Of a DNA stretch of 64,000 nucleotides, positions 1 to 64,000 are shown piece after piece. Every line of letters starts with the position of its first letter. Positions within the stretch are counted from its first letter, which is position 1. The position numbers and the translations under genes are program-made. Under the pieces are notes generated by a model. That model saw only the letters and a program-made list of their open reading frames with translations. It ran no database searches and had not been told where the DNA came from. The stretch is from Psammoneis japonica (Eukaryota), in NCBI GenBank assembly GCA_008632985.1, contig QPGO01000056.1, positions 276,406-340,405 of the forward strand. The letters are read 5' to 3'.

Positions 1-941
1 CGCAGAAGGAGGTCCTGGGGTGGATCATTGACACTTTGTCCATGACCATCCGCCTTGCGCCGCGATGCCGCGAGCGCCTCCGCACCACGCTGTACGAAGA
101 GTTTCCCCGCCACTGCAAGCGGGCAGCGCTTGCCGACCTGCACAAGCTTCTTGGCGAACTGCGATCCCTCACGCCCGGCATTCCCGGGTCTCGCAATCTG
201 TTCTCCGAACTCCAAGAAGCCTTGCTCCACACCAAACCCGACGGGCGAGTTCGTCTTGCCCGCAACTTTCACGACATGTTGGACGATTTTCGGTTGTTGT
301 GCCACGGGCTCGATCTCCGCCCCACCCGCATCCAAGAACTTGTCCCCCTGTCGCCCACTGTCACGGGCTGCCATGATGCAGCCAGTCATGGCGCAGGTGG
401 CATCCTTCTCCCTGCGCCGTCAGCGGTCGCACGCAGCACCACGCTGCATCACTCCACTGCTTGCCGTCGGAGACCACAACATGACGCCAGACCCATCGTC
501 TGGCGCATGCATTTCCCTCAAGCAGTCACCGACCGCCTGTCCACTTTTAAGAATCCCCGCGGCCCTGTCACCAACACCGACTTGGAGTTGGTCAGCGGCA
601 TTGTGCAATCCTGTGCCGCGGCGGACTGTTTCGATGTTTGAGAGCGCACAGTGCTTAACCGCACAGACAACACCGGCACTCTCTTTCGTCAACGCAAGGG
701 CTCCACCACGACTGCGAAGGTCGCAGCACCCCTCCTTCGACACCAAGGTCACCACCAACGTTTCCACCGCTGCCTGTCTCTCCACGACTGCTTGCCGGGA
801 CCGTTAAACACCGCTGCAGATGACGCCTCTCGCTTGCAACAATTGTCCAACCGTGCCTTCTTGCAACATTTTAACACTCACTGCCCACAGACTCCCTCTT
901 GGCGCCTTTGGACCCCTCCACCCGCGCTGCGTTACACGTGA
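1..941 (+). pseudogene. RT C-terminus / RNase H of Ngaro copy 1, interrupted
   Basis: KEVLGWIIDT, LHKLLGELRS, GCHDAASHGAGG, TNTDLEL, TDNT and GPLNTAADDASR motifs typical of DIRS/Ngaro RT-RH. Confidence 0.8.
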
Positions 942-2050
942 TCTCAGCGCTGTGCAACACGCCATTGCCCACGGTGTTGCCGCTTCTTCTGCCAGCTCCA
1001 GCAATGCCCACTGGGACCTCTGGCGAAGTTTCTGTGACGACTTGGCCCTCGACCCTCTCTTGCAAGACGTCAACGACCCAGTCATCTTTTTCCAAGTTTT
1101 CATGCACCGATTCCGTACAGGCGCCATCGCCCCACGTGGCAATCCCGTCCACGCACACACCGCTGAGGGTGCCTCACGGTCAATTGGCCAAACGTTCGCT
1201 GCAATGGGGTCCCTGGACCCGCGGCACACACTCCAAGGCAACATGGATTTCCGCATTAGCCGCCAAATCCGTTTCCACAAGAAAGAGGATCCTCGCCAGA
1301 CCGGGTCAAACCGGTCCCCGTCACTGTCCTCTTGTGGATTGCCCGTGCCGCTTCCCCAACCAACCATCCGGGCACCCAAGCCATCGCAGACATGACTGCT
1401 TTGGCCTTTTTCTTCCTCCTGCGGCCAGGTGAACACACCGCCACCCCTTCCGACACCACTCCATTTCGGTTGGGGGACGTTCGCCTCTCCGCGGGAGGCA
1501 CTCACCTCGATTTGTTCACCTGCGCCAATGAACACCTCGACACCGCCACCTTTGGCACGCTCACTTTTGCCACACAGAAGAACGGCGTGCGTGGCGAGGT
1601 GACAGGTCTTGGCCTGTCCGGACACCCTGACCTCTGTCCGACACGCGCCCTCATCCGTCGCGTGAAACATCTCCGCACCTTTGGCGCCGCACCAGACATG
1701 CCCCTGGTGTGTGCTTGCACAACAACACCTGGTGCCGTGTCTCTCCCGCCGATGTTGCCAGCATCCTGCGCACCGCAATTCTGGCAATCAGCCCCGCTGC
1801 GCTGGGTTTCACACCCGCCGATGTCTCCGCTCGCTGTTTGCGTGCGGCTGGTGCCATGGCCCTCCTGTGTGCCCATGTTGACACCGACGTGATCCGCCTC
1901 TTAGGCCGATGGCACTCCGACGAGATGCTCCGTTACCTCCACTTACAAGCAGAACCTGTCATGCGCAATTTCGCAACCCGCATGTTTGTGGGCGGCCAAT
2001 TTGTCCTGCACCCCAACGCTGATGTGCCCCTTGCTGCCGCCGACCCGTGA
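900..2050 (+). pseudogene. Tyrosine recombinase of Ngaro copy 1, frameshifted
   Basis: AFFFLLRPGEHT, ARCLRAAGAMAL and GRWHSDEMLRY (catalytic Tyr retained), split over three ORFs (820-1395, 1332-1892, 1709-2050). Confidence 0.88.
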
Positions 2051-2609
2051 TTCCATCACAGGCCGCGCCTCAGCCTTCCAGCTGGGCCCACCCACCCACC
2101 CAATTGCACCGCCACCACCTGCACCAGTGTACGTGGGTGGCGCCGGAATGGCCATGCCGTTCCAGCTTGGGAATGGAAAGGGACCAACTGCGCCAGTAAA
2201 GTCCTCCCATCCCTGCTGGTTGCCTGTCTCTAGAATCAGATCACCACAAGAAGTCGTGCGAGCAAAGCGACGCCAGTCGCTGGCCTCGTAAAGACCAACA
2301 AGGGGAGATGACCTCATCACCCGTTGATGACGCACCGGGAAATCACCCCCCGCATCCACCACATTGAACGCGTTCAAGTTGACGTTTGGAAGCAAGCTGC
2401 TGTTGCTCATTCTTCCGAAGAGCTTTAGCAGCAAGCCGACAGACAGTCTAAAAGCGCTCCCACCTCTCCCTCCCTCTGGCCACACCATTCCAGCTTGGGA
2501 ATGGAAAGGGACCAACTGTGCCAGCAAAGTCCTCCCATCCCCACCAATTGCCTGTCTCTAGAATCAGATCACCACAAGAAGTCGTGCGAGCAAAGCGACA
2601 CCAGTCGCC

Positions 2610-4500
2610 GGTGATCAAGAAAGAGCACACCTGAAAGTCATTGCAGTGGTCATCCAACCAGAAACCTTCTGACGCCAGCCAGCCCAAGAAGTCATCTAAT
2701 GCCGCCAAACACAAGAAAGGTGAAAAGCCGAAATTCAAAGGAAAATGGACTTGGCACGGCATTGAACCCAAGCCTGGAGAACCCAAGGTTAAGACCTTTG
2801 AGGGCAAGGAATGGAAGTGCAGTGACTTTCACAAGTGCTGGGGGCAGCACTTAACCAAGGATTGTCGTGCCAGGCAGAAGGTTGGCCAGAAACGCTCTGG
2901 TGGTCTGTCGCAGCCCGCTTCCAATGTGCCAGCCACTTCCATGGATGTCTTGGCATTGACAACACATCCCACAAGGCCCATGACAAATGAGGGTGGTAGT
3001 CAGGTTTGGAGTTGATCCATGTCACACTGCTTGTCATGCCATTTGCAGCTCTGGCTTGCAGTGCTGATGAGACTCTGAAGCCTCTCTTGACAAAAGCAAT
3101 TCCCGTCGCACCCAACATGATCAGCAGCACACATGATCTGTTGTCCTCCTTGTCCAACTTGTCCAAACCAACCTCTTTGACTTTGGACCCAAAGGTCATG
3201 TCAGAAGGCCTCAGAGTCGATGCAAAAGGGGTCAACCAGTTGCCGTTGCTGTGTTTGTTGCAAGCATTGAGTGTGCGTGTCATGCGCAAGGTGGTCAAGG
3301 TCTGTGTCACCTGCGAGCCTGTCATGGAGTGCTCCTCCACCACCAACATCAATTGGCATGCCACCTGCAATGACCATGGCTTCAACAGCAACTTGTTTTT
3401 GACAGGCACCAACAACCATGCCTCCTGCTGTCTGGCCAACTTGATGATGCCTGCTGACTGCACATCTCACCACCAACAAAGGTCAACGTGAATGTGAGGG
3501 GCACATCAGGCACTGCATCAACTTCCTGCAAAAGAGCAGTTCACTGGAATGTCCAAGATGACCTTGGATAGACCCGCCCCTTGTGTGTCTGTGGTGTGTG
3601 TCATGTTCCCAACCTTCCGATCAGGCTCCTGTCTCTGCAGCACCTGGCTCAAGCTCTCAAGCCACAAGAGCACACCCATGAAGGGACTCGTGCCATTGCC
3701 ATGCATGACCACACTCTGCTTGAGTGGATGGATTGAAAATGCATGTGGTTGGTCCCCCTCAACAAGAGCAACGTTGGCGTCTTTTGCTCCACCACATCAT
3801 TTGCATCTGTCATCAAGACAAAAACTTTTGTGCAATCTGAGAGCACACCTTGTTCCACCCAACAATGACATTCTCAACACTGCTGCATTCATGCACATGA
3901 TCTTCTGCCCAATGGGGTCTCAGACCATGCCAAGCAACCCTCAAAATTGACTGCTGTTCTTGTTGATGAAATTCCTGGTGACACTGCCACTCTGCACAAG
4001 GAAGCTGCCACTGCCAATCAATCAACACCTTTGTCCAACACCAACGTGATTTCAACCTCTCTGAGGATGATTTGGACCAAGAGCCATTCATTGAAAACAA
4101 AGAAATGATCGCTCCAATGAGTCTGTCTCATGAAATTTTACTTTGGCACTGTGGACTCATTCATCTCCCTTTTTCGCACATCCAAGCTGTGGCTTGCAAT
4201 GGAGATCTGCCTCATCATCTTGCAGAGTGTCACACTCCTCAATGTGCTCCTTGTTGGTTCAGAAAAGCAACAAAAAGCAACTTGGAAAAAGTCCAAGGCA
4301 ACACCAAACAATGCAAAACATTCAAGGCTGCAGAGCCTGGTCAGTGCATGTTGGCTGATCAGCTCGACGCAACAACACCAGGCCATGTTGATCAATTGAA
4401 AGGTTGGGCAACAAGAAAATGACATCAATGCACTGCTGTGTTCATTGATCACTGAGGTGGCTTCTCTTTTGTCTGCCTGCAAAGACAACCTTGACTGAGG
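2610..4500 (+). mobile_element. Degenerate Ty1/Copia (diatom CoDi-like) gag-protease-integrase relic
   Basis: Gag knuckle KEWKCSDFHKCWGQHLTKDC; protease-like NNHASCCLAN...VHWNVQDDLG; GAG-pre-integrase LLWHCGLIHLPFSHIQ...CHTPQCAPC; integrase start PGQCMLADQLDATTPG...TAVFIDH. Confidence 0.8.
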
Positions 4501-4898
4501 GGCAACAAGTGACAGAAATGTCATCAACTTGCGTTTGCTGTGACCATGTGGGGGGGAGCTGCACCTTTCTTGCTGATGGCCAAACTTTGGTGCCTTGCCA
4601 TGCAACTGAGAACTGACAGGATTCCCTCTCACTCATTGATGATTTCTGGTGTCATCAGAGGATGATCTGTTTGTGTCCAAACCACCATGATTTGGCTCAG
4701 CCCCTCAAGTGCTTTGCAGTGCATTGACTTCTCCATGTCCATGTTGGAGCAAGTGTGCCTCATCACTTGAGCAACAGCAGGAATGCCGTGAACCTGTTGA
4801 GCTGCTTTGGAGCTCTTCATTGTCTCAGCAAGCAAGCACACCAGAACACCAAGTGCAAGGTGCAAAGTCCCAGCAAGGGCACACTCTGTGAGTGGATC

Positions 4899-6060
4899 CA
4901 CACCCTGTGGATCACCCTTGTCCTCATCCAAAACAGAGGCAGGCTGTGCAACCAAAGCAACTGCCACCACAGCTCAGCCAAGGACAACCCTGCAGAGAAC
5001 ATCTGCACTCATGCAAAAGTGTGTCAAGTGGGGTGTCTGGTGTCCACCCATCCACCCCTGTCCCCAAGCATGAAAGCAAAGCTGCAGTGCCTCCATTGAG
5101 GACAGCAGAGAATGCCCACACTTCTGCAAAAGTGTGCCACATGGGGCACCCTGTCCTCAAGTGTGAAAGCAAACCTTTGGTGCCTGCATCAGTGACAGTG
5201 CACTGCCCCGCTGGCTCCCCATTTTTCAGCCACCATCAGCGCCATCCATCTTTCATCCCCAGAGCCATTTTGTCTCAACTTCTCTGGGCAGCCATGGGCT
5301 GCCATTTTGCACTGAGGGCCTGTGGCAGGGTTGTGAGCTGCTGAGCAAAAGTGTGCTGGGCTGACAAAAGAAATTGTGGGAACCTGTCACAAACAAAGAT
5401 GACAGCCTGAAAGAAGATCTTCTGGTCATGCTTGCAAAGCATGCCAAGGAGCACAACTTGCTCAACAAAAAGGGCCAGAAAATGAGGAAAGCCAATGAGT
5501 GCAAATGCCAAGCTGAGGGCCAAGGTGGTTGAGGCAATGCAAAACAACTGCAGAGTGTCTTGGGTGACAAAGATGACAAGCACTTTTGATTGGACAGCTC
5601 TTGGGTGACAAAGATGATGAGCACTTGACCAGCCAGCTCTGAGGGATCTGGGTGCAATTCCAGAAGCTCTGGCACCAGCATTGGGCGCAAATGAGAATCA
5701 CAGCATCATGAGTCTTGCTTTGGGGGCAGTGGTCCAAGGTGACTCACAAGTGCAAAACTTTGTCAAGCTGGGTGCCATCAAAAAGAGGTGGCTGAAACTT
5801 GGGGTGCCGACAAGGTGCTTTTCTAGCTGTGGCAATGTCCAGGTTGGCACTCTTCACACAAATGGCACATCAAAGTGCTGGTGCAGACACTCACACATGG
5901 AGAAACAGGTGGGAATGGAGAACCACGGACATGTGGGAGTGGTCATTTGCCAGCCTTGATGCCAAAGACAAGGAGACAGGAGCACCTTTCTAAAACAAAA
6001 AATCTTTGGCTCAACAAAGCTTGAGATGTTGCAGCTGATGTGGTGCACACAAGCAGCCCA
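4899..6060. repeat. ~1.16-kb dispersed repeat, copy 1 (unclassified TE relic)
   Basis: Direct copy at ~28209-29400. A more diverged, inverted relative lies near 11700-11970. Confidence 0.85.
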
Positions 6061-9000
6061 TCAGCCTCTGCAAGTGTGGCAGAAAAGTGGAGCTGCCCGC
6101 AAATGGGCACCTTTCATGGGAATGCATTCCAACAAGTTCAAAGGATGACTCAAACTTTTGTCAAGTGATTCTTGAACCACAGAAGTTGTCATTTCCATGG
6201 CATGCAGACTGTCTCAAGGGTCATTTTTGTCTGATGATGTGGGCTGGTCATCTGCACGATGAAGCATCATGGGCTGTGATTGACATTTTGGATCACCACC
6301 CTTTCCTTCATTGAGATCACCAAGTGTGGGACAAGCTCATGTCAAGTGACAAGCCCCCTTCTTGAGGAGCAGCCATCAGAGTCCATTCAAAGCTGATGGC
6401 AGGTGTTCACAGCCTTGTGATGATCATTTCAAAGAAGCCTGCACCAAGGACTTCTCACTCCTTTTGGGAGCTGATCAGGTCACTCATCAAGATTTGGTTC
6501 TTGGCTTTCTTGAAAAAAAAATGAAAAAAATGTGTTTTGGATGACCACAGAATTCATTGAAGCCTTTCCTCAATTTGTGACCTCTGAGGTGGCAAAAAAA
6601 TGGCTGATCACTTCATGAGCAACTCCTCGTCAATCTCACAAAAACTGCATCATCACAGCAACAAAGACAAGCCCCATTTCTGAGCCTGGCACCACAGTGT
6701 GTCTTGCAGGCACTGCACCATCCATGATGGATGGCTGCCTTTTGAGGCAGCAGTGGAGAGCACAAACCACTGGTGCAGGAAAAGCTCTGCACATGGCATT
6801 GCCTTGTGCCGAGTCTTTGACCACTCTGGCTTTGGAGACACTGGCATCACATGCCTCCCTCCCCTTGCATGCTGCTTTTCTGATGAAGCATCACAAGTGC
6901 AGCACCAATGCAATGCCTGCTGCAGAGCACCATTGCTTGCCCCGGCAAAGAAACAGCAACAACAACCTGGTTGTCACAACAGCCACAATGCATTTGACAA
7001 AGAAGAGAGTGCTGACAGCTGATGGACAGCTGGGTGATGAGTGGCTGCTGCAGAATTTCAAGTGGTGGGCAACAGAGCTTTTCTTTGTAAAAAACAAAGT
7101 TCAGTCAGTTTGTGCACCCCCAAGCATGTCATTGTCAACAAGTTCTCTCTCTCTCTGTGACTGCACAATCAAGGACCAGTCATTGCAGAATTGGGGAGTG
7201 GGGAACCCCAAAAGCACTCACAAGATTTGCGTCAAATGGCAAGATGAACAAAACACAGTTGGTCTCTGTTGACCCCAAGAAACCCTTTTTTCATGACAAC
7301 CTTGAAGAGTTTGCACACACTGTTGCTGATTGCTCCATGAGGGCAGATGACATGAGCAAGAGGTGGCTTTGGAGAGGTGCTCCTGTTGTGGACACTTGTC
7401 CAGAGAGATCATCAACAAGTCCTCTCTCTGTGGCTGCACAACCAAGGACCACTCATTGCAGAATTGGGAAGCAGGGAACCCCAAAAGCATTCACAAGATT
7501 TGCGTCAAATGGCAAGATGAGCAAAAAGGAGCTGGGCTCCTTTTTGACCCCAAGAAACCCTTTCTTCATGACAACCTCCAAGAGTTTGCATGCACCACTG
7601 CTGAGTGCTCCATGTGGACAGATGTCACAAGTGGATTGAGAGGTGGCTTTGGAGAGGCCTTCCTGTTGTGGACACTGCTTGTCCAGAGGACTGGAGACCA
7701 TCACTTACAAAGCTGGGCAGCCAGTGCCTGTCACAAGCTTTCACGATTCGTGCAACAGAGCAGTGCTCTTGCAAGAGACAAAGCAAGCAGCATGGCAAAA
7801 AATCTGAATCCTCAGCAGCACAATTTGTGCATTTTGTGCACTTGCAAAGCCAGGTGCCCTGGCAAGACATCACAAGTTCAAAAGTGCACAGCACCAGGCA
7901 AGCCTCATGGTTTCTTGGAAAGCCTCGTGGCCCCATGTTTTTCACACCTGCGCAACCAATTTTTTGCTTTCACACCAGCAAGCCAATGTTGCCACAAAGC
8001 CTGCACCACTCGCCACTTGCACCAGCCACTTTGGTGGCTGTGGGTTGCCCAGAGGTTGTTGTTGGCACAAACTTCATCAAACTTGCAAGCCGCTGCTTTT
8101 TCAGATCAAGTTCTGCCAAATGGCTTGTGACTTGCCAATTTTTTTCTGAGTTTTGCCATGCTTCATGGTGAAAGCCATGAGACACAAGTTTGCAAAGGAG
8201 GTGTGCCAGGCTCCACACTCTCATTGCTGGCACTGTGCCCACACCATGTGTTGGGCCATCATCTGAATTTTGCTGTGCTTCATGGCAAAAGCCATGAGCC
8301 ACAAGTTTGCAATGGAGGTGCGCCAGGCTCTGCACTCTCGTTGGCACTGTGCTCACCATGTGCTGCACCAATGGATCCTTCACATTGGTGCAATTCAGCG
8401 CACACTTGCTCGCAGGCCTGTCACGTCCACAGCATGGCAGAGAGCCCCCTTCACCCCAACTTGGTGCAACAATTTCACTTCACACAGCAGACATTTGCTG
8501 AAATCTGAGAACCACATTTGCAACCACAGTCACATGTGTGCAATGCTTCACTTTGCAGAGCTTCTTGCAAGCTGTCAAGTGAGCCTGCACAGTGGTTTTG
8601 GATCCTTTGCGTTTGTGCAATTTCAGTCCTTTGCATTTGGCAAATTTCATCTCACTCATGCAGCACATGTTCGCTCAAATGCTGCAACTGCAATTTCAGG
8701 ACAAATGCTGGTGATCCCACCCTCAACCGGGTGTGTCACAAGTTTGGAGTGCACACAGCATGGCGGAGAGCCCCTGTTTCAATTTGGCTGATCTTTGCAG
8801 TGCATGTTTGTTTTTTGCATGCATGCTTTCTTTTTGTGTCACATCCCAGGACATTCTTTGTGCAATGATTTCACTTGCAAGTGCTTCTTGCAAGCCAAGC
8901 CACACCGTGTTCTCATTGGGTGGGTGCAAAAGATTGCAAAGAAGGAAGTGGGCAAAGTGGGTGGCAACGTTGGTCTCAGCTGGACAGCACCGTCTGTAAT

Positions 9001-12000
9001 CTGAGTGGACAGATGGCGGGGGTTAAATCAACTCCAACTGTCACCACCAGGAGCCAATGGGACAACATGCGGTGGAGTGTGCTGATGCAAAAAATGTTGC
9101 CACCAGGAGCTCATGGGACAACATGCAGTTGCACACACCCTTGCGGGACATCACCACCAGGAGCTCATGAGGCAACACACAGTGAGGTGCTGGTGACCCT
9201 GCCCTCAACCGGGTGTGTCACAAGTTTGGAGTGCACGCAGCATGGCAGAGAGCCCCTGCCACAAATCAATTGATCTTTAATGTGTGCATTTGTTTTTTCC
9301 ATGCATGCCTTCTTTTTGTGTCACACCCCAAGACATTCTTGGTGCAATGACTTCACTTGCAAGTGCCTCTTGCAGCCAAGCCATGTCGTGTTCTCACTGG
9401 GTTGTCAGCGCAGAAGATTGTGAAAAAGGGGGTGAGCAAAGTGGGTGGTGACATCAGTCTCCAGCTGGACAGCACTGTCCACAATCTGAGTGGACAGCTC
9501 GCAGGGTTGAAATCAATTCCAACCGTTGCCACCAGGAGCTCATGGGACAACACGCGGCGCGTGCACCAGTGTGGAACATTGCCTCCAGGAGCTCATGGGA
9601 CAACATGTGGTGGCACACACCAATGAGGAACATTGCCGCCAGGAGCTCATGGGATGACATGCAGCAGCATGTCCTGGTGCGGAACATTGCCACTCGGAGG
9701 TTTTAAAAAAAGTCAATGAAACTGGTGCAGGTTTCATGGCTGGCTTGGAGTCTTTGCAGCAATTTGTGCAGCAGGGCAGCCCAGTTGGTCAGCACAAGTT
9801 GTTGGGTCATCAGGACACCAACAAAAATTATAAGGACATTGTTGTTGCCATCATCAGGGTCAACACATGGGAGCAAGAGAACGTCCTTCAGTGCAAAACT
9901 TGGCAGTTGCGTGCACCATGAAAAGCACCTGTTTTGGGGCATGTGTGTGCAGCGGGACATTGCCCTTGAGAGTCTGAATGCATCCTGCCAGCTCTGCAAT
10001 GGCATCTGGAACTCCAACGGTTGCCTTGAGATTGTGAGCAGGTGTCTCATCATCTTGAGCACCATTGCAGGTTTTGTCATCGCATTGACGTCCCGCCGCG
10101 GTGTTCTCAAGAGTCTGAGCATGTCCCACCAGCTTTTCAATGGCATTGGTTGCAGTTCATTGTTGTCTTGACATCCCACCACAGCACCCTCAAGAGTCTG
10201 AATGCATCCCACCAGCGCGGCAGTGGCATCCTCTAGAACTCCAACAGTTGCCTTGAGATCTCTGGCAGTTGTCTCCAAAGTGACAAATTGACCTTCCAAC
10301 TCATTCGGAGTGTCGGTGAAATTGGCTTCAAAATTCTTGACAGTTGTCTTGGCCTCCTTTCCTCCTTTGCTTTTGAACATGCCTGGGCCCACAGAAGCAG
10401 TGATGGAACAGCTGCTGCTTCTTTGCGTGCTCTTTTTCTTGTTCTCTGGTGGTGTTGCCGTGCCTCCCACGACCAAGCCACTGGCGGCCTTTTCTGCTTT
10501 GGGTGAGGTGTGGACATGGCCCTTGATCCAAGAAACTTCTTTGCAGTGTTCTTCATTGTGGAGGTGTTGAAAGTGATGCCGTGCAACTCACAAGATTTTC
10601 AGATCAAAAATTTTCAGATCATAGAAACCAGCACAAATGTCACTGGGAGCGAAGGAAGTTTGCACTGACACAACCCAATGCAAGAACCGGATGTTGGACA
10701 AGTGGCACAAAAAATTCTGAACAGAAAAAAATTGAGGGACTCTGTTCATGGTTTCGGCTGGATCCTTTGGTGTAAAACTTGGCAATTGTGCGCACCATGA
10801 AAAGCATTTGTTTGGGGCATGTGTGTGTCAACAAGGATTCCATCAAGGTTTTGGTCAGATCCTTTGTGCTTCTTGCAATCTGAGCAGCTTGGTTTCAGAT
10901 CTGCAGAGAAGGAAATGAGCAAAGTGGGTGGTGACATCAGTCTCCAGCTGGACAGCACTGTCCGCAATCTGAGTGGGCAGCTGGTGGGGATTGAAGTCAA
11001 TTCCGGCTGTTGCCGCCAGGAGCCCACGGGACACTGATGTGGAACATCATCACTGCCAGGAGCTCATGAGACAACACGTGGTGGTGCACACCCATGCAGA
11101 ACATTGCCACCAGGAGCTCTTGGGACAACACATGGTGGTGTGCACTGATGCGGAACATCGCCACTTGGAGGTTTTAAAAAATTGATGAAGCTGGTGCAGG
11201 CTTCATGGCTGGTTTGGAGTCTTTGCAACGGTCTGCACAGCAGGGCACCCAGTTGGTCAGCACAAGTTGCTGGGTCATCAGGATGCCAACAATCTTTGTC
11301 GTGGCACTCGTTGTCAAACAGCCTTTCTTTCATGAGTGTGACTTTAGGCTGAAGGATGCAACTGTCTTCCCTTTTCCTCTTTGCGTGCTTTCTTGGGCTT
11401 GGGCTCTTCTCCTCCATGCAAGAACATCACGGCCTGAACTGCACTCTTGAAGATTTTGCCTGAGGCAGAATGCAACTCACTGGCTTGAGTGGCTTTTTGT
11501 TTTTGGACCACAAGAGATCCAACATCTCCTCTCAAATGTTGTTTTCGCTCACAGAAAACAAGTCTCGATTGGCGACAATGCGTGATTCACAGTGCTCGTC
11601 ACCAACAATGAATTCCAAAATGCTGTTTTTGCTCACAGAAAACAAGCCCCGATTGGCAATGATGTGTGCTTCACAGTGCTCATCACCATCAATGGATTCC
11701 TTGTCTTTGGCATCAAAGCTGGCAAATGACCCGGACCCACTTTTCCATGGTTCTCCGTTGCCGTCTGTTTCTCCATGTGGGAGTGTTTGCACCTTGCAGG
11801 CAGCATTTTCATCATTGGCATCAGAGAAGAGGACTTCCAAACCATTTGTGTAGACAGTGCCAACAAGGATGTTGCCACAGCCATGATGTTTCGTTCTTGG
11901 CATGCCACGATGCAACTTCCGCTTCTTGATGGCACCGAGCTCGACAAAGTTTTGTGCGCGCCTTGGACCACCACCCGACTGTTGCCCTTCCACACTGTTT
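6061..12000. repeat. Unclassified TpA- and CpG-depleted repeat relics with internal duplications
   Basis: Tandem duplication ~7135-7410 / 7410-7690; duplicated blocks ~8705-9180, ~9185-9830 and ~10905-11290; no ORF with a recognisable domain. Confidence 0.6.
9040..9692. repeat. ~54-bp minisatellite (core ccaccaggagctcatgggacaaca) in two clusters; third cluster at ~11010-11165
   Basis: Core recurs with a period of about 54-57 bp, and the intervening sequences resemble each other. Confidence 0.85.
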
Positions 12001-12129
12001 TTGGCTTTCTCTGTCCTCTTGGCACAACCCCCGTTCCACTCTGCAACTTTCTGCAATTTTTTGCTGTTGTGCTCCAGTCCTTGCCTCCACTGCCACTCTC
12101 TCTCCCACCTCCCTGGCCACTCCAGTCAA

Positions 12130-13265
12130 GTCGGCTGCTCTTTCTGGCCTGGCCCACTGTCTTCACCATGACCATCAGCAGCAACAGCTTGTTGCTTCTG
12201 CCCTCACTGATGCTCCCTCTGATGCACAAATTTCCCTGCCTTCACTGCTTTCTCCGCTGACCAGCCTCCCTTTTCATTCCTTCTCCCGGCGCTTCCGGAG
12301 CTCCCGCCTTCCTTCTGACGCCCATGTCATTGCCGCCCAACGCAAGCTCCGCCTTCCCATTCTTCCTTCCTCTCTTGTCAACATGCCCTGTCCTTGTGGC
12401 CATGCTGCTCTTGATGCCTGTGATGACCACACCTTCTCTTGCCATCGTGGTCACAAATCCAAGCTCTCCAATGGCCTTTGTGACACCCTTTTCATCACAG
12501 CCCAAACCTTGGGACCCCTTGCCCAGCTCTGCCATTCTCCCAATGATGCTCACCTTGAGCCCACGAATCTGCTCTCCCTGCCTGTCCACTTCTTCACCCT
12601 GCTGATGTTGGCATTTCCATTCCTCCTCCCCTCACTCTCTTTCCCGCCATCACTGCGTCTCGCCCTCCTCCTGGTCTGCCTGCCCCCTCTTCCCCCATTT
12701 CAGCTGAGGCACACCATTCGAGCATGAGACTGAAGTTTCTTGGCCCTTCTGCTTCCTCCACTGAAAGATCCCTTGTTGTTGCTTTATTCAACAATGACGG
12801 CATCTTCCTTCTCCCTTTCACCGTCGATCACCTTGGCGCTGGCCTTCGATTCTTTGCTCACCGTTTTCTCTTCGGCTCCACATTTTCCTCCCCCCGCTTT
12901 AACCCAAGCCTCCCTGGTCTTCTTCTTCTGACCTTTGTCACCCCGATGCTTCCCACTCTGCCTTCCTCCATGCCTCATCCTCTCCATCTGCTCTTCTCCC
13001 GCAGGCTGACTTCGAGTGGCGCCGCCTGTCCTCTGGCAGCCACAATGTTGTCCTTCAACTCTCCATGCACGCCCTCCGATTTACTTCCTCCCTCCCTGCT
13101 CCTTCATCTCCTGTCCCATCGACCAAACGCCCTACGTCCAGCGTTTTCTGCCCGTTCTACTCTGCCGCCACTGCAGCCATTTATCTACCTCCGTACGCCG
13201 TGCCTCCCTCTGCTGTATGTTCCCTTCCATCTATTATGCCGCCAAACCTTTTCCAACCAACAACA
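12130..13265 (+). mobile_element. 3' fragment of a CRE-like non-LTR retrotransposon (CCHC finger plus restriction-like endonuclease)
   Basis: RKLRLPI...CPCGHAALDACDDHTFSC, followed by EPTNLL and (frameshifted) HPADVGI; pyrimidine-rich sense strand; ends in a CAA-rich tail. Confidence 0.7.
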
Positions 13266-14079
13266 CTAATGCAGTGCATGCCATATTTTTCTCTGACAAG
13301 TATATCCATTAAAAAGAGAGGTAAGATAAAGTCCAGAAATGGATAAAACTCCTTCTGTGATTTTGCCGGAATTTGTTCCTGCTTGAATCTCACAACTCAC
13401 AACTTCAACAGCTGATGCTACTTTGCCGCCAAACTTGCTAGTGCATGACATGCTTTATTTCACTCAGCAAAGTACACATGAGAAAAGATAGGTGAGAGAA
13501 TGCCCGAAAGTGGACAAACACTCGTTCTGAGATTTTGCTGATATTCATGCTCTTTTCTCACAACTATCGCGTTTCTATTTGTTCGTTCTCGACAGATTGA
13601 AAAGTGTAGAAACCATTATACAGATACTTAAGACTCTCTGTAATGAAAAGTGTTGGTCAGAGTTGGTTGGGTTGGTGAGCACAGCAGAGTGAGGCAGACT
13701 GGAGGACGACGACGAGGAGCAAAAGGGGATCAGGGCGACTCAAGGGCGTGGAGCCGTCGTCGTGGTAATCTACAATCTACCACTTTGAGGAAAAGTCCGG
13801 GAATAACCGGCAGACGAGGTTTCTCTCGTCTCTAAACATTTGAGTGACTACCTGGGTTGCTGACTGCAGCGGCACCCAGGCAATTTCTTTCTGCAAAGAT
13901 GTTCACGTGGCTTGGCCCCACCTCTGAATATCGAGACGGCCAACGAGAGCCAAGGGGTTGCTCCCCGGTGAGGCATTGATTGACACTTCCAAGGAAGGGA
14001 GTGTCTTTCAATACTGTAGACCCGAAATCTTAGTCGCGACAGGGTTCGGCTGCCCTCGAAAGCCGGTGCGTGTGGATTG

Positions 14080-14445
14080 ACTACTGCTGGTACGACTGAT
14101 ACCACCACTGCTATTTCGACTGCTACCGTTGCGACTACTGCCATTGCAAGGGCCACTGTTGCGACTAGAGCCCTGCTGTTATTTTGACTGCGCTGCTATT
14201 GTGACTGCTGCGGTTTGCAACTGGTGCTATTGCGACTACTACCATTTCGACTGCATTGCAACTGCTGCTGTTGCAACCGGTGCTATTGCGACTACTGCTG
14301 TTGCGACTGCCATTACAGCGACTACGGTTGTTGCGACTACCATTATTGTGACTACTGCCATTGCAACTGCTGCTATTCAGACTTTTATTATTGCGACTAC
14401 TATCATTGCGACTGCGACTGCCACTATTTAGACTGCTGCTGTTGA
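14080..14445. repeat. Low-complexity triplet-like repeat (gcgactact/attgca units)
   Basis: Degenerate short units; the minus strand reads Ser/Asn/Arg-rich. Confidence 0.75.
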
Positions 14446-16516
14446 AGCTTAATTATGCTTTTGCTTTTTGCGTCGATTGGCAATTCTCTCTGCATCTTGT
14501 TTGTTCTTGAAATCCCGTTTTGCCTGCCTGCGCCCTTCCTCTCTGTTTCTGGCATTGTCACACGGATGCTCTTTTGCTTCACTAACAAGCAATTCTGCCA
14601 TCCTCTCCTTGAGCATTCACTGGCAAGCCTGGGACATCCAAAAGGTGCAGCAGAACATCGTCGCTGGTCTGCTCCCCGTCGGTCCCCATTGGCAGCACTT
14701 GCCACATAAGACACTTGCGCTGGAGCAACCAATGGTGCCACTGGCAGTGGGTTATCTATGTCTTCATCAGTTAGAACCCCAGCCTCGCCTTTGCATCCAG
14801 CCAGATCCTCGTCGACTTGTTCCAAATTGTTTCGTCTCTCCTGAGGGGCACTCTCCCGACGCGCTAGCAGCTGGATTCTGGCTCTGCTCTTCACGACTCG
14901 ACCGTCCAAATTTCTCAACGAGTTCATGGCAGTCATCTCCCACAGAGTCTTTCAGCATCACCAACTCCTGGTTGACTTTCCATTTGTTGTAGTAGGTGCG
15001 AAGCACACTGGGCAACTTTGGAAAAACAGTGACGTAGTCCGCTTTCAATTTGAATATGATGCCAATTCAACCCACGTCTTTGAGGTTGGTCTCGGGTGAT
15101 CTTTCAGATGGCCATTGTAAATACGCTTTTCATTGGATGTGACATGTGCAATGGTGGACCTCTCAATTTCATTCGTTCTGAGTTGAAATGCAACTTTTGA
15201 CGTGAGGTCACAAAGAATTGAACGTAACAAATGCATGTGGCTGCACTCACCAGCGAAAAACTTCAGATCCCCCGTTAGTTTGGGATCGGGCATGTCTTGC
15301 TGCTCAACAAATTTAGCATCATAATTTAATGGTCCCACGCCAACAGCGACAAAATCTTTCACCGGCTCGAACAAAGATTGATTCGTATGCTGCGGAAATG
15401 GATCGTATCCAAACAATTTCAGCATTCGTAGTTGTGTTTGTCAATAATGTCCAGATTCGGCATTCCAAAGTCATGGGCACCACAGCAACGAACACCAGCA
15501 TTTACATTGTATCAATGCGTGACAAGCAGCAACAGGAAGTGACCAACTTCTGCACCCACAACATGCGGTCCAAAAGCTGCCCTCATCTTCTGGTGCAAAT
15601 TCTCAGATCTATTGGATCCGAGTCGACGCAGCCATAAATTCAAACCGTGCTTGTCCTTCCCGTCCCATTGATACATGACTATGCCACTCGATTCTTCCAT
15701 CTCACCCCTCTCGTACATATCTTCCAACCTGTCAAAGTATTGCTCCAGTTTGGGACCCCAGCAATCTTTCAGAATAGTGTTAGATGTAACCATATGTCGG
15801 GTGGCGCGGATGTTCTCGGCTCCTTTCTTTGCTGGCGGAGGATAGACTCGGACTCTTTGGTGCCAGAATTCCCGGTTAAAATAGAAGTGGTCAAGAATTT
15901 CCTTGGTGGAAGGAGCACCACGGTGATCGGCAAGGTATCCTGTGATATCATCCCAATCATCCGTGTCGAACTCTGTGGTTGCTTGTATGACCAACCGACG
16001 AACCAGCTTGATCGAAGAAAAGTTAGGAGGGTACCACTGCTTGCCATGCTGCCGAGCACTCGAATTGCATGGGCTAAGAATAAAGTTCTTTACCCCTTCC
16101 AAGTAATTGTGCATTTTTGAGCCACGAGGTGGCTTGTATCGAGATGATTCACGTTTCTTTTTTGATTCTTCACTCGTATCATCTTCAAGGTCCTCATCAT
16201 AGTCTTCCTCATCGTCGCTAAAATACGCATCCTCGTCGTCATCCCCTTCATTCTTGCTCCAAAGCCTCTCGCCTTTCCCTTGCTCTGGCCCCTTGCTGCT
16301 CTGCTTCGACTGCTTTCTGATGCTCGCTTTCTTGTCTGGCGCCACTCTTCTGCCTGAGCCCTTTCTACTGCCACCGCTGCCGGTTCCGCCCATGGTGATT
16401 GGTGCTGTTACAGTATTATGCGTTCTTTCCGGGCAACTTTTGCGTGTTGACGACTTGTCTGGCGCCACTCTTCTGCCTGAGCCCTTTCTACTGCCACCGC
16501 TGCCGGTTCCGCCCAT
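14424..16516 (-). pseudogene. Fragmented transposase-like gene (DUF6729-associated type, tentative)
   Basis: N-terminal GGSRKGSGRR, an acidic tract, and GKDKHGLNLWLRRLGSNRSENLHQKMRAAF, which resembles the G-D-GL...RGTN..E..H motif. Continues in broken ORFs 15045-15425, 14767-15048 and 14424-14936. Confidence 0.5.
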
Positions 16517-16576
16517 GGTGATTGGTGCTGTTACAGTATTATGCGTTCTTTCCGGGCAACTTTTGCGTGTTGACGA
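16331..16576. repeat. Exact 123-bp tandem duplication
   Basis: 16331-16453 equals 16454-16576; 41 codons in frame, duplicating MGGTGSGGSRKGSGRRVAPDK. Confidence 0.95.
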
Positions 16577-16847
16577 CTACTCGTACTCGAGCGCAGCGAG
16601 AGTCGAGCTAATCAAAACGCTCTGCCCACAACCAGACGTATTTTTTACACCAGGCAAAAACGCGAACTCGGCTCGTATAAATTGATGGGGATTCTCGTTT
16701 TGTTCGCAAGAGAATTACAATCTCATCAGCGTGTGCCATCTCAGACAAAAAGAGTGAGTGGTTTTGTCGTTTTCTCTCTCATTTCCTAAAAAAACCAAAC
16801 GGTCGTTCAATTGCAATGTGTTCGTTGCAGGGAAGCATCAGACGAGC

Positions 16848-19800
16848 ATGTCACACCTCCATCCAGGACGGACTTGGGAAGAAGTAGAAAATGCGGCGAC
16901 TTCTGCTCCACTCATGCCCAACCATTCGGCTGCAAGGAAGAGTGCAAATGAGAGAACTCACGAAGGACCCGAAGAATTTCCAATTGAAAAGGCAGCTGCA
17001 AGTCAAACCCACAAAGACGAAGCCGTACAAAATGCAGAAAGTTCATCGAAGATGGTTCATGATGAATTATTGACCATCAAAAAGGTAGCTGCAAGCGAGA
17101 CCGTCGAAGACAAAGCCGAGCAAGAGGTTAAAAATTCCTTTGCTGTGTCCTCGACGATGAGCCATGAACTTTTGCAGCTCTTGGAACTCTTTGAGGACAA
17201 GTCGGTTGCAGAATTAAGGATGGTTCTCAATCAACATCAAGGTGACCTAGACAGGGCAGTGGAGGCTGTGTGCAATGCTGAGTGCCAAACGGCTGGCGAC
17301 ACCTGTGAAGGGAAAAAGCAACACTCGCCAACTGTTGCCACCAAGCGAGAAAGACACGACGGAGGGAAGGCTTCTGTCAACTGCGGCAATGACAAAGGCA
17401 ATGAAGAAAAGCACTTGGACATTCCCATCGAGCCAGAGAAGGCAAGAGAAGAATTCTCAAGGGCAAATGAAGACATAGAGTCAGGGGCGTCTCAGGGCAC
17501 GCATCCCGGTGCCTTTGCTGTGCAAGAGAGAGGCATCCAGGATCGCCAGGAGGATGCAGGGACCATTGCAGCAACCATTGCGGTGACTGTGCCCCCAAGT
17601 GCCGATTCACAAGCAGTGCCTTTTCCTCCCATTGCGGCAGAGGTGGCTGAAGATCAACAAGACATTGACGTGGATGAACGCATTCGTCGTGTCTTGGCTG
17701 ATTCTGCTGTCCCAGCAGAACAGGTCACTGCTGTGGCTGCTGCCGAAACACAGGAGCAGGCAATCAAAAAGAACGCAAAGTGTCATCCAAGCAGCAAGAA
17801 GATGGTTGCAGTCTTGTTGGTCCTTGTTCTGGCAGCAGCAGCTGCTGTTGTGGCCGTGCTGTTAACAACAAAGAGCAGCAAGCCGACCGAATCATTGACA
17901 ACGATGACAGTTGTCATTCAACTGGATGACCAACCGGAAGAAACGGGTGGGAGTTGGAGACCAGCAAAGCAGTGTTTGACTTTCCTCCTGGAACTTACGC
18001 TGGGAAAGCCCGCAGACGGGTCACAGCAAAAGTTGATGCAATTCGAGGAACTGACTGCAACTTCGGAATCTTTGACACTGGGGGGAATGGAATCGTTGAT
18101 GGCTGGTACAAAATCTATGACAGCCCGGATGTGACGGATGATGAAAAAAAACTGCTTGTTGACGGATCTGGTGACTTTGAGAGTGAAGCACGCCACAGTT
18201 TCATGGTCTTTGGCGAGGAAGAAATCAAGGAAACCGTGGATTGCCCCCATGAATGCTGCATTGACAGCGATTGTGGTGACAACGAGATGTGTGCAGTGAA
18301 CAGCTGTGTCTGTCGCCATGAGTGCTGTGGCGACAGTGATTGTGGAAGCAACGAGTTTTGCTCAGACAGCAATGAGTGTTTGGCAGAATGTGAGTGCCCC
18401 AACGGCGACAATGATTGCTCTGGAAGTGATGTTTGCGTTGACTGCAAATGCACTCCAGTCTGTGTGACGAGCGATGATTGCCCTCCGGACCACGAATGTC
18501 AAGACCCTGGCGGGTGTGTTTGCGCCTTTCAGTGCTGCAGCAATGACGATTGTGGGAGCGACGAGATTTGCTCAAGCAATGCCTGTGCCTGTCGCCATGA
18601 GTGCTGCAGCAATGCTGACTGTTCCAGTGATGAGATGTGCTCGAACAACATTTGCACCTGCCGTCACGAATGTTGCAGCGACAGTGATTGCCCCCTGGAC
18701 GACGAGGAGTGCAGTGGCAATGTTTGTGCCTGCCGTCATGAATGTTGCAGTGACAGCGATTGTCCCAAGGAAGATGAGAGATGCAGCTCCAGCCGCAACA
18801 TGTGCATTTGTCGCCATGAATGTTGCAGCGACAGCGACTGCGCCAAGGAAGATGAGAGATGCAGCACCAGCCGCAATGAGTGTGTTTGTCGCCATGAGTG
18901 CTGCCACAACTCGCATTGTGATGGTGGTGCTGAGTGCAAGAACAACAAATGTGTGGCAGTGCCTGTGTGCAGCGGATGTGCTTCTGACTCAGACTGCCCC
19001 GACAGTTTAGTTTGCTTGGACTGTGAGTGCAAATGTCCTCATGAATGCTGCGATTCTGATGGGTGCTCTGGTCAGCAGCAGTGCGAGAACAATTTGTGTG
19101 TGGGCTGCATTGAGTTGTGCTTGGACTGGGAAGAATGTGAAGGAAATCAATGCAAGTGCAGAGACGATCGGTGTCAATTGGAAGGAGATGGCTTTGAGTG
19201 CCGCGACAACGAGTGTGTCTGTCCTGGTGAGTTGGAGTGCTGCCAGGACTCGCATTGTGATGGTGGTGCTGAGTGCAAGAACAACAAATGTGTGGCAGTG
19301 CCCGTGTGCAGCGGATGCGCTTCTGACTCAGACTGCCCCGACAGTTTGGTTTGCTTGGACTGTGAGTGCAAATGTCCTCATGAGTGCTGTGATTCTAACG
19401 GGTGCTCTGGGCAGCAACAGTGTGAGAACAACGTGTGTGTGGGCTGCATTGAATCGTGCTTGGACTGGGAAGAATGTGTGGGAAATCAGTGCAAGTGCAG
19501 AGATGACTGGTGTCAATACGAAGGAGATGGCTTTGAGTGCCGCGACAACGAGTGTGTCTGCCCTGGTGAGTTGGAGTGCTGCCAGGACTCCCACTGTGAC
19601 GGTGGTTCTGAGTGCAAGAACAACGAGTGTGTGCCAGTGTGCAGCGGATGCATTTCTGACTCAGATTGCTCCGGAAGTTTAGTTTGCTTGGACTGTGAGT
19701 GCAAATGTCCTCATGAGTGCTGCGATTCTGACGGGTGCTCTGGGCAGCAACAGTGTGAGAACAATGTGTGTGTGGGCTGCATTGAATCTTGCTTGGACTG

Positions 19801-20102
19801 GGAAGAATGTGTGGGAAATCAGTGCAAGTGCAGAGATGACTGGTGTCAAGACGAAGGAGATGGCTTTGAGTGCCGCGACAACGAGTGTGTCTGTCCTCAT
19901 GAATGCTGCCGCCAATCACATTGTGACGGGAGTTCTGAGTGCAAGAACAATGAATGTGCTCCTCCTTCCTGAGTGCAATGACCTGCATGATTGCGACCAC
20001 CAACAATTTTGCAGGAGCTGCAAGTGCCTCCCCTGCGAGTGTCCCAACGGAGATGCGGATTGCCCTGACGATTCTCGGTGCGATGATTGCGAATGTCGTT
20101 AA
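16848..20102 (+). CDS. Type II membrane protein: CUE-like domain, TM helix and long Cys-rich repeat ectodomain (two apparent frameshifts, ~17947 and ~19965)
   Basis: ELLQLLELFEDKSVAELRMVLNQHQGDLDRAVEAV (CUE-like); PGAFAV motif; TM VAVLLVLVLAAAAAVVAVLL; IQLDDQPEETG(W)ELE; CRHECCSDSDC repeats and 339-bp repeats starting at ~18910, 19249 and 19588. Confidence 0.75.
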
Positions 20103-20120
20103 CGTGGAGTGTTGCAGCAC

Positions 20121-20900
20121 CATTCAAAAACAACACAGACTTGGCAAGCTTGTTGTTGTGAACAACCGAAAACAGAACATGAAAGATGCAGTTGAGCAAC
20201 AAATTACATTACACAATGCATTTTGAAATCAAACCTTATTTGTTTATATTGTTCATTCTGTATCCTGCATGTACGTTTTGCATTGATGGCCTCATGAAAA
20301 GCATGCCTGTGAAAAAGACTCGTGCAAGAAACGCCAAAGCCAGCCGTCGTGGCCTAAGATGGACACAACTTTTCGAAGGAGAAAACATTCAAAAACAACA
20401 CAGACTTGGACAGCTTGTTGTTGTGAACAACCGAAAACAGAACATGAAAGGTGCAGTTGAGCAACAAATTACATTACATAATGCATTTTGAAATCAAACC
20501 TTATTTATTTGTTCATTCTGTATCCTGCATGTATGTTTTGCATTGATGACCTCATGAAAAGATGCCTGTGAAAGACTCGTGCAAGAAACGCCAAAGCCAG
20601 CCGTCGTGGCCTAAGATGGACAACTTTTCGAAGGAGAAAACATTCTTTAAAAAATACATTCTAAAGCAGCCTGAGATGAGACAGGATAATATGTGAATGG
20701 GCCGAATAAAAAGAGTCCATTGATGACCTTTCGTTGAGAATGAAAGGCTTGTTGAATGCCTGTGGCAAGACACGTGCAAGAAATTCCGAAGCCAGCCGTC
20801 GTGGCCTAAGATGGACAACTTTTCGATGGAGAATACATTCTTTAAAAATAACATTCTAAAGTAGCCTGAGATGAGACAGATTAATTACTTATGTGAATGG
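20121..20900. repeat. Nested tandem duplications downstream of the Cys-rich gene
   Basis: ~265-bp unit at 20121 and 20386; gccagccgtcgtggcctaagatggaca occurs three times (~20338, ~20596, ~20790). Confidence 0.9.
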
Positions 20901-23900
20901 CTGGCCTTGAATAAAAATAGTGGCTTAAGACGCTTTAGAAGAAAAAGCAAACTTTGTACTATCACTAGACCGAATATTGGCATCGTCCAAACAAAAGCAA
21001 AAACGAATCAATTCCCTAATCTTGGGACCATACAAATACTGTAGGAACTATTTCAACCCCCCTCCCGTGCACTGTGTTGCCACACATAACGATTCTGGCA
21101 TTTCACAAAACTCATAACGCTTCTGGCATTTCGTAAAACTTGCCCATGACATTTCATTGAAGCACATTGAATCTTCTTATTCACTCGAAACTTTATCCAC
21201 TACAGGACAGCTTTCGATATGATGGCTTTTATCGAGTTGGTCAAATTCCTTAGAAAGTTTTCGTTTCTTGGTCGTTTTAGAAAGCGGAAAGCTGCACAAA
21301 GAACATCCAGCTAAGTCCTGCATAACATTTCATTCATTTTGCATGAGTTTCTTCACTACATTCCCACGGCAAATAACATGTGCCAAGTCGACAGTCACTC
21401 AACACGTGATTTCACAATTTCAGCAGCTCTTGACAAAAAAAGACTTCATGTCGACACATTTTGTTGCGTCTTGTTCAAAATAAACGGTCGCCAGGTGTTC
21501 GCATCAATTCGGCACTACGACAGAAGACGACGCAACCAGCAGCGGGACTTTTGCACTTGCCAAACCGCTTGCGGCTACACTTCCCGCAAGGAGCTTGAGT
21601 TTTCATTATCTTTTTTGTCTACAAGTCATCATGTTCATTTTCTCGCTTGTCTCTCTGCCAGTCAACATGTAATGAGTCACCCCGAATTTAAAGGCATGGA
21701 ACTCCGTGCGGCTAAGAGACAATGTCAGATCAGGTAACTTTAGAAGGTAAATGAAGACGAGATCTTCAATCAAGAACAACTACAGGAAGCAAAAATCAGT
21801 CTGAGGGCTAGAAAAACATCTGTTAGAGGAAAACATGAATTTAGTTAATAACTAAGCTGGACCGCGCAGCGTAGCTGAATACATCCTGTGTCCAATTTCG
21901 CGCTCTAGACAACGAAGAAACCAAACAACTCTGGCCCAGCTTTAGGGGTATAGAGATAGAGAATCTAAATACAGGATACTAAGTTTCATTTAATCATTTC
22001 CTCTCAGAATCTGTCCAAAATAAAAACAATGGACAGCTCTCTTTCTGGCCGCCTTGTCTTCCCAGCTTTACCTGGACGCATCGTATCAGATACGTGCATG
22101 AATCAGAGGAAGCTCTGATTCGTATGTTCTTAGACTATTTGGCCGTGTCTTGGTCTGTCTATCGCCAATTCGCGCCAAAATAGGATTCCTCAAGGCGTTG
22201 GCAAGCTACGTGTCAGGAATAAACAGGCATCAGATGAAGCATGGACCGACAGACCGTAAAATGTATGGGAACTTTCTCGTAGATTCTATGAGACAAACGG
22301 GCGCCGGTGATGCTTATGTCGAGTAATAAGTATAGATGTGCGCCCATATTGACTCTGGATGCAGTTTGTGGTTGATTTCAGAGCATCGTTGTCAATGGCT
22401 TTTTTTGCAATTTTCTACGTGAATTACGCGTAGCAACAATACGGGATATTGATGACAATGGCATCATCTCGAATGATCGATTAGAGCTATTAGATGGACA
22501 CCAGTGAGCCAAATATTGTATCAGCTACACTTATCATGTTTATATTGTTACTACAGTATGCCTGAAATTAGTGTGGATATTGTTTTTATCCCCACATGGT
22601 CGCCATTGTCGCTTGTCGTGTTATGTCGCGTTTTTGTGCGTCTCTGTCGCAGTTTTCGATCCAACCTCATCTCTCTTTTTAAAATTGTACGCAATTTCTA
22701 CATTAGTATTTTAACGGTAAAACGCTAGGAAACTGGCGTCTGACGCCTGTTTATTCTTTTTGTAGCAAGGCGGAGAAGCACCTTAGAATCAAAGAAAAAT
22801 TTCGACCCAAACCATGTTTCTTATGACTTTTAACTGAAAATTTTTACCTTTTTTCGTACCGTGCGTTTTTTTTTTGAAGGATTCTGTTTTTGTGTTGGCT
22901 AAAGTACGTCCTTCGTACCGTTTTCTTGGGCAAAGGCATGTCGTTGTCAATTTCCACGGATGTCTGAGACCTTGCTTGTTCGGTGCTCTGGAGACTTATC
23001 CGCCAGCCAGAAAAACTGGACACCTTCTCTATCTATGATGCGTTAACTGTATGAAATTGTCTATCTTCGGCATTTCAACAGTTTCCTGAAAGATTTTTCC
23101 CCTATTTCCGAAAAATAGTTCTTTCCGAAAGAGTTTTCTTCTAAAATGACACAGAAATTTTCATAAAGGTAGTAGCCAGATGTTTGCGCATAATTTCTGG
23201 AGCCCTTTAGACTTCAGTGCGAATTCTTCTAGGTTTCAGCTTGGCCGAACCACATTTTCAATGATCCTTTTCATCAAAATGCCGAGTCACGGCGAAGAAT
23301 CAAACTTAGATAAAAACGGTTATTAGACAACGATATTTTTGGACACGAGGGTCGAAATGGCACTTTGACTGTGTCAATCCATATCTACTCCTGATGATCT
23401 TTTGACTTGTCATTGTCATCCATTGCCTGTAAGTCAGATGAGCACCATGATTTTTATTTTATATACTATAATTAAGAAGAATTACAGTTCTACGTAAGCG
23501 CCCGTAGGGTTATCCCTTGTTAGAGTGTGCCCGGGCACTTTGGAACGCTAGGCAGTTGCGCCAATGACAGAGAAACCAAAAGTATCAGAAGGGAAACTCT
23601 ATTGTGCCAGCGTTCGGGAGGTGCGGCGCCGCCATGGTGTTGCATCTCTTTGCATTTTCTTCCCGAATTCAGCATCTTTTCTACGTAAAATTCTACGCGA
23701 TTCAGCAATATCCAAGTCAGTTCCTTTTGTACAAATTTCTTGTAGGTACATTTCTACACGTTCAGCCAGAAATTCGAGTCGACGACCGTGTTAGGTTTAT
23801 CCTCTTGTTCTTCTCACCAACGTACTTCCTCCGAGCTTTCTTTCCAATACACTACATTAAGTCTTCCAAGTGGCTAGGGCTAGTATTTCACCCGATAATC

Positions 23901-25679
23901 CCGAATTGGATTTTCTTGGATGTTTTCATCCCAGGAATTTCTCTCACATTCTCTTCAAGCATATTATCTTCAGAGATAGACACGTGTTTAGTTTTCTGCA
24001 GTGTTTTTTTTGTGTCTCCCACGTGGTGTGGCTGGGCTTGTCCATTCTTCGAGGCACAGCAACACGGTCAGTTTCTATTTTGACTTTAAACTGTGGCGTC
24101 CAACAGGCATTGTTCTTTAACAATGAATCAAATAGCTATCAAATTGTTCCTGCCGCTCTTTACGGGTACTTAAGAAGAATTACAGTAATAAAAACCATTC
24201 CTTTTATTATATTTTATAACTACGAATAAGATGGAAAAACATTTTTCTTGATTGCACCACCACACTTGAATGTCTTACTCATTGAATACCTAGTACATTG
24301 CCTACGTGGACACATCAACACAAGTGACAGATGTATCCAACCACCAGGTTTTCTCATCCGAAGGTTCACCTGATGATGCATATCTTATCACAATGGCGTT
24401 CAGCGCCCACGACGGCTCAATCATTGTCATCTTGTGGTGATGAGAATAACCTTTGTAGAGCGACAGTAATAGGTAGACTTGCTTATGGTTGGCTTATGCT
24501 TCATAAAAGAGAGTGTAGAACCACACAGCAAGTAGTTCTTCCGAATATTGGCCATGGAGGCCTTAACAGTTTCCTCCCGAACGTGTTTTTTGAACATCTT
24601 CAATGGAAATAAAAATCTAAAATCATACAAGAAAATTACGCTTTTATATACGTCCCCCCATTCAATAAGTCCGTCTCTTCCGTGACGGTGTGTCTACGAG
24701 CTGTTATGTGCATTGTTGTTGTCTCTTATTGCTCTACGTGTTTCTTTGTCTCAGATGATTTATCACTTAGGATGTGGACACTAGCCTGCTCGTTCATCCC
24801 CCTAAATGTTTGGGCGATTTGGTGATAGACAGACCAACATGTCCAAAGTTCTACGTAAAGGACCAATTTTTGCGATGACTTTGCCTCTATTTAACTTCTG
24901 TCAAAGTCGGTGCCTTCCATAGCCATGAATTGGGTCCTAACGCCACTGTTCAATGCAAGTAGCATGACCCGTCATCTACTGTACATCATCTGATGTGCCT
25001 AACCCCCAAACTAAGCACTGTCGATTCGCATTTAATTTGGACATGCTTCAAAACGAATTTGATCTTCTAAGAAATGTATCTTTGAATAATAACTACATGC
25101 TTTGAATACGTAAAATGTCAAAATTAAATGAAAAATGTAGTCATTTGTAGTCACTTGGGAGGAAACAGTTAAGCCAAATGTGGTTCTACTTTGCCGTATC
25201 CTTTGCTCTAGTTGCCTTGTGGCTTGTATTTGTGGCAACACGACACAAGCACATTTTATGCCGTAGAAACGATCTGTTGTGTTCTGCAGATAAGCTAGCA
25301 TATTTCGTCGTATCTTTTACGATAGATGGCATTCGAGCAATAACATTGACTACATTGAATTTTGTGATGATTGATTGACAAAAGTTATCATAAAAGGGAT
25401 TCATGATTATGTCGGTCTTTCAATGAATTAGAGACGCACCCACTATGACAAAAGTCTATCTTAGGCTTTTTTTCGGAAAATGTTTATTCACAACCTCATT
25501 GAATGCTTTCCTTTTCTTCCTGACCTTGTCCGCTTAGTCCCACACGCAGCTATGGGTTTTCTCAGGCGATTTCAAAGACGACATTATCAATGGGTTATTA
25601 TCTCAGGCGATTTCAAAGACGACATTTTCAATGTTCAAATAAAACATTGTCAACATTATTCGACTCTCTCCTTTCGTTT

Positions 25680-27905
25680 GGCATGTTTGACTATGAAAAT
25701 GTCCATCTTAACGGATTTTTGGAAAATGCACATTTACAACGGGCAAAGCCAACCATGAAGAATTTCAGCCTGGGACAGGGGAAAAGAGATTACAACTGAC
25801 CCTAACCACCTCACATGACCCCAACCCCAACCCTCAAACGAAGACTGATGCTCACGTTCCTTTTCTGCAGCACCACATCGCACTGCTTCCTTTCAATGCT
25901 GTTCAAAACTTCAAATAAAAACATGGTCAACATTTTGCATGTTTGACTGTGAAAATGTCCATCTCAGGCGGATTTTTGGAAAATGTTTATTTGCAACGGG
26001 CAAAGCCAACCATGAAGAATTTCAGCCTGGGACAGGGGAAAAAACTTGCGGAGATCACAACTGACCCCAACATTCACATGTTTTGCACACACATTTCCAT
26101 GTGCAATCCCACAGTTTTGAGCAAAGCCACCAAAAAAAGTTTCATTTAACGAATTTGTGGGAGCAATGTGCCAGGTCTTGAAGAATGTGCCTGGCCAAGA
26201 AATGATGCACCGCAAAATTGTCTGGCAAGCCACATTGCCTGATGACTCCGCTGCGGAGCTCGCACGCAATGGGCCCAAATGTCACACAGATTCCCCACCT
26301 GCATCTGGAATGCGTCAGATGAGCGAACGAAGCTGATTGTGAGAATCTTTCAGTTGAATCATCCCCAAACTCCATCAATCAACGGCTGTGTGCACACAAG
26401 AAAATGCGACAAGCTGATGCTTCAGGGCATGACAACACAGGGTCATCACACAATGCCGCCGCATGTTCCAGCAGCTGTTCCTGGTCACACACACCACCAG
26501 GCGTGTGTGGCTGTTCCGCCGCATGTTCCAGCAGCTGTTCCTGGTCACACACACCACCAGGCGTGTGTGGCTGTTCATCATGGTGTGACTGCCAAGCGTC
26601 CACGCAACGCAATGGTGTCATGCGAGCTTGTGTGCCCTGCTTGTTTCGTTTGTCATGTTGTTGGCACACCCATTGTGGCCGTCAGTTGCGGCAATTGGCC
26701 GTCGTCAAACTTGAGGTGACTCTGCATTTTTCTGGTCTGTCAGTTGTCAAAATTGTGCGCAGTTGGCTGCCACACTTTTGTTGAACTTTCAATTGTCAAG
26801 CAAGAGAAAGAGAAAACCATCACCCCCACAGCAAGATTCATGATGCCGTGATTCTCGTCCGTTTTTCTGGTCTGTCAGCCATCAAAAAATTGTGTGCGCA
26901 AAAAAAAATTGAGATCTGCTCTGCATGATCTGCGCAGTTTCCACGCACCAACGCCATGCGAAACACACCATCATGATGACGACTTTCAGTTGAATCATCC
27001 CAAAACTCCATCCATCAATCAATGGCTGTGCACACAAGAAAATGCAGGGTTGCTTGTCTCGTTTGTCAAGTTGTTGATGTCCCCATTTTGTGGCCGTCAG
27101 TTGCGGCAATTGGCCATCGTCAAACTTGAGGTGACTCTGCATTTTTCCAGTCTGTCAGTTGTCAAAATTGTGCGCAGTTGGCTGCCACACTTTTGTTGAA
27201 CTTTCAATTGTCAAGCAAGAGAAAACCATCACCCCCACAGCAAGATTCATGATGCCGTGATTCTCGTCCACGTCCGATGCCGGCACCAGAGCTTCCGGAG
27301 CTGCTTCCTGCACAAGAGCCGCTGGAGAGCTGAATCCTCCGGAATTGTGCGTGGATTCTGAGCCTCCAGTGCTTTGTCAGAGTCTTCATCAGAGTCTTCT
27401 TGATCTGAAAGATTGTCCAAAAAACTGGGCTTGCCATGAGGTGCCGCTTCGTTTGGCATCGAACGTGCCACTGGTGTCGGCAGCAGGAGGGAGGTGCAGG
27501 AGGTGTCCTCGGATCTCGGATCAGCATCAAACGCGCCATTGGTGTCGGCAATGGGAGGTGCCAGAGGATTGGACACCTCGGTCTGCACTTGAGGAGAGAA
27601 TCAGGCTCCAAATCATGAGGTTCTGGAGGGTCGGACGTGCCACTGGTTTCGGCAAAAGGAGGTGATGCCGGAGGACCGGATGCCTCAGTGTGCACTTTGG
27701 ACTCCGCACCACAAGGTGCCAGAGGATCGGATGTGCCACTGGTTTTGGGGCAAAAGGAGGTGGTGCCGGAGGACCGGACACCTTGGTCTGCATGTCATGA
27801 GGTGCCGGAGGATCGGTTTGCACATCATGAGGTGCCGGAGGATCGGGACATGCCGCTGGTTTTGGCAAAAGGGGGTGGCTGGTGCCAGACACCTTGGTCT
27901 GCACT
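25680..27905. repeat. Cluster of local duplications and minisatellites
   Basis: ~25680-25800 / 25935-26068 duplication; 60-bp tandem at 26456-26576; ~26673-26860 / 27088-27270 duplication; atgaggtgccggaggatcgg minisatellite at ~27610-27905. Confidence 0.85.
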
Positions 27906-28208
27906 TCGAACTCCGCCCCTGTCTGAGAAGCAGGCCACCCACATTTGACAAATTGCACTCATCACTTGTGCGCAAATTTCACTTTGCACGTTGTGCTTTC
28001 TTTCTGTGCCCAAATCTTTGAGGATGGATCTTCAAACAAACTGCATCACTTGCACGCAAATTTCACTTTTGTTGCTGTGGTCTGTTTTTTGGGTCTCGCA
28101 ATTTTTGTAAAAAATGACCCGGGTTCGTTGCACCAAATCCGCTCATTTGCCAAAAACAAAATTTCAATGACAGGTCAAACTTTGTCCACTTCAAAGACAT
28201 TGCACACA

Positions 28209-29400
28209 CACACCCTGTGGATCACCCTTGTCCTCATCCAAAATGGAGGCAGGCTGTGCAACCAAAGCAACTGCTGCTGCAGCTCAGCCGAGGACAATCC
28301 TGCAGAGAATGTCCATGCTCATGCAAATGTGTGTCACGTGGGGTGTCCGGTGTCCACCCATCCACCCCTGTCCCCAAGCATGCAAGCAAAGCTGCAGTGC
28401 CTCCATTGAGGACAGTGGAGAATGCCCACACTTGTGCAAAAGTGTGTCATGTGGGGCACCCTGTCCTCAAGTGTGAAAGCAAACCTTCAGTGCCTGCATC
28501 AGTGCGGTGCACTGCCCCGCTGGCTCCCCAATTTGCAGCCACCATTGGTGCCATCCATCTTTCATCCCCAGAGCCATTTTGTCTCAACTTCTCTGGGCAG
28601 CCATGGGCTGCCATTCTGTTTTCAACTGCTGGACCCATGGCTGCACTGAGGGCCTGTGGCAGGGTTGTGAGCTGCTGAGCAAAAGTGTGCTGGGCTGACA
28701 AAAGAAATTGTGGGAACCTGTCACAAACAAAGATGACAGCCTGAAAGAAGATCTTCTGGACATGCTTGCAAAGCATGCCAAGGAGCACAACTTGCTCAAC
28801 AAAAAGGGCTGGAAAATGAGGAGAGCCAACGAGCGCAAATGCCAAGCTGAGGGCCAAGGTGGTTGAGGCAATGCAGAGCGGCTGCAGAGTGTCTTGGTGG
28901 GTGACAAAGATGACAAGCACTTGATTGGACAGCTCTTGGGTGACAAAGATGATGAGCGCTTGACCAGTCAGCTCCGGGGGCTCTGGGTGCAATTCCAAAA
29001 GCTCTGGCACCAGCATTGGGCGCGAATGAGAATCGCAGCATCACAAATCTTGCTTTGGGGGGTGGTGGTCCAGGTGACTCACAAGTGCGCAAAACTTTGT
29101 CTCAAGCTGGGTGCCATCAAAAAGAGGCGGCTGAAACTTGGGGTGCCAACAAGGTGCTTTTCCAGCTGCGGCAATGTCCAGGTTGGCACTCTTCACACAA
29201 ATGGCATCAAAGTGCTGGTGCAGACACTCGCACATGGAGAAAAACAGGTGGGAATGGAGAGCCATGGACATGCGAGGGTGGGCAATTTGCCAGCCTTGAT
29301 GCCAAAGACAAGGAGACACCAGCACCTTTCCAAAACAAAAGATCTTTGGCTCAACAAAGCTCAAGATGTTGCAGCTGATGTGGTGCACACAAGCAGCCCA
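28209..29400. repeat. ~1.19-kb dispersed repeat, copy 2
   Basis: Direct copy of 4899-6060. Confidence 0.85.
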
Positions 29401-29765
29401 AAAATGTGGCCCTGGAAACAACTTTCACCAGACTGTTTCGGCTCTTCTTGCCACACTGCAACCTCTCAGCTTTGGGCCTCTCAAATCCTCAGCCTTGACT
29501 TCGGCTTTGCCCTTTCCAACCAAACCATCTCTCCACATGCCAAACTCTTCTTCTTGGCCATCCCATTGTTGCTGACAACTCCTCTTCTTGGCCATCTGTC
29601 CACACTTTGGGCCCAGCCTTTTTCTTCTCATCCCCAAGCGCGCTCCGCGCACCTTTCCCACCACACATTTCTCCAGATCCGTCCCCTCCAATGTCATGGA
29701 CCCCCACAACTTTTAAAAAAGCAACAACAGCACACACCACACACCACACCCAACAACAAAAACAA
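29401..29765 (+). mobile_element. Possible 3' tip of another CRE-like non-LTR element
   Basis: Pyrimidine-rich, similar in style to 13000-13265, with a CA/A-rich tail; no catalytic motif seen. Confidence 0.35.
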
Positions 29766-30052
29766 GTGGTCAATGCTCCCCGCGGGCTGGCTTGCAATGT
29801 TGAAAAACCAATCGATTTGCAGACTTTCACACAGATGCTTTTAAAGGCAGAGGACAGACCTTTTTTTTTTGCTGCCATGCCGCTGGCGACTGGCGTCGCT
29901 TTGCTCGCACGACTTTTTGCAGTGATCTGATTCTAGAGACAGGCAATCAGCAGGGATGGGAGGACTTTGCTGGCGCAGTTGGTCCCTTTCCATTCCCAAG
30001 CTGGAACGGCATGGCCAGAGGGAGGGAGAGGTGGGAGTGCTTTTAGACTGTC

Positions 30053-30498
30053 TGCAACACACAGCTGCTGACAAGAGCCAATGTGTCACGGCGACGTGTT
30101 GCAGCCTTTAAATGTCTCAAGGGCGTGACAAAAACAACCTTTTGTCTGCATGCACACTGCACTGTGAATTCACAGCGGAGTGGTTCATCGCAACCATTGG
30201 GCAGGAGGCCAGGGGTTCGAAACCCTGAGCAGGAGTTGTCTGCAGCAACGTTGATCACTGTTGAACGCGTAAAACTCTGTGCAGTTCTGTGTGTTCCTTC
30301 GCACGTACCCACACTGTTCCGCCAAAACCGTGCAGTGTCAGTGCACGTTAGTAAAGAGCCGTGTGGACGCGTGACACATGGGGAGGAGTGCAACACACAG
30401 CTGCCAACAAGAGCCAATGTGTCACGGCGATGTGTTGCAGCCTTCAAATGTCACAAAGGGCGTGACAAAAACAACCTTTTGTCTGCATGCATGCTGCA
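30053..30498 (+). mobile_element. TRIM (miniature LTR element) nested in Ngaro copy 2
   Basis: TG...CA direct repeats at 30053-30161 and 30389-30498; PPT ggggaggag abutting the 3' LTR; 4-bp TSD tgtc/cgtc; absent at the equivalent site of copy 1 (~2440). Confidence 0.88.
30170..30240 (+). promoter_or_regulatory. tRNA-like internal Pol III promoter (A and B boxes)
   Basis: cAGCGGAGTGG (A box if the original was TAGCGGAGTGG) and cagggGTTCGAAAccctg T-arm hairpin/B box. Confidence 0.6.
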
Positions 30499-30898
30499 CG
30501 TCTGTTCGGCTTGCTGCTGAAGCTCTTTGGAAGAATGGGCAACAGCAGCTTGCTTCCAGATGCCAACCCAGATGTGTTCAATGGAGGTGGAGCGGGGGGT
30601 GACTTCCCGGTGCGTCATCAATGGGTGATGAGGTCATCTCCCCTTGTCGGTCTTTGTGAGGCCAGCGACTGGCGTCGCTTTGCTCGCGCGACTTCTTGCG
30701 GTGATCTGATTCTAGAGACAGGTGATTGGCAGGGATGGGAGGACTTTGCTGGCGCAGTTGGTCCCTTTCCATTCCCAAGCTGGAGCGGCATGGCCGCTCC
30801 GGCGCTGCCCACGTACACTGGTGTGGGCAGTGGCGGTGCAATTGGGTGGGTGGGTGGGTGGGCCCGGCTGGAAGGCTGAGGCGCGGCCTGTGATGGAA

Positions 30899-32053
30899 TC
30901 ACGGGTCGGCGGGGGCAAGGGGCACGTCGGCATTGAGGTGCAGGACAAATTGGCCGCCAGCCAACATGCGGGTTGCGAAATTGTGCATGACGGGTTCTGC
31001 TTGCAAGTGGAGGTGACGGAGCATCTCGTCGGAGTGCCATCGGCCTGAGAGGCGGATCACGTCGGTGTCAACATGGGCACATGGGAGGGCCATGGCACCA
31101 GCCGTGTGCAAACAGCGAGCGGAGACATCGGCGGGTGTGAAACCCAGCGCAGTGGGGCCGATTGCCAGAATTGCGGCACGTGGGATGCTGGCAATGCCGG
31201 CGGGAGAGACACGGCACCAGGTGTTGTCATGCAAGTGCACACCAAGGGGCATGTCTGGTGTGGTGCCAAAGGTGCGGAGATGTTTCACTCGACGGACAAG
31301 GGCGCGTGTCGGACAGAGGTCAGGGTGTCCGGATGGGCCAAGGCCCATGACTTTGCCGCGCATGCCATTGTTCTGTGTGGCAAAAGTGAGCGTGCCAAAG
31401 GTGGCAGTGTCGAGGTGTTCATCGGTGCAGGTGAACAAATCGAGGCAAGTGCCTCCAGCGGAGAGGCGAACATCTCCCAACCGAAAAGGAGTGGTGTCGG
31501 AAGGCGCTGCGGTGTGTTCGCCTGGCCGCAGGAGGAAGAAAAAGGCCAAAGCAGTCATGTCTGCGATGGCTTGGGTGCCCGGATGATTTGTCAGGGAGGC
31601 AGCATGGGCAATCCACAAGAGAACAGCGACGGGGACCAGTTTGACCCGGTCTGGGGGAGGATCCTCTTTCTTGTAGAAACGGATTTGGCAGCTGATGCGG
31701 AAATCCATGTTGCCTTGGAGTGTGTGCCGCGGGTCCGGGGACCCCATTGCAGCGAATGTTTGGCCAATCGACCGCAGGGCACCCTCAGTGGTGCGTGCGC
31801 GGACGGGATTGCCACGTGGGGCGATGGCGCCTGTGCGGAATCGGTGCATGAAAACTTGGAAAAAGATGACTGGGTCGTCGACATCTTGCAAGAGAGGGTC
31901 GAGGGCCAAGTCGTTACAAAAACTTCGCCAGAGGTCCCAGTGGGCATTGCTGGAGCTGGCGGAAGAAGCAGCAACGCCGTGGGCAACGGCGTGTTGCACA
32001 GCGCCGAGATCACATGGGAGCGCAGCGCGGGTGGCGGGGTCCAAAGGCACCAA
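30899..32053 (-). pseudogene. Tyrosine recombinase of Ngaro copy 2 (open frame, catalytic Tyr>His)
   Basis: LLRPGEHT and GRWHSDEMLRHLH, versus MLRYLH in copy 1. Confidence 0.88.
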
Positions 32054-33620
32054 GAGGGAGTCTGTGGATGATGAGTGTTAAAATGGTGCAAGAAGGCACA
32101 GTTGGACAAATGTTGCAAGCGAGAGGCGTCATCCGCAGCAGTGTTCAACGGTCCCGGCAAACAATCGTGGAGTGACAGGCAGCGGTGGAAACGTTGGTGG
32201 TGACCTTGGCATCAGAGGAGGGGTGCTGCGACCTTTGCAGCAGTGGTGGAGCCCTTGCGTTGACGAAAGAGAGTGCCGGTGTTGTCTGTGCGGTTGAGCA
32301 CTGTGCACTCTCGAACGTTGAAACAGTCCGCCGCGGCACAGGATTGCATGGTGCCACCGACCAACTCCAAGTCGGTGTTGGCAATGGGGCTGCGGGGATT
32401 CTCAAAGGTGGACAGTCGGTCAATGACTGCCCAGGGAAATTCATGTGCCAGACAACAGGTCCGGCATTGTGTTGTGGTCTCCGGCGGTGCGCAGTGGAGC
32501 AACGCAGCATGGTGCTGCGTGCGACCGCTGACGGCGCAGGGAGAAGGACCCCCCTGCACCATGACTGGCTGCATCATGGCAGCCTGCAACAGCAGGCAAC
32601 AGGGGGACAAGTTCTTGGACACGGGTGGGGCGGAGGTCGAGCCCGCGGCATGACAACCGAAAATCATCCAAGATGTCGTGAAAGTTGCGGGCAAGACGAA
32701 CTCGCCCATCTGGCCCAGTGTGGAGCAAGGCTTCCTGGAGTTCGGAGAACAGATTGCGAGACCCGGGAATGCCGGGCGTGAGGGATCGCAGTTCGCCAAG
32801 AAGCTTGCGCAGGTCGGCAAGCGCTGCCCGCTTGCAATGGCGGGGAAACTCTTCGCACAGCATGGTGTGGAGGCGCTCGCGGCGTCGTGGCGCAAGGCAG
32901 ATGGTCATGGACAAAGTGTCAATGATCCACCCTGGGACCTCCTTCTGCGTTGACCAAGTGGCGTCGCCTTTGCGGAGCTTTTTGACTGAGATTGGCTCCT
33001 CGCAACTGGGGTGGTCTTGGTCATCAATGGCGTGCATGATCGTGCGATGCACACTGCACAGCGATTGTTTGGAGCCTTGGGCGGCGCCGATAAAGTCATC
33101 AACATGGATGTCAACATGTTGGAGGCGCTGCCGGCGGTGGTGCGCGAGGTGTGGATCCGGCGTGTCTGGCACTGGGACAGCGACAGACGGACTCACGTCA
33201 GCAGTGACAGCGCGGTGCTTTGGTGGACGGCCATCAAGGTGAGGTTCGAGTGGGTGGTGCGGTGCCCGATGGTTGCGCACGAGCTGGCGATTGGCAATGT
33301 CGGTGACCGTCTTGGTTGCCGCACTAAATGCCGGTGGTGAGTTGGACCATCCCATGGGCAGCCGAGTGGGTGTGGCTGCTGGGGGAGGTTCTCCCGGAAG
33401 GCGGGGAAAAACCACACCTGGTGTGGGTGCTTGCTCTGGTGCCAGCTGCATGCAGTGGAAGCCATCAGCCAGGTCAATCTTCATGAGACAGACGCGGCCT
33501 TTGTTTGGGTTGGTGAGGAGAATGCGCCGAAGGGTGCGGTCCAATGTGCACCCGAACTGCATGGATTCCATCGGCATGTTTGGCTGTGTGGAAGGGTCAA
33601 CACCGCACTGTTTGTTGCAG
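31950..33620 (-). pseudogene. RT / RNase H of Ngaro copy 2
   Basis: MESMQFG, KIDLADGFH, RLPMGWSNSPPAF, HVDIHVDDFIG (YxDD mutated to HVDD), HDAASHGAGG. Confidence 0.9.
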
Positions 33621-35570
33621 ACGATGGAATTGTTGCCTGGCGCATTTACACGGCTTGGTCCAGGCGGTGACTGCACAGAGGTCTGCGAACGTGGCATCGT
33701 GGGCGGTTGAAGGACAGACGTTGGCAGGTCGAGACGCCAATGGCAGGCGCCTTGTGTGGCCTCAGCCACCACTGGGAGCGGTTGGAATGGGACAGGGTTT
33801 TGTGAGTGCATCTGCGCTTGAAACCAATGGCACATCTTCACCTGCGCGTGATGTTGCAGGTCCGCTGGTGACGTCGGGTGCGACACCACTTGCGCCGCCA
33901 AATCGTTGGCGCAGACATCCATGGACTGGCGCACGTGAGTCAACCACTGCACCAGTGGATGTGCTGCGCCAAAGGCTGCAGAGAGGACGATGCGCAACCT
34001 GTCGAAAGACTGTTGAACCACCTGGATCGCAGTGGCCACCATGGCATTGTCGGGGGCTTCCAACACTTGCGTGTCCGCCAGCGAAGGTGTGCCATTGCCT
34101 CCATGAATCTGTTGATGCACAGAGTTGCGACAGGCGGTCTGCTCGGCTTGTTCCGGTGCAGTGATGCGAACAAAAAAGGGGTGATTCCCTGGGTTAACTC
34201 GTCCTTGTTGTGCCGGCGAAGTCGACTTGGGTGAGTTTTGTGATCAGATTTGTGGTCACCGGCACATTGAAGTGCACGTGGTGTGCTTGCCATTGCTCAT
34301 TGATTGCATTCTGGATGGTGGCGATTCGACCGGTCTTGGGAGAGGCTGCCAGTTGCGCCCAGAGTGGTGGCAAGTTGGCTTCATGATGCACCTGGCACAA
34401 ACGCATGAGTTTGGCTGTGCCAAACTCCCCGCAGAACTCCGTCGGTGTTTTGCCGCGCGATGCCGCCTGTTGGCACGCTTCCGCATCTAAACGTTGTTGG
34501 CACTGCTCTGCTGTCAAGCTCTCAATGGCCGTGACCACTGGTTCAAACTGGCGCGGTTGTGGCAGTTGGCCCACGCGGTTCGGAAGATCACGCTGCACCA
34601 TCGCGTCGAAGAAACGATTTGGCGCTTCGTTGGGTGGTTGCGCCATCATTGGCCATGCTTGCGCTGCTTCAGATGTGTGTTGGTCCCACACTGTCGTGCA
34701 GCACGCCACTTTCAAAAAATCCAGAAGTGGCCTGCATTCGTTGACCGCATTGGCAGCTGTGACAGCTCCCAGCACCTGGGCAAATGCTTGCTTCGGCATC
34801 AATGGCGTTGAAAGCAAGAGATTAACACACGCGAATGGCACCATCATGGTGTTCCGCGTCCTGACCTCAACAGCGTCTGGGTCGTTTGGCGCACTTGTGG
34901 ATGCAATCCTTCCGGGGTTGCAACAATGTGGGCTTGCAGCGCAGCGTCAGTCGGCACCCATGTGCCGTGTTGGGCCAACTGGAATGCATCATTAGCGACG
35001 GGTGCAAGTTGGTGTTGTCCCATCGTCAGGTCGCCCATGAGCACAAAAAATTGTCCGTCCCACGGTTGTGCTGGTCCTGCTGCCGTGATCGGGCACTGGG
35101 TTGCGTGATGGAGCACCTGCATGACTCCAATGTCGTTGCCTCCTGGCACCCAGCAGTGCTGCACAAGAGCCATGGGCAAATTGTGCAAAGAAGCTGCCCC
35201 AACTTGGGTCCTCAGCACGTTGGGGTCACAGCGTGACTGTCCTTGTAGTGGGACCATGAAGTCCTGCATGATTTCCACACAGTTGCCGGCGCATGGATCC
35301 TTGATGGCATGCGAGCAGCAATCCCAACAAGTGTGGATTGCTGCTGGTGGCGCTGGAACGCCCTGCCCCGCGGGACCTGCTGGCGGTGCGGGTGGCACTT
35401 GGGGTGGCGGCTGTTGTGGTGGCGCTCCAGGGGCTTGTCCCACCTGCACTGCGGCTGGTTGTGCCGCTGCTCCTGGCACTGCCGGCACCACTGAATGCAC
35501 CGGTGCTGGGGCACGTTCTGGGCATTGTTGGCCGCCGGAATCGGTTGTTGATTTTGTCTGCCCCCAGGTT
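33620..35570 (-). pseudogene. gag-like ORF1 of Ngaro copy 2, frameshifted
   Basis: Lies upstream of RT; Pro/Ala/Gln-rich N-terminus; AKLMRLCQVHHEANLPPLWAQLA. Confidence 0.6.
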
Positions 35571-36707
35571 GTTGTGCCGCTGCAGCGGCGTCCGGCAGCA
35601 GATTGTTTCCGATGTTTCCGTCTTGATTCATGACGTGTGACGATCCTGCAAGCTTTGTGGATGCAGCGGCGGATGGCATCCTCTGCCAAACACAGCGGCA
35701 CTTCCAGACCATCCACTTGGCTTGCTGCTGAAGCTCTTCGGAAGAATGAGCAACAGCAGCTTGCTTCCAGATGCCAACTTAGATGCGTTCAATGGAGGCA
35801 GAGCGGGGGGTGACTTCCCGGTGCATCATCAACGGGTGATGAGGTCATCTCCCCTTGTCGGTCTTTGCCGGTGTGAGGCCAGCAGCCAAGGGGGCGGGCG
35901 GGCGTGTGTGGTCACTGTAAATGCGCAGAAAATAAATGCGCAGAGAATCGCTGCTGCGGCACTGTGCCACTCTCTCCACCAGAGCAGAGAGCAGGGCTGC
36001 CGCACCGTCACACCCAAAATTCTACCCAAGCAGCATTATTCTACTGGAAAGTGGAATTCTCGTATGTAAAAATGTCAATACGGTGTTGGTATTTTCTAAA
36101 AAGATCTACCGTACATCCACTGTTTATTCCACTCAGGTAGAAGGCACAGTAGAATTTTCGGAGCCAAAAATTCTACCCTGCGCGCCCCTTTCGCGCGATC
36201 TAAACAGTCTGTCCTTGGTGCGTGATGTCGAATGCGACGGGAGGAACAAAAAAAATACTCGAAAGTTCTACTCGTCTCAATGCGGCATCTCAACCATGAG
36301 CGTTGCCGTATGCAACCCCGGCAACTGCACCAATGCCAACTGCATCTATGGTGGCATGGCAAGCAGCACTCACAGGCGTCCTGAGTGCATTAGAAACCTT
36401 CACACTCCCTGTGGGAAAGCAGACGAACGACTTGCACTACTTTCAACTTTGACAAGCTCTAAAGCACCTATTTGAGATTACTGTTGTGAATTTTATATTT
36501 AAATATTACTAAACAATTGCATTAGCCTAAGGAACAATTAGCACCTCATTGCACTTCCACCAGCTTGAGAAGAAAACAAGCTGCTCCCTAGCGCGGAAGG
36601 CACGACCAAGGGTTGCTGCCGTTGATCTTTAAATAGATTGTTCCGCATCCTTGGCTTGAGATACATTTTTTTATAACTATTTGGTCCGTATTCACCTTGG
36701 CACCTAT

Positions 36708-37450
36708 GCTGCAATGGGTGCCGAGTGGGCCTGTCAGCGACGGCGAGACAGGAGAAACTGTGAGGAAAAAACTGCGCCACACTTGACAATCATCAAACGC
36801 ACAAAACATGAGATGTGTACAACAAACAAACATTTCCATCACATGTTCGACATTGTTGTTAGCAAATTTTGTTGTTCTTACCTTTGCAGTCCGAAGCCGA
36901 GCTTGATTATGAATGCTACTGTGTCAGACGCGGCAGTCCTGGTCAGTGTCCTCTCTGGGAGCAAAAGTCGCGAAACACCCAAGAGGTGAGGAGCAGCAAC
37001 AAATCCACTGCAAGCATCATTTTTTTCCATAGTCATATTAATCCGTAGCGGTGTTCATGCCGTCGCTGCAATGGGTGCCGGGTAGACCTATGAGCGACCA
37101 CAAAACAATAGAAAAAGTGAGAGAAAAGCTGTGCCTCAGAAAAAAGCATCAAACGCCCAAAATACGGGCTTTGTAATGAGTGCAAACACAACCATACGAT
37201 TTTTAAAGCTAAGTTTAGCAAGCATTGGCATTCTCACCTTTGTCCTCAAATCACCGAGTAGAAATATCAACGCTACTGTTACCGACGCGGTGGCGCCGCG
37301 TGTTTCCTCTCTTGCAGCAAAAGTCATCAAACACCCAAAAGGCAAGGGTAAGCAAAAAATCCAAAGCAAGCATCATTTTTTTCATAGTCTCATTAGTCAA
37401 TGTTGGCATTCATACCTTTGCTGTAATGGGTACCGAGTAGAACTACGGGC
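36708..37450. repeat. Degenerate ~356-bp tandem repeat (two units plus the start of a third)
   Basis: gctg(c/t)aatgggt(g/a)ccg at 36708, 37065 and 37420; gcaagcatcatttttt...catagtc at ~37010 and ~37366. Confidence 0.75.
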
Positions 37451-37975
37451 GTTCAAAGGCCATGGTCAAGGTGACGGCGCGGTGTTTTTTGAGCGTCGCT
37501 CGCTTCGTCTTGGAGTTTTTTTTCGGGTTCAACTCCTCGCGTGGGGTTTGCGTAGGTTGATTACTAGCACGTAGCTTCTCTACTGATGGCTACGGGTTGG
37601 TCTTCTTCCCCGTAGGATGAGTACTACTCTCTACAGGGTAGAACTGAGGGTAGATTTTTTTGGATGTATTGGCCCGGTACTTCTACTCTCTAGCTAGCTC
37701 TACTCTAGCTAGTAGCTACTAGCTAGAGAGAGTAGAGGTTATGGTAGCGGTAGAGGGTTCCTACTGAGTAAATTTACTACCCGTTTTGGTCGCCACAATT
37801 CTCCAAAAAAAGAAGAGAAAATGCGGAGAGTCTGGCAACATGTCGTAGCCCTAAATCCTCCTATCCTGCTGTGTTCAAAGACAAGCTTCAAACGCCAGAG
37901 TAGCAGACAAAGTGTATTTCCTGTCACACCAATCACTAAAAGTCTCACTCACAATAATCAAGGTCGGTGGCAGAA

Positions 37976-40900
37976 TCAACTTTCGAAGTAAGCATCAATG
38001 TAATCGACAAAAGCAACTCTCCGAATCTTATCGGCGACTTCAAAAGGGATTGTTCCACTGTCCACCTCCAATCGGGATCCATCCAGAAGCCCAACAACAT
38101 ATCGACTCGGCGGGACTCGAAACAGGTCGGCGCCAAGCTTGTTGTAGTACGTGACAGTTATTGACGAGAAAAGCTTGAAACTTACTGTAGGTGATCCATC
38201 CTGCTGCTTCTCCAACCCTAAATTATCGCCACTAAACAGCCATAACGGCAACGAAGGAAGCAGCTGCATCCTAACTTCCCGCGTTTCCGCGTCCACGAAA
38301 AAGGGCTTGGGTCCAACCATGATCAAGACCCACATGCTCAAGAATTCTGCAGTGGACCCACTGAGTCGAGCCAAGAATCCGCGACCTCTTGTAGACGGGT
38401 CATCAAAGACAGACGAGGCGATAAACGATGAGCATTCCATGAGTGAGCGGCCATACATTTCAGGATCCATAAAAGGAAGCATACCACCCGACACCATCTC
38501 AGAGTAAAACTCTTCGACAAGGTTGTTTCGGAGTAGCTCTAGATAGAATTTGTACGACATGTGACTCCAGACAGATTGGTTCTCAAGCCAGCCTGGGCTG
38601 AATGCCATCATCCGACCCATGTCGTAGCTCTGACCTTTCAGACTTGTAGATATAGTATACATGTTCAGCTTCTCATCCCTCAGACCGGATCGTTTTACGT
38701 TCTCGTAGATCTCTGCTGATTCAGCCTTGTCGACCGATTTCATCATGCGCACTGGTGCCTCTAGAAAGACCGGGAAGCGCCCCACCTCCATTTTCAACGG
38801 CAAAACAAATGGGTGGCCGTCGCTGTTTTCTTCGCCGGTTAGCTTCCACTTTGTTACGTTGAAAGAGAAATATGTTGGTGGCAGCTTATACGAATCACCT
38901 TGACCGAAACCGTGAGCTCCAATCGCTATTGCTCTTGCTTTTCCATTATCGATTTCTCTTATCCATCGTTTGAGAAGATCGATATTTTTGTCGGTCGAGT
39001 ACGCCATGGTTTCTCCGGAGAACCCCAAGCGGACGTTGTCTCGATAGCACTCTCTACCACTTGCAACTCTGTTCCAGTACTCAAATAGTTCAGTTGGAAC
39101 TTTAGTGCTCATTTCGGATGGTTCCGTATAATCAGACAGCTTGTCTAGAGCTGCTTCGATAGATTCAATTAGCGCTGCAAGTTCCACAGGTATGATAATT
39201 GGACGGCGATACTTGCTCAGCGATTGCAAAATGTAGCGGAGGAGGATCTGCAGCTCAAAGATTTCCGGCATACCGCTACCGATCATACCTGGCAACCCGT
39301 TCATTGCATCATTCCACCCAGGCTTTCCTCCTTCATACTCAATGCCCATCCCATAGGGATCACGACTGGCAAACTTGATTGTGGCCAAGAGGAAAAGTTT
39401 GGAAATGAGAGCACTTTCAAAGATGTTGCCCTTGTGGTCACGTTGCCAGTTGGCTTCAATGTCAAACCAACCGGTTGCGTTGTCAATGTAATTCATTTGC
39501 AGGTTGATTTTGTCGGCGTCTTCTTCATCCGTTGCATTTAGCTGCCTCACATGCTTGCCCTTACCATCAAACGAAGTTGAAAGAACATACTTGAGCTTTC
39601 TAGGTTTAACAGATGCCGGAGAGAAGAAATATGGAAGTGCTTGATCGAAAAGCAATCGCTCCTCGTAGTCGGGGTAGATCGCAAGGTATGACTCCATCAT
39701 GTCCATCTACGGAGGAAAAAAAAACAGTTTAGACACGACAAGCGCAGTCACGACACAAGCGTAGTCACCAATACAGTGAGAAAAACGCACGTAGTAATCG
39801 AAATGGTCAGCCCAATAGCCGCTCTTGAAAACAGCCATGGGAAAAGCCGCTGCTGCAGCTGCAACCCGATCGATAAATTCCTGTCGTGAGAGTATCAGCT
39901 CAATATTCTGCTGTCCCATGAGTTCAAATAGCTGTCCTGGTCGAAAAGCCCCGCTGTTGAGAATACTCGACAAAGCCTCCCGCTGCGCACGATGTCCATC
40001 GGCGTAGCCTACCGCCTGTGCTGCAATTTCGTCACAAATCACCTTGTCGTCAATAGTGAAGACTACAGCTTCGACAGAGAGGGGTTCATACCCATCCGCT
40101 TGGATGAAAGAGAGGAACATTTTGATGTTGAATGAGCCAATCCGAGGATTGAAGAAGATATCATTCCGGCGATTCTGAGCGACATCTCGAAAGTTTCCTG
40201 GCCCCTATCCGATGCGTACCGTAAGAGAAAGAGAGACAGACAATACCCTTGTCAGAAACTCACGTCCGGCACAATACACATTGTTGACTCGGGAACAATT
40301 CGTTGCCACATCGGTGTGTCTTACCTGCGAGAAGAATGTAGGATCCAATTTGAAATCATTGTAGTCCCGTTCTAAGTCTCCATGAATCCTAGAAAAAAGA
40401 TGATAGACCTTGAGCCGTTTGTCTTCGTCGGCATTTCGCCACTTTGAGTCATCGTCCACTTCTCCCAATATGATTGGGATGCCTCCACGTAGACTGTTGT
40501 CAAGAAACATTTGCTTGACATGTCCATTAAAGAGGTGATTGCTAGTCACTGTTTCAACGCTTGCTGTAATCTGATTTATAATTTCACGGGCCCTGGTGAG
40601 TTTGTAGAGTACAAAGCCAACCTGAGCTACACGACGGGCAATGACTGGGACGTCCGTGACCTTGTTCGCCTTGCCGTAGAAACTGGATATTGTCACCGAC
40701 TGGCCAGGTTTCAACGTGAAGCCATTCACTAACCACGCAAAAAGAAACGGGAGAGTTAGAAAGAGAACAAACAGGTATATACTACAAGGGATCCGAGGAT
40801 TAGGAATGTCTTACACGCTGCGAAGGCAGAAGATGTCTTTGCGAATCCATACTGCGGCTCGTCTAGGATTTCACCAACAGGCTTGGCTTCCAGTCCGAGC

Positions 40901-42328
40901 GGACGGAGCAGCATTGTATCTTCTCCAAACACTTTGTTAGTATCATAAATGATGGGAAGTAGCTGAGTGCTGTCATTTTCCTCCATAAGAGACAAACAGT
41001 AGTGTCCATGCTCCTGCACAGTGACAGTGGCCGAGTCCGACGGCTGCGTGGAGAGTCGATAAAACGGCATGGTCTTGGAATCATTGTATGGCGAGTAAAC
41101 GCCCATCCACCCCTCTAGCGTTCGACTCATTGTATTCAAAAAGCTCTTGAGTTTGCCACCGGCAGGCTCCATACGAGCCAATCCATCCAATACGTCGACC
41201 GTCACGGAATGCTGCTTGTCTTGATTTGTAATTGTCGTGCGACGCACAAACGCGCCAAAGTCTTCTTCTGGTAGAATAAAGAAAGTCACATTGGTTTCCA
41301 ACTTGTTGACGTGATCCATTTCTTGAATTTGCATCTCATTGGAGCCAACATACATGAAACGAGTGGGCAAATGTTTGTTTCTGTCTGTATTCGTTTCGAC
41401 GTGCCTCGTGGACGTCGGAGAAAAGGGTTCAAACACAAACGCCTCCCTCTTGTGGTCGAAAAGGCGATTCTTGTTTCTAGTCATGCGAACAAAGGTTCTA
41501 AATCCCAATAGTGCTGTGCTTTGATAAGCCTTGTCAGCCGCATTAAACTCCATAATGGGAAAGTTCTTGGAGTGTGTGCCGAAGGACGCAATACCTTGTC
41601 CCCGATTGACGAAGAATGCCCAAAGCGGCTTGCCGTAAATCCCGGCAACTCCGGGAAGAAAATCTGAAAAGGTGGGACGAGCGTCATAATCTTGCAAAAC
41701 AAAGCGGCCTAGAGCGTAGTCGTATAGAAATGGGACGAAAAAGTAGGATAACGACAGAGAAAAAGCGGGATGAGAACCCTACGAAGTGCAGCACAACAGA
41801 AAGGGCGCGAGTCAACAGTGCTCTACAGCACATAGTACATACCATGCTCGTCAAACATCTTTTCCGTGTCGTACTGATTCATTGTGAACGATCTATCTTC
41901 TTGCGGCTCGTCCATGGGTGTCGGCGGCGGACCAAACGAAGACGGAGCAAGCAGCATTCGCAAGCACAACAGCAGCGCTAAGCACGCTGGTATGATTGTA
42001 GCTGCCACCACACATACATCTTTTCTCGTTTTCTTCTTGTGATTATTGCCATCCTTGACGCATTTGCTTTTGAGCGTAGTCTGCGAAGAGGGCCTTAGAG
42101 GAATCGTCTCTTCGTTCTGATAATTGCGGTGTTCTGCAACAAGCATTCAGAAACAGCCAAAACACAAAATACACACTTAGGAGTTAGATTATCGTAGGAA
42201 GCAAAACAGCTCCTTCATCCATAATCTCAAGCACGAAACTCACGTTTTATTCCATTCATGGCAATGTGGGTGATGTCAGAATGTGAGAGGGCGACGGGTG
42301 CTACGGGCGTATCTTCCAATCGGCTCAT
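37976..42328 (-). CDS. GH161-family beta-1,3-glucan phosphorylase with an N-terminal membrane anchor, 6 exons
   Basis: FLPGVAGIYGKPLWAFFVNRGQGIASFG, SRIHGDLERDYN, GNFRDVAQNRRND, IQADGYEPL, GKPGWNDAMNGLPG, FSPGWLENQSVWSHMSYK. In-frame GT-AG exons: 42328-42244, 42133-41843, 41708-40815, 40728-40325, 40204-39791, 39706-37976. Confidence 0.88.
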
Positions 42329-44002
42329 TGTCTGCGATCTCGCATCTCACTAAGATGCGGTGTCAACAGGAAGACTGACGGCGGAAAGACCTTCTTGGAC
42401 GGCCGGCCGGCGCGGAACGTGGTACATTATGATGTCAAGATGATGTCATCAACTTCAATCGAGGATGGACCAACTCGACTGATGCACGGTGAACACATTG
42501 AGAGCTACCGTATGAGGCTACGACTAGCATAAACGTACCTGTTATACCGGTCAGACATTTTGTATTGGATTTTATGTACCCCTTTATTTAATGATAACGG
42601 TTCTTTCCAAAACAAATAGCAGGTTATAGATGTGTTACATATACAAATGTCTCACAAAAGTCCATACTTTTCAACTATTTAGATGTTTTTGTAATGTTAC
42701 ACATTCAACCGTCGATACTCCGTTTGTCAACTCCGTCTTTGAATAATACTTCATATATGCTCGTATGTTTGATTAAATGGCGTGGCGGGCGTGGGCATGA
42801 CCTTCATTTGAATTCGTACTTATGAAGAGTCATTCTATATATTGCCTCAGCATTTTCTTCATTAAGTGCGTAGAACAGTACAAATCTTACACAAAAAGTC
42901 ATATGCAGTCATTCAGCATTCTTGTATATCCGTCATTAATATATCATATCAATGTTTTTTATATGTCAATAATTATATCATATTGCATTTTTTGCTACGT
43001 AGTCGTAGCCCCATAGCTATGTAGAGAGTAGCTCTACTACTCTATCATAGTACCGTACCGGTAGAGTAGAGGTGTCCTGAATACCGGTAAGTCTCTACTA
43101 CTAGGGCCCTACTCTAAGCTAAGCTAGCTAGTAGCTAGGTAGAGAGCTCTAGCTAGCAGCCACGCAAATCGTTTAGTGACGCTCACTAAACAATTAATAG
43201 CACCCCACATAGTTCGAATTTTTACGTGCAACATTCGAGGTTGTTTTCGGGCGAGAACTCGCACTCAACAACAACACGTGGTGAAGCACGTCCCGACATT
43301 GGCAATGGCAAAAGAGAAAGTTGATACAAGCAACGAGATGCTAAATGAAGTCACGCTGTTAATGTATTCATTGAATGTAGTGTATTAATGAGTTTTAGTA
43401 GCTACAGTCTCTAGACAAGTCGACCGCTAGATGAATTCATCATGTTGGTTGCATCTGCCTCGTACTTCGTACGCGGTAGATCACGATACTAAATTTTTCC
43501 TTATTTGGTTTCCATTTCTTTCCTTATTATCTTTTTTTATTACGGAAATTGGGGGCATGTCAAATAAGGAACTCGTCTGTCATGCGTTTTCACTAAACAA
43601 TTTCTGTCACTAAACGATTTGCGTGGCTGCTAGAGCTACCGTACTAGTAGAGAGAGTAGTAGAGTAGAGTCTGGGGGACGTCTTCGGAAGTGAGATTGTC
43701 GAAGAAAGTTACGTAGAATTTGTACTAAAACAGTCTGTCAATCAGTGCGATTGGGTATTTGGGACCTCTGGACAGATCCTACGTGTTTTCTTGTGCGTAC
43801 AAATTGTACTGGAAAAAAACCCAAACGCACTGGCGATCAGACCGCCTTCGACGATCTCACTTCCAAAGACGCCCCCCAAGTCTACAACCTTCATTTTTGT
43901 CAGAATTCTAACATTTTATTTTCTCTGTGGTTTCCTTGAGGACATGGTGCTTGAATTCTGCAGACTATGCCACGTAAAAAAGAGGACTACAGTACAGTAT
44001 GA

Positions 44003-47000
44003 CTACCGGTACGTCTCCGTCGTAACAGCCATCACCACTGAGGGCTTGGTAAAAAGGTCGCCGTGCTTTCTCTCAATCATTGTAACTTTTCTTCGTGCTC
44101 CAAACTCAGAATAATGTTGAATCGCCTGTTGTAATCTATAGACTCCTTCGTCCTTATCCCCACCCTCATCAAGTAGATATTCTCCTAGAACTTCCGAGAA
44201 CAAGCCAGCATCGAGCAAAAAAACCTCCACGCACTGCAAGGATTATGGCGACTTGGTAGCTCTTGATGGCGGCGAAGCTCTTACCCCGGAGAGCGGCAAA
44301 TTCCGCATCAAAGAATGCATCATAATGAGATACGTTGGGATTTCCCTTGTCTATCAAATCCTTGATACGCTTTCGAATAGATAGAGCAATCTTGCGGTAA
44401 GGCTTCTTGCCAGTCTGGCGCGCAGCTATGAAGGAAGATACTCCTTTTGTGATCACTTCAAACAGGCTGGTGGTGAATAATCCGGGGTGAGATTTCAAGG
44501 TATCATTGGGTCCGTGTACTACTGCAAGCTTCGCACAATCCTCGTGCTCTCCGTACAGGGTTCGTATATACATTTCCCAAATACAAGAATGCGCCTTATA
44601 GAACGGGTCTTCCAATAACCAAGCTGCATGGTTTACCTCGGTGCAATGGTCTCCCACCAAACAGAGAGGGTTCGTTTTGGTACGACCGGCCAGATTCATG
44701 AGCATTTGATAGTTCACAACGAAACTATGGTAAACCACAGCTTGGTTCAAGTCCTTCATTTGCGGCATGTAAGTCTCTATGTCAGCAATACACAAGTCCA
44801 AGGAAAAGCTGGTCAAATACCGCATCTGGCAAAACAAATAAATATCCCAACCGGCACTCTCCGTGTCGCCCGAGCATAGTCCAGCCTCGTAACCTCGTTG
44901 CAAAGGCTTCAGTTGGTCGCGCATTGGTTGCGTCCAGACGACTCCAAAGTTGTGGGCGACGAGACGGATCCTCGACTCGACCAGCGGCGATACCTGAGGA
45001 ATAAGCTTGATGGCCGTCTGTGCGAACTTAGAACCCAGTTGTAAATCGCCTATAATGCCAGCAAAAATAAGTCCCACAGTAGTCAATGCTACAGGGGTCA
45101 AATCATTCCTGCCATATTTCCGAGTCCAATCCATTGTGCGAAATAGGACTAGTGCCATGAGATCATCATGCGAAAGAAAGAGATACACAGACAGACGATC
45201 CATCAAATGCAACAATTTGATCCTGGTGGGATCGTTTTCCACTGGCAGGGCCAAAATATTCTCCAGCAAGCCCCTCTTGGCAGCTCTCTTTATCTTCATA
45301 ATATTGGTCAGTGTGCGGAGAGACTGCATTGTTTTACTACGGGGAAAGTGAATGCCAAACATTTTCAGAAGCAGCATCGTCTCTTTTCGCGGCTTCTTCC
45401 ATGTGACCTCGGTTAGCAAGACTATCCAGCCAAGTCGTGTAGATGCGCAACTTGTCTTCGACAGGACTATCCGTTTGTCGTATAACAGCTTGGCAATACT
45501 CTTCCATCCTGTTAGCATTTCCTAGGCAGCTTTCGGCTTCGGCGCCAGTCGAGAAAAGATCTATAGCGATGTCGTAGTGCTTCGTAAAGGCTGCATCACC
45601 CAAGAGAGCAATTCCGAATGATGCGTAGTTGCTAGCTGCTTCAAAGGCCGACACGGTCATAGCTTTGGTGCTTGCCCGACCATTCAGCTGCGCAAGTTCG
45701 ACTCGTTGAGCATTATCTGTGGGTTGGTTGCCCTCATTCAACAGATTTACAACAACAAAGATAGCAGATTCCAAGTCCTCAGGCCGCAAAGAATCCAAAA
45801 GAGTCTGACCCACAGCCTGTTGAAAAGCAAGACGTTCTTCCTCGCTAGCAATCAACAATGAGGCCGCTTCTTCGACCTTGTCATGCGCGAATACGTATCT
45901 TCCTTCCTCCGCTGCCACAAGATAGCCCTCAGTGACCAATGACTCTAGCGCACTTTTGGTTTCAGTATCACAACTTTCAGTGTCACAAGCAGTCTCTTCG
46001 CGACCCCCGGGGTCTCTTTTTAGTTCTTTCAATAACAAGAATAAGGTCTTTTCATCAAACGAAGCACCCAAACAAGCAGCTAGACGAAGAATCTGACTTT
46101 GGTGGCTCGACAGATCTTGCATTTTCTGCAACAACAAGTCAACAACGTTTTCACACGCCTTGGTCTTGAGCTCAATTTCATGCTCATCCCAGGTCCATCT
46201 AAGTGTACCAAAATTATATTGAAGCAACTGCTCGCGATGTAGCAAACTGAGGAAATGATAGAGAAAGAAGACATTTCCTAGAGTGCGTTTTTGGCACAGC
46301 GATGCAAGACCAATAGTGCGAGAGTCTGAAGTGGACAAGATGTCGTTGACGAACTGGTGAACCGCCTCAAACTCAAGGTTTCCCACCTCAATCTCTTGCA
46401 AGGCAAATGCACCACCCTTCCGAGAACAGAGTCGCCAGTCACGTATGCTGCTTGACAGCAAATGCGCATCGTTTACCTCGTTTGACCGGTAGATGCCAAT
46501 CATTAGCATTTGTGTGTCGCGGTCCATCAAAATGGCCTCCAATAGATCAAGCGATGGTACATCTCCCCATTGTAAGTCATCCAAGACCAAAACAAGAGGA
46601 TGAAACTGCTTGACAATGACTCTCATGAAGCGACAAAAGGCGTAGTTAAGACGATGTTTGTTGTCCTTTGGATTGTGATTGGAATGCATGCTGGCGTCAG
46701 CGCCACACAAGATTTCCTCCAAAATGGGAAATACTCGCAGTAGCACTTCCAGTTCAGCACCGAGAGTTTCTTCAAGTGACGTCCGAATAGCGTGGAAAGT
46801 ATCAGCGGATTCGTGTTCAAGAGACAAGATATGTGCACAAATGGCTCCACACAAGGTCATCAGGGCCGAGTAGGGTTCATTGTTTCTCAAATTGGTATCA
46901 AATTTGCCTTCTACGTACAAACCACCCTGCTTGTTGACAGGTACCTGTAGGGTATGGGCTAGAGCAGTCTTTCCCGTACCCGAATAACCGGCCAACAGAA

Positions 47001-47313
47001 CCAATTGTTTCTGTTGCTTGCTTGTTTCAAGCACTTCGTTGAGTTGCTTGATTTCCGTATCGCGTCCGTAGAGCCCGGTGTTGCCAAAATTGAGTTGATT
47101 AATGGTGAAGCCCTCAAGTGTGTTGCTTTTGCGACCTGATGGTTTGCGAGACAGGCGGCACAGTCCTTTTGAAGAATCGAGGCTAGTCGTAGTCGGGCCA
47201 AACTCTTCTGACAATGTACCGACTGAGAAGTCCTGACTGATGATTTCTTCTTGGTTGTCTAGAATGGTTTGCTCCGGCGAGGCAACACCCCTGCTTGAAT
47301 CAACCCTTGTCAT
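44003..47313 (-). CDS. STAND-class AAA ATPase with a C-terminal helical/TPR-like region (two +1 homopolymer frameshifts)
   Basis: LYGRDTE, Walker A GYSGTGKT, Walker B LVLVLDDLQW, YRSNEV, GNVFF, FAHDKVEEAA, C-terminal GNPNVSHYDAFFDAE. Frames rejoin by removing one base at ~45387 and ~44220. Confidence 0.85.
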
Positions 47314-47895
47314 GGGAGACACTCTTTCTTGCGGAACGAAGACTTTTCTGCTTTCTAGGTTTGCCGTTCAACGACCAAATGCAGGCTACTTTTATCACAA
47401 AACGGCGACTTTCTCTTACAGCAGCTATGGGCCCTCTGGATGCGTGGACTAGACTATGAATGCACTTTATGATCGAACTCTCCCAAAGTAATGAGAGGGA
47501 GAGCCTCGTCATACTACAGTACATGTAGGCACAAGCGTGGTACGTCATTCATCGACAATCTTAAATCGACGCCGCAGCGCAGCTGGTGAGTGTCAAGAAG
47601 TGATGCTCAATGCGGGTTCGCATTTTTTGGACACCACAATCGTTAAGTTTGGGCGCCAGAACCCCGGGCTGAATCATGGTCTTTTTTAAATAAGGAAATT
47701 GTGCATTCGACCTAGAAATTGCTTTTTCACACGGAACACATGGCCGTTGACAGATGACACAAACGTCCGTTGAATCCACAATCATGTCAACAGAATTGAT
47801 TGCACTCATTTCCGTCCTCACAGGAGCTTTTCCTTTGATGACAGAAGATCAAAATCTCTTGACATGTGAAAAAATGAAAAACCCAGGACTCAACC

Positions 47896-48106
47896 CGGAT
47901 GTCGAGAATCGCAAATGCGATCGCACGATGATGTTGACATCTTGTGTGTCAACATCAATCGCATCCGGACAATCTGTTGTCACGATCATATTCTCCGAAA
48001 GGCCTTTTGTCTGTGGGAGCAGTGCAAAAGGTTCAGGCCATTGAGAACCCGTTCGGAGAAACCCAAAATGATTGCGCAGAAATGGTTCTCACAATTTTCA
48101 CTTTTT
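47896..48106 (-). repeat. Inverted, diverged ~210-bp homologue of the Gypsy LTR core
   Basis: Reverse complement aligns to ~58037-58246 (shared RSxDDVDILxVNxNRIRTICCH translation in the ORF track). Confidence 0.85.
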
Positions 48107-48749
48107 GAACTTCGTTCCCCCCTGCGCTTGTGTGGCAGCAGCTTCTCTTGCAGACCAGACCCTTTGCCTTGCTGCTGCAATGCAGGCGACAAGGTCTCTG
48201 TTTTGCAGTGGCAGAGCAAAGGAAAACACACAAGTGTCGCAGCTGCAAGGCAGGTCCACAAAGTCTCTTGACATCACATTGTTCACAAAGTCCCAGCTCA
48301 GGTCACTCTGGAAGATCTCACGCATGTTTGAAAACTTGTTTTGTGGCACTCGAGAAGCGAAGCAAGCCTGTGTTTGTTTCACAGCTCCTTCAGGCAAACA
48401 TGGATCAAAGTTTGCCAAAAAGTGGTCACCTCCCAAAAATGGGATCTTCCTGTGTTGTCCTTGCTCTTGTTGTTTGGCCCCCCTCTTTCCAGTTCACTCA
48501 CAGCTTCTTGCGCACTGCCCAGAACCTCTCCTGGTGTCAGGGTCATGCCCAGTGCAATTCTTTCCTTGTGCAGAGCTTCTCCATGCTCTGAACACAGGCC
48601 ATCCATTCATGTCCTTTCCAATTTTTCCATTCCAGTTGTCAGCAGTGCCAGTCGCTTCTTCGTCGCCCCCAGTGAAGTCACCTTGAAGCACGCTTCGGTG
48701 TGCCAAGATGCCTCGGCAGCTGGTTTGCCCTCAAATGCACAGAAAAGAA

Positions 48750-50560
48750 GAGATGGTCATTGTCCAACCAGCACAATTCATCTCCAACAAAAAGCTGTTG
48801 TGCGAAGCTCAGGCCAAAAACCAGTGCTGCTGCACAAATTTGCCCTCAAATTTCTGCTGATCAACTCTGTCTCCTGCCTGCCCTGCTGTGGGCACTGCCA
48901 ACCCATGTGGTGATCTCATGCTTTCTGCTGCTGCAGTGCCTTGGGACACAAGACCACCCCATCCAGCATCAGCAGCTTGCAACACTCCAGACAATTGGCC
49001 CTCTCTCTGGCCTCTGCGCTGACCCCCACTCTGTGGCACACCACAAACTTGCAAACCTCATGCTGCAACAACTGCACAAGCACCCTGCTGATGTCAGCAT
49101 CAAACTCACCCCTGCTTCTTCCACCACTTCCCTCCAGGACATGGCTGCAAAACCCCTTCACTGAGAAACACCATGCATCAATTTGACGCAAGCTCTCATT
49201 GTCCTCCCATCTTTAAGTCCATCTCACCCTTCACCATCTTGTCACTTGGATTGTCAACTCTTCCAAGCCTCTTCAAGATGACGTGGCCTCCCCCATTGGC
49301 AAACCTCCTCTGCCCCTTTTTGGGAGCTTTGGCTTCTTTTTGAATCTCACATCATTTGTCCTGTGCCCAAGACTCAAGACCACCCCACCCCTCTTGCCCT
49401 CTGCAATCATTGCTTGACACCTGTTTCTTCTCTGCCAAGGGTCCACCCACTCCTTTCGTGACCACTCTCACTCCACTCCTCCTCCCACTCCCTCTCATGA
49501 TCCTTCCAACTTTGATGCTTCTGCCTTTGCCCCCACTCCACCCAACTCACTGCCAACAAAATCAATTTTGGTGCCACCTGTGCCCAAGTTGCCTCATCCC
49601 TCCCTGTTGCCTCCCTCATGTCTGAGCACATGGAACAAGTCCAAAAGCTCTGCCCTCCATGCAAGCGTCCCCCTCTCTCCTCTCACCCATTGTGCTTGCC
49701 ACCCTCCACCTCCACCAGCCCTGACATGGTGCTCCCTCTCCAACCTGGAAAAAGCTCCACTGCAAACCTGGTGCTGCCTCCAGCCCTTTTGTGGATTCTG
49801 CTGATCCACTTGAACCTTTGCCCTCTGCCATCACTCCGCCCCTGTGGCTGCATCTGTGCCTTCAAGCATCTCTCAGACTTCGTCTTCTCCACCAGCCTTT
49901 GTGCCTCCATTCAACCTTGCTTTGCCAGCACCAGCTGTTTTCTCACTCTTCATGAGGACCAAGCCAGCCAGCCCAAGCTGCACCCCACAGGAGTTGGTGC
50001 TGCCCTCCATCACATCGCTGGCACCCTTGTCGCCCACTTGTTCGCCACCACCTTTGCAGCTGACCTTCTTTCCTCCAGCCAGTTTGGTGCAGGAGTTCAT
50101 GGCAGCATGGACTTCCTCATCCATTCAGTCCATGCCAACACTGAATGACAACGTTCTCTCAATGCTGCGCCTTCCCATGCCGCGGTCATCATCCTTGACC
50201 TCACCAACTTTTTCAACAAATCATCTCGAGATGCTTGCTGTCACTCCCTTGCCTCCTCCTCCTCTCAAAAGTGCTGCCCCCTTCTCCCCCACTTCGACCT
50301 CATTTGTCAACAGCCCAACAAATGCTGGTGCCATGACCACCACCTGCAGCGGTCATCCTTCCACCAAGACGAGGCTTTGGTCCAAGGATGCCCCCTTGGC
50401 CCCGCCTCTCAAGCCTTGTCCCACCAGCCCGCACATTTTCTTGATGACACACATGCCTTCCTTCCACACTCCTGCATCTCTTGGTTCCCAGACCGCCTCT
50501 CCTCTCTTGGCCCACCCTTCGGCATGCATCCTCCTCCTCACATCATCTTGAATCTGTCAA
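48750..50560 (+). mobile_element. Degenerate CRE-like non-LTR retrotransposon, RT region
   Basis: LRPCGC, SQFGAGVHGSMDFLIH, ILDLTNFFNKSSR and LVQGCPLGP motifs; pyrimidine-rich sense strand. Confidence 0.72.
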
Positions 50561-50759
50561 TCTACAGCACAGTGTCTGTCATCAGTCGCACAGCTGGCTT
50601 GTCTATCCGCACGCACTGCCGCCCCAACATCAACTTCCAAACAAGTTCCAAATCTCAAAATCTTGCAACAAGCAACTGAGAAGGCGAATCTGAATCATCA
50701 TTCATCATCGAAGTGCATGCAGCATGCAGTGCACTATGTACTGTACCTAGACTTGTGAA

Positions 50760-51849
50760 TTGTTTCTCGATAATAGTTTGACGACACCCAAGATTTGTTT
50801 GGCATGTAGCAACAAAAATCGATCAAATGGCACGGTATGTTTGGACGTTGATTTTCCTACTTCGCGTAGTCGGCGCACACATCAATGTGAACGTCAAGAG
50901 TGCGGCCTTGTCGCGAGCCCTCAGAGTGAACCAGGCAAACATGACAAGGCAAATGCAAAGGAAACAAAGCCTTCTTTGAATCACGTAGCACTTGATTTGT
51001 CTGGGAAGTTTCGCTGTCATGTGACAGCGCCACACAAGGAATCGAATGAAATTGATGATGGTGAAACTCCGCTTTTTCGGTTTGGACCAAGAAACAGGTC
51101 TGGATGGAAACCGCCATCGTTTCTTGTTGGTGCCAACTACGATTTCGATTCCGTATGGTATGGTGTGAATCGGCTGCTAGCTACATTTAGATGGAAGAAA
51201 GTACACGAACACGACGACTCTGCATCTGCCACCGATGTTCCTGAGGGAGCTTCAGAATATCTTTTAAGTCCGACGACTACGACGTTTTGTTGCGAAAAAG
51301 GCCTGCTTCATCCTAACGACTACGCATTAGATCTAGGACTCAAATGGGAGTCGAGGGAGCCATGGTCACTCCCAATGTCCTTGACTGCACGCATGGATAC
51401 CAAGCAACCCAACTCACTGTTGTTGATGACGCCAATACACAAGAGGCTCAACGTTGTGCTCAAGTCGTCATTTGTTTCCACCACACCACCAAAAATTATG
51501 CTATTAACTCGCGTATTCCACCGTGGGTGCCTGGGATAGATCCGTGGATTCCACAATTGACGCTTGGTCCGACGGGGGCTCTATTTTCCAAGATTGCAGT
51601 TGGCATGAATCCTGCATGGACGAGAAACAGAAATGTGGGCTTGCGTGTCTCAGTTAAACGACAGCTAGACTGGAGCATTGTTGGATACACCACTGAACAC
51701 GATGAAACCGAAACCCTGCTTCGTGTGGAGCTCTGCAGTTCCAGAGGCAGTTGCCACACTGCAATAAAGTGTGAGGCTCTCATGGACATGTCATTGACAC
51801 CGCACGCTTCACGTTGTCGCGGGAGCAGACGTACAACATGACTCAGTGA
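50760..51849 (+). CDS. Hypothetical protein (start uncertain, two apparent frameshifts)
   Basis: Long overlapping ORFs 50760-51539 and 51344-51841 with normal TpA/Tyr content; can be joined near an A5 run at ~51490. Confidence 0.5.
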
Positions 51850-51884
51850 GTTGATTAGCGGCAGATAGTTACTACATATACAAT

Positions 51885-52981
51885 TTATCCTTCAAAATTC
51901 TTTTCTTCGAATAGCATTCGTCCTATTGTAGAGCGGCACTTTTCGTAACAAGTCATGGTTATTGTTGTGGCTGGAGCGAAATGAATCACTCGAGCTCCTG
52001 CTCCACGGAACAACCCTCGCACACCACCCTCTTTGTAAGCCTGTCGCAGGCAGTCAATCACACCCCGATACAACATTGGAGCGTCCCCTTGTGCAAGGTT
52101 TCCCCGTTGAACTTGAAGACGAAGCTTCGCCATGTCGAGCGGGGAAGTCACAAAGGAAGCCAAGGCACCAGCTGTCGCACTCGTCAACACAATGTACGGA
52201 AATGGTAGCTCCAAGTTCCTTTCAGAATACCCTTTGTAACTTCTGTCATCTTTCGAAACATATTGTCGTGCCCAAGTTTTAAATCGCTCATAAAACACAA
52301 AATAAAATGCAGAGAAGGGCCCGAAGGATCCCAAAGTTGCGTAGTAGCCACGATATATTCCAGACAGTCCCTCTGTTGTAGCTATTTGTTTGACAGCATC
52401 CCAGCTCCCACGATATATTCGCTGCTGTGACGATGACATTGAACTAGAGGCTGGGTGTTGTACCTGCATTCTTTCCTTGACAACATCTACAGGTACATAA
52501 ACAATACAGGCAAGGGTTTCCGCGGTCATGCCAGATACAAAATGAACAACAAACTCAAGTGCAGTACCAGCCATTGGTTGCTTGGTTCTCGCTTCAACGG
52601 CATCCGTAAGCTTGTGCTTTACAATATCATAGCCTGTCAAATATACCACAGTACCTGGTGTGCCTCCGATGACAACAGCACTAAAACCTCGATACAACCC
52701 TCGTATTCCTTCCCTCTGAAACGTTCGAACTAAAACGTCTGTTGTTCCGCGATACGGACGTTTTGCCAAATCAGTAGCGCTGCTCGCATAAGTTGCCTGA
52801 AGCCTTGCTTTGGCCTACAAAGAAGCCAAGAAATAATGTCAGCGTATCATCTCCAAATGTAGATTGAACATGCTTTTGCTCTTGTTTGTTGACATACCGT
52901 GTCGAGAGGGTGTGTAAAGGTTCGTGCAACAATGCTTGCCGCAGCAGAGCCGAGTGCGTTCTGGATCACCGAATTGTCCAT
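51885..52981 (-). CDS. Mitochondrial carrier (SLC25) family protein, 2 exons
   Basis: Three PxDxxKxRxQ motifs (HPLDT/AKARLQ, VPVDVVKERMQ, SPLDMAKLRLQ); GT-AG intron 52897-52815. Confidence 0.93.
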
Positions 52982-53680
52982 GTTCAACACTGAAACCTTC
53001 AGATATGACCAAGAAAGTTTAAAAAAGAAAGTGTGAATTCAAGGGAGAAGGAGCGCGTTCTATGCTTTTTTCTTCCCGTCTTTTCAACTTGGTGGGTAGG
53101 TTTGCTTGGCGTCTTTGTTCACATGACACTTCACACGTACAGCACCGGCAATTTCACCGCCGCCGCCATGGCCGCAGAATTGTGTCTCGCGTGTGAGGCG
53201 CGCACGGACGTTTGCCAAGTTTGGTCCTCGGTACTTAGGCTCTCTATCTACGGTAGCGGTAGCCGGTAGCAGGTGCTAATTTTAGGTGGAGAGCTCGCTC
53301 CATACCTTGGTGCCGCTGTTGTCCAACAGGATCTCCGCAAGAACTTAGTGTCCGTCTTTCCATTGCGTTGTCCCCCTACTATAGTCCAATTCACCCGGGC
53401 CACCCTCAGCAGCAACAGTGAGGCGGCGGGGGCAATGCTGATAACGGCATGTCTCTCGGTGTCAAGCGCAGATGAACCATTTGAAACAGGGAAGAACATG
53501 GAGAACAATTTGAAATTGCGGTCCAACAATACCGCTATGGCATCGGTGGATATTAGTAAGTATCCATAGATAGAGAGAATCCATCCTACTTTAAAACTCG
53601 ATTTGATTCCGCCTCTCTCGTCGAAATCAGTCAGCATTTGCAAGTGACCGTGAGCTAGAATCTCCTGTGTCCTGTCAACA

Positions 53681-54474
53681 TCAGAGATTCGATTTGTCAG
53701 TGGATGAGTTGGGGATTGTTCCTCCTGGTGTTATTAGCTGCATAAGAGCTTTTCCTGCGGGAAGTTCCCAACATTCATCATAAAAGCCCACACGAACTCC
53801 GCCTTCGTTCTGGCTGTTGTACCAGAATTTCGTTCTCCCAATTACATCGATTCTTGGTTTCCACGGAAGCACATTCAATTCTCCCACCATGTTCCATCGA
53901 GATTGAACGTAGCCCTCCTTGTCGTTCAGCTTTATGTCCAACAAGTCGGAACGACAGTCACCGTCTCCAATCAAGAAATCGACAATGGGTCTCAAATTTT
54001 GCACATTCGATACAAATTTATCTCTTCCAACAAAAGAAATGGTGGGGTCTGTGAACTTACAACTTTCCTCAAATGCTGGCAGGTGTATGTTTCCTGTCCA
54101 CAGGTAGTTGTTTTGCACGTAGTCTTCTTGGATCTTCTCTAGCAAGTCCATCGGTGTCGAGGGGGGAGGGGAGAGTGGTGAAAGAGCCTCGTCATCCATT
54201 TGACTGGACTTGTTCATGTCCATGAAGAAATTCACAAATCCTGTCAACGATGACACGACGCCCTTTGACGACGTATCGGAATTCTCATAGGAAGACATTG
54301 GTCGCTTCGTTTCTCACTCGAAAGGATGCCACTGCGTCGCAATCGAAGCGCCTGCTGTGGACGGTTTGTTCCAGAATCAAAACCAAAAGAAATGCATGGA
54401 ACAACAAGAGAGAAGAATAAAGCCAGGCAGGAAAATGAGGTCGATCCCCTCTTGAGGGCCGTTGTCGTCGCCAT
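53681..54474 (-). CDS. DUF2358 / SnoaL-like protein with a signal peptide (one apparent frameshift at ~54310)
   Basis: NYLWTG, CKFTDPTISFVG, SRWNMVGELNVLPWKPRIDVIGRT, FYDECW; hydrophobic leader CLALFFSLVVPCISF. Confidence 0.75.
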
Positions 54475-54649
54475 CGTTGTAAGTCGACCGCCGACGGAAT
54501 GCAAAAAAAGCAAAAACACATCATAATAACGGGCGTGAAAAGAAACGAGAAACCAAAACGAGCGAGAAAGGTTTGGACGTGCGTGAATGAAATGCTGAGT
54601 CACGTCACATCCTGCCATCCGGGCGGGGGCAAGACGAAAAAAAGCGAGC

Positions 54650-57600
54650 ATGCATTTTGCCCTGCAGAACCATGATGTGTTGAAGAGTTTTTTCTGGCTC
54701 AAAACAACAACACGCTCAAATTGGTGCAGCCAATTGTGGCACCTTGCTGACTTAGAAAAATGTGGCATCTCTGAGGTGCTTTGTTGTGAATTCTCAAAGG
54801 AGTGCCGTGCGCCCCAGCATGTGTTGGAATTTCGCAGCTTGCTGGCCAGTGTGCGTTGGTCTCACCCACCCCAAACTCACCACCAGCATCCACCATGTGG
54901 CTTGCAAACACGTTGTTCTCCCCACAATGATGTCAACCACTGTTGCTGTGCCAGCCATGTGCAGAAGCCCAAAAGTGAGATCACAAGACCCCCCCACAAC
55001 TCACCCGAGTTGTGAGCGCGGGGGGTCAACACGTTGCCCATGATCATCAGCGCATCTTGCACAGCCACATTGTCTGTCTCTCCTGCATGAGCCACTTCTT
55101 ATCCCAGTGCTCCAACAGCAGAGGTGCATGACAAGCTTGAGAATGTGCAGCTTTGTGTGGGTGGCCGACGGGAAAAACTCTCATTGAGAGTTTGCGCTGG
55201 CTGACAACGTCAATTCTGTCACATCAAAATGGACCCCATGCATTGCCACTCATGCTGTGTGCTTGTTCATTGTGACTTTGTGCCTTGTCATGCTTTGCTG
55301 TTGCATGTGTGCCATCTTTCCACTCTGCTCTTTTGTTCTGTGGGGTCTCCATCATTGTGAGCCATGCCGGAGACAGATTTTTCCCAGACAAGAGTTGTCA
55401 TCTCTGCTGCATGGTGTCCACAGCAATCCAACAATGAGGCCAAGTCACAGACACAGCATCAGGAAGAGCTCATGACAAATGCATTAACTTGGAGCTGCAA
55501 GGTTTCAAAAGCTGGGCAAGCTCTCAAGAGCTCCAGTCGTCTGTCATCGCACACTTTTGACCAGAGAGTTTGCTCTGATTCTGTCTGTTGACATGTGGAA
55601 TTTTGCTCGGCAGACAAATGCATCATGGCAACTCTGTGAAGTTGTGGACTGTTTCTTTTGGCTGCTCACAAGCTGGAAATCTGCAACCTTTTTTGCATCA
55701 TTTGTCAGCTGGTGCCACAATGTCAGTGAAACAAACTGACAGCTGAGTTGTGTGCAGCACCTGCCTTGACAATCCACTGCACTGTCAGCTTTTGCTTGGA
55801 ACACAAAAAATCAGCCACACTTGCCTTGTTCTGTCACAAAGGAAACTGTTGAGCTGTTCTTGGCTTGTTTGTGTTGTTCAGCCCCAATCAAATGACCTGT
55901 TGGACACAGTCCCATGAGCAAGTCACACATTTCCTGATTTGGCAGATCTCATTCTTTCACTGAATGCCAGCCAGATTGATGTGCTTCTCTTGTGCAGCAG
56001 AAACCAGACCATCTGGCACACCTTTTGCACAGAACCACTGCCATGCTCCAAATGGGGCCAATTTGACTTGGCTTGCACTTGGGTGACTGCAAGCAGTCCA
56101 AGTCAGGCACACCCACAAGGTTTGTGATTTTTGTCAACAACTTGATGGGACACAGGATGCGCACCACAGCATTCATCTTTGCACCATGTGTTGGTGAGTG
56201 GCTGACACAAGCCAGATTTTCAGGATCACAATCTTCAGCATTTTCAGCTTTTTCTCATCTCCAGCAACATGGGTTGCTTGCACCCCATTTGATGCCCCGC
56301 CTCAACCAACTGACTCCACTCTTTGTCAACAAGAAAACTGTGAAGCAAGGCTTGCAACCCAAGGCCTGCCAACAATGATGCCCTTGCCATCCAAAAAATG
56401 TGGGCCACCAGGCCATGAATGAGCTGTTGCCTTGCAGCTGTTGTTCCTGTCCAGTGGTCTTTTGGCGCATGTTCAAGGTTTTCTCAGGCATTGCGCGTGT
56501 TTGATGTGGAGATCCTGCATTTCAAATGCTTGGCTGGCTGCTGGCCTGCACACACATCAATGTGCCAAGCTCATCAATGTTGTTGCTTGCATCACATTTT
56601 TAAGTGGGAGGGCCCTGTGTCACCTGGTGGGAGCAAAAGGCTCACCCTGATTCCCACAAGCTTTGTGCAAAATAGAGCACATTTTTGTCCACCATGACTT
56701 CCTCTGCCCTGTGAGTTGTGAGTCAGTGATTGTTGCTCCATTGCATTGCTGCAATGTCATCAACCATGGCTTCATCCTCTCCAAGTTCTTGTGGCCAGGC
56801 AATGTGAAGATTGGCTTGCTCAAAGTGCACAGGCACACACCACCACATGCAAGTTTTTGCACACACCATCATGACTCCAGGACCACATGTGCAAACAGCC
56901 ATTTTTCACTGCAGGCATCACAGTCAAATGTGCCATTGCACTCTGTCAACAGTGTGCATTTGTTTTACTCTCTTTTTGTGCTTTTTAATTGTTGCTGATT
57001 TGTTTGCAGTGTTCCCACACATGTGCCAGCAGAAGGCTCTGCAGCATTGGCGTGCAATGTCAAAATGACAATTGACCAGTGTTGCACCCTGGTTGTGCTC
57101 TTCTCAGGCAATCAATGTTGTTGGTTTTCATGGTCATCATCTCACAACAATTTCTCAAAAACAGTGTCTGTCACTTCTTGTGGAGGCTCATCTTGGTCAG
57201 CTGCCCTGCACTTGGCGGCACCACTGCTGTGTGTTGTTGTGGTGCACTTGTCAAGTGTGCAAGACTTGCCACATCATTCTTTCCTTTAGGAAAACATCAG
57301 AAGTTACAGCCATGCACCAGCACATCAACAGGAGCTGAAAGAAGAGTGCTGCAGCAACAAGGCAATTTGCTGCAAAAGAGCAAGCAAGATGCCAACAGCC
57401 CAAATGGACAATTTCCAAATTTTGGGGTCACTCAATTCGCTGTTTTTGTGCATGTCAGAGGGGCTCCACAAGCCCGCACCATGCAATGCTGCTGGCCACA
57501 GTGCATTGTGCACAGCTTGCACCCTGAAGATGTTGGCGGCATTTGCCTTGCTCTCCTGCCACAACAACAACATCCCCTGCATCTCCTCGCACATCATGCA

Positions 57601-57985
57601 TCTGGTGATTGATGCATGTTACAGTCCCCAGCCCTCCTCCTCTTCCAGCTCCTGGCTTGCCTGCCCCAGCCCAAAACCCTTTTGCCTTGACCAATGGTCC
57701 TGGTGCTCATCTGAGCTGCATGCCCAGCTCTCTTCCGCCTCCTTCTTGCGCTGAACTTGCAACTTTGTTCTTGCCCCGGGCAAATGTTCTTTGTTCCAAG
57801 CAGTGCTCGGGGCTTTGAGGTTTGAGTCGGCGCCAAAATCTCTCCCCTGTTTTTGCGAGGCACGGCCGTCACTGCCATGTGATGCATGGTTTGGTCCATG
57901 TGGTGTTGGCCTCACGTCTTCATTTTGCCAACGACAACATGTCCACATTTTTTGTCCATTTGTCCAAATCCAAAAAAGGAACGTC
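54650..57985. repeat. Unclassified, heavily TpA/CpG-depleted TE relic
   Basis: Abrupt loss of TpA relative to the adjacent gene; no confidently recognised domain. Confidence 0.5.
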
Positions 57986-57989
57986 CACT

Positions 57990-58356
57990 TGCACTATGCT
58001 CGAAGAACGAGTGTAAACGAAAGTAGAATAGTGTACGAAAAGTGGAAATTATGAGATTAAATTTTGCTCTGTGATTTTTGGTTTCTCCGAACGAGTTCTC
58101 AATGGCCTAAAGCTTCTGCACTGCTTCTACAGACAAAAGGCCTTTCGGAGAATATATTCGTGACAACAGATTGTCCGGATACGATTGCTATTGACACGTA
58201 AGATGTCAACATCGTCAATCGATCGTATTTGCAATTCTCGACATCCGATCAACTCTGTGTGATCGTTCTGTCCTTTGTACGCATCCACGACTGTGGTACG
58301 ATTGACATATAAATAATATATAATCATAAATATGTATATAACAGTCGCATACTGCA
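57990..58356 (-). repeat. 3' LTR (367 bp, mostly TpA-intact)
   Basis: Direct repeat of 62348-62715. Confidence 0.95.
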
Positions 58357-61300
58357 TTCGCCTCCCTAATTGCACATTAGAGTCATTTGTAAGTGGATTA
58401 TTCGACGGACATCGACAGTGTCAATAATGTCTCCACTTTCACTGTATTGTGCCATTAGCAATGACTGTTGTTGTTTTGTATAGGCAATATAGGGCCGTTC
58501 CAATTTCCGAATGTCTTTTGAGAGTGACATTGTTTGTTTCTCACTTAATATGTATATATAGTATTACGTCGAGTATTCTCATTGACGTTCTTGTTGATAT
58601 GAACACAAGGACTAATTGTCCTGGAGTAAGTGTTTTTCCTGATATCGATTGTACATAGCATCGTGCCCAGTACTTAATGTACGCTCTTAATTATGGCGTT
58701 CACTTACTTACTTGTGGATTTCATGTAGTTTGGCGGGCTTACTTTATATGCCATATTGCTCTGCTGCACTACCACGTTTCATAAGTAATAATAAACGATG
58801 GTCAAAGATATTATGACCATTTCGTCTTGATAATCAATCCTGTGATGGTTATGAATTCCATTATGGATTTTTTTTTTGTACTTCAACCATCTATCAGTTG
58901 GATTTTAATCGTTATTTGGACGTTTCTTTCTGACATACCGGTGTTATTTTGTCATTCCGAAGGCAGTGGTTTCGTGCACTAAGTGGATAAATGTCCATTT
59001 TTCTTTTCTTTTTCTAGATCTTTGGCACATCTCGTGTGTCGACATGATGTATATTTTAATGTCTTGCCTCGTACATTGTACAATACAACCGTACGGGTGT
59101 TGTGAGATTGTCTTTTGCCAGTGTGAAGTGGATACGTATAATGTATACCAATCTGTCACTGTTTTTTCCTAAATCGTCCTTTAAAAAGGCGATTTTATCC
59201 TTGTGACATGAGCATTTTTCGATCTCGCTCGCCTCCACGAAAAGTGTTCGTATGATATGTCGCGTCCGACAATTTGGAGGGAATGTCTTTATCCCGTTTT
59301 AACGGTAGGACATTGTCGTAGGATTCAATTTTCTATAGTAAGTCGGCTGATCGCGTCTATCGCGACGATGTTCGCCTTGCCCTCGTTGTATTCTAATTCG
59401 GGACTGAAGTTGTCAACGTATGACTTTGTCCGTTGTGTCTTATGATCCGTATATGTATAAATCTGTTGGCCAAACAGTATATTTCGGAATTTTATAAGTG
59501 TTTTCACTATGGACAGAAGTTCTTTTTTCCGTTGTAACGTATAATATTGAAATGCGTGTATGATAACAATATAGTTTTTGATTTGATACGCTCCATATTT
59601 TCGGAGACTTTTCGTTCCGTACTTGTACTTTTGCCGTTTGACCTTTATTGAGGTGAATTTGGCTAGTATTGTACAGGAGATCATTGAGACTACATGTCTC
59701 GATAATAGTAACGTATGACAACGAGATGTCGTAGTGTTCTTTACGTTTTTCTCGTGTTGCGATTGCTTGAATCGCCTCCATTTTCTTTGCAATCGATTGC
59801 ATGTCGTTACGCATGGAAGTCTTGATAGTTTATTTCAAGTTAAATAGTGAAGGACTTTTGTTGTTAACCTTCTAAGCGACTGTTCTAGTCGTTTGAATGC
59901 CGTATTAAGCTGTTGCTTGTACAGGTGATATTTTGAAGTTACTTTTGTCAGGCACAAACGATCACATATAGTCGTTCTGACAACTTCAAACCTGTTATGA
60001 GTTCACTCAAGTGTTGTATAAAAATATCTGGGGCTCTATAGATTCTCATTGGAAGTCCATAGTACTCATTTTCTCCCCACGGCATGATTTTCGTGTGAGC
60101 ACGACGTGTGCTTTTTTTTATTTGACATGGTGGCATTCCATGTTTGAATCAAATAGATTACATATATGAAACGTTCTTGCTTCAATAGCATTTCCTGAAC
60201 ATTGGGTAAAGGGTGCACCACCTGTATGAACCTCACACTAAGCTTCTGAGTGTCGGATGCGGTCGAACTCGACCTGTTTTCTTTAGACAATGAGTCTCAG
60301 AGCGACTTGTTCAGAGTGATTTCATTCTTGAGACTTCAATCTTTCATAATAGGTCAAACTCCTTTTGATTGGACGCCTCCAAAGACTATGACAGGAGAAG
60401 GTTCTCTCGCGTCGTGGAATCGCGTCAGATTTTCCACGATGAGATCCACTGATGCTTCCCGTGCATTCGTCTGAGGAACTTTTCAAAACGATTTCAACCT
60501 CTTGAGAAGAAGATTGAGTTGGTTGTGTTCATTTGGGTTAGATGCATCGCCGCAGTTGTCACTTGATTAAGATCGATGGCGTGACAATGTGAGTCGAGGA
60601 CCATTGGTTCCGTCATCAACTCCATTCACGGCGTCACATTTTTCAATGTGATCGGTTTTCAGCTTGAAAACATCGGCATCGAAGAGTGTGTGAACATTCT
60701 TCATAAGGCAATTGCTTCTTCCCATTAGATTTCTGCATTTGCGCAGTCCAACATGACTTGCAGGACTGGACATTAAGTCGCGTCCCATGATCATGTCATT
60801 TGAACCTGAAGAAAATTTGGTGTTTTCAACACACACTGTTTGAATGTCAGCATGCCTTAAATTTCGCACAGTGAGAACTGAATTCGGTGTTTGCCATCAG
60901 TCGTAAAGAGCTCACCCTTGGTTTCCCAAGTTTTTGGTGGCGGATTCTTGTGTTCTCAACTTTCGCACGAATTTGCGCAAAATTGTGGTTGACGATGTTC
61001 CGTCATCGATGGGAACACGTAGATGCTTTTTTTTTTCTCCTTTCCCAAGGAAGCATTCATGTAAATGATGACTCCTGGACCAGTGTGAATTATTTCTGCC
61101 TTTTTTCTAGGCTTCCCAATGTCCAGTGAAGCACACAATTCGTGAATGGACCAAAATCATTCTTCGGATTCAGTCTGGATCATCCGATCAAATTGGTGTT
61201 TTTCATCACTGAGGGTGTCAGAATCTGATTCTTTGCCCTTGTGCTCTTTTTCTTTGTTCAAGGAACTCGCTTTGAGCATTTTTTGAACCGCCCAATCAAT

Positions 61301-62347
61301 CATGATGTTCATCTCTTTTTTTGCGAGCGGCATTTTCGTTGTCGCAACGCGACCGCGTGCGATTGCCATTTGAACGGCGCATTTTTGGGTCTCTTTCAGA
61401 GTCACCCTTGCACTCTTTTGCTAGTTCATTTTTAGAACAGCTTCAATCCGTGATGTGGGTGTTCTTTTTTCAAAGATGAGACCTTGCATTCACTTTGGAT
61501 TGTTCTGGCACCATGTGGGAGACCATTTTTGGAACCAAATTTGGAACCTTTTTTTATTTTGGAACCAACTGCGCTGTCAGAGCCTGAGTTGACATGTTTT
61601 TTCATCACGGACGTCATGAACGACCTTTAGATGACTCAAAACTTAATCAGCTCATCAAGGATGAGTTGCAACAGTTGATTGTTTTGGACAGTAGACTGAT
61701 GCTGCCATCCTTGCGGTGCGAGTGATGGCTGACAAATCAGCGCTCGGTTTCCCGCTAGATTCGACTTAGAATCCATCTGAGGGTCGCGTGGACTCTCATC
61801 GTTGACCTCTTGGGTCCAACAGAGGCTTTCTCGCTGTCAAGCAGCTCTGGTTTCTTCAGGTCGTCTCGAAAATAATTTGCCTGATTCTGAAGTGCATTTC
61901 CTCGGAGGACATGAGTTGTGAGATGCTTGAGGCACTTTCCAACGATTCCCTCTTGCTCCTTGGACTCGAGGATCATCGATTCGGTCTCAAAAAACTCTCC
62001 AACAGTCTCTCCTTGCATGGCAGACGCATTTCTCGGATCTGATCGACTCGGAACTTGCATTCTCTGCAACCATGACTTGGTGTAGATTTTTTGATGATGC
62101 AGTGTGCTTGAGAGCCCTTGATCCTTGGGTGCTTGGAACAGACCGTGTTGGAGCGAATCCTCTTGTCTGGCAGACGAAAAACAGCGTTCCATCTTGAGGC
62201 ACTGCTCGGCTTGAGCTTCTTCCGCTCGGAAATCGATTCCAGCAGAACTGGTGCGATTCATTCCTGTTTGTAGAAGAATTTGCAAAGGCACATCAGTTAA
62301 AATTTTCATTTTCCGTGCTTTTTACCTTCTGTGGTGTGCACACACAA

Positions 62348-62715
62348 TGCACTGTGCTCGAAGAACGAGTGTGGGACGAAAGTAGAACAGTGTGCGAAAA
62401 GTGGAAATTATGAGATTAAATTTTGCTCTGTGATTTTTGGTTTCTCCGAACGAGTTCTCAATGGCCTAAAGCTTCTGCACTGCTTCTACAGACAAAAGGC
62501 CTTTCGGAGAATGTGTTCGTGACAACAGATTGTCCGGATGCGATTGCTGTTGACACGTAAGATGTCAACATCGTCAATCGATCGTATTTGCAATTCTCGA
62601 CATCCGATCAACTCTGTGTGATCGTTCTGTCCTTTGTACGCATCCACGACTGTGGTGCGATTGACACACAAATAACATGCAATCATAAATGTGCACACAA
62701 CAGTCGCACACTGCA
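62348..62715 (-). repeat. 5' LTR (368 bp, TpA-mutated)
   Basis: Direct repeat of 57990-58356. Confidence 0.95.
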
Positions 62716-63539
62716 CACTTTTTCGACATCCGGGTCTTTTTTTGGGTGCTGAAACTTACGTTCAAAGCTGCACGCGCACTTGTGGTACAAGAGTTACGTA
62801 CGTGCTGTCCATGCATTGGTTTTTCCACGGCGCTTTTTCCATGCGGCACATGGCATGGGGGATTCCCATCTGTGAAGTGATAATTTGGTGTGAAGTGATC
62901 ACGCAGAATTGCACGTGTTTTTTCTAGTGCTGAAATTCTGATCAGAACGCCACCAACTTGTGTTGTGATTCATCAATGGATGCAATCATTTGCACACAAA
63001 TCGCCACAGTAAAGTTTGCCGTCGAGTTCCAGATGAGAGAAAAATCTTTCCCTCCATCTCATCTCTCATCTCTCCTCCACTCAACTTCTCGCCGAGAAAA
63101 AAAAAAACGCAAAAACCGTCATCCCGACTCGTCGACCATGGCGCTCTAGTTCCGAGCCTGTCGTCCATGCTGTTGAGCTGTTGACACACCATTCGATTCG
63201 CAAGAGTCGACACAACAAGAGACTGTGCGCAGCATGTGCGCAATGCATTGTCGCACTGTTTTTTTCTGTCATTGTCGACGTACATCCCAGCAGTGATTTT
63301 GCATGAGGTTTGAATTTTACAATGATCCGTGTGCAACAATCAGCTCGACATAAATTTCAAAAACACCCACAACATAAAGCAGACTTGTCTTACAACAGCA
63401 ATCTGTGTTTGCCACCATGTGCATTCATCCTCAGTGTGTTGACACTGTCACTGCTCCTTCACCGGCGGATGCATTCAAACCTTTGGAAAAAGCCAAGGCG
63501 AAAGGTAGAGCAAAGGGAACGAAATGCCCACGTGTGGAG

Positions 63540-64000
63540 AAGTCTTTGAAGTTTCACATTCTTGTGGACTTCTGTGCAAACGGCAATGGAGTTTCTTCAA
63601 GCCATTGCTGCAAGAATGTCCACCCCGAGCACAGCACCCGTTGCAACACCCTGAATCGGGCATGGGGACAAAGTGGACTTCGTCGTCTTCATCAAGAAAG
63701 TGCTTCAGTGGAGAAAGCACAAGAAGCCATTTGCAACTGTTTTGGAGCGAAAGACAAGAAGGCAAAGGAGGCAATCACTGCCTTGCACAAGGGGAATGGA
63801 ATTCTCACTGACGACGAAGAGCAGCATGTTGTTGAAGTTTGCTGCTGGTTGGGTCAGATGGGATGCGGAGTGTCAAAGGACACCATTCTTGATGTTGTGA
63901 ATGACTTGGCCAATGAGTGCATTGATGAGCGTGAAAAACCATCTGTGTCTGATTGTTTTGTGTGCTCCATGCTCCAACGCCATCCAAAGCTGGCAAAACT
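63540..64000 (+). mobile_element. pogo/Fot1-like transposase N-terminus (CENP-B-type HTH), degenerate, runs off the window
   Basis: LTDDEEQHVVEVCCWLGQMGCGVSKDTILDVVNDL...SMLQRHPKL. Confidence 0.6.

Follow-up and report, generated by a model that had tools for sequence, protein, structure and literature searches.

Loss of TpA dinucleotides and tyrosine codons in a putative Ngaro-type retrotransposon points to DNA hypermutation after integration

The stretch of DNA analysed here (64,000 nt, referred to as the window) holds two copies of the same retroelement. Copy 2 (29886-35867, minus strand) is almost devoid of TA, with a TpA/ApT ratio of 0.08 and a GC content of 0.59. Copy 1 (1-2611, plus strand), truncated by the window start, is 90% identical to it. 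Elements of the Ngaro type are recognised by repeats in the order A-pol-B-A-B, a reverse transcriptase (RT), an RNase H and a tyrosine recombinase (YR), and by having no DIRS methyltransferase (available part of PMC3783388). The terminal repeats of copy 2 follow this order on the minus strand, with module A1 at the 5' end (35719-35867), B1 at 30665-30795, A2 at 30508-30656 and B2 at the 3' end (29886-30016), and A1 and A2, as well as B1 and B2, are 94% identical. Between A2 and B2 lies a very high-copy tandem repeat of about 331 nt (30017-30507), delimited by its summed word depth (66,000-72,000, against 400-1000 across the remainder of copy 2) and by joints that step back 331 or 332 nt; it is missing from copy 1, in which B1-A2-B2 are contiguous at 2149-2611. 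Judged from this repeat order and from the homologues of its RT and recombinase, copy 2 appears to be a dead Ngaro-type YR retrotransposon.

The coding part of copy 2 consists of three minus-strand regions. Alignment to homologues places the RT in a frame of 600 codons from stop to stop (32441-34243) that contains no Tyr. The first-pass annotation had described part of this frame as a Tyr-free ORF of 559 aa (32441-34120); the absence of Tyr holds, but there is no ATG at 34120 and the first one lies at 34042. The C-terminal, putatively RNase H-like part of pol (31594-32904), recognised by its alignment to the corresponding part of pol homologues, is out of frame with the RT and interrupted by an in-frame TGA (32212-32214), which is CGA in copy 1. 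It is followed by the YR ORF (30899-32077, 392 codons, 1 Tyr), assigned by homologues and a predicted Cre-like structure. Relative to copy 1, copy 2 has 1-nt deletions near 32553 and 32433, and copy 1 has frameshifts of its own and a TGA at 639-641; the in-frame stops of both copies are CGA>TGA changes. The family is multi-copy and diverged, as 2429 contigs of a sequencing run match 28500-37500 at 82% identity or more. The 873 variable places among the run contigs comprise 167 A>G, 177 T>C, 163 C>T and 206 G>A changes, with 13-26 of each transversion.

The RT of copy 2, a mutated copy, matches the Pfam family RVT_1 with E = 0.0033 and 17.6 bits, under the cut-off of 29.6 bits, and intact homologues (24-25 bits) likewise stay under it. 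Some of the 207 RT homologues are annotated as RT or carry a precomputed PF00078 match, and the DD of YxDD is invariant in their alignment. For the recombinase, which has 313 homologues, the ORF of copy 2 gave no sequence match in Pfam or the PDB, two intact homologues gave none in Pfam, and a profile search against the PDB returned chance-level matches only (E 0.4). Because these sequence searches came up empty, a fold search was needed. The AlphaFold2 model of the recombinase (pLDDT 79) matches chains of Cre recombinase (top E = 1.1e-7, TM 0.56-0.72), and the 33 structure matches at E <= 0.001 are Cre, Xer or integrases; by predicted fold only, the ORF resembles a Cre-like tyrosine recombinase. 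The Tyr of GRW..(8)..Y, present in 29 of 30 recombinase homologues, is presumably the equivalent of Cre Tyr324. Neither an RNase H nor a DIRS methyltransferase domain had a Pfam match in copy 2.

The first-pass annotation had proposed that catalytic tyrosines of both enzymes were erased in copy 2, and this reading holds; every motif that it cited is there, at or close to the positions given. KIDLADGFH is present at 33455-33481 (minus strand), and its last column holds Tyr in 23/23 aligned homologues. HVDIHVDD (33095-33118) had been read as a changed YVDxYVDD; the YxDD column holds Tyr in 13 and Phe in 10 of the 23 homologues, but the first half of the claim is weaker because no more than 11/23 carry Tyr at the position of the first His. 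In the recombinase, copy 2 reads MLRHLH (31007-31024) where copy 1 reads MLRYLH (1925-1942), in a column with 29 Tyr and 1 Cys among 30 homologues, so that the codon of the nucleophile is CAC (His) in copy 2 and Tyr is retained in copy 1. The reciprocal case is also present, with RFHKKED in copy 1 (1270-1290) and RFYKKED in copy 2 (31661-31681) at a column that is Tyr in 27/30. Active-looking relatives that naturally carry His at these places would speak against erasure, and His was found in 0/23 at YxDD, 0/23 at GFY and 0/30 at the nucleophile. The sole Cys at the nucleophile column belongs to P0122, a metagenomic relative that is Tyr-depleted itself and has no Tyr at three or more of five conserved recombinase columns. 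As an account of inactivation, the loss of tyrosines stands for the catalytic residues of RT and YR, but it shares the damage with other lesions, the frameshifts and CGA>TGA stops found in both copies.

The loss extends beyond the catalytic residues. At columns conserved in at least 70% of homologues, Tyr is kept at 1/8, compared with 327/409 for all other residues (Fisher p = 1.1e-4), which makes it the least retained conserved residue, with Arg second (30/46). Among the matches listed, 120 RT homologues contain 0.74-3.3% Tyr (median 2.0%), and at the lowest of these frequencies a stretch of 600 residues would lack Tyr with a probability of 0.012, at the median with one of 5e-6. Since TAY codons alone encode Tyr, a TpA change in one of them leaves CAY (His) or TGY (Cys). 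Read along its sense strand, copy 2 has His (T>C) at seven conserved Tyr columns and Cys (A>G) at three, and the four in the C-terminal part of pol read Cys, Cys, His and Cys. Three conserved Tyr columns do not fit a simple TpA change: RT175 has Thr, YR80 has Phe and RT210 has Asn (AAC).

To compare the copies at the level of dinucleotides, we aligned 2.45 kb, in which copy 2 retains 5 TA and copy 1 retains 16. The observed/expected ratio of TA is 0.03-0.10 over 31001-36000 and 0.03-0.15 in both copies, where CG is still at 0.82-0.98. Differences between the copies include 34 sites with CA in one and TG in the other, against 2 GT/AC doubles (the control class) and no TA/CG pairs. Coding columns contain 22 of the CA/TG doubles, and in the 12 that are informative (a TA or CG ancestor fits a homologue consensus of at least 50%) the ancestor is TA in 10 and CG in 2. 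The polarised single changes include three TA>CA and none in reverse, and protein outgroups have Tyr; TA was the ancestral state, as had been claimed. The copies were also hit independently: three conserved Tyr columns pair a His in one copy with a Cys in its counterpart, and at two more Tyr survives in one copy only.

A second process, which the earlier annotation did not notice, runs beside the TpA change. CpG decay accounts for 10 of the 14 polarised singles (CG>CA 7, CG>TG 3, with CA>CG 1), and part of the CA/TG excess would have an origin other than TpA, to judge from 2 of the 12 doubles and these 10 of 14 singles. Together, TA- and CG-linked columns make up 163/234 of the substitution columns between the copies. 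From the pair matrix we roughly estimate that each copy has lost about 86% of its inferred TA sites and about 19% of its CG sites, which would make CpG decay some nine times slower than the TpA process in both copies. The claim that the changes followed insertion receives indirect support from the repeat modules, from TA loss into the flanks and from an LTR pair that differs at TpA only (both described below). A1 and A2 are set apart by single differences (CG/CA and CG/TG), a CA/TG double and a TA/TG site, and the differences between B1 and B2 include three CA/TG doubles, giving four doubles within copy 2.

Six TA-poor blocks, non-element flanks included, cover 37.85 of the 64 kb (59%). Their TA observed/expected ratios are 0.05-0.19, and CA and TG are both enriched (1.35-1.84). 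The domain around copy 2, as delimited by TA positions (25651-36000, TA observed/expected 0.07), continues 4.2 kb past the 3' end of the element and stops about 50-150 nt from its 5' end; that around copy 1 (1-13150, ratio 0.06) is CpG-poor too from 3 to 9 kb (0.08-0.23), and in older blocks CG observed/expected is 0.08-0.3. An unrelated repeat pair (4899-6060 and 28209-29400) differs by 13 CA/TG doubles and 0 GT/AC doubles. Untouched repeats also exist, namely a high-depth stretch at 36.0-37.5 kb and one half of the LTR element. GC content in the affected DNA exceeds that of its neighbours, TpA/ApT ratios are 0.05-0.22, and there are 3.54 ORFs of at least 110 aa per kb in its TA-free parts, compared with 1.41. 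The block at 16651-20250 is a Cys-rich repeat ORF, and its low TA may be compositional. The host gene in the window has its best named matches only in diatoms.

The LTR retrotransposon at 57990-62715 (minus strand) has TG..CA ends, CACT at both flanks, and LTRs at 57990-58356 and 62348-62715. Its LTRs differ at 21 columns, of which 18 are simple TpA changes (9 TpA/TpG and 9 TpA/CpA) and the remaining 3 make up a single complex site, T-AAA/TGGGA. CpG differences number 0; one LTR has 29 TA and the other 10, and each has 21 CG. At about 60250 the element changes abruptly from a TA-normal half (up to that position) to a TA-poor half, with TpA/ApT ratios of 0.81 (unmutated; 0.64-0.85 in host genes, and 0.6-0.85 when TA-normal blocks are counted in) and 0.22, and (CpA+TpG)/(ApC+GpT) in the TA-bearing half is an ordinary 1.03. 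A Pfam search with 92 ORFs of TA-poor and other blocks gave one match, RT_RNaseH at 59328-59834. The pattern in the LTR pair points to DNA editing after integration, on both strands and in domains that ignore element borders. By itself the pair gives no polarity, either direction fitting its pairwise differences; the 4-nt match of the flanks is a weak sign of a single insertion, and chimeric assembly of two copies would mimic the step.

All inference on the process comes from sequence comparison within this one 64-kb window, and on that basis we hold with good confidence that hypermutation of TpA to CpA/TpG, acting on DNA domain by domain after integration and with slower decay of CpG to TpG/CpA alongside, removed tyrosines, the catalytic ones included, from a dead Ngaro-type copy. 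What the comparison shows is the signature with its polarity and strand symmetry, the independent hits in both copies and the spread past element borders. T>C or A>G occurs on either strand at TpA, and with Tyr codons among the sites hit the RT has lost the tyrosines of YxDD and GFY, and the recombinase its nucleophile. TAA and TAG are destroyed as well, and a TpA change cannot turn a sense codon into a stop, so that long Tyr-free "ghost" reading frames and a raised GC arise. The chemistry would be adenine deamination in a 5'-T-A context on either DNA strand, and the agent, a deaminase that we infer from the signature, may be TadA/ADAT-like or of another kind and directed to silenced domains. 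We also considered thymine modification of the 5-hydroxymethyluracil or base-J type, 6mA and UV photoproducts at TpA, none of which fits a domain-limited, strand-symmetric A>G/T>C pattern better than adenine deamination. The balance tips slightly towards a broader reading, in which diatom-like stramenopiles would have an active genome defence. It would deaminate the adenine of TpA on either DNA strand throughout silenced domains, regardless of element borders, would be faster than methyl-CpG decay and could alter over half of a region rich in repeats.

Editing of RNA or cDNA before integration, by an ADAR-like A-to-I activity on the transcript (with a 5'-U preference) or by a deaminase on the cDNA, could have been fixed by reverse transcription. 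ADARs do prefer U 5' of the edited A (accessible text of Mettrop et al., bioRxiv 10.64898/2026.01.13.699255), and the element replicates via RNA and has many diverged copies (the 2429 run contigs). Edits of sense RNA, however, appear as A>G only, and T>C (7 Tyr>His) is here at least as frequent as A>G (3 Tyr>Cys). TA loss also affects non-element flanks and unrelated repeats, the modules within copy 2 differ by CA/TG doubles, and a single insertion has LTRs with 18 TpA differences between them; we regard such editing as unlikely. That CpG decay operates is clear from the polarised singles (7 CG>CA and 3 CG>TG against 1 CA>CG), and the low retention of Arg (30/46), the CGA>TGA origin of both in-frame stops and the CG ratios of older blocks (0.08-0.3) agree with it. 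Were it acting alone, methyl-cytosine deamination would have turned the same ancestral CG into CA in one of the copies and into TG in the second. This could remove neither TA nor Tyr codons, 10 of the 12 informative doubles fit TA and not CG, CG persists at 0.82-0.98 of expectation while TA stands at 0.03-0.15 in both copies, and the LTR pair has changed at 18 TpA and 0 CpG sites. CpG decay as the sole cause is already contradicted, and we give it very little credence.

Pairwise differences alone, the LTR pair included, would also allow the reverse polarity known from fungal RIP, with C>T at CpA and G>A at TpG making TA from an originally TA-free state. Yet the protein outgroup has Tyr, and also Leu (CTA or TTA), as ancestral residues, and with host genes and TA-normal blocks at 0.6-0.85 it is the TA-free state (0.05-0.22) that deviates. 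The LTR element's TA-bearing half is not RIP-like, and the affected DNA is GC-richer rather than AT-richer; we assign this direction next to no weight. Reciprocal Tyr/His differences, with different tyrosines lost in the two copies, already contradict a native composition or selection by which the family avoids TA (through nuclease evasion or codon bias) while putting up with His or Cys. Most genomes do have slightly less TpA than expected, and P0122 too lacks Tyr at three or more of five conserved recombinase columns, but frameshifts and stops break both copies, Tyr reaches at least 0.74% in 119/120 recombinase and 120/120 RT homologues among the matches listed, and non-coding flanks are TA-free to the same degree, and the probability of this account is negligible. 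Long-read callers err at modified motifs, and in an assembly from long reads the modified TpA of silent chromatin might have been called systematically as C or G, or different copies joined. The library types of the sequencing run are not on record, and the step at about 60250 could be a switch between copies. Against an artefact, 539 run contigs agree with the stretch at 99% identity or above, among them a piece of 609 nt over 29371-29979 that has 2 differences. As the run may come from the sample used for the assembly, it offers no independent check on base calls. Outcomes also vary from site to site (His or Cys), a few TAs survive, P0122 has the same Tyr>His/Cys pattern in another data source, and the comparable result in Bigelowiella natans came from Illumina data (10.64898/2026.01.13.699255, accessible text), and an artefact seems very unlikely.

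Hypermutation of TpA after integration, as preferred here, is a known kind of process in a new lineage and on a new target, because the host gene matches diatoms best and the process in B. natans is already in a preprint (2026). Full-text literature searches found no report of TpA hypermutation in diatoms. If our reading is true, this is a second, distant host of a hypermutation first reported in 2026 in one chlorarachniophyte, which makes it a candidate for a widespread algal genome defence; taken with Bigelowiella, TpA editing in the SAR supergroup would be a defence that is either old or has evolved more than once. A natural DNA adenine deaminase with two-base specificity would be indicated as well. 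To our knowledge, adenine base editors were evolved from TadA at a time when no natural DNA-adenine deaminase was to be had, and therefore the enzyme behind the signature would be of direct biotechnological interest. There are practical warnings as well: TA-free DNA is rich in long false ORFs, profile searches fail on the mutated proteins, and divergence of LTRs or copies badly overstates age when so many columns (163/234 here) are TA- or CG-linked.

Compared with known systems, copy 2 is like Ngaro elements in its repeat order and in having a pol with an RT, followed by a separate, overlapping tyrosine-recombinase ORF (available part of PMC3783388). The C-terminal part of its pol may be RNase H-like, and Pfam detected no methyltransferase domain. 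It is unlike them in being dead and carrying a satellite insertion, and in a recombinase that, like the intact homologues tested, is without a Pfam or PDB sequence match in the searches above. Methyl-CpG decay operates in the same blocks and has the same products, CA and TG, but appears slower. With ascomycete RIP the process shares dinucleotide-specific transitions at the DNA level that kill repeats in place, make copies diverge and inflate their apparent age. RIP turns CpA into TpA (C>T), enriches TA, lowers GC and creates TAA and TAG stops. Here the opposite holds: TA is destroyed, GC goes up and no stop arises from a sense codon, and C>T at CpA, TpA excess and AT-rich products are not what we found. 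Removal of all tyrosines, the catalytic ones of RT and recombinase included, without making stops would be the mirror image of RIP. Animal ADAR hyper-editing and APOBEC editing are similar in their deaminase-driven, clustered transitions in retroelements, and the 5' U of ADARs matches the TA context. These enzymes act on RNA or cDNA during replication and mark one strand. Here, unlike in those systems, both strands are affected equally, after integration and with flanks included, rather than A>G on the sense strand only and within the element.

The closest counterpart is the chlorarachniophyte B. natans, in whose mutation-accumulation lines two viral inserts gained 231 mutations, 230 of them A>G or T>C and these 230 all at TpA, with a de novo rate raised about 1000-fold (Mettrop et al., bioRxiv 10.64898/2026.01.13.699255, accessible text). 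That text proposes adenine deamination at 5'-T-A by a TadA/ADAT-like or other deaminase, with an ADAT2-like candidate, and reports RT Pfam domains as enriched among TpA-depleted CDS (10.64898/2026.01.13.699255); in its main text (main text only) CpG, tyrosine and retrotransposon each have 0 occurrences. Common to both, as far as the accessible text goes, are TpA>CpA/TpG transitions on both strands, delimited domains of foreign or selfish DNA, and a gain of CpA and TpG. In the window this is seen in the 18/18 simple LTR differences at TpA, with one complex site besides, in their 9:9 split and the 1.6-1.8-fold enrichment of both CA and TG in TA-poor blocks, and in the six such blocks themselves. 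The host differs, being one with a diatom-matching gene, and the targets are retrotransposons and anonymous repeats rather than the NCLDV and virophage DNA described for B. natans, where the main target is single-copy (accessible text of 10.64898/2026.01.13.699255). Depletion is also near saturation here (observed/expected 0.00-0.1, over 59% of the window), compared with the Rho of 0.45 given in that text for the B. natans NCLDV.

The retroelement in which tyrosines have been lost is about 6 kb long and lies on the minus strand (29886-35867; copy 2). Its layout consists of repeat module A1 (35719-35867), the coding region, and modules B1 (30665-30795), A2 (30508-30656) and B2 (29886-30016), all on the minus strand, with 94% identity between A1 and A2 and likewise between B1 and B2. 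This A-pol-B-A-B order is described as a defining feature of Ngaro elements (PMC3783388). The coding pieces, on the same strand, are a 600-codon reverse transcriptase (RT) frame (32441-34243), the C-terminal part of pol in a frame other than that of RT (31594-32904) and a 392-codon ORF (30899-32077). The RT frame matches RVT_1 in Pfam below threshold (E = 0.0033). Of 8000 candidates scored, 207 qualify as its homologues at E <= 0.001 (best identity 59%), and Chaetoceros is the sole organism-named relative among those listed. The 392-codon ORF has 313 homologues (best 68% identity), and neither it nor two intact relatives gave a sequence match in Pfam or PDB. Because its AlphaFold2 model (mean pLDDT 79, with a 31-row alignment as input) resembles chains of Cre recombinase (top match E = 1.1e-7, TM 0.56-0.72), with the 33 structure matches at E <= 0.001 being Cre, Xer or integrases, we regard it as a tyrosine recombinase by predicted fold.

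A second copy (copy 1; 1-2611, plus strand) is cut off by the window start; over 2454 aligned columns it shares 90.2% identity with copy 2. Two 1-nt deletions are found in copy 2 relative to copy 1 and three in copy 1 relative to copy 2. Each copy carries an in-frame TGA (32212-32214 in copy 2, 639-641 in copy 1) where the other has CGA, and these stops are therefore a product of CpG decay, not of the TpA process. Copy 2 also contains, between A2 and B2 (30017-30507), a tandem repeat of ~331 nt that is absent from copy 1; its summed contig word depth of 66,000-72,000 is roughly a hundredfold that of the Ngaro element, and the repeat appears to be a major satellite in the genome.

The first-pass annotation had taken TA as the ancestral state and proposed that catalytic Tyr codons of this element had been erased. 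Every motif it quoted was found, and we placed each in an alignment with 23 of the 120 listed homologues for RT and 30 of 120 for the recombinase, taken mainly from the top of each list together with a few named or long-contig entries. The His of GFH in copy 2 (33455-33457) falls in a column that is Tyr in 23/23 RT homologues, and the His codon of HVDD (33104-33106) in one with 13 Tyr, 10 Phe and no His; the column of the upstream His, in HVDI, is Tyr in only 11/23. In the recombinase, copy 2 reads MLRHLH against MLRYLH in copy 1 (29 Tyr and one Cys in 30 homologues), and RFYKKED against RFHKKED (Tyr in 27/30). The 600-codon RT frame is entirely free of Tyr, a residue that makes up 0.74-3.3% of the 120 listed RT homologues. 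At columns conserved at 70% or more, Tyr is retained in 1/8 cases, compared with 327/409 for the remaining residues taken together (Fisher p = 1.1e-4), and the second least retained residue is Arg (30/46). In a recombinase homologue from another data source (P0122, 67% identical), three of five conserved Tyr columns, that of the nucleophile among them, read Cys, His and Cys, and the Tyr content of this protein, 0.51%, is the lowest among the 120 listed recombinase homologues. The Tyr to His/Cys signature is therefore present outside the window too.

Substitutions between the two copies are mostly transitions (206/234). We classed aligned pyrimidine-purine dinucleotides as TA, CA, TG or CG, with AT, GT, AC and GC as the control class. 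There are 34 doubles with CA in one copy and TG in the other and none with TA versus CG, compared with 2 GT-versus-AC doubles in the control class, which argues that CA/TG doubles must derive from a shared ancestor one step away, TA or CG. Twenty-two lie inside aligned coding columns, and in 12 of these the homologue consensus (>=50%) is compatible with a TA or CG ancestor: TA in 10 (CTA or TTA for Leu and TAC for Tyr, for example) and CG in 2. Among polarised single differences, TA>CA occurs 3 times and the reverse never; at CpG we count CG>CA 7, CG>TG 3 and CA>CG 1. Taken together, the polarised doubles and singles point to two directional processes converging on CA and TG, a dominant and nearly saturated loss of TpA and ordinary CpG decay. 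The annotation's view that the copies were hit independently agrees with the conserved Tyr columns that both copies span, where the same product occurs in both copies three times (Cys/Cys, Cys/Cys, His/His), different products of one TAY codon three times (Cys/His, His/Cys, Cys/His), and Tyr survives in one copy twice (His/Tyr, Tyr/His). A rough estimate from the dinucleotide pair matrix of the two copies gives losses per copy of ~86% of inferred TA sites versus ~19% of CG sites, so that TpA would be lost about nine times faster than CpG in the same DNA. TA-free blocks (3001-9000, 28001-29000, 48001-50000 and 55001-58000) are often nearly CpG-free as well, with observed/expected values of 0.08-0.3 for CG and 1.7-2.0 for CA+TG. 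The Ngaro copies still have CG at 0.82-0.98 of expectation, and CpG loss therefore appears to lag far behind TpA loss.

The timing of the change, which had been placed after insertion, is seen most cleanly in an LTR retrotransposon at 57990-62715 (LTRs of 367 nt with TG..CA ends), whose CACT on both flanks is, as a 4-nt match, weak support for a single insertion. It contains an RT_RNaseH fragment (59328-59834, minus strand), and its internal frames are broken. The LTRs differ at 21 columns, 18 of which are TpA in the left LTR versus TpG (9) or CpA (9) in the right; the remaining 3 belong to one complex site. TA counts are 29 in the left and 10 in the right LTR, and CG counts are 21 in each. 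TA density drops in a single step at ~60250, within the element, from a TA-normal left half to a TA-poor right half, with TpA/ApT at 0.81 and 0.22, respectively (0.64-0.85 in host genes of the window). The LTR pair by itself gives no polarity, and a misjoin of two copies would imitate the step; the confinement of the differences to TpA, together with the step, points to a post-integration change, equal on both strands, that followed a domain border and not the borders of the element.

Both directions of change are seen on the sense strand of copy 2, where conserved Tyr columns show His (T>C) 7 times and Cys (A>G) 3 times. Editing of the sense RNA was rejected as a source, since it is unable to give the T>C found at those 7 columns. 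TA has been lost in large blocks: six TA-poor blocks cover 37.85 of the 64 kb, with observed/expected values of 0.05-0.19 for TA and 1.35-1.84 for CA and TG. The intervals 26147-28108 and 28108-29714 contain no TA between their ends. On one side, the border of the block containing copy 2 matches the 5' end of the element to within ~50-150 nt; on the other, the block extends 4.2 kb beyond the 3' end. An unrelated direct repeat pair (4899-6060 and 28209-29400) has 13 CA/TG doubles versus 0 GT/AC; its members are 90% identical and share no TA and only 2 CG. Within copy 2, the A1/A2 and B1/B2 pairs hold 4 CA/TG doubles, and these modules would have been alike at insertion provided that, like LTRs, they are regenerated in every round of transposition. 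Adjoining the 5' end of copy 2, the stretch 36000-37500 is TA-normal yet multi-copy (word depth 1200-1600; one 287-nt contig at depth 584 with a single-letter difference), and the TpA process has spared this repeat. Host-type genes in the window all lie within TA-normal stretches, on the minus strand: a STAND/AAA_16 NTPase ORF (45337-47367), an intronless mitochondrial-carrier gene (51885-52814) and a DUF2358 protein gene (53681-54313). Among the 120 listed matches to the carrier gene, the 8 named by organism are all diatoms (54-57% identity), and the best unnamed one reaches 68%. Judged by this single gene, the host belongs to the ochrophyte algae and is probably a diatom; it is not Bigelowiella natans.

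At the coding level, TpA>CpA/TpG would turn TAY codons into CAY or TGY, destroy TAG, and convert TAA to CAA or TGA, and it would make no sense codon into a stop. TAA and TAG together number 245 versus 1610 TGA in the TA-poor blocks, and 1217 versus 972 in the rest of the window; ORFs of at least 110 codons occur at 3.54 per kb in the blocks and 1.41 elsewhere. The length of the Tyr-free RT frame is thus no mark of integrity, and the frame is a ghost. One block (16651-20250) holds a 680-codon open frame (17930-19972, plus strand) with Cys-rich C-x-C-R-H-E-C-C-x-D-S-D-C repeats, only 4 Tyr and no Pfam match, which could be a real gene with a compositional paucity of TA or a hypermutated gene.

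The erasure of tyrosines was thus confirmed and its proposed interpretation supported, and a comparable process has been described in Bigelowiella natans (10.64898/2026.01.13.699255). In mutation-accumulation lines of that species, 231/302 nuclear point mutations are reported to lie within an integrated NCLDV or a virophage (one of each); 230 of these 231 are A>G or T>C changes, every one of them at a TpA. The same preprint gives 124 clusters of TpA-low windows, reports TpA-depleted CDS to be enriched for reverse-transcriptase and DDE domains, and proposes an ADAT2-like DNA adenine deaminase as the enzyme; CpG, tyrosine and retrotransposon have zero occurrences in its main text (10.64898/2026.01.13.699255). 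A full-text literature search for further reports of the TpA process, in diatoms or elsewhere, found none. The phenomenon in the window belongs to the kind described in 2026, and differs from the B. natans system in its host, which is another, new lineage, and in its targets, which are retrotransposons and anonymous repeats. Here the TpA process is near saturation and accompanied by coupled CpG decay, with a clear effect at the protein level.

What the first reader, a model, noticed from the sequence alone, without database searches (positions are those of the whole stretch)
57990..62715. Candidate novel genome-defence system: repeat-targeted TpA>TpG/CpA hypermutation (inverse of RIP), captured in an LTR pair
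Seen: manual alignment of the two LTRs gives 18 simple substitutions plus one complex site (gtgtaaacg vs gtgtgggacg). All 18 destroy a TpA in the 62348-62715 copy: 9 are A>G and 9 are T>C, e.g. gacatataaataatatataatcataaatatgtatataac becomes gacacacaaataacatgcaatcataaatgtgcacacaac. No CpG differs between them. Established: LTRs are identical at insertion, fungal RIP makes CpA>TpA, and 5mC decay makes CpG>TpG, so neither process explains this. Inference: changes on both strands and in only one LTR point to post-integration mutation of chromosomal DNA, not RNA editing or RT error, at a rate far above background. I know of no described system with this signature, but I could not search the literature.
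Basis: partly seen in the sequence, partly recalled or inferred. Interest (0 to 1): 0.95.

Follow-up and report, generated by a model that had tools for sequence, protein, structure and literature searches.

The report
TpA-erasing hypermutation in a diatom retrotransposon
The two end-repeats of a jumping gene differ only where TA in one copy reads TG or CA in the other, and this is part of a genome-wide-looking process, so far described only in one unrelated alga, that wipes TA out of transposon DNA.

Summary
The LTRs 57990-58356 and 62348-62715 differ at 18 simple sites, all TA versus TG/CA (9 A/G, 9 T/C), plus one complex site. None of the 21 CpGs differs.

The proposed direction, TpA>TpG/CpA, is supported.
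- At 21 of the 39 best-supported places where other copies differ from the window, they carry TA where the window has TG/CA. The reverse occurs once.
- 29,744 bp of the window holds 79 TA where about 1,691 are expected.
- An RT-like ORF in such a block has no Tyr and reads HVDD where relatives read YVDD.

This is not fungal RIP, CpG decay or RNA editing.

The claim that nothing like it is described is out of date. A 2026 bioRxiv preprint (10.64898/2026.01.13.699255) reports exactly this signature in the chlorarachniophyte Bigelowiella natans.

The window comes from a diatom, judged by the named best hits of two genes. That makes it a second, distant lineage, with LTR retrotransposons as targets and near-complete TpA loss. 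I also see a preference for T-A-pyrimidine.

"Repeat-induced" is not shown, and the enzyme is unknown. Adenine deamination is my leading inference.

The parts
57986..57989 (.). Target-site duplication CACT, left copy
   Evidence: Read. The same 4 bases follow the right LTR at 62716-62719. Four bases could match by chance (1 in 256).
57990..58356 (-). 3' LTR of the element (the element lies on the minus strand). This is the TA-rich, unedited copy: 29 TA, GC 0.387.
   Evidence: Contigs of run X2 match 57997-58390 with 0-1 differences (table 8).
58357..58369 (-). Polypurine tract (reverse complement TTAGGGAGGCGAA) directly upstream of the 3' LTR on the minus strand
   Evidence: Read. Supports the minus-strand orientation.
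58357..60250 (-). Unedited internal half. It holds the degenerate RT (about 60290-59546), RNase H (59528-59310), a weak integrase match (59266-58955) and a C-terminal match (58434-58345). 150 TA, rho TpA 0.87, GC 0.38.
   Evidence: Pfam RT_RNaseH, E 4e-5, 24.2 bits, just under the cut-off of 24.8. Twenty Ty3/gypsy polyproteins map collinearly by tblastn. Composition.
60251..62347 (-). Edited internal half (gag-protease side): 28 TA, rho TpA 0.18, GC 0.449, CpG rho 0.87
   Evidence: At 9 listed places other copies have TA where the window has TG/CA.
62348..62715 (-). 5' LTR, the edited copy: 10 TA. 19 of the 29 TA of the other LTR read TG or CA here. GC 0.443.
62716..62719 (.). Target-site duplication CACT, right copy
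   Evidence: Read
62716..64000 (.). Right flank. This is another repeat, partly TpA-depleted to about the same degree as the element's right half, with normal CpG.
   Evidence: Summed depth is 300-1100 against about 60 for unique DNA. At 11 listed places other copies have TA where the window has TG/CA.
54500..57989 (.). Left flank, an old TA-free and CpG-poor block that ends exactly at the LTR edge (last TA at 57620, next at 57995)
   Evidence: Contigs of run X1 cover 55443-56296 with 0 differences and 56269-58017 with 2 differences (table 8).
47896..48105 (-). Third, partial copy of the LTR (85-86% identical), at the edge of TA-free block 47750-50500. It shares only one TA with one of the two LTRs.
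25750..36000 (.). TA-free block. From 30500 it is GC-rich with normal CpG and holds the RT-like ORF 32444-34243 (minus strand, P0121, 600 aa, no Tyr, HVDD in place of YVDD).
1..13000 (.). TA-free block. 1-2444 is an inverted 90% copy of 30500-32949. 4899-6060 is a 90% copy of 28209-29400.
17250..20000 (.). TA-free block with tandem repeats (18896-19958)

Best explanation
A degenerate Ty3/gypsy-type LTR retrotransposon (minus strand, 57990-62715) inserted into already TpA-free DNA of a diatom genome. After insertion, a domain running from about 60250 through the 5' LTR and into the right flank was hit by a DNA-level process that turns TpA into TpG or CpA. In other words an A:T pair becomes G:C at the self-complementary dinucleotide TA, on either strand. 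The left half and the 3' LTR were spared, so the two LTRs now differ only at TA sites. The same process has taken almost all TpA out of about half of this 64-kb window. The stripped blocks are transposon-derived or unrecognisable, while blocks with recognisable cellular genes keep normal TpA. The process works faster than CpG decay, raises GC, prefers T-A-pyrimidine, and cannot create an in-frame stop. It removes every Tyr codon. SHOWN: the signature, its direction, the domain structure and the context preference. INFERRED: that it is enzymatic, most likely deamination of adenine to hypoxanthine in 5'-TA-3' of DNA, as the B. natans preprint proposes; that it acts as a genome defence; and that it is the same system as in B. 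natans. I put the adenine-deaminase step alone at about 0.45.
For: (1) LTR pair: 18 of 18 simple differences are TA versus TG/CA, 0 of 21 CpG differ, and 0 of 309 non-TA positions differ outside the complex site. That gives a rate contrast of at least 34-fold.
(2) Direction from other copies: at 21 of the 39 best-supported places where other copies in run X1 differ from the window, the window has TG/CA and the others TA, at shares of 0.46-1.00. Nine of these lie in 60392-62150, 11 in 62917-63806 and 1 at 59915. The reverse pattern occurs once (59145). The left half shows only 3 listed differences in 1.9 kb, so it is close to the family majority. A contig of run X2 carries the TA version at 60392, 60463 and 60504.
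(3) Window mosaic: the depleted blocks hold 79 TA in 29,744 bp where 1,691 are expected (rho 0.047; rho CpA+TpG 1.71). The normal blocks hold 1,202 TA in 25,754 bp (rho 0.63). The longest TA-free run is 1,961 bp. 29 of 64 1-kb windows pass the preprint's cut-offs.
(4) Accurate-read contigs (word depth about 60-90) reproduce the TA-free flank 55443-58017 with 0 and 2 differences.
(5) Protein evidence: P0121, in a TA-free block, has 0 Tyr in 600 residues. Three columns have Tyr in at least 60% of the 60 best homologues, and P0121 has H, H and N there. Position 263 has Tyr in 56 of 58 homologues, and position 380 is the Y of YVDD. P0121 keeps other conserved residues far more often: 20 of 31 Leu, 24 of 30 Pro, 19 of 22 Gly.
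(6) Family control: 80 metagenome loci of the same RT family have rho TpA 0.37-0.86, and none has a 1-kb window at or below 0.2.
(7) Context: in the LTR, 18 of 40 A sites in TAY were edited against 0 of 16 in TAR (Fisher p = 0.00095). Residual TA in depleted blocks are 49% YTAR and 6% RTAY, against 20% and 26% in normal blocks (chi-square p = 6.9e-10).
(8) The B. natans preprint measured the same signature de novo in mutation-accumulation lines.
Against: - Run X1 may be the sample the window was assembled from, and its library type is not on record. The read check is therefore not independent.
- Only 40 of 171 variant places were printed, chosen by support. Over all 171, A>G (38) and T>C (34) are as common as G>A (37) and C>T (34). 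This fits other copies also being edited, but I could not inspect those places.
- At the 4 LTR sites that the third LTR fragment can polarise, 3 agree with TG and 1 with TA. The fragment sits in a TA-free block and has itself lost the TA shared by both LTRs, so it is a poor outgroup.
- The element is high-copy. An assembly mosaic, or a recombination or gene conversion between an edited and an unedited copy, would give the same picture without in-place editing of one insertion. The 4-bp TSD is weak protection against this.
- Among the 21 family-polarised sites only 11 are in TAY, so the context preference is not absolute. That list is biased toward sites that other copies kept.
- No close intact relative of the gypsy element was found, so Tyr loss could not be tested in its right half.
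- No genome is held, so no deaminase could be sought.
Confidence: 0.8

Rival explanations
1. Ordinary RIP-like polarity. TG/CA is ancestral, and the left LTR plus the left half gained TpA by C>T at CpA, as in fungal RIP.
For: The LTR pair alone cannot give direction. The left half has borderline RIP indices in 59001-60000 (TpA/ApT 0.89, (CpA+TpG)/(ApC+GpT) 0.89). Three of the 4 sites that the third LTR fragment can polarise read TG.
Against: Other copies carry TA at 21 listed places where the window has TG/CA. The left half differs from the family majority at only 3 listed places. A process that makes TpA cannot produce kb-long tracts with rho TpA 0.00-0.05. A conserved Tyr reads His in a TA-free RT. 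The organism is a diatom by the named best hits of two genes, not a fungus. The fragment used as outgroup has itself lost its TpA.
Confidence: 0.03
2. Artefact. Either base-calling or polishing errors at modified bases make TA read as TG/CA, or the assembly has stitched an edited and an unedited copy of a high-copy element together, so the 'LTR pair' never sat on one molecule.
For: The element is very high in copy number: summed depth is 8,000-37,000 against about 60 for unique DNA. The tool warns this figure is not a copy number. The only holder runs come from one sample and one study, possibly the source of the assembly. The contig table shows several alternative joints inside the element (table 5).
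Against: Contigs with word depth 60-90 and lengths up to 315 kb indicate accurate reads. They reproduce 2.6 kb of unique TA-free flank with 0 and 2 differences. A base-level artefact would not respect TE and gene boundaries, give His or Cys at Tyr codons with the ORF preserved, or show a TAY preference. A mosaic assembly would weaken only the 'one insertion' argument, not the existence or direction of the process.
Confidence: 0.07
3. Same phenomenon, different chemistry. The base attacked is the thymine of TpA (motif R-T-A). For example, T is modified to 5-hydroxymethyluracil or a glucosylated derivative, and then mispairs or is misrepaired to C. Adenine is not deaminated.
For: TpA is self-complementary. 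A>G in T-A-Y on one strand is therefore indistinguishable from T>C in R-T-A on the other. From memory, not from a call: dinoflagellate DNA carries 5-hydroxymethyluracil preferentially at TpA and TpC, and TET/JBP-type thymine hydroxylases occur in protists.
Against: Nothing in the sequence decides between the two. The preprint's authors favour A deamination and name an ADAT2-like candidate. The U33-A34 context of tRNA adenosine deaminases matches T-A (recalled).
Confidence: 0.25
4. RNA-level hyperediting (ADAR-like A>I on element RNA), fixed by reverse transcription before integration.
For: ADARs prefer a 5' U, as cited in the preprint's Discussion. Retroelement RNA is a known ADAR substrate.
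Against: Nine changes are T>C and nine are A>G on the same strand. The two LTRs of one insertion differ. The edited domain starts mid-element and continues into non-element flank. The single-copy flank is also TA-free.
Confidence: 0.02

Closest known systems
TpA-specific hypermutation of integrated viral and foreign DNA in Bigelowiella natans (Mettrop et al., bioRxiv 10.64898/2026.01.13.699255, April 2026; abstract, Results and Discussion read)
   Same: A>G and T>C changes confined to TpA, giving TpG and CpA. The process is confined to genomic domains. The long-term footprint is TpA depletion with CpA+TpG enrichment in clusters of 1-kb windows. RT and DDE domains are enriched among depleted CDS, and most depleted genes are unannotatable. 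It runs against the usual GC>AT bias.
   Different: The host here is a diatom (stramenopile) by homology, not a chlorarachniophyte (Rhizaria). The preprint's main text does not mention diatoms, stramenopiles, LTRs or retrotransposons. Depletion here is far deeper (rho 0.047 over 29.7 kb, against 0.45 for their NCLDV region) and covers 29 of 64 windows. Here it is caught within one LTR retrotransposon. A T-A-pyrimidine preference is seen here, and I did not see one stated in the sections I read. Their supplements are closed, and their Table S2 may bear on this. CpG decay co-occurs in the older blocks. No rate was measured here.
Repeat-induced point mutation (RIP) of ascomycete fungi
   Same: Hypermutation of transposon DNA by transitions at one dinucleotide, on both strands of chromosomal DNA, leaving dinucleotide-skewed blocks next to normal genes.
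   Different: The direction is opposite (RIP: CpA>TpA; here: TpA>CpA/TpG). GC rises here instead of falling. No stop codons are created here, whereas RIP makes TAA and TAG. Dependence on duplication is not shown. The host is not a fungus.
5-methylcytosine deamination (CpG decay) in methylated transposons
   Same: It also ends in TpG/CpA and also marks the older TA-free blocks here (rho CpG 0.08-0.3 in 3001-10000 and 55001-58000). CG versus TG/CA differences are common in older repeat pairs: 81 in 1-2444 versus 30500-32949.
   Different: It cannot remove TpA. In the LTR pair 0 of 21 CpG differ while 19 of 29 TpA do. Several TA-free blocks keep normal CpG (1-2500, 30500-36000).
ADAR and APOBEC editing of retroelements and viruses in animals
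   Same: Deaminase-type hypermutation of selfish nucleic acids. ADAR has a 5' U preference.
   Different: ADAR acts on RNA and marks one strand. APOBEC gives C>T and G>A. Here both strands of integrated DNA and its flanks show A:T>G:C.

Membership tests
TpA-directed DNA hypermutation as described in B. natans (preprint 10.64898/2026.01.13.699255) | Changes are almost only A>G and T>C | tested here: met
   LTR pair: 20 of 20 mismatched columns are transitions, with A/T in the unedited copy and G/C in the edited one. Direction comes from other copies.
TpA-directed DNA hypermutation as described in B. natans (preprint 10.64898/2026.01.13.699255) | Changes fall on TpA only, giving TpG or CpA | tested here: met
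   18 of 18 simple sites. The complex site also begins with TA>TG but has two further A>G changes and a 1-base insertion.
TpA-directed DNA hypermutation as described in B. natans (preprint 10.64898/2026.01.13.699255) | [quoted passage not shown] | tested here: met
   29 of 64 windows pass, in runs of 10, 2, 10, 3 and 3 plus one single window.
TpA-directed DNA hypermutation as described in B. natans (preprint 10.64898/2026.01.13.699255) | Targets are domains of foreign or selfish origin, and host genes are spared | tested here: inconclusive
   The edited DNA includes a gypsy element and an RT-like ORF. The two Pfam-recognisable cellular genes lie in TA-normal blocks. However, 105 of 106 ORFs in depleted blocks have no retroelement match at E <= 0.01 (104 have no Pfam match at all), so the origin of most depleted DNA is unknown.
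TpA-directed DNA hypermutation as described in B. natans (preprint 10.64898/2026.01.13.699255) | A de novo rate about 1000 times the genome's, episodic among lineages | not testable with these tools
   Only a lower bound is available: at least 34-fold over non-TA positions within the LTR pair.
TpA-directed DNA hypermutation as described in B. natans (preprint 10.64898/2026.01.13.699255) | Presence of the proposed ADAT2-like deaminase | not testable with these tools
   No genome is held for this window.
Fungal RIP | C>T / G>A at CpA/TpG, creating TpA and lowering GC | tested here: not met
   The direction is opposite. GC is 0.38 in the unedited half and 0.449 in the edited half.
Fungal RIP | Triggered by sequence duplication | tested here: inconclusive
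   The edited element and right flank are repeats. The TA-free left flank has single-copy depth, and the unedited half of the same high-copy element is spared.
CpG decay by 5mC deamination | Differences lie at CpG | tested here: not met
   0 of 21 CpG differ between the LTRs. CpG decay is present as a separate, slower process in older blocks.
ADAR-type RNA hyperediting fixed by retrotransposition | A>G on the transcript strand only, within the element | tested here: not met
   9 A>G and 9 T>C lie on one strand, and the pattern extends into the flank.
Ty3/gypsy LTR retrotransposon | TG...CA LTRs, a short TSD, a PPT, and the order RT - RNase H - integrase | tested here: met
   The LTRs start with TG and end with CA. 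The TSD is CACT and the PPT lies at 58357-58369. Twenty gypsy polyproteins give collinear tblastn hits. RT_RNaseH scores E 4e-5, 0.6 bits under Pfam's cut-off. The coding capacity is degenerate. The PBS was not identified.

The most novel reading that the evidence does not exclude
It converts TpA (preferably T-A-pyrimidine) to TpG/CpA on both strands until the dinucleotide, and with it every Tyr codon, is gone. This would be a GC-enriching, stop-free counterpart of fungal RIP. It would shape a large share of some algal genomes, and comparative genomics of the two lineages could identify the enzyme.
Probability: 0.45. Interest if true: 0.88.

Novelty: new member of a known kind. Interest (0 to 1): 0.72.

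Why it matters
If the process is real in a diatom, TpA-directed hypermutation is not a curiosity of one chlorarachniophyte. It would be a genome-defence or heterochromatin-linked mutator present in at least two distant SAR lineages.

Consequences:
- A second lineage allows a comparative search for the enzyme: genes shared by genomes that carry the footprint and absent from those that do not.
- It gives a simple footprint for screening any genome: kb tracts with rho TpA near 0, CpA+TpG near 2, and Tyr-less ORFs.
- It warns annotators that such tracts produce long spurious ORFs. Only TGA stops remain, and 106 ORFs of at least 120 aa lie in the depleted blocks.
- A natural enzyme that edits A:T to G:C in double-stranded chromosomal DNA at a defined motif would also interest base-editing research.

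Tried and rejected
- No whole genome is held for the window, so genome-wide LTR-pair spectra and a deaminase search could not be run.
- Earlier notes of this scan returned nothing by place, by words or by sequence.
- No RNA holder was listed for 55000-63000, so nothing can be said on expression.
- Pfam on 30 minus-strand ORFs of the element gave only the sub-threshold RT_RNaseH match.
- Pfam on 106 ORFs of the depleted blocks gave one weak RVT_1 match and one chance-level EGF match.
- A search for close full-length relatives of the gypsy element found only distant polyproteins: 43-53% identity over about 40% of a 169-aa query. The Tyr>His/Cys test could therefore not be done on the element's edited half.
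- Strand-coordinated clustering was not supported. The runs test on the 18 LTR edits gave P = 0.24. The TG versus CA imbalance in 300-bp windows is no larger in depleted blocks than in normal ones (SD 1.33 versus 1.37).
- The context of the 21 family-polarised sites (11 TAY, 10 TAR; my reading) does not confirm the TAY preference. I set this aside because that list favours sites that other copies retained.
- Literature searches for the signature outside B. natans found only fungal RIP and RNA-editing papers, plus the one preprint. Two diatom transposon papers contain none of the terms TpA, dinucleotide, hypermut, repeat-induced or deamin. One search failed on term syntax.


Full report
THE OBSERVATION

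The direct repeat is real. A local alignment places it at 57990-58356 and 62348-62715, with 368 columns and 347 identical. There are 18 simple substitutions. At every one the left copy has TA and the right copy has TG (9 sites, A/G) or CA (9 sites, T/C). One complex site remains, GTGTAAACG versus GTGTGGGACG.

The left copy holds 29 TpA and the right copy 10. Both hold 21 CpG and none of them differs. Only 58 of the 367 positions lie in a TpA. If substitutions fell at random, 18 of 18 would have probability 0.158^18 = 3.8e-15.

WHAT THE ELEMENT IS

- The repeats start with TG and end with CA.
- They are flanked by the same four bases, CACT (57986-57989 and 62716-62719).
- On the minus strand a polypurine tract (reverse complement of 58357-58369) abuts the left repeat.
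- One minus-strand ORF matches Pfam RT_RNaseH at E 4e-5, 0.6 bits under the curated cut-off.
- Twenty Ty3/gypsy polyproteins found with that ORF map collinearly on the minus strand: RT 60290-59546, RNase H 59528-59310, a weak integrase match at 59266-58955 and a C-terminal match at 58434-58345.

It is therefore a degenerate Ty3/gypsy-type LTR retrotransposon on the minus strand. The 62348 repeat is its 5' LTR and the 57990 repeat its 3' LTR. No close intact relative was found. A primer-binding site was not identified.

In the one sample that holds this DNA, contigs at least 90% alike pile up to a summed depth of 8,000-12,000 over the interior and 32,000-37,000 over the LTRs. Unique flank has about 60. 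The tool warns this is not a copy number. I take it only as evidence of a high-copy family.

THE SURROUNDINGS CHANGE THE PICTURE

The window is a mosaic.

- Blocks 1-13000, 17250-20000, 25750-36000, 47750-50500 and 54500-57989 have almost no TpA. Taking the first block from 2500, they hold 79 TA in 29,744 bp where base composition predicts 1,691. That is rho 0.047, with rho CpA+TpG at 1.71. The longest TA-free run is 1,961 bp.
- Blocks 13000-17250, 20000-25750, 36000-47750 and 50500-54500 are ordinary (1,202 TA in 25,754 bp, rho 0.63). They hold the two Pfam-recognisable cellular genes, a mitochondrial carrier and an AAA_16/NACHT-like NTPase.
- Some TA-free blocks are also CpG-poor (rho 0.08-0.3). 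Others keep normal CpG, for example 1-2500 and 30500-36000.

The element straddles a boundary. From 57990 to about 60250 it is TA-rich (150 TA in the interior, rho 0.87, GC 0.38). From about 60250 through the 5' LTR it is TA-poor (28 TA, rho 0.18, GC 0.449). The right flank is depleted to a similar degree.

The left flank is TA-free right up to the LTR edge, with its last TA at 57620 and the next at 57995. The insertion is therefore younger than the scrubbing of that flank.

DIRECTION

Four lines of evidence give TpA as the ancestral state.

1. Other copies of the family. Contigs of the holder run X1 were laid on 54000-64000, and the table printed 40 of 171 variant places, chosen by support; 39 of those printed are supported in X1. 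I looked up the context of each.
   - At 21 places the window has TG or CA and the other copies have TA, at shares of 0.46-1.00. Nine lie in the element's right half (60392-62150), 11 in the right flank and 1 at 59915.
   - The reverse, window TA and others TG, occurs once (59145).
   - At seven places the window has TG/CA against CG in the others.
   - The left half shows only 3 listed differences in 1.9 kb, so it is close to the family majority.
   - A contig of run X2 carries the TA version at 60392, 60463 and 60504.
2. Composition. A process that creates TpA cannot explain kb tracts with rho TpA of 0.00-0.05.
3. Protein evidence.
   - ORF 32444-34243 (minus strand, P0121) lies in a TA-free block. 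It has 2,528 homologues at E <= 0.001, the best at 1.1e-105.
   - It has no Tyr in 600 residues.
   - Three columns have Tyr in at least 60% of the 60 best homologues. P0121 has His, His and Asn there.
   - One of these is Tyr in 56 of 58 homologues. Another is the Tyr of YVDD, which reads HVDD.
   - TAY>CAY is exactly Tyr>His.
   - P0121 keeps other conserved residues far more often: 20 of 31 Leu, 24 of 30 Pro, 19 of 22 Gly.
4. Family control. Eighty metagenome loci of this RT family have rho TpA 0.37-0.86, and none has a 1-kb window at or below 0.2. These are the 80 best of 403 confirmed matches, so intact copies are favoured.

One result points the other way. The third, partial LTR copy (47896-48105) agrees with TG at 3 of the 4 sites it can polarise. 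It lies at the edge of a TA-free block and shares only one TpA with one of the two LTRs. It is therefore itself edited and a poor outgroup.

IS IT AN ARTEFACT?

The X1 contigs have word depths of 60-90 over unique DNA and reach 315 kb, which points to accurate reads. They reproduce 55443-56296 with 0 differences and 56269-58017 with 2 differences. Both of those are window TG/CA against CG.

All three listed runs come from one sample and one study, possibly the assembly's own source, and the library type is not on record. This is therefore not independent confirmation.

The right LTR's own bases could not be isolated from the other copies. An assembly mosaic, or a recombination or gene conversion between an edited and an unedited copy, would mimic "one insertion, half edited". 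That would weaken the LTR-pair argument but not the existence or direction of the process.

PROPERTIES OF THE PROCESS

- It acts on both strands about equally. The LTR has 9 TG and 9 CA edits. TG/CA imbalance in 300-bp windows is no greater in depleted blocks than in normal ones.
- It is much faster than background. Nineteen of 29 TpA changed while 0 of 21 CpG and 0 of 309 non-TA positions outside the complex site changed. That is a contrast of at least 34-fold.
- It is separate from CpG decay, which appears only in older repeat pairs. There are 81 CG-versus-TG/CA differences and 34 TG-versus-CA double mismatches in 1-2444 versus 30500-32949.
- It has a context preference.
   - In the LTR all 18 edited adenines are followed by a pyrimidine: 18 of 40 TAY sites edited against 0 of 16 TAR sites, p = 0.00095.
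   - Where only one strand offered TAY (6 sites, my count), that strand was the one edited.
   - Residual TpA in depleted blocks are 49% YTAR and 6% RTAY, against 20% and 26% in normal blocks (p = 6.9e-10).
   - TTAA is retained 4-fold. ATAT, GTAT, ATAC and CTAC are retained 0.1-fold.
   - The preference is kinetic, not absolute, because in the deepest blocks nearly all TpA are gone.
   - Among the family-polarised sites only 11 of 21 are TAY. That list favours sites that other copies kept.
- It raises GC.
- By the genetic code it can never create an in-frame stop: TAA becomes TGA or CAA, and TAG becomes TGG or CAG. It removes every Tyr codon. This explains the many long ORFs in depleted DNA (106 of at least 120 aa), of which only 1 has a weak RVT_1 match.

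COMPARISON WITH WHAT IS KNOWN

Full-text searches found one description of this signature: Mettrop et al., bioRxiv 10.64898/2026.01.13.699255 (April 2026). I read its abstract, Results and Discussion. It reports the following.

- In mutation-accumulation lines of Bigelowiella natans, 231 of 302 new nuclear mutations fell in an integrated giant-virus region and a virophage region.
- Almost all were A>G or T>C, and all of those GC-biased changes fell on TpA.
- The rate was about 1000 times the genomic rate, and the mutations appeared in only some lines.
- The authors propose adenine deamination and name an ADAT2-like candidate.

By their cut-offs, 29 of the 64 1-kb windows here qualify.

The preprint's main text does not mention diatoms, stramenopiles, LTRs or retrotransposons. 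Two diatom transposon papers contain none of the relevant terms.

The window is not from B. natans. For two genes, the mitochondrial carrier and ORF 37976-39706, every named protein among the 120 best hits is from a diatom, at 53-59% identity. These include Seminavis, Thalassiosira, Cyclotella, Nitzschia, Fistulifera, Attheya and Bacillariaceae. The best unnamed hits are at 68-71%.

MECHANISM

Shown: a directional, TpA-specific, domain-limited, both-strand change of chromosomal DNA.

Inferred: an enzyme directed to silenced selfish DNA. I favour deamination of adenine in 5'-T-A-3' (about 0.45). This follows the preprint. It also rests on my recollection that tRNA adenosine deaminases act on A34 after the invariant U33, and that TadA's natural site is U-A-C.

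TpA is its own complement, so an attack on the thymine in R-T-A would leave the same trace (about 0.25). An example is a hydroxymethyluracil-type modification followed by mispairing.

Dependence on duplication, which the phrase "inverse of RIP" implies, is not shown. The unedited half belongs to the same high-copy element. The TA-free left flank has single-copy depth. The main target in B. natans is single-copy.

VERDICT

It is not unprecedented. It is the second occurrence, in a distant lineage, of a hypermutation described in a 2026 preprint.

What is new here:
- a different host lineage;
- LTR retrotransposons as targets;
- much deeper depletion;
- a half-edited insertion;
- a T-A-pyrimidine preference.

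I score interest at 0.72 and novelty as "new member of a known kind".

Noticed in passing
window 32444-34243 (-), with copies 1-2444 / 30500-32949: A 600-aa ORF with no stop codon and no Tyr belongs to a large, poorly annotated RT family (Pfam RVT_1 only sub-threshold). 2,528 library proteins match at E <= 0.001. In metagenome contigs, 403 of 464 candidate stretches were confirmed. Many of those contigs are about 6 kb long, which may be whole elements.
   Followed up: partly
proteins P0177, P0223, P0234, P0235, P0242, P0244: Six of the 150 best homologues of that RT ORF have 0-2 Tyr and many His and Cys (for example 1 Tyr, 27 His and 12 Cys in 398 aa). They may be TpA-scrubbed copies in other public data sets. 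Their sources could not be looked up because one search was switched off.
   Followed up: partly
window 45337-47367 (-): A 676-aa ORF with an AAA_16 domain (E 1e-27) and weak NACHT/nSTAND matches. This is a STAND-type NTPase gene in a TA-normal block, next to further long ORFs without Pfam matches (44169-45521, 40756-41778, 37976-39706).
   Followed up: no
window 37501-37750 and 42501-43250: Unusually TA-rich spots inside normal blocks (27-34 TA per 250 bp, CA+TG down to 16-18). A 28-nt perfect inverted repeat lies at 43153-43180 / 43606-43633.
   Followed up: no
window 16331-16578, 26456-26576, 18896-19958, 8706-9651: Tandem duplications. Two are perfect (125 nt x2 and 61 nt x2). There are 339-bp units in a TA-free block with a strong TG-over-CA excess (z up to +4 per 300 bp), and 482-bp units at 80% identity with 15 TG-versus-CA double mismatches.
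   Followed up: partly
window 58014-58016 / 62373-62375: At the complex LTR site, TAAA becomes TGGGA. There are two further A>G changes just 3' of the edited TpA and one inserted G. This does not fit a strict TpA rule.
   Followed up: no
window 55336-55669: A short stretch inside the otherwise single-copy TA-free left flank has about 15 times the flank's summed contig depth (1,090 against 60-100). A small repeat is embedded there.
   Followed up: no

What the first reader, a model, noticed from the sequence alone, without database searches (positions are those of the whole stretch)
62348..62715. The mutator has a 5'-TAY-3' preference, which narrows the candidate enzyme
Seen: every A>G in the LTR pair is in TAT or TAC, and every T>C is in ATA or GTA (TAY on the other strand). 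In heavily mutated repeats, surviving TpAs appear enriched in YTAR (tttaag 547, gttaaa 803, attagc 1255, tctaga 2229 and 2557), which is TAY on neither strand. The rule is not absolute: the YR Tyr>His change is in a TTA context. Established: TadA deaminates A in U-A-C-G of tRNA-Arg, and polymerase eta favours A>G at WA motifs. Inference: candidates are a DNA-acting TadA/ADAT-like deaminase, deamination of a modified adenine, or error-prone synthesis in heterochromatin. No such enzyme is encoded in this window.
Basis: partly seen in the sequence, partly recalled or inferred. Interest (0 to 1): 0.85.

Follow-up and report, generated by a model that had tools for sequence, protein, structure and literature searches.

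The report
TpA-erasing mutator prefers TAT/TAC
In this alga's genome, repeats and mobile elements are being rewritten by a process that turns TA steps into TG or CA, hitting TA followed by T or C about three times more readily than other TA steps; the same kind of mutator was first reported in 2026 in an unrelated alga and its enzyme is still unknown.

Summary
The two LTRs of one retrotransposon (57990-58356 and 62348-62715, 4-bp target duplication CACT) differ at 20 of 367 aligned bases. All 20 are transitions, all with A/T on the left and G/C on the right. 18 of 20 are TpA versus TpG/CpA, and all 18 sit at a TAY half-site (TAT 14/27, TAC 4/13, TAG 0/6, TAA 0/10).

About 30 kb of the window has almost no TpA (O/E 0.00-0.09) and roughly doubled CpA+TpG. 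The few surviving TpAs are enriched in YTAR (49% against 20% in normal sequence).

The direction is loss of TpA. A reverse-transcriptase ORF has 0 Tyr in 600 residues and reads HVDD where its relatives have an invariant Tyr (the YxDD-box position, name recalled). An invariant recombinase Tyr is TAC in one copy and CAC in the other. Where this copy differs from nearly all other copies in the sequencing run, it has TG/CA and they have TA.

The preference is modest, about 2-4 fold, with 3' T > C >= G > A. It is not absolute, and no +2 G effect (TadA-like UACG) is seen.

A 2026 preprint shows de novo TpA-only A:T>G:C hypermutation in Bigelowiella natans. This is therefore a new member of a known kind, in an ochrophyte alga (probably a diatom). 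The enzyme is not identified; adenine deamination is the best guess.

The parts
57990..58356 (-). Left LTR of the retrotransposon (the element's 3' LTR, as its only recognisable coding remnant is on the minus strand). It keeps the TpA state at all 18 TpA-type differences.
62348..62715 (-). Right LTR (the flagged interval). It carries TG or CA at 18 places where the left LTR has TA, all at TAY half-sites.
57986..57989 (.). Target-site duplication CACT, left copy.
   Evidence: sequence read directly
62716..62719 (.). Target-site duplication CACT, right copy. It shows that the two LTRs belong to one insertion.
58357..60250 (-). Internal part of the element with normal TpA density (16-26 per 250 bp) and CpG O/E 1.2-1.5. 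It holds an RT_RNaseH remnant at 59328-59834(-).
60251..62347 (-). Internal part of the same element with TpA down to 1-8 per 250 bp. The drop begins at about 60240-60290.
   Evidence: direction
62720..64000 (.). Right flank, itself a repeat (summed contig depth 440-1250 against about 60 for unique DNA). It is partly TpA-depleted and contiguous with the mutated half of the element.
54501..57985 (.). Old tract left of the insertion: TpA O/E 0.03-0.07, CpG O/E 0.09-0.29, CpA+TpG O/E about 1.9-2.0.
2501..13000 (.). TpA- and CpG-depleted tract (TpA O/E 0.00-0.09, rising to 0.23 in the 2001-3000 bin at its left edge). No Pfam domain is left in its ORFs.
17251..20000 (.). TpA-depleted tract over a tandemly repeated Cys-rich ORF.
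25751..36000 (.). TpA-depleted tract. It includes a DIRS-like element at about 30500-36000 with a reverse-transcriptase ORF at 32444-34243(-) and a tyrosine-recombinase ORF at 30902-32077(-).
1..2444 (+). Second, inverted partial copy of the DIRS-like element (90% identical to 30500-32949). It keeps TAC at the invariant recombinase Tyr.
47751..50500 (.). TpA-depleted tract. It begins with a diverged fragment of the same LTR family (47896-48105, inverted).

Best explanation
The window comes from an ochrophyte alga, most likely a diatom. Its repeats and mobile elements are subject to a DNA-level, region-wise hypermutation that converts TpA into TpG or CpA (A:T>G:C transitions) on both strands.

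The flagged LTR is the hit copy of a true LTR pair. After the element inserted, a mutated domain reached from the right flank about 2.4 kb into it and changed 18 of 28 scorable TpA in the right LTR. The left LTR and the left 2.2 kb stayed untouched.

Each TpA offers two half-sites, one per strand. The chance of a hit depends on the base 3' of the A: T > C >= G > A, with pyrimidine about 2-4 times purine. RTAY therefore disappears first and YTAR (TTAA above all) last. With time every TpA goes. The same tracts often also lose CpG by ordinary C>T decay, so both processes pile up CpA/TpG.

Shown here: the signature, its direction, its regional nature and the context bias.

Inferred: the chemistry. 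The most likely one is deamination of adenine to hypoxanthine in DNA by a deaminase recruited to silenced or repeated chromatin, read as G at the next replication. This was proposed for the identical signature seen arising de novo in Bigelowiella natans.
For: Signature:
- The LTR pair has 20 of 20 one-directional transitions, 18 at TpA. The TSD CACT shows one insertion.
- TpA O/E is 0.00-0.09 across 1-kb bins in the interior of the five tracts (about 30 kb in all). CpA+TpG O/E there is 1.5-2.0, and the edges are sharp.

Direction:
- The RT ORF 32444-34243(-) has 0 Tyr in 600 aa, Cys 3.0% and His 5.5%. Medians over 120 homologues are Tyr 2.0, Cys 0.8, His 3.7.
- At 9 Tyr-rich columns it reads H3, C2, Q, R, P, N, while homologues keep Tyr 56% of the time. 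The column that is Tyr in 40 of 40 relatives (98% of 60 homologues) reads His in the string IHVDDF.
- The invariant recombinase Tyr is TAC in one copy and CAC in the other.
- Outgroup-polarised differences between the two DIRS copies give TpA>CpA 3 and no genuine gain of TpA.
- 79 environmental relatives have TpA O/E 0.37-0.84, median 0.62, and 37 TpA per kb, against 4 per kb here.
- Contigs of the likely source sample, 40 of 254 variant rows shown: at 17 places in 60.3-63.8 kb the window has TG/CA where 41-100% of other copies by depth (15 of 17 at 84% or more) have TA. 7 of these are at 100%. No shown row has the window alone with TA.

Context:
- Half-site hits are TAT 14/27, TAC 4/13, TAG 0/6, TAA 0/10; Fisher p=5e-4.
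- Survivor classes against normal sequence give p=7e-10. Against the pristine half of the same element, p=1.4e-5. Against the 79 relatives, p=4e-5.
- Survival in old tracts is RTAY 1.4%, mixed 4.7%, YTAR 14%. An additive half-site model predicts 4.5% for the mixed class.
- The fitted kY/kR ratio is 2.2-3.8. This matches 9 of 12 rule-following outcomes in asymmetric contexts: LTR pair 6/6, third LTR fragment 3/4, Tyr codons 0/2.

Precedent: in mutation-accumulation lines of B. natans, 230 of 231 hypermutations were A>G/T>C and all fell on TpA (10.64898/2026.01.13.699255, section 4 read).
Against: - The pristine half of the element is itself unusual: GC 0.38, TpA O/E 0.88, 41% RTAY. At 6 shown places about 80% of other copies carry TG/CA where the window has TA. 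I read these as subfamily differences, but they would also fit C>T on this copy.
- Of the 17 shown window-derived changes only 8 are at TAY half-sites (my reading of the contexts). The shown rows favour places where the other copies are unanimous, which biases them towards slow contexts. I could not see the other 214 rows.
- All 3 outgroup-polarised single TpA losses in the old DIRS copies are at non-TAY half-sites.
- The survivor analysis depends on assumed starting compositions.
- The LTR sample is small.
- No enzyme, no whole genome, and no direct evidence for inosine.
Confidence: 0.78

Rival explanations
1. The mirror reading. The left LTR and left half of the element were hit by a RIP-like C>T process at CpA/TpG (RCA>RTA), and the right LTR is the unchanged copy.
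For: - The LTR pair alone cannot give direction.
- The left half is AT-rich with TpA O/E 0.88 and an excess of RTAY.
- At 6 shown places about 80% of other copies have TG/CA where the window has TA.
- Diatoms carry RID-related DNMT4 genes of unknown function (PMC9998398, passages read).
Against: - It cannot make tracts with TpA O/E near 0.
- It would need a razor-sharp stop exactly at the insertion boundary 57990, although the CpA-rich left flank has only 3 TpA in 990 bp.
- Places where this copy stands alone or nearly alone against the other copies are all losses of TpA or of CpG, and all lie in the right half.
- The Tyr-codon and outgroup tests give loss, not gain.
Confidence: 0.05
2. Same mutational outcome, but the lesion is on thymine in 5'-R-T-A-3'. 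Examples would be an oxidised, glycosylated or alkylated thymine that pairs with G, or is 'repaired' to C. Adenine would not be the target.
For: - TpA is palindromic, so every count here fits RTA on T as well as TAY on A.
- From memory, not checked here: hydroxymethyluracil in dinoflagellate DNA is said to favour TpA and TpC.
Against: - From general knowledge: 5hmU pairs with A and is not known to give clean T>C transitions.
- Adenine deamination gives exactly this spectrum.
- No evidence of thymine modification in this lineage was seen in any call.
Confidence: 0.1
3. Error-prone DNA synthesis during repair of silenced chromatin makes the A:T>G:C changes. This would be a Y-family polymerase of pol eta (WA motif) or pol iota (G opposite T) type.
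For: - From memory: pol eta's hottest motif is TA and A>G is its commonest change; pol iota misinserts G opposite T.
- Both strands are hit (9 A>G and 9 T>C among the 18 TpA changes).
Against: - There are 0 transversions in 20 LTR differences.
- AA is hit 2/62 against TA 18/58.
- B. natans shows 230 of 231 transitions, all at TpA.
- No Y-family polymerase domain is in the window.
Confidence: 0.05
4. The mutator is specific for TpA only. The apparent 3'-pyrimidine preference is an artefact of small numbers and of the assumed starting tetranucleotide composition.
For: - Only 18 events in the LTR pair.
- 3 of 12 outcomes in asymmetric contexts break the rule.
- 9 of the 17 shown window-derived changes break it.
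- All contexts are more than 85% lost in old tracts.
Against: - Three different baselines give the same shift.
- RTAY and YTAR are expected to be equal under independence, yet stand at 5 against 39 in old tracts.
- The LTR test needs no baseline (p=5e-4).
- The additive model predicts the mixed class.
Confidence: 0.07
5. A-to-I editing of element RNA (ADAR-like), copied into DNA by reverse transcription.
For: From memory: the A>G spectrum and a 5' U preference resemble ADAR.
Against: - The two LTRs of one insertion are copied from one template, yet differ at 20 sites.
- The boundary lies inside the element and the mutated domain continues into the flank.
- TAG is hit 0/6, whereas ADAR favours 3' G (from memory).
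- In B. natans the changes arise in resident DNA.
Confidence: 0.02

Closest known systems
TpA hypermutation of integrated viral DNA in Bigelowiella natans (Mettrop et al., bioRxiv 10.64898/2026.01.13.699255, April 2026; abstract and sections 4 and 12 read)
   Same: - Almost only A>G and T>C, confined to TpA, giving TpG/CpA.
- It acts on whole regions of selfish or foreign DNA.
- It leaves TpA-depleted, CpA+TpG-enriched clusters.
- The enzyme is unknown; an ADAT2-like deaminase is proposed.
   Different: - There it is shown de novo in culture, in single-copy giant-virus and virophage inserts of a rhizarian, with only partial depletion (Rho TpA 0.45).
- Here it is inferred from footprints in a stramenopile, on LTR and DIRS-like retroelements and tandem repeats, driven to near zero TpA.
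- That text reports no 3' context: a search of it for 'context', 'trinucleotide' and 'diatom' gave 0 hits. Its supplementary mutation table could not be opened.
Repeat-induced point mutation (RIP) of fungi
   Same: A transition-only, dinucleotide-specific, region-wise mutational inactivation of repeats with sharp borders.
   Different: - The direction is opposite: RIP makes TpA from CpA, lowers GC and creates stop codons.
- This process destroys TpA, raises GC and removes TAA/TAG stops and Tyr codons.
- A trigger by duplication is not shown here.
TadA / ADAT2-ADAT3 tRNA adenosine deaminases and their DNA-acting forms
   Same: - A>I chemistry would give the spectrum.
- The edited A34 always follows U33; TadA's natural site is U-A-C-G (from memory).
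   Different: - Here 3' T is better than 3' C, and +2 G gives no advantage.
- The only eukaryotic ADAT2 tested on DNA that I read about prefers GAA and TCG, mostly in hairpin loops (PMC10354150, passages read).
- No such gene could be looked for, as no genome is held.
Pol eta WA-motif mutagenesis (phase 2 of antibody hypermutation)
   Same: A:T-pair mutations with TA as the hot dinucleotide (from memory).
   Different: No transversions in the 20 LTR-pair differences, and AA is almost untouched.

Membership tests
TpA>TpG/CpA hypermutation of selfish DNA (B. natans type) | Spectrum almost exclusively A>G and T>C | tested here: met
   20 of 20 differences in the LTR pair.
TpA>TpG/CpA hypermutation of selfish DNA (B. 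natans type) | Changes confined to TpA | tested here: met
   18 of 20; the other 2 are beside an indel. TA 18/58 against AA 2/62, CA 0/50, GA 0/55.
TpA>TpG/CpA hypermutation of selfish DNA (B. natans type) | [quoted passage not shown] | tested here: met
   1-kb bins with TpA O/E 0.00-0.09 and CpA+TpG 1.5-2.0 across the interior of five tracts. This is far beyond that paper's cut-offs of 0.43 and 1.52.
TpA>TpG/CpA hypermutation of selfish DNA (B. natans type) | Targets foreign or selfish DNA and spares ordinary genes | tested here: met
   - The tracts hold LTR and DIRS-like elements.
- Gene regions (mitochondrial carrier, STAND NTPase) have TpA O/E 0.4-0.8.
- One tract covers a tandem-repeat ORF of unknown status.
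TpA>TpG/CpA hypermutation of selfish DNA (B. natans type) | Arises de novo in resident DNA at a rate far above background | not testable with these tools
   Only indirect evidence: the LTRs are identical at every base outside the 20 transitions and the 1-bp indel.
Fungal RIP | C:G>T:A transitions that create TpA | tested here: not met
   The direction is loss of TpA.
TadA-like recognition (U-A-C-G) | 5' T, 3' C and +2 G preferred | tested here: inconclusive
   5' T: yes. 3' C is hit 4/13, less than 3' T at 14/27. TACG 3/6 against TACH 1/7, p=0.27.
ADAR-type editing | Acts on RNA; 3' G favoured | tested here: not met
   The LTR differences arose after insertion (TSD). TAG is hit 0/6.
Pol eta WA signature | AA as well as TA hit; many transversions | tested here: not met
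   AA 2/62; 0 transversions of 20.

The most novel reading that the evidence does not exclude
Stramenopiles and rhizarians share an old genome defence that mirrors fungal RIP. A chromatin-guided DNA adenine deaminase, in effect a natural adenine base editor, reads 5'-TA-3' with a 3' T/C bias and silences mobile elements for good. It would do so by erasing Tyr codons (including the catalytic Tyr of reverse transcriptase and of the recombinase), TAA/TAG stops and, by inference, TATA-type promoter and AATAAA-type signals. It never makes a stop codon. The context rule found here would then be the fingerprint by which the enzyme can be picked out biochemically.
Probability: 0.4. Interest if true: 0.9.

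Novelty: new member of a known kind. Interest (0 to 1): 0.72.

Why it matters
The only report of a TpA-specific A:T>G:C mutator is one 2026 preprint on a chlorarachniophyte, and its enzyme is unknown.

- **Wider reach.** Finding the same signature at saturation on retrotransposons of a probable diatom would extend it across a second major algal lineage, and from viral inserts to ordinary mobile elements.
- **A testable fingerprint.** The trinucleotide order TAT > TAC >= TAG > TAA, about 3:1 for Y over R, is a quantitative fingerprint. It can be compared with the de novo mutations already published for B. natans and with the in-vitro preference of any candidate deaminase.
- **A practical warning.** TpA-free tracts have no TAA or TAG. 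They are therefore full of long false ORFs rich in Cys and His: all 171 stop-to-stop ORFs of 110 aa or more were scanned and most gave no Pfam match. Standard RIP indices read them the wrong way round.

Tried and rejected
- **Whole genome:** none is held. No genome-wide tetranucleotide count and no proteome search for deaminases or polymerases were possible.
- **My first context tally:** it lumped CA<->TG double differences into a 'CpA' class and suggested 83 TpA-type differences between the two DIRS copies. Searches showed only 13-14. Most differences there are CpG-type (76 singles and 34 doubles). The flanks of the doubles are not R..Y-enriched (4 of 25), so that pair says little about TAY.
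- **Coding test on the LTR element:** the interior is degenerate, with only an RT_RNaseH remnant, so it gave no polarity.
- **Third LTR fragment as outgroup:** it is itself mutated, so it gives context data only.
- **Contigs over the two LTRs:** they sort themselves to the better-fitting LTR and so give no polarity there. Only 40 of 254 variant rows were shown.
- **Strand-coordinated runs in the LTR:** 8 runs against 10 expected (hand count), not significant.
- **+2 G preference:** not supported.
- **The 79 metagenome relatives:** none has a saturated tract; the lowest 1-kb TpA O/E is 0.23. One of the two search patterns needed a Tyr, which selects against mutated copies.
- **Six-frame regex hit:** one HxE...PCxxC hit lies in a junk ORF of a depleted tract and was dismissed.
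- **Literature on diatoms:** searches for this signature found nothing. Searches of earlier scan notes found nothing relevant.
- **Other papers:** PMC9258296 and PMC5889660 were searched for passages and added nothing.

Full report
**What is at the coordinates.** The interval 62348-62715 is the right LTR of an LTR retrotransposon spanning 57990-62715.

- Its partner is 57990-58356.
- The element is flanked by a 4-bp target-site duplication, CACT, at 57986-57989 and 62716-62719. The two LTRs therefore belong to one insertion and were identical when it landed.
- The interior is degenerate. The only domain found is an RT_RNaseH remnant on the minus strand at 59328-59834.
- Contigs of a public run that holds 68% of the sampled words, probably the source sample, give summed depths of about 8,000-13,000 over the interior and 33,000-38,000 over the LTRs. 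Unique flanking DNA gives about 60. The family therefore has hundreds of copies.

**The organism.** A mitochondrial-carrier ORF (51885-52769, minus) has its best named matches in diatoms at 55-57% identity. Its best unnamed match is at 68%. The reverse-transcriptase family in the window has a named relative in Chaetoceros. No whole genome is held. I treat the source as an ochrophyte alga, probably a diatom.

**The observation.** The LTRs differ at 20 of 367 aligned bases plus one 1-bp indel.

- There are 11 A>G and 9 T>C reading left to right. There is no transversion and no difference in the other direction.
- Eighteen of the 20 are TpA on the left against TpG or CpA on the right.
- All 9 T>C are in ATA or GTA, and 9 of 11 A>G are in TAT or TAC. 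The two exceptions sit in an AAA run beside the indel.
- Of the 28 scorable TpA of the left LTR, the right LTR has changed RTAY 12/14, RTAR 4/8 (all by T>C), YTAY 2/4 (all by A>G) and YTAR 0/2.
- Counting each TpA as two half-sites, one per strand, the hits are TAT 14/27, TAC 4/13, TAG 0/6 and TAA 0/10.
- Tests: TAY against TAR, Fisher p=5e-4; the choice of strand in the six asymmetric sites is 6 of 6 as predicted, p=0.03; TA 18/58 against AA 2/62, p=4e-5.
10 of the 18 TpA in 1-2600 are YTAR.

**The wider picture in the window.** Per-kb dinucleotide ratios show tracts at about 2.5-13 kb, 17.25-20 kb, 25.75-36 kb, 47.75-50.5 kb and 54.5-58 kb.

- In 1-kb bins inside these tracts TpA O/E is 0.00-0.09 and CpA+TpG O/E is 1.5-2.0. 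Many 250-bp bins have 0 TpA where 11-20 are expected.
- Gene-bearing parts have TpA O/E 0.4-0.8.
- The borders are sharp. One lies inside the LTR element at about 60240-60290. To its left there are 16-26 TpA per 250 bp. To its right there are 1-8, and this continues through the right LTR into the right flank.
- Some tracts have also lost CpG (O/E about 0.1); others keep it (0.8-0.98).
- ORFs from the tracts gave almost no Pfam matches.

**Direction of change.** Five lines of evidence agree on loss of TpA.

- *Tyr content.* The reverse-transcriptase ORF at 32444-34243 (minus) has no Tyr in 600 residues. It has Cys 3.0% and His 5.5%, against homologue medians of Tyr 2.0, Cys 0.8 and His 3.7. At nine Tyr-rich alignment columns it reads H, H, H, C, C, Q, R, P, N, whereas homologues keep Tyr 56% of the time. 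The column where relatives have an invariant Tyr (the YxDD-box position, name recalled) reads His within HVDD.
- *The recombinase Tyr.* The neighbouring ORF 30902-32077 (minus) belongs to a family whose environmental members show a weak Phage_integrase match. At a column that is Tyr in 40 of 40 relatives, the copy at 1-2444 reads TAC and this copy reads CAC.
- *Outgroup polarisation.* Using those relatives to polarise non-synonymous differences between the two DIRS-like copies gives CpG>TpG/CpA 12, TpA>CpA 3, three CA/TG double sites best explained by an ancestral TA hit on different strands, and no genuine gain of TpA.
- *Relatives' composition.* 79 related loci from metagenomes have TpA O/E 0.37-0.84, median 0.62, and 37 TpA per kb. 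The window's copies have 4 per kb.
- *Other copies of the LTR family.* In the shown variant rows of the laid contigs (40 of 254), 17 places between 60.3 and 63.8 kb have TG/CA in the window where 41-100% of the other copies by depth have TA (84% or more at 15 of the 17). Seven of these are at 100%. Five places have CA/TG in the window where the others have CpG.

No shown row has the window alone with TA. In the left half, six rows show the window with TA where about 80% of copies have TG/CA. I read these as subfamily differences. This is the main point in favour of the mirror reading.

A C>T process would also have to stop exactly at the insertion boundary 57990. The CpA-rich left flank next to it has only 3 TpA in 990 bp.

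**How strong is the TAY rule.** It is real but modest.

- Survivors in old tracts are RTAY 5, mixed 35, YTAR 39, against 310/652/240 in normal sequence (p=7e-10).
- The partly mutated 60251-64000 has 5/29/18, against 73/82/24 in the pristine half of the same element (p=1.4e-5).
- The two DIRS-like copies have 4/12/16, against 27.8/53.1/19.1% in the 79 relatives (p=4e-5).
- Survival in old tracts is 1.4%, 4.7% and 14% for two, one and no TAY half-sites. An additive half-site model with kY about 2.1 and kR about 1.0 predicts 4.5% for the middle class.
- Fits with three baseline pairings give kY/kR of 2.2-3.8. A four-parameter model is significantly better, with 3' T highest, A lowest, and C and G between.
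- In asymmetric contexts, where the rule predicts which strand is hit, 9 of 12 outcomes follow it: LTR pair 6/6, third LTR fragment 3/4 (read), Tyr codons preceded by a pyrimidine 0/2. This is what a 3:1 preference predicts.
- Against the rule, only 8 of the 17 shown window-derived changes are at TAY half-sites (my reading of the contexts). That list keeps the rows in which the other copies are unanimous, which favours slow contexts.
- All three polarised single losses in the old DIRS copies are at non-TAY half-sites.
- +2 G is not favoured (TACG 3/6, TACH 1/7, p=0.27). TACG survives well in the partly mutated tract.

**Mechanism.** Four points are shown.

- The process acts on DNA after insertion.
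- It acts on both strands (9 A>G and 9 T>C among the 18 TpA changes).
- It acts on domains whose edges need not coincide with element ends.
- It has TpA specificity and a 3' T/C bias.

The chemistry is inferred. Deamination of adenine to hypoxanthine fits the clean transition spectrum and the 5' T. It is the proposal made for B. natans.

Two cautions apply. First, TpA is palindromic, so A>G at TAY is the same event as T>C at RTA, and a thymine-directed lesion cannot be excluded from sequence. Second, the one eukaryotic ADAT2 tested on DNA that I could read about prefers GAA and TCG in hairpin loops (PMC10354150, passages). A housekeeping ADAT2/3 is therefore not an obvious fit.

A pol-eta-type process is disfavoured by the lack of transversions and of AA>AG. 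RNA editing before reverse transcription is excluded for the LTR pair.

No deaminase or Y-family polymerase domain is encoded in any of the 171 stop-to-stop ORFs of 110 aa or more. All were scanned, some in start-trimmed form.

**Comparison with what is known.** The closest match is a preprint of April 2026 on Bigelowiella natans (10.64898/2026.01.13.699255; abstract and sections 4 and 12 read).

- In its mutation-accumulation lines, two integrated viral regions mutated about 1000 times faster than the rest of the genome.
- 230 of 231 changes were A>G or T>C, and all were on TpA.
- The authors found TpA-depleted, CpA+TpG-enriched clusters and named an ADAT2 homologue as a candidate.
- The text has no hit for 'context', 'trinucleotide' or 'diatom'.

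My searches for the signature in diatoms found nothing. A paper on diatom DNA methyltransferases notes RID-related DNMT4 genes of unknown function but no such mutation pattern (PMC9998398, passages).

The present case is therefore a new member of a kind known from one preprint. It is new for the lineage, for the targets (LTR and DIRS-like retroelements, tandem repeats), for the degree (near-zero TpA over tens of kb) and for the context rule.

**Verdict.** The claim that the bias narrows the enzyme is only weakly justified.

Noticed in passing
window 3000-9000, 48000-50000, 55000-58000 against 1-2000, 31000-35000: The TpA-free tracts come in two kinds. Some have also lost CpG (O/E about 0.1, GC about 0.5). 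Others keep it (O/E 0.8-0.98, GC 0.6). In the CpG-keeping DIRS pair, most differences between the copies are CpG>TpG/CpA in the ordinary direction (12 polarised cases).
   Followed up: partly
window 17930-19969 (+), tandem units at 18896-19958: A 680-aa stop-free frame made of about 339-bp tandem units with a regular Cys pattern lies in a TpA-depleted tract. It has no Pfam match. It may be a host gene with internal repeats caught by the mutator, or a false ORF whose Cys content comes partly from TAY>TGY.
   Followed up: no
window 57990-62715: The LTR family is very abundant in the likely source run: summed contig depth is about 150 times unique depth for the interior and about 550 times for the LTRs. 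Several contigs show internal deletion variants, for example a join from 59682 to 60299.
   Followed up: partly
window 58189, 58445, 58771, 59145, 59588, 59809: Six places where the window's copy has TA and a steady 79-94% of other copies have TG or CA. This suggests a subfamily founded by a partly hypermutated master copy that went on transposing.
   Followed up: no
window 33455-33457 (codon 263 of ORF 32444-34243, minus) and RTc residue 479: One firm outgroup-polarised A>G at CpA (CAC>CGC, His in 93% of relatives). This hints that the mutator, or another process, occasionally acts outside TpA.
   Followed up: no
window 45340-47367 (-): An ORF with AAA_16/NACHT-type STAND NTPase matches lies in normal-composition DNA next to a depleted tract.
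   Followed up: no
window 16331-16576 and 26456-26576: Perfect tandem duplications (123 bp x2 and 61 bp x2, 100% identical). The first is in normal DNA and the second inside a TpA-free tract.
   Followed up: no
L063 (metagenome locus, 3927 bases): Among the 79 environmental relatives this one has the lowest TpA O/E (0.37), with CpA+TpG 1.62 and CpG 0.49. It may be a partly hypermutated copy from another organism.
   Followed up: no
half-site counts over the depleted tracts: Surviving half-sites are richest in TAAA (40), TAGA (23), TAAC (19) and TACA (16). An A at +2 may add protection, or this may reflect composition.
   Followed up: no
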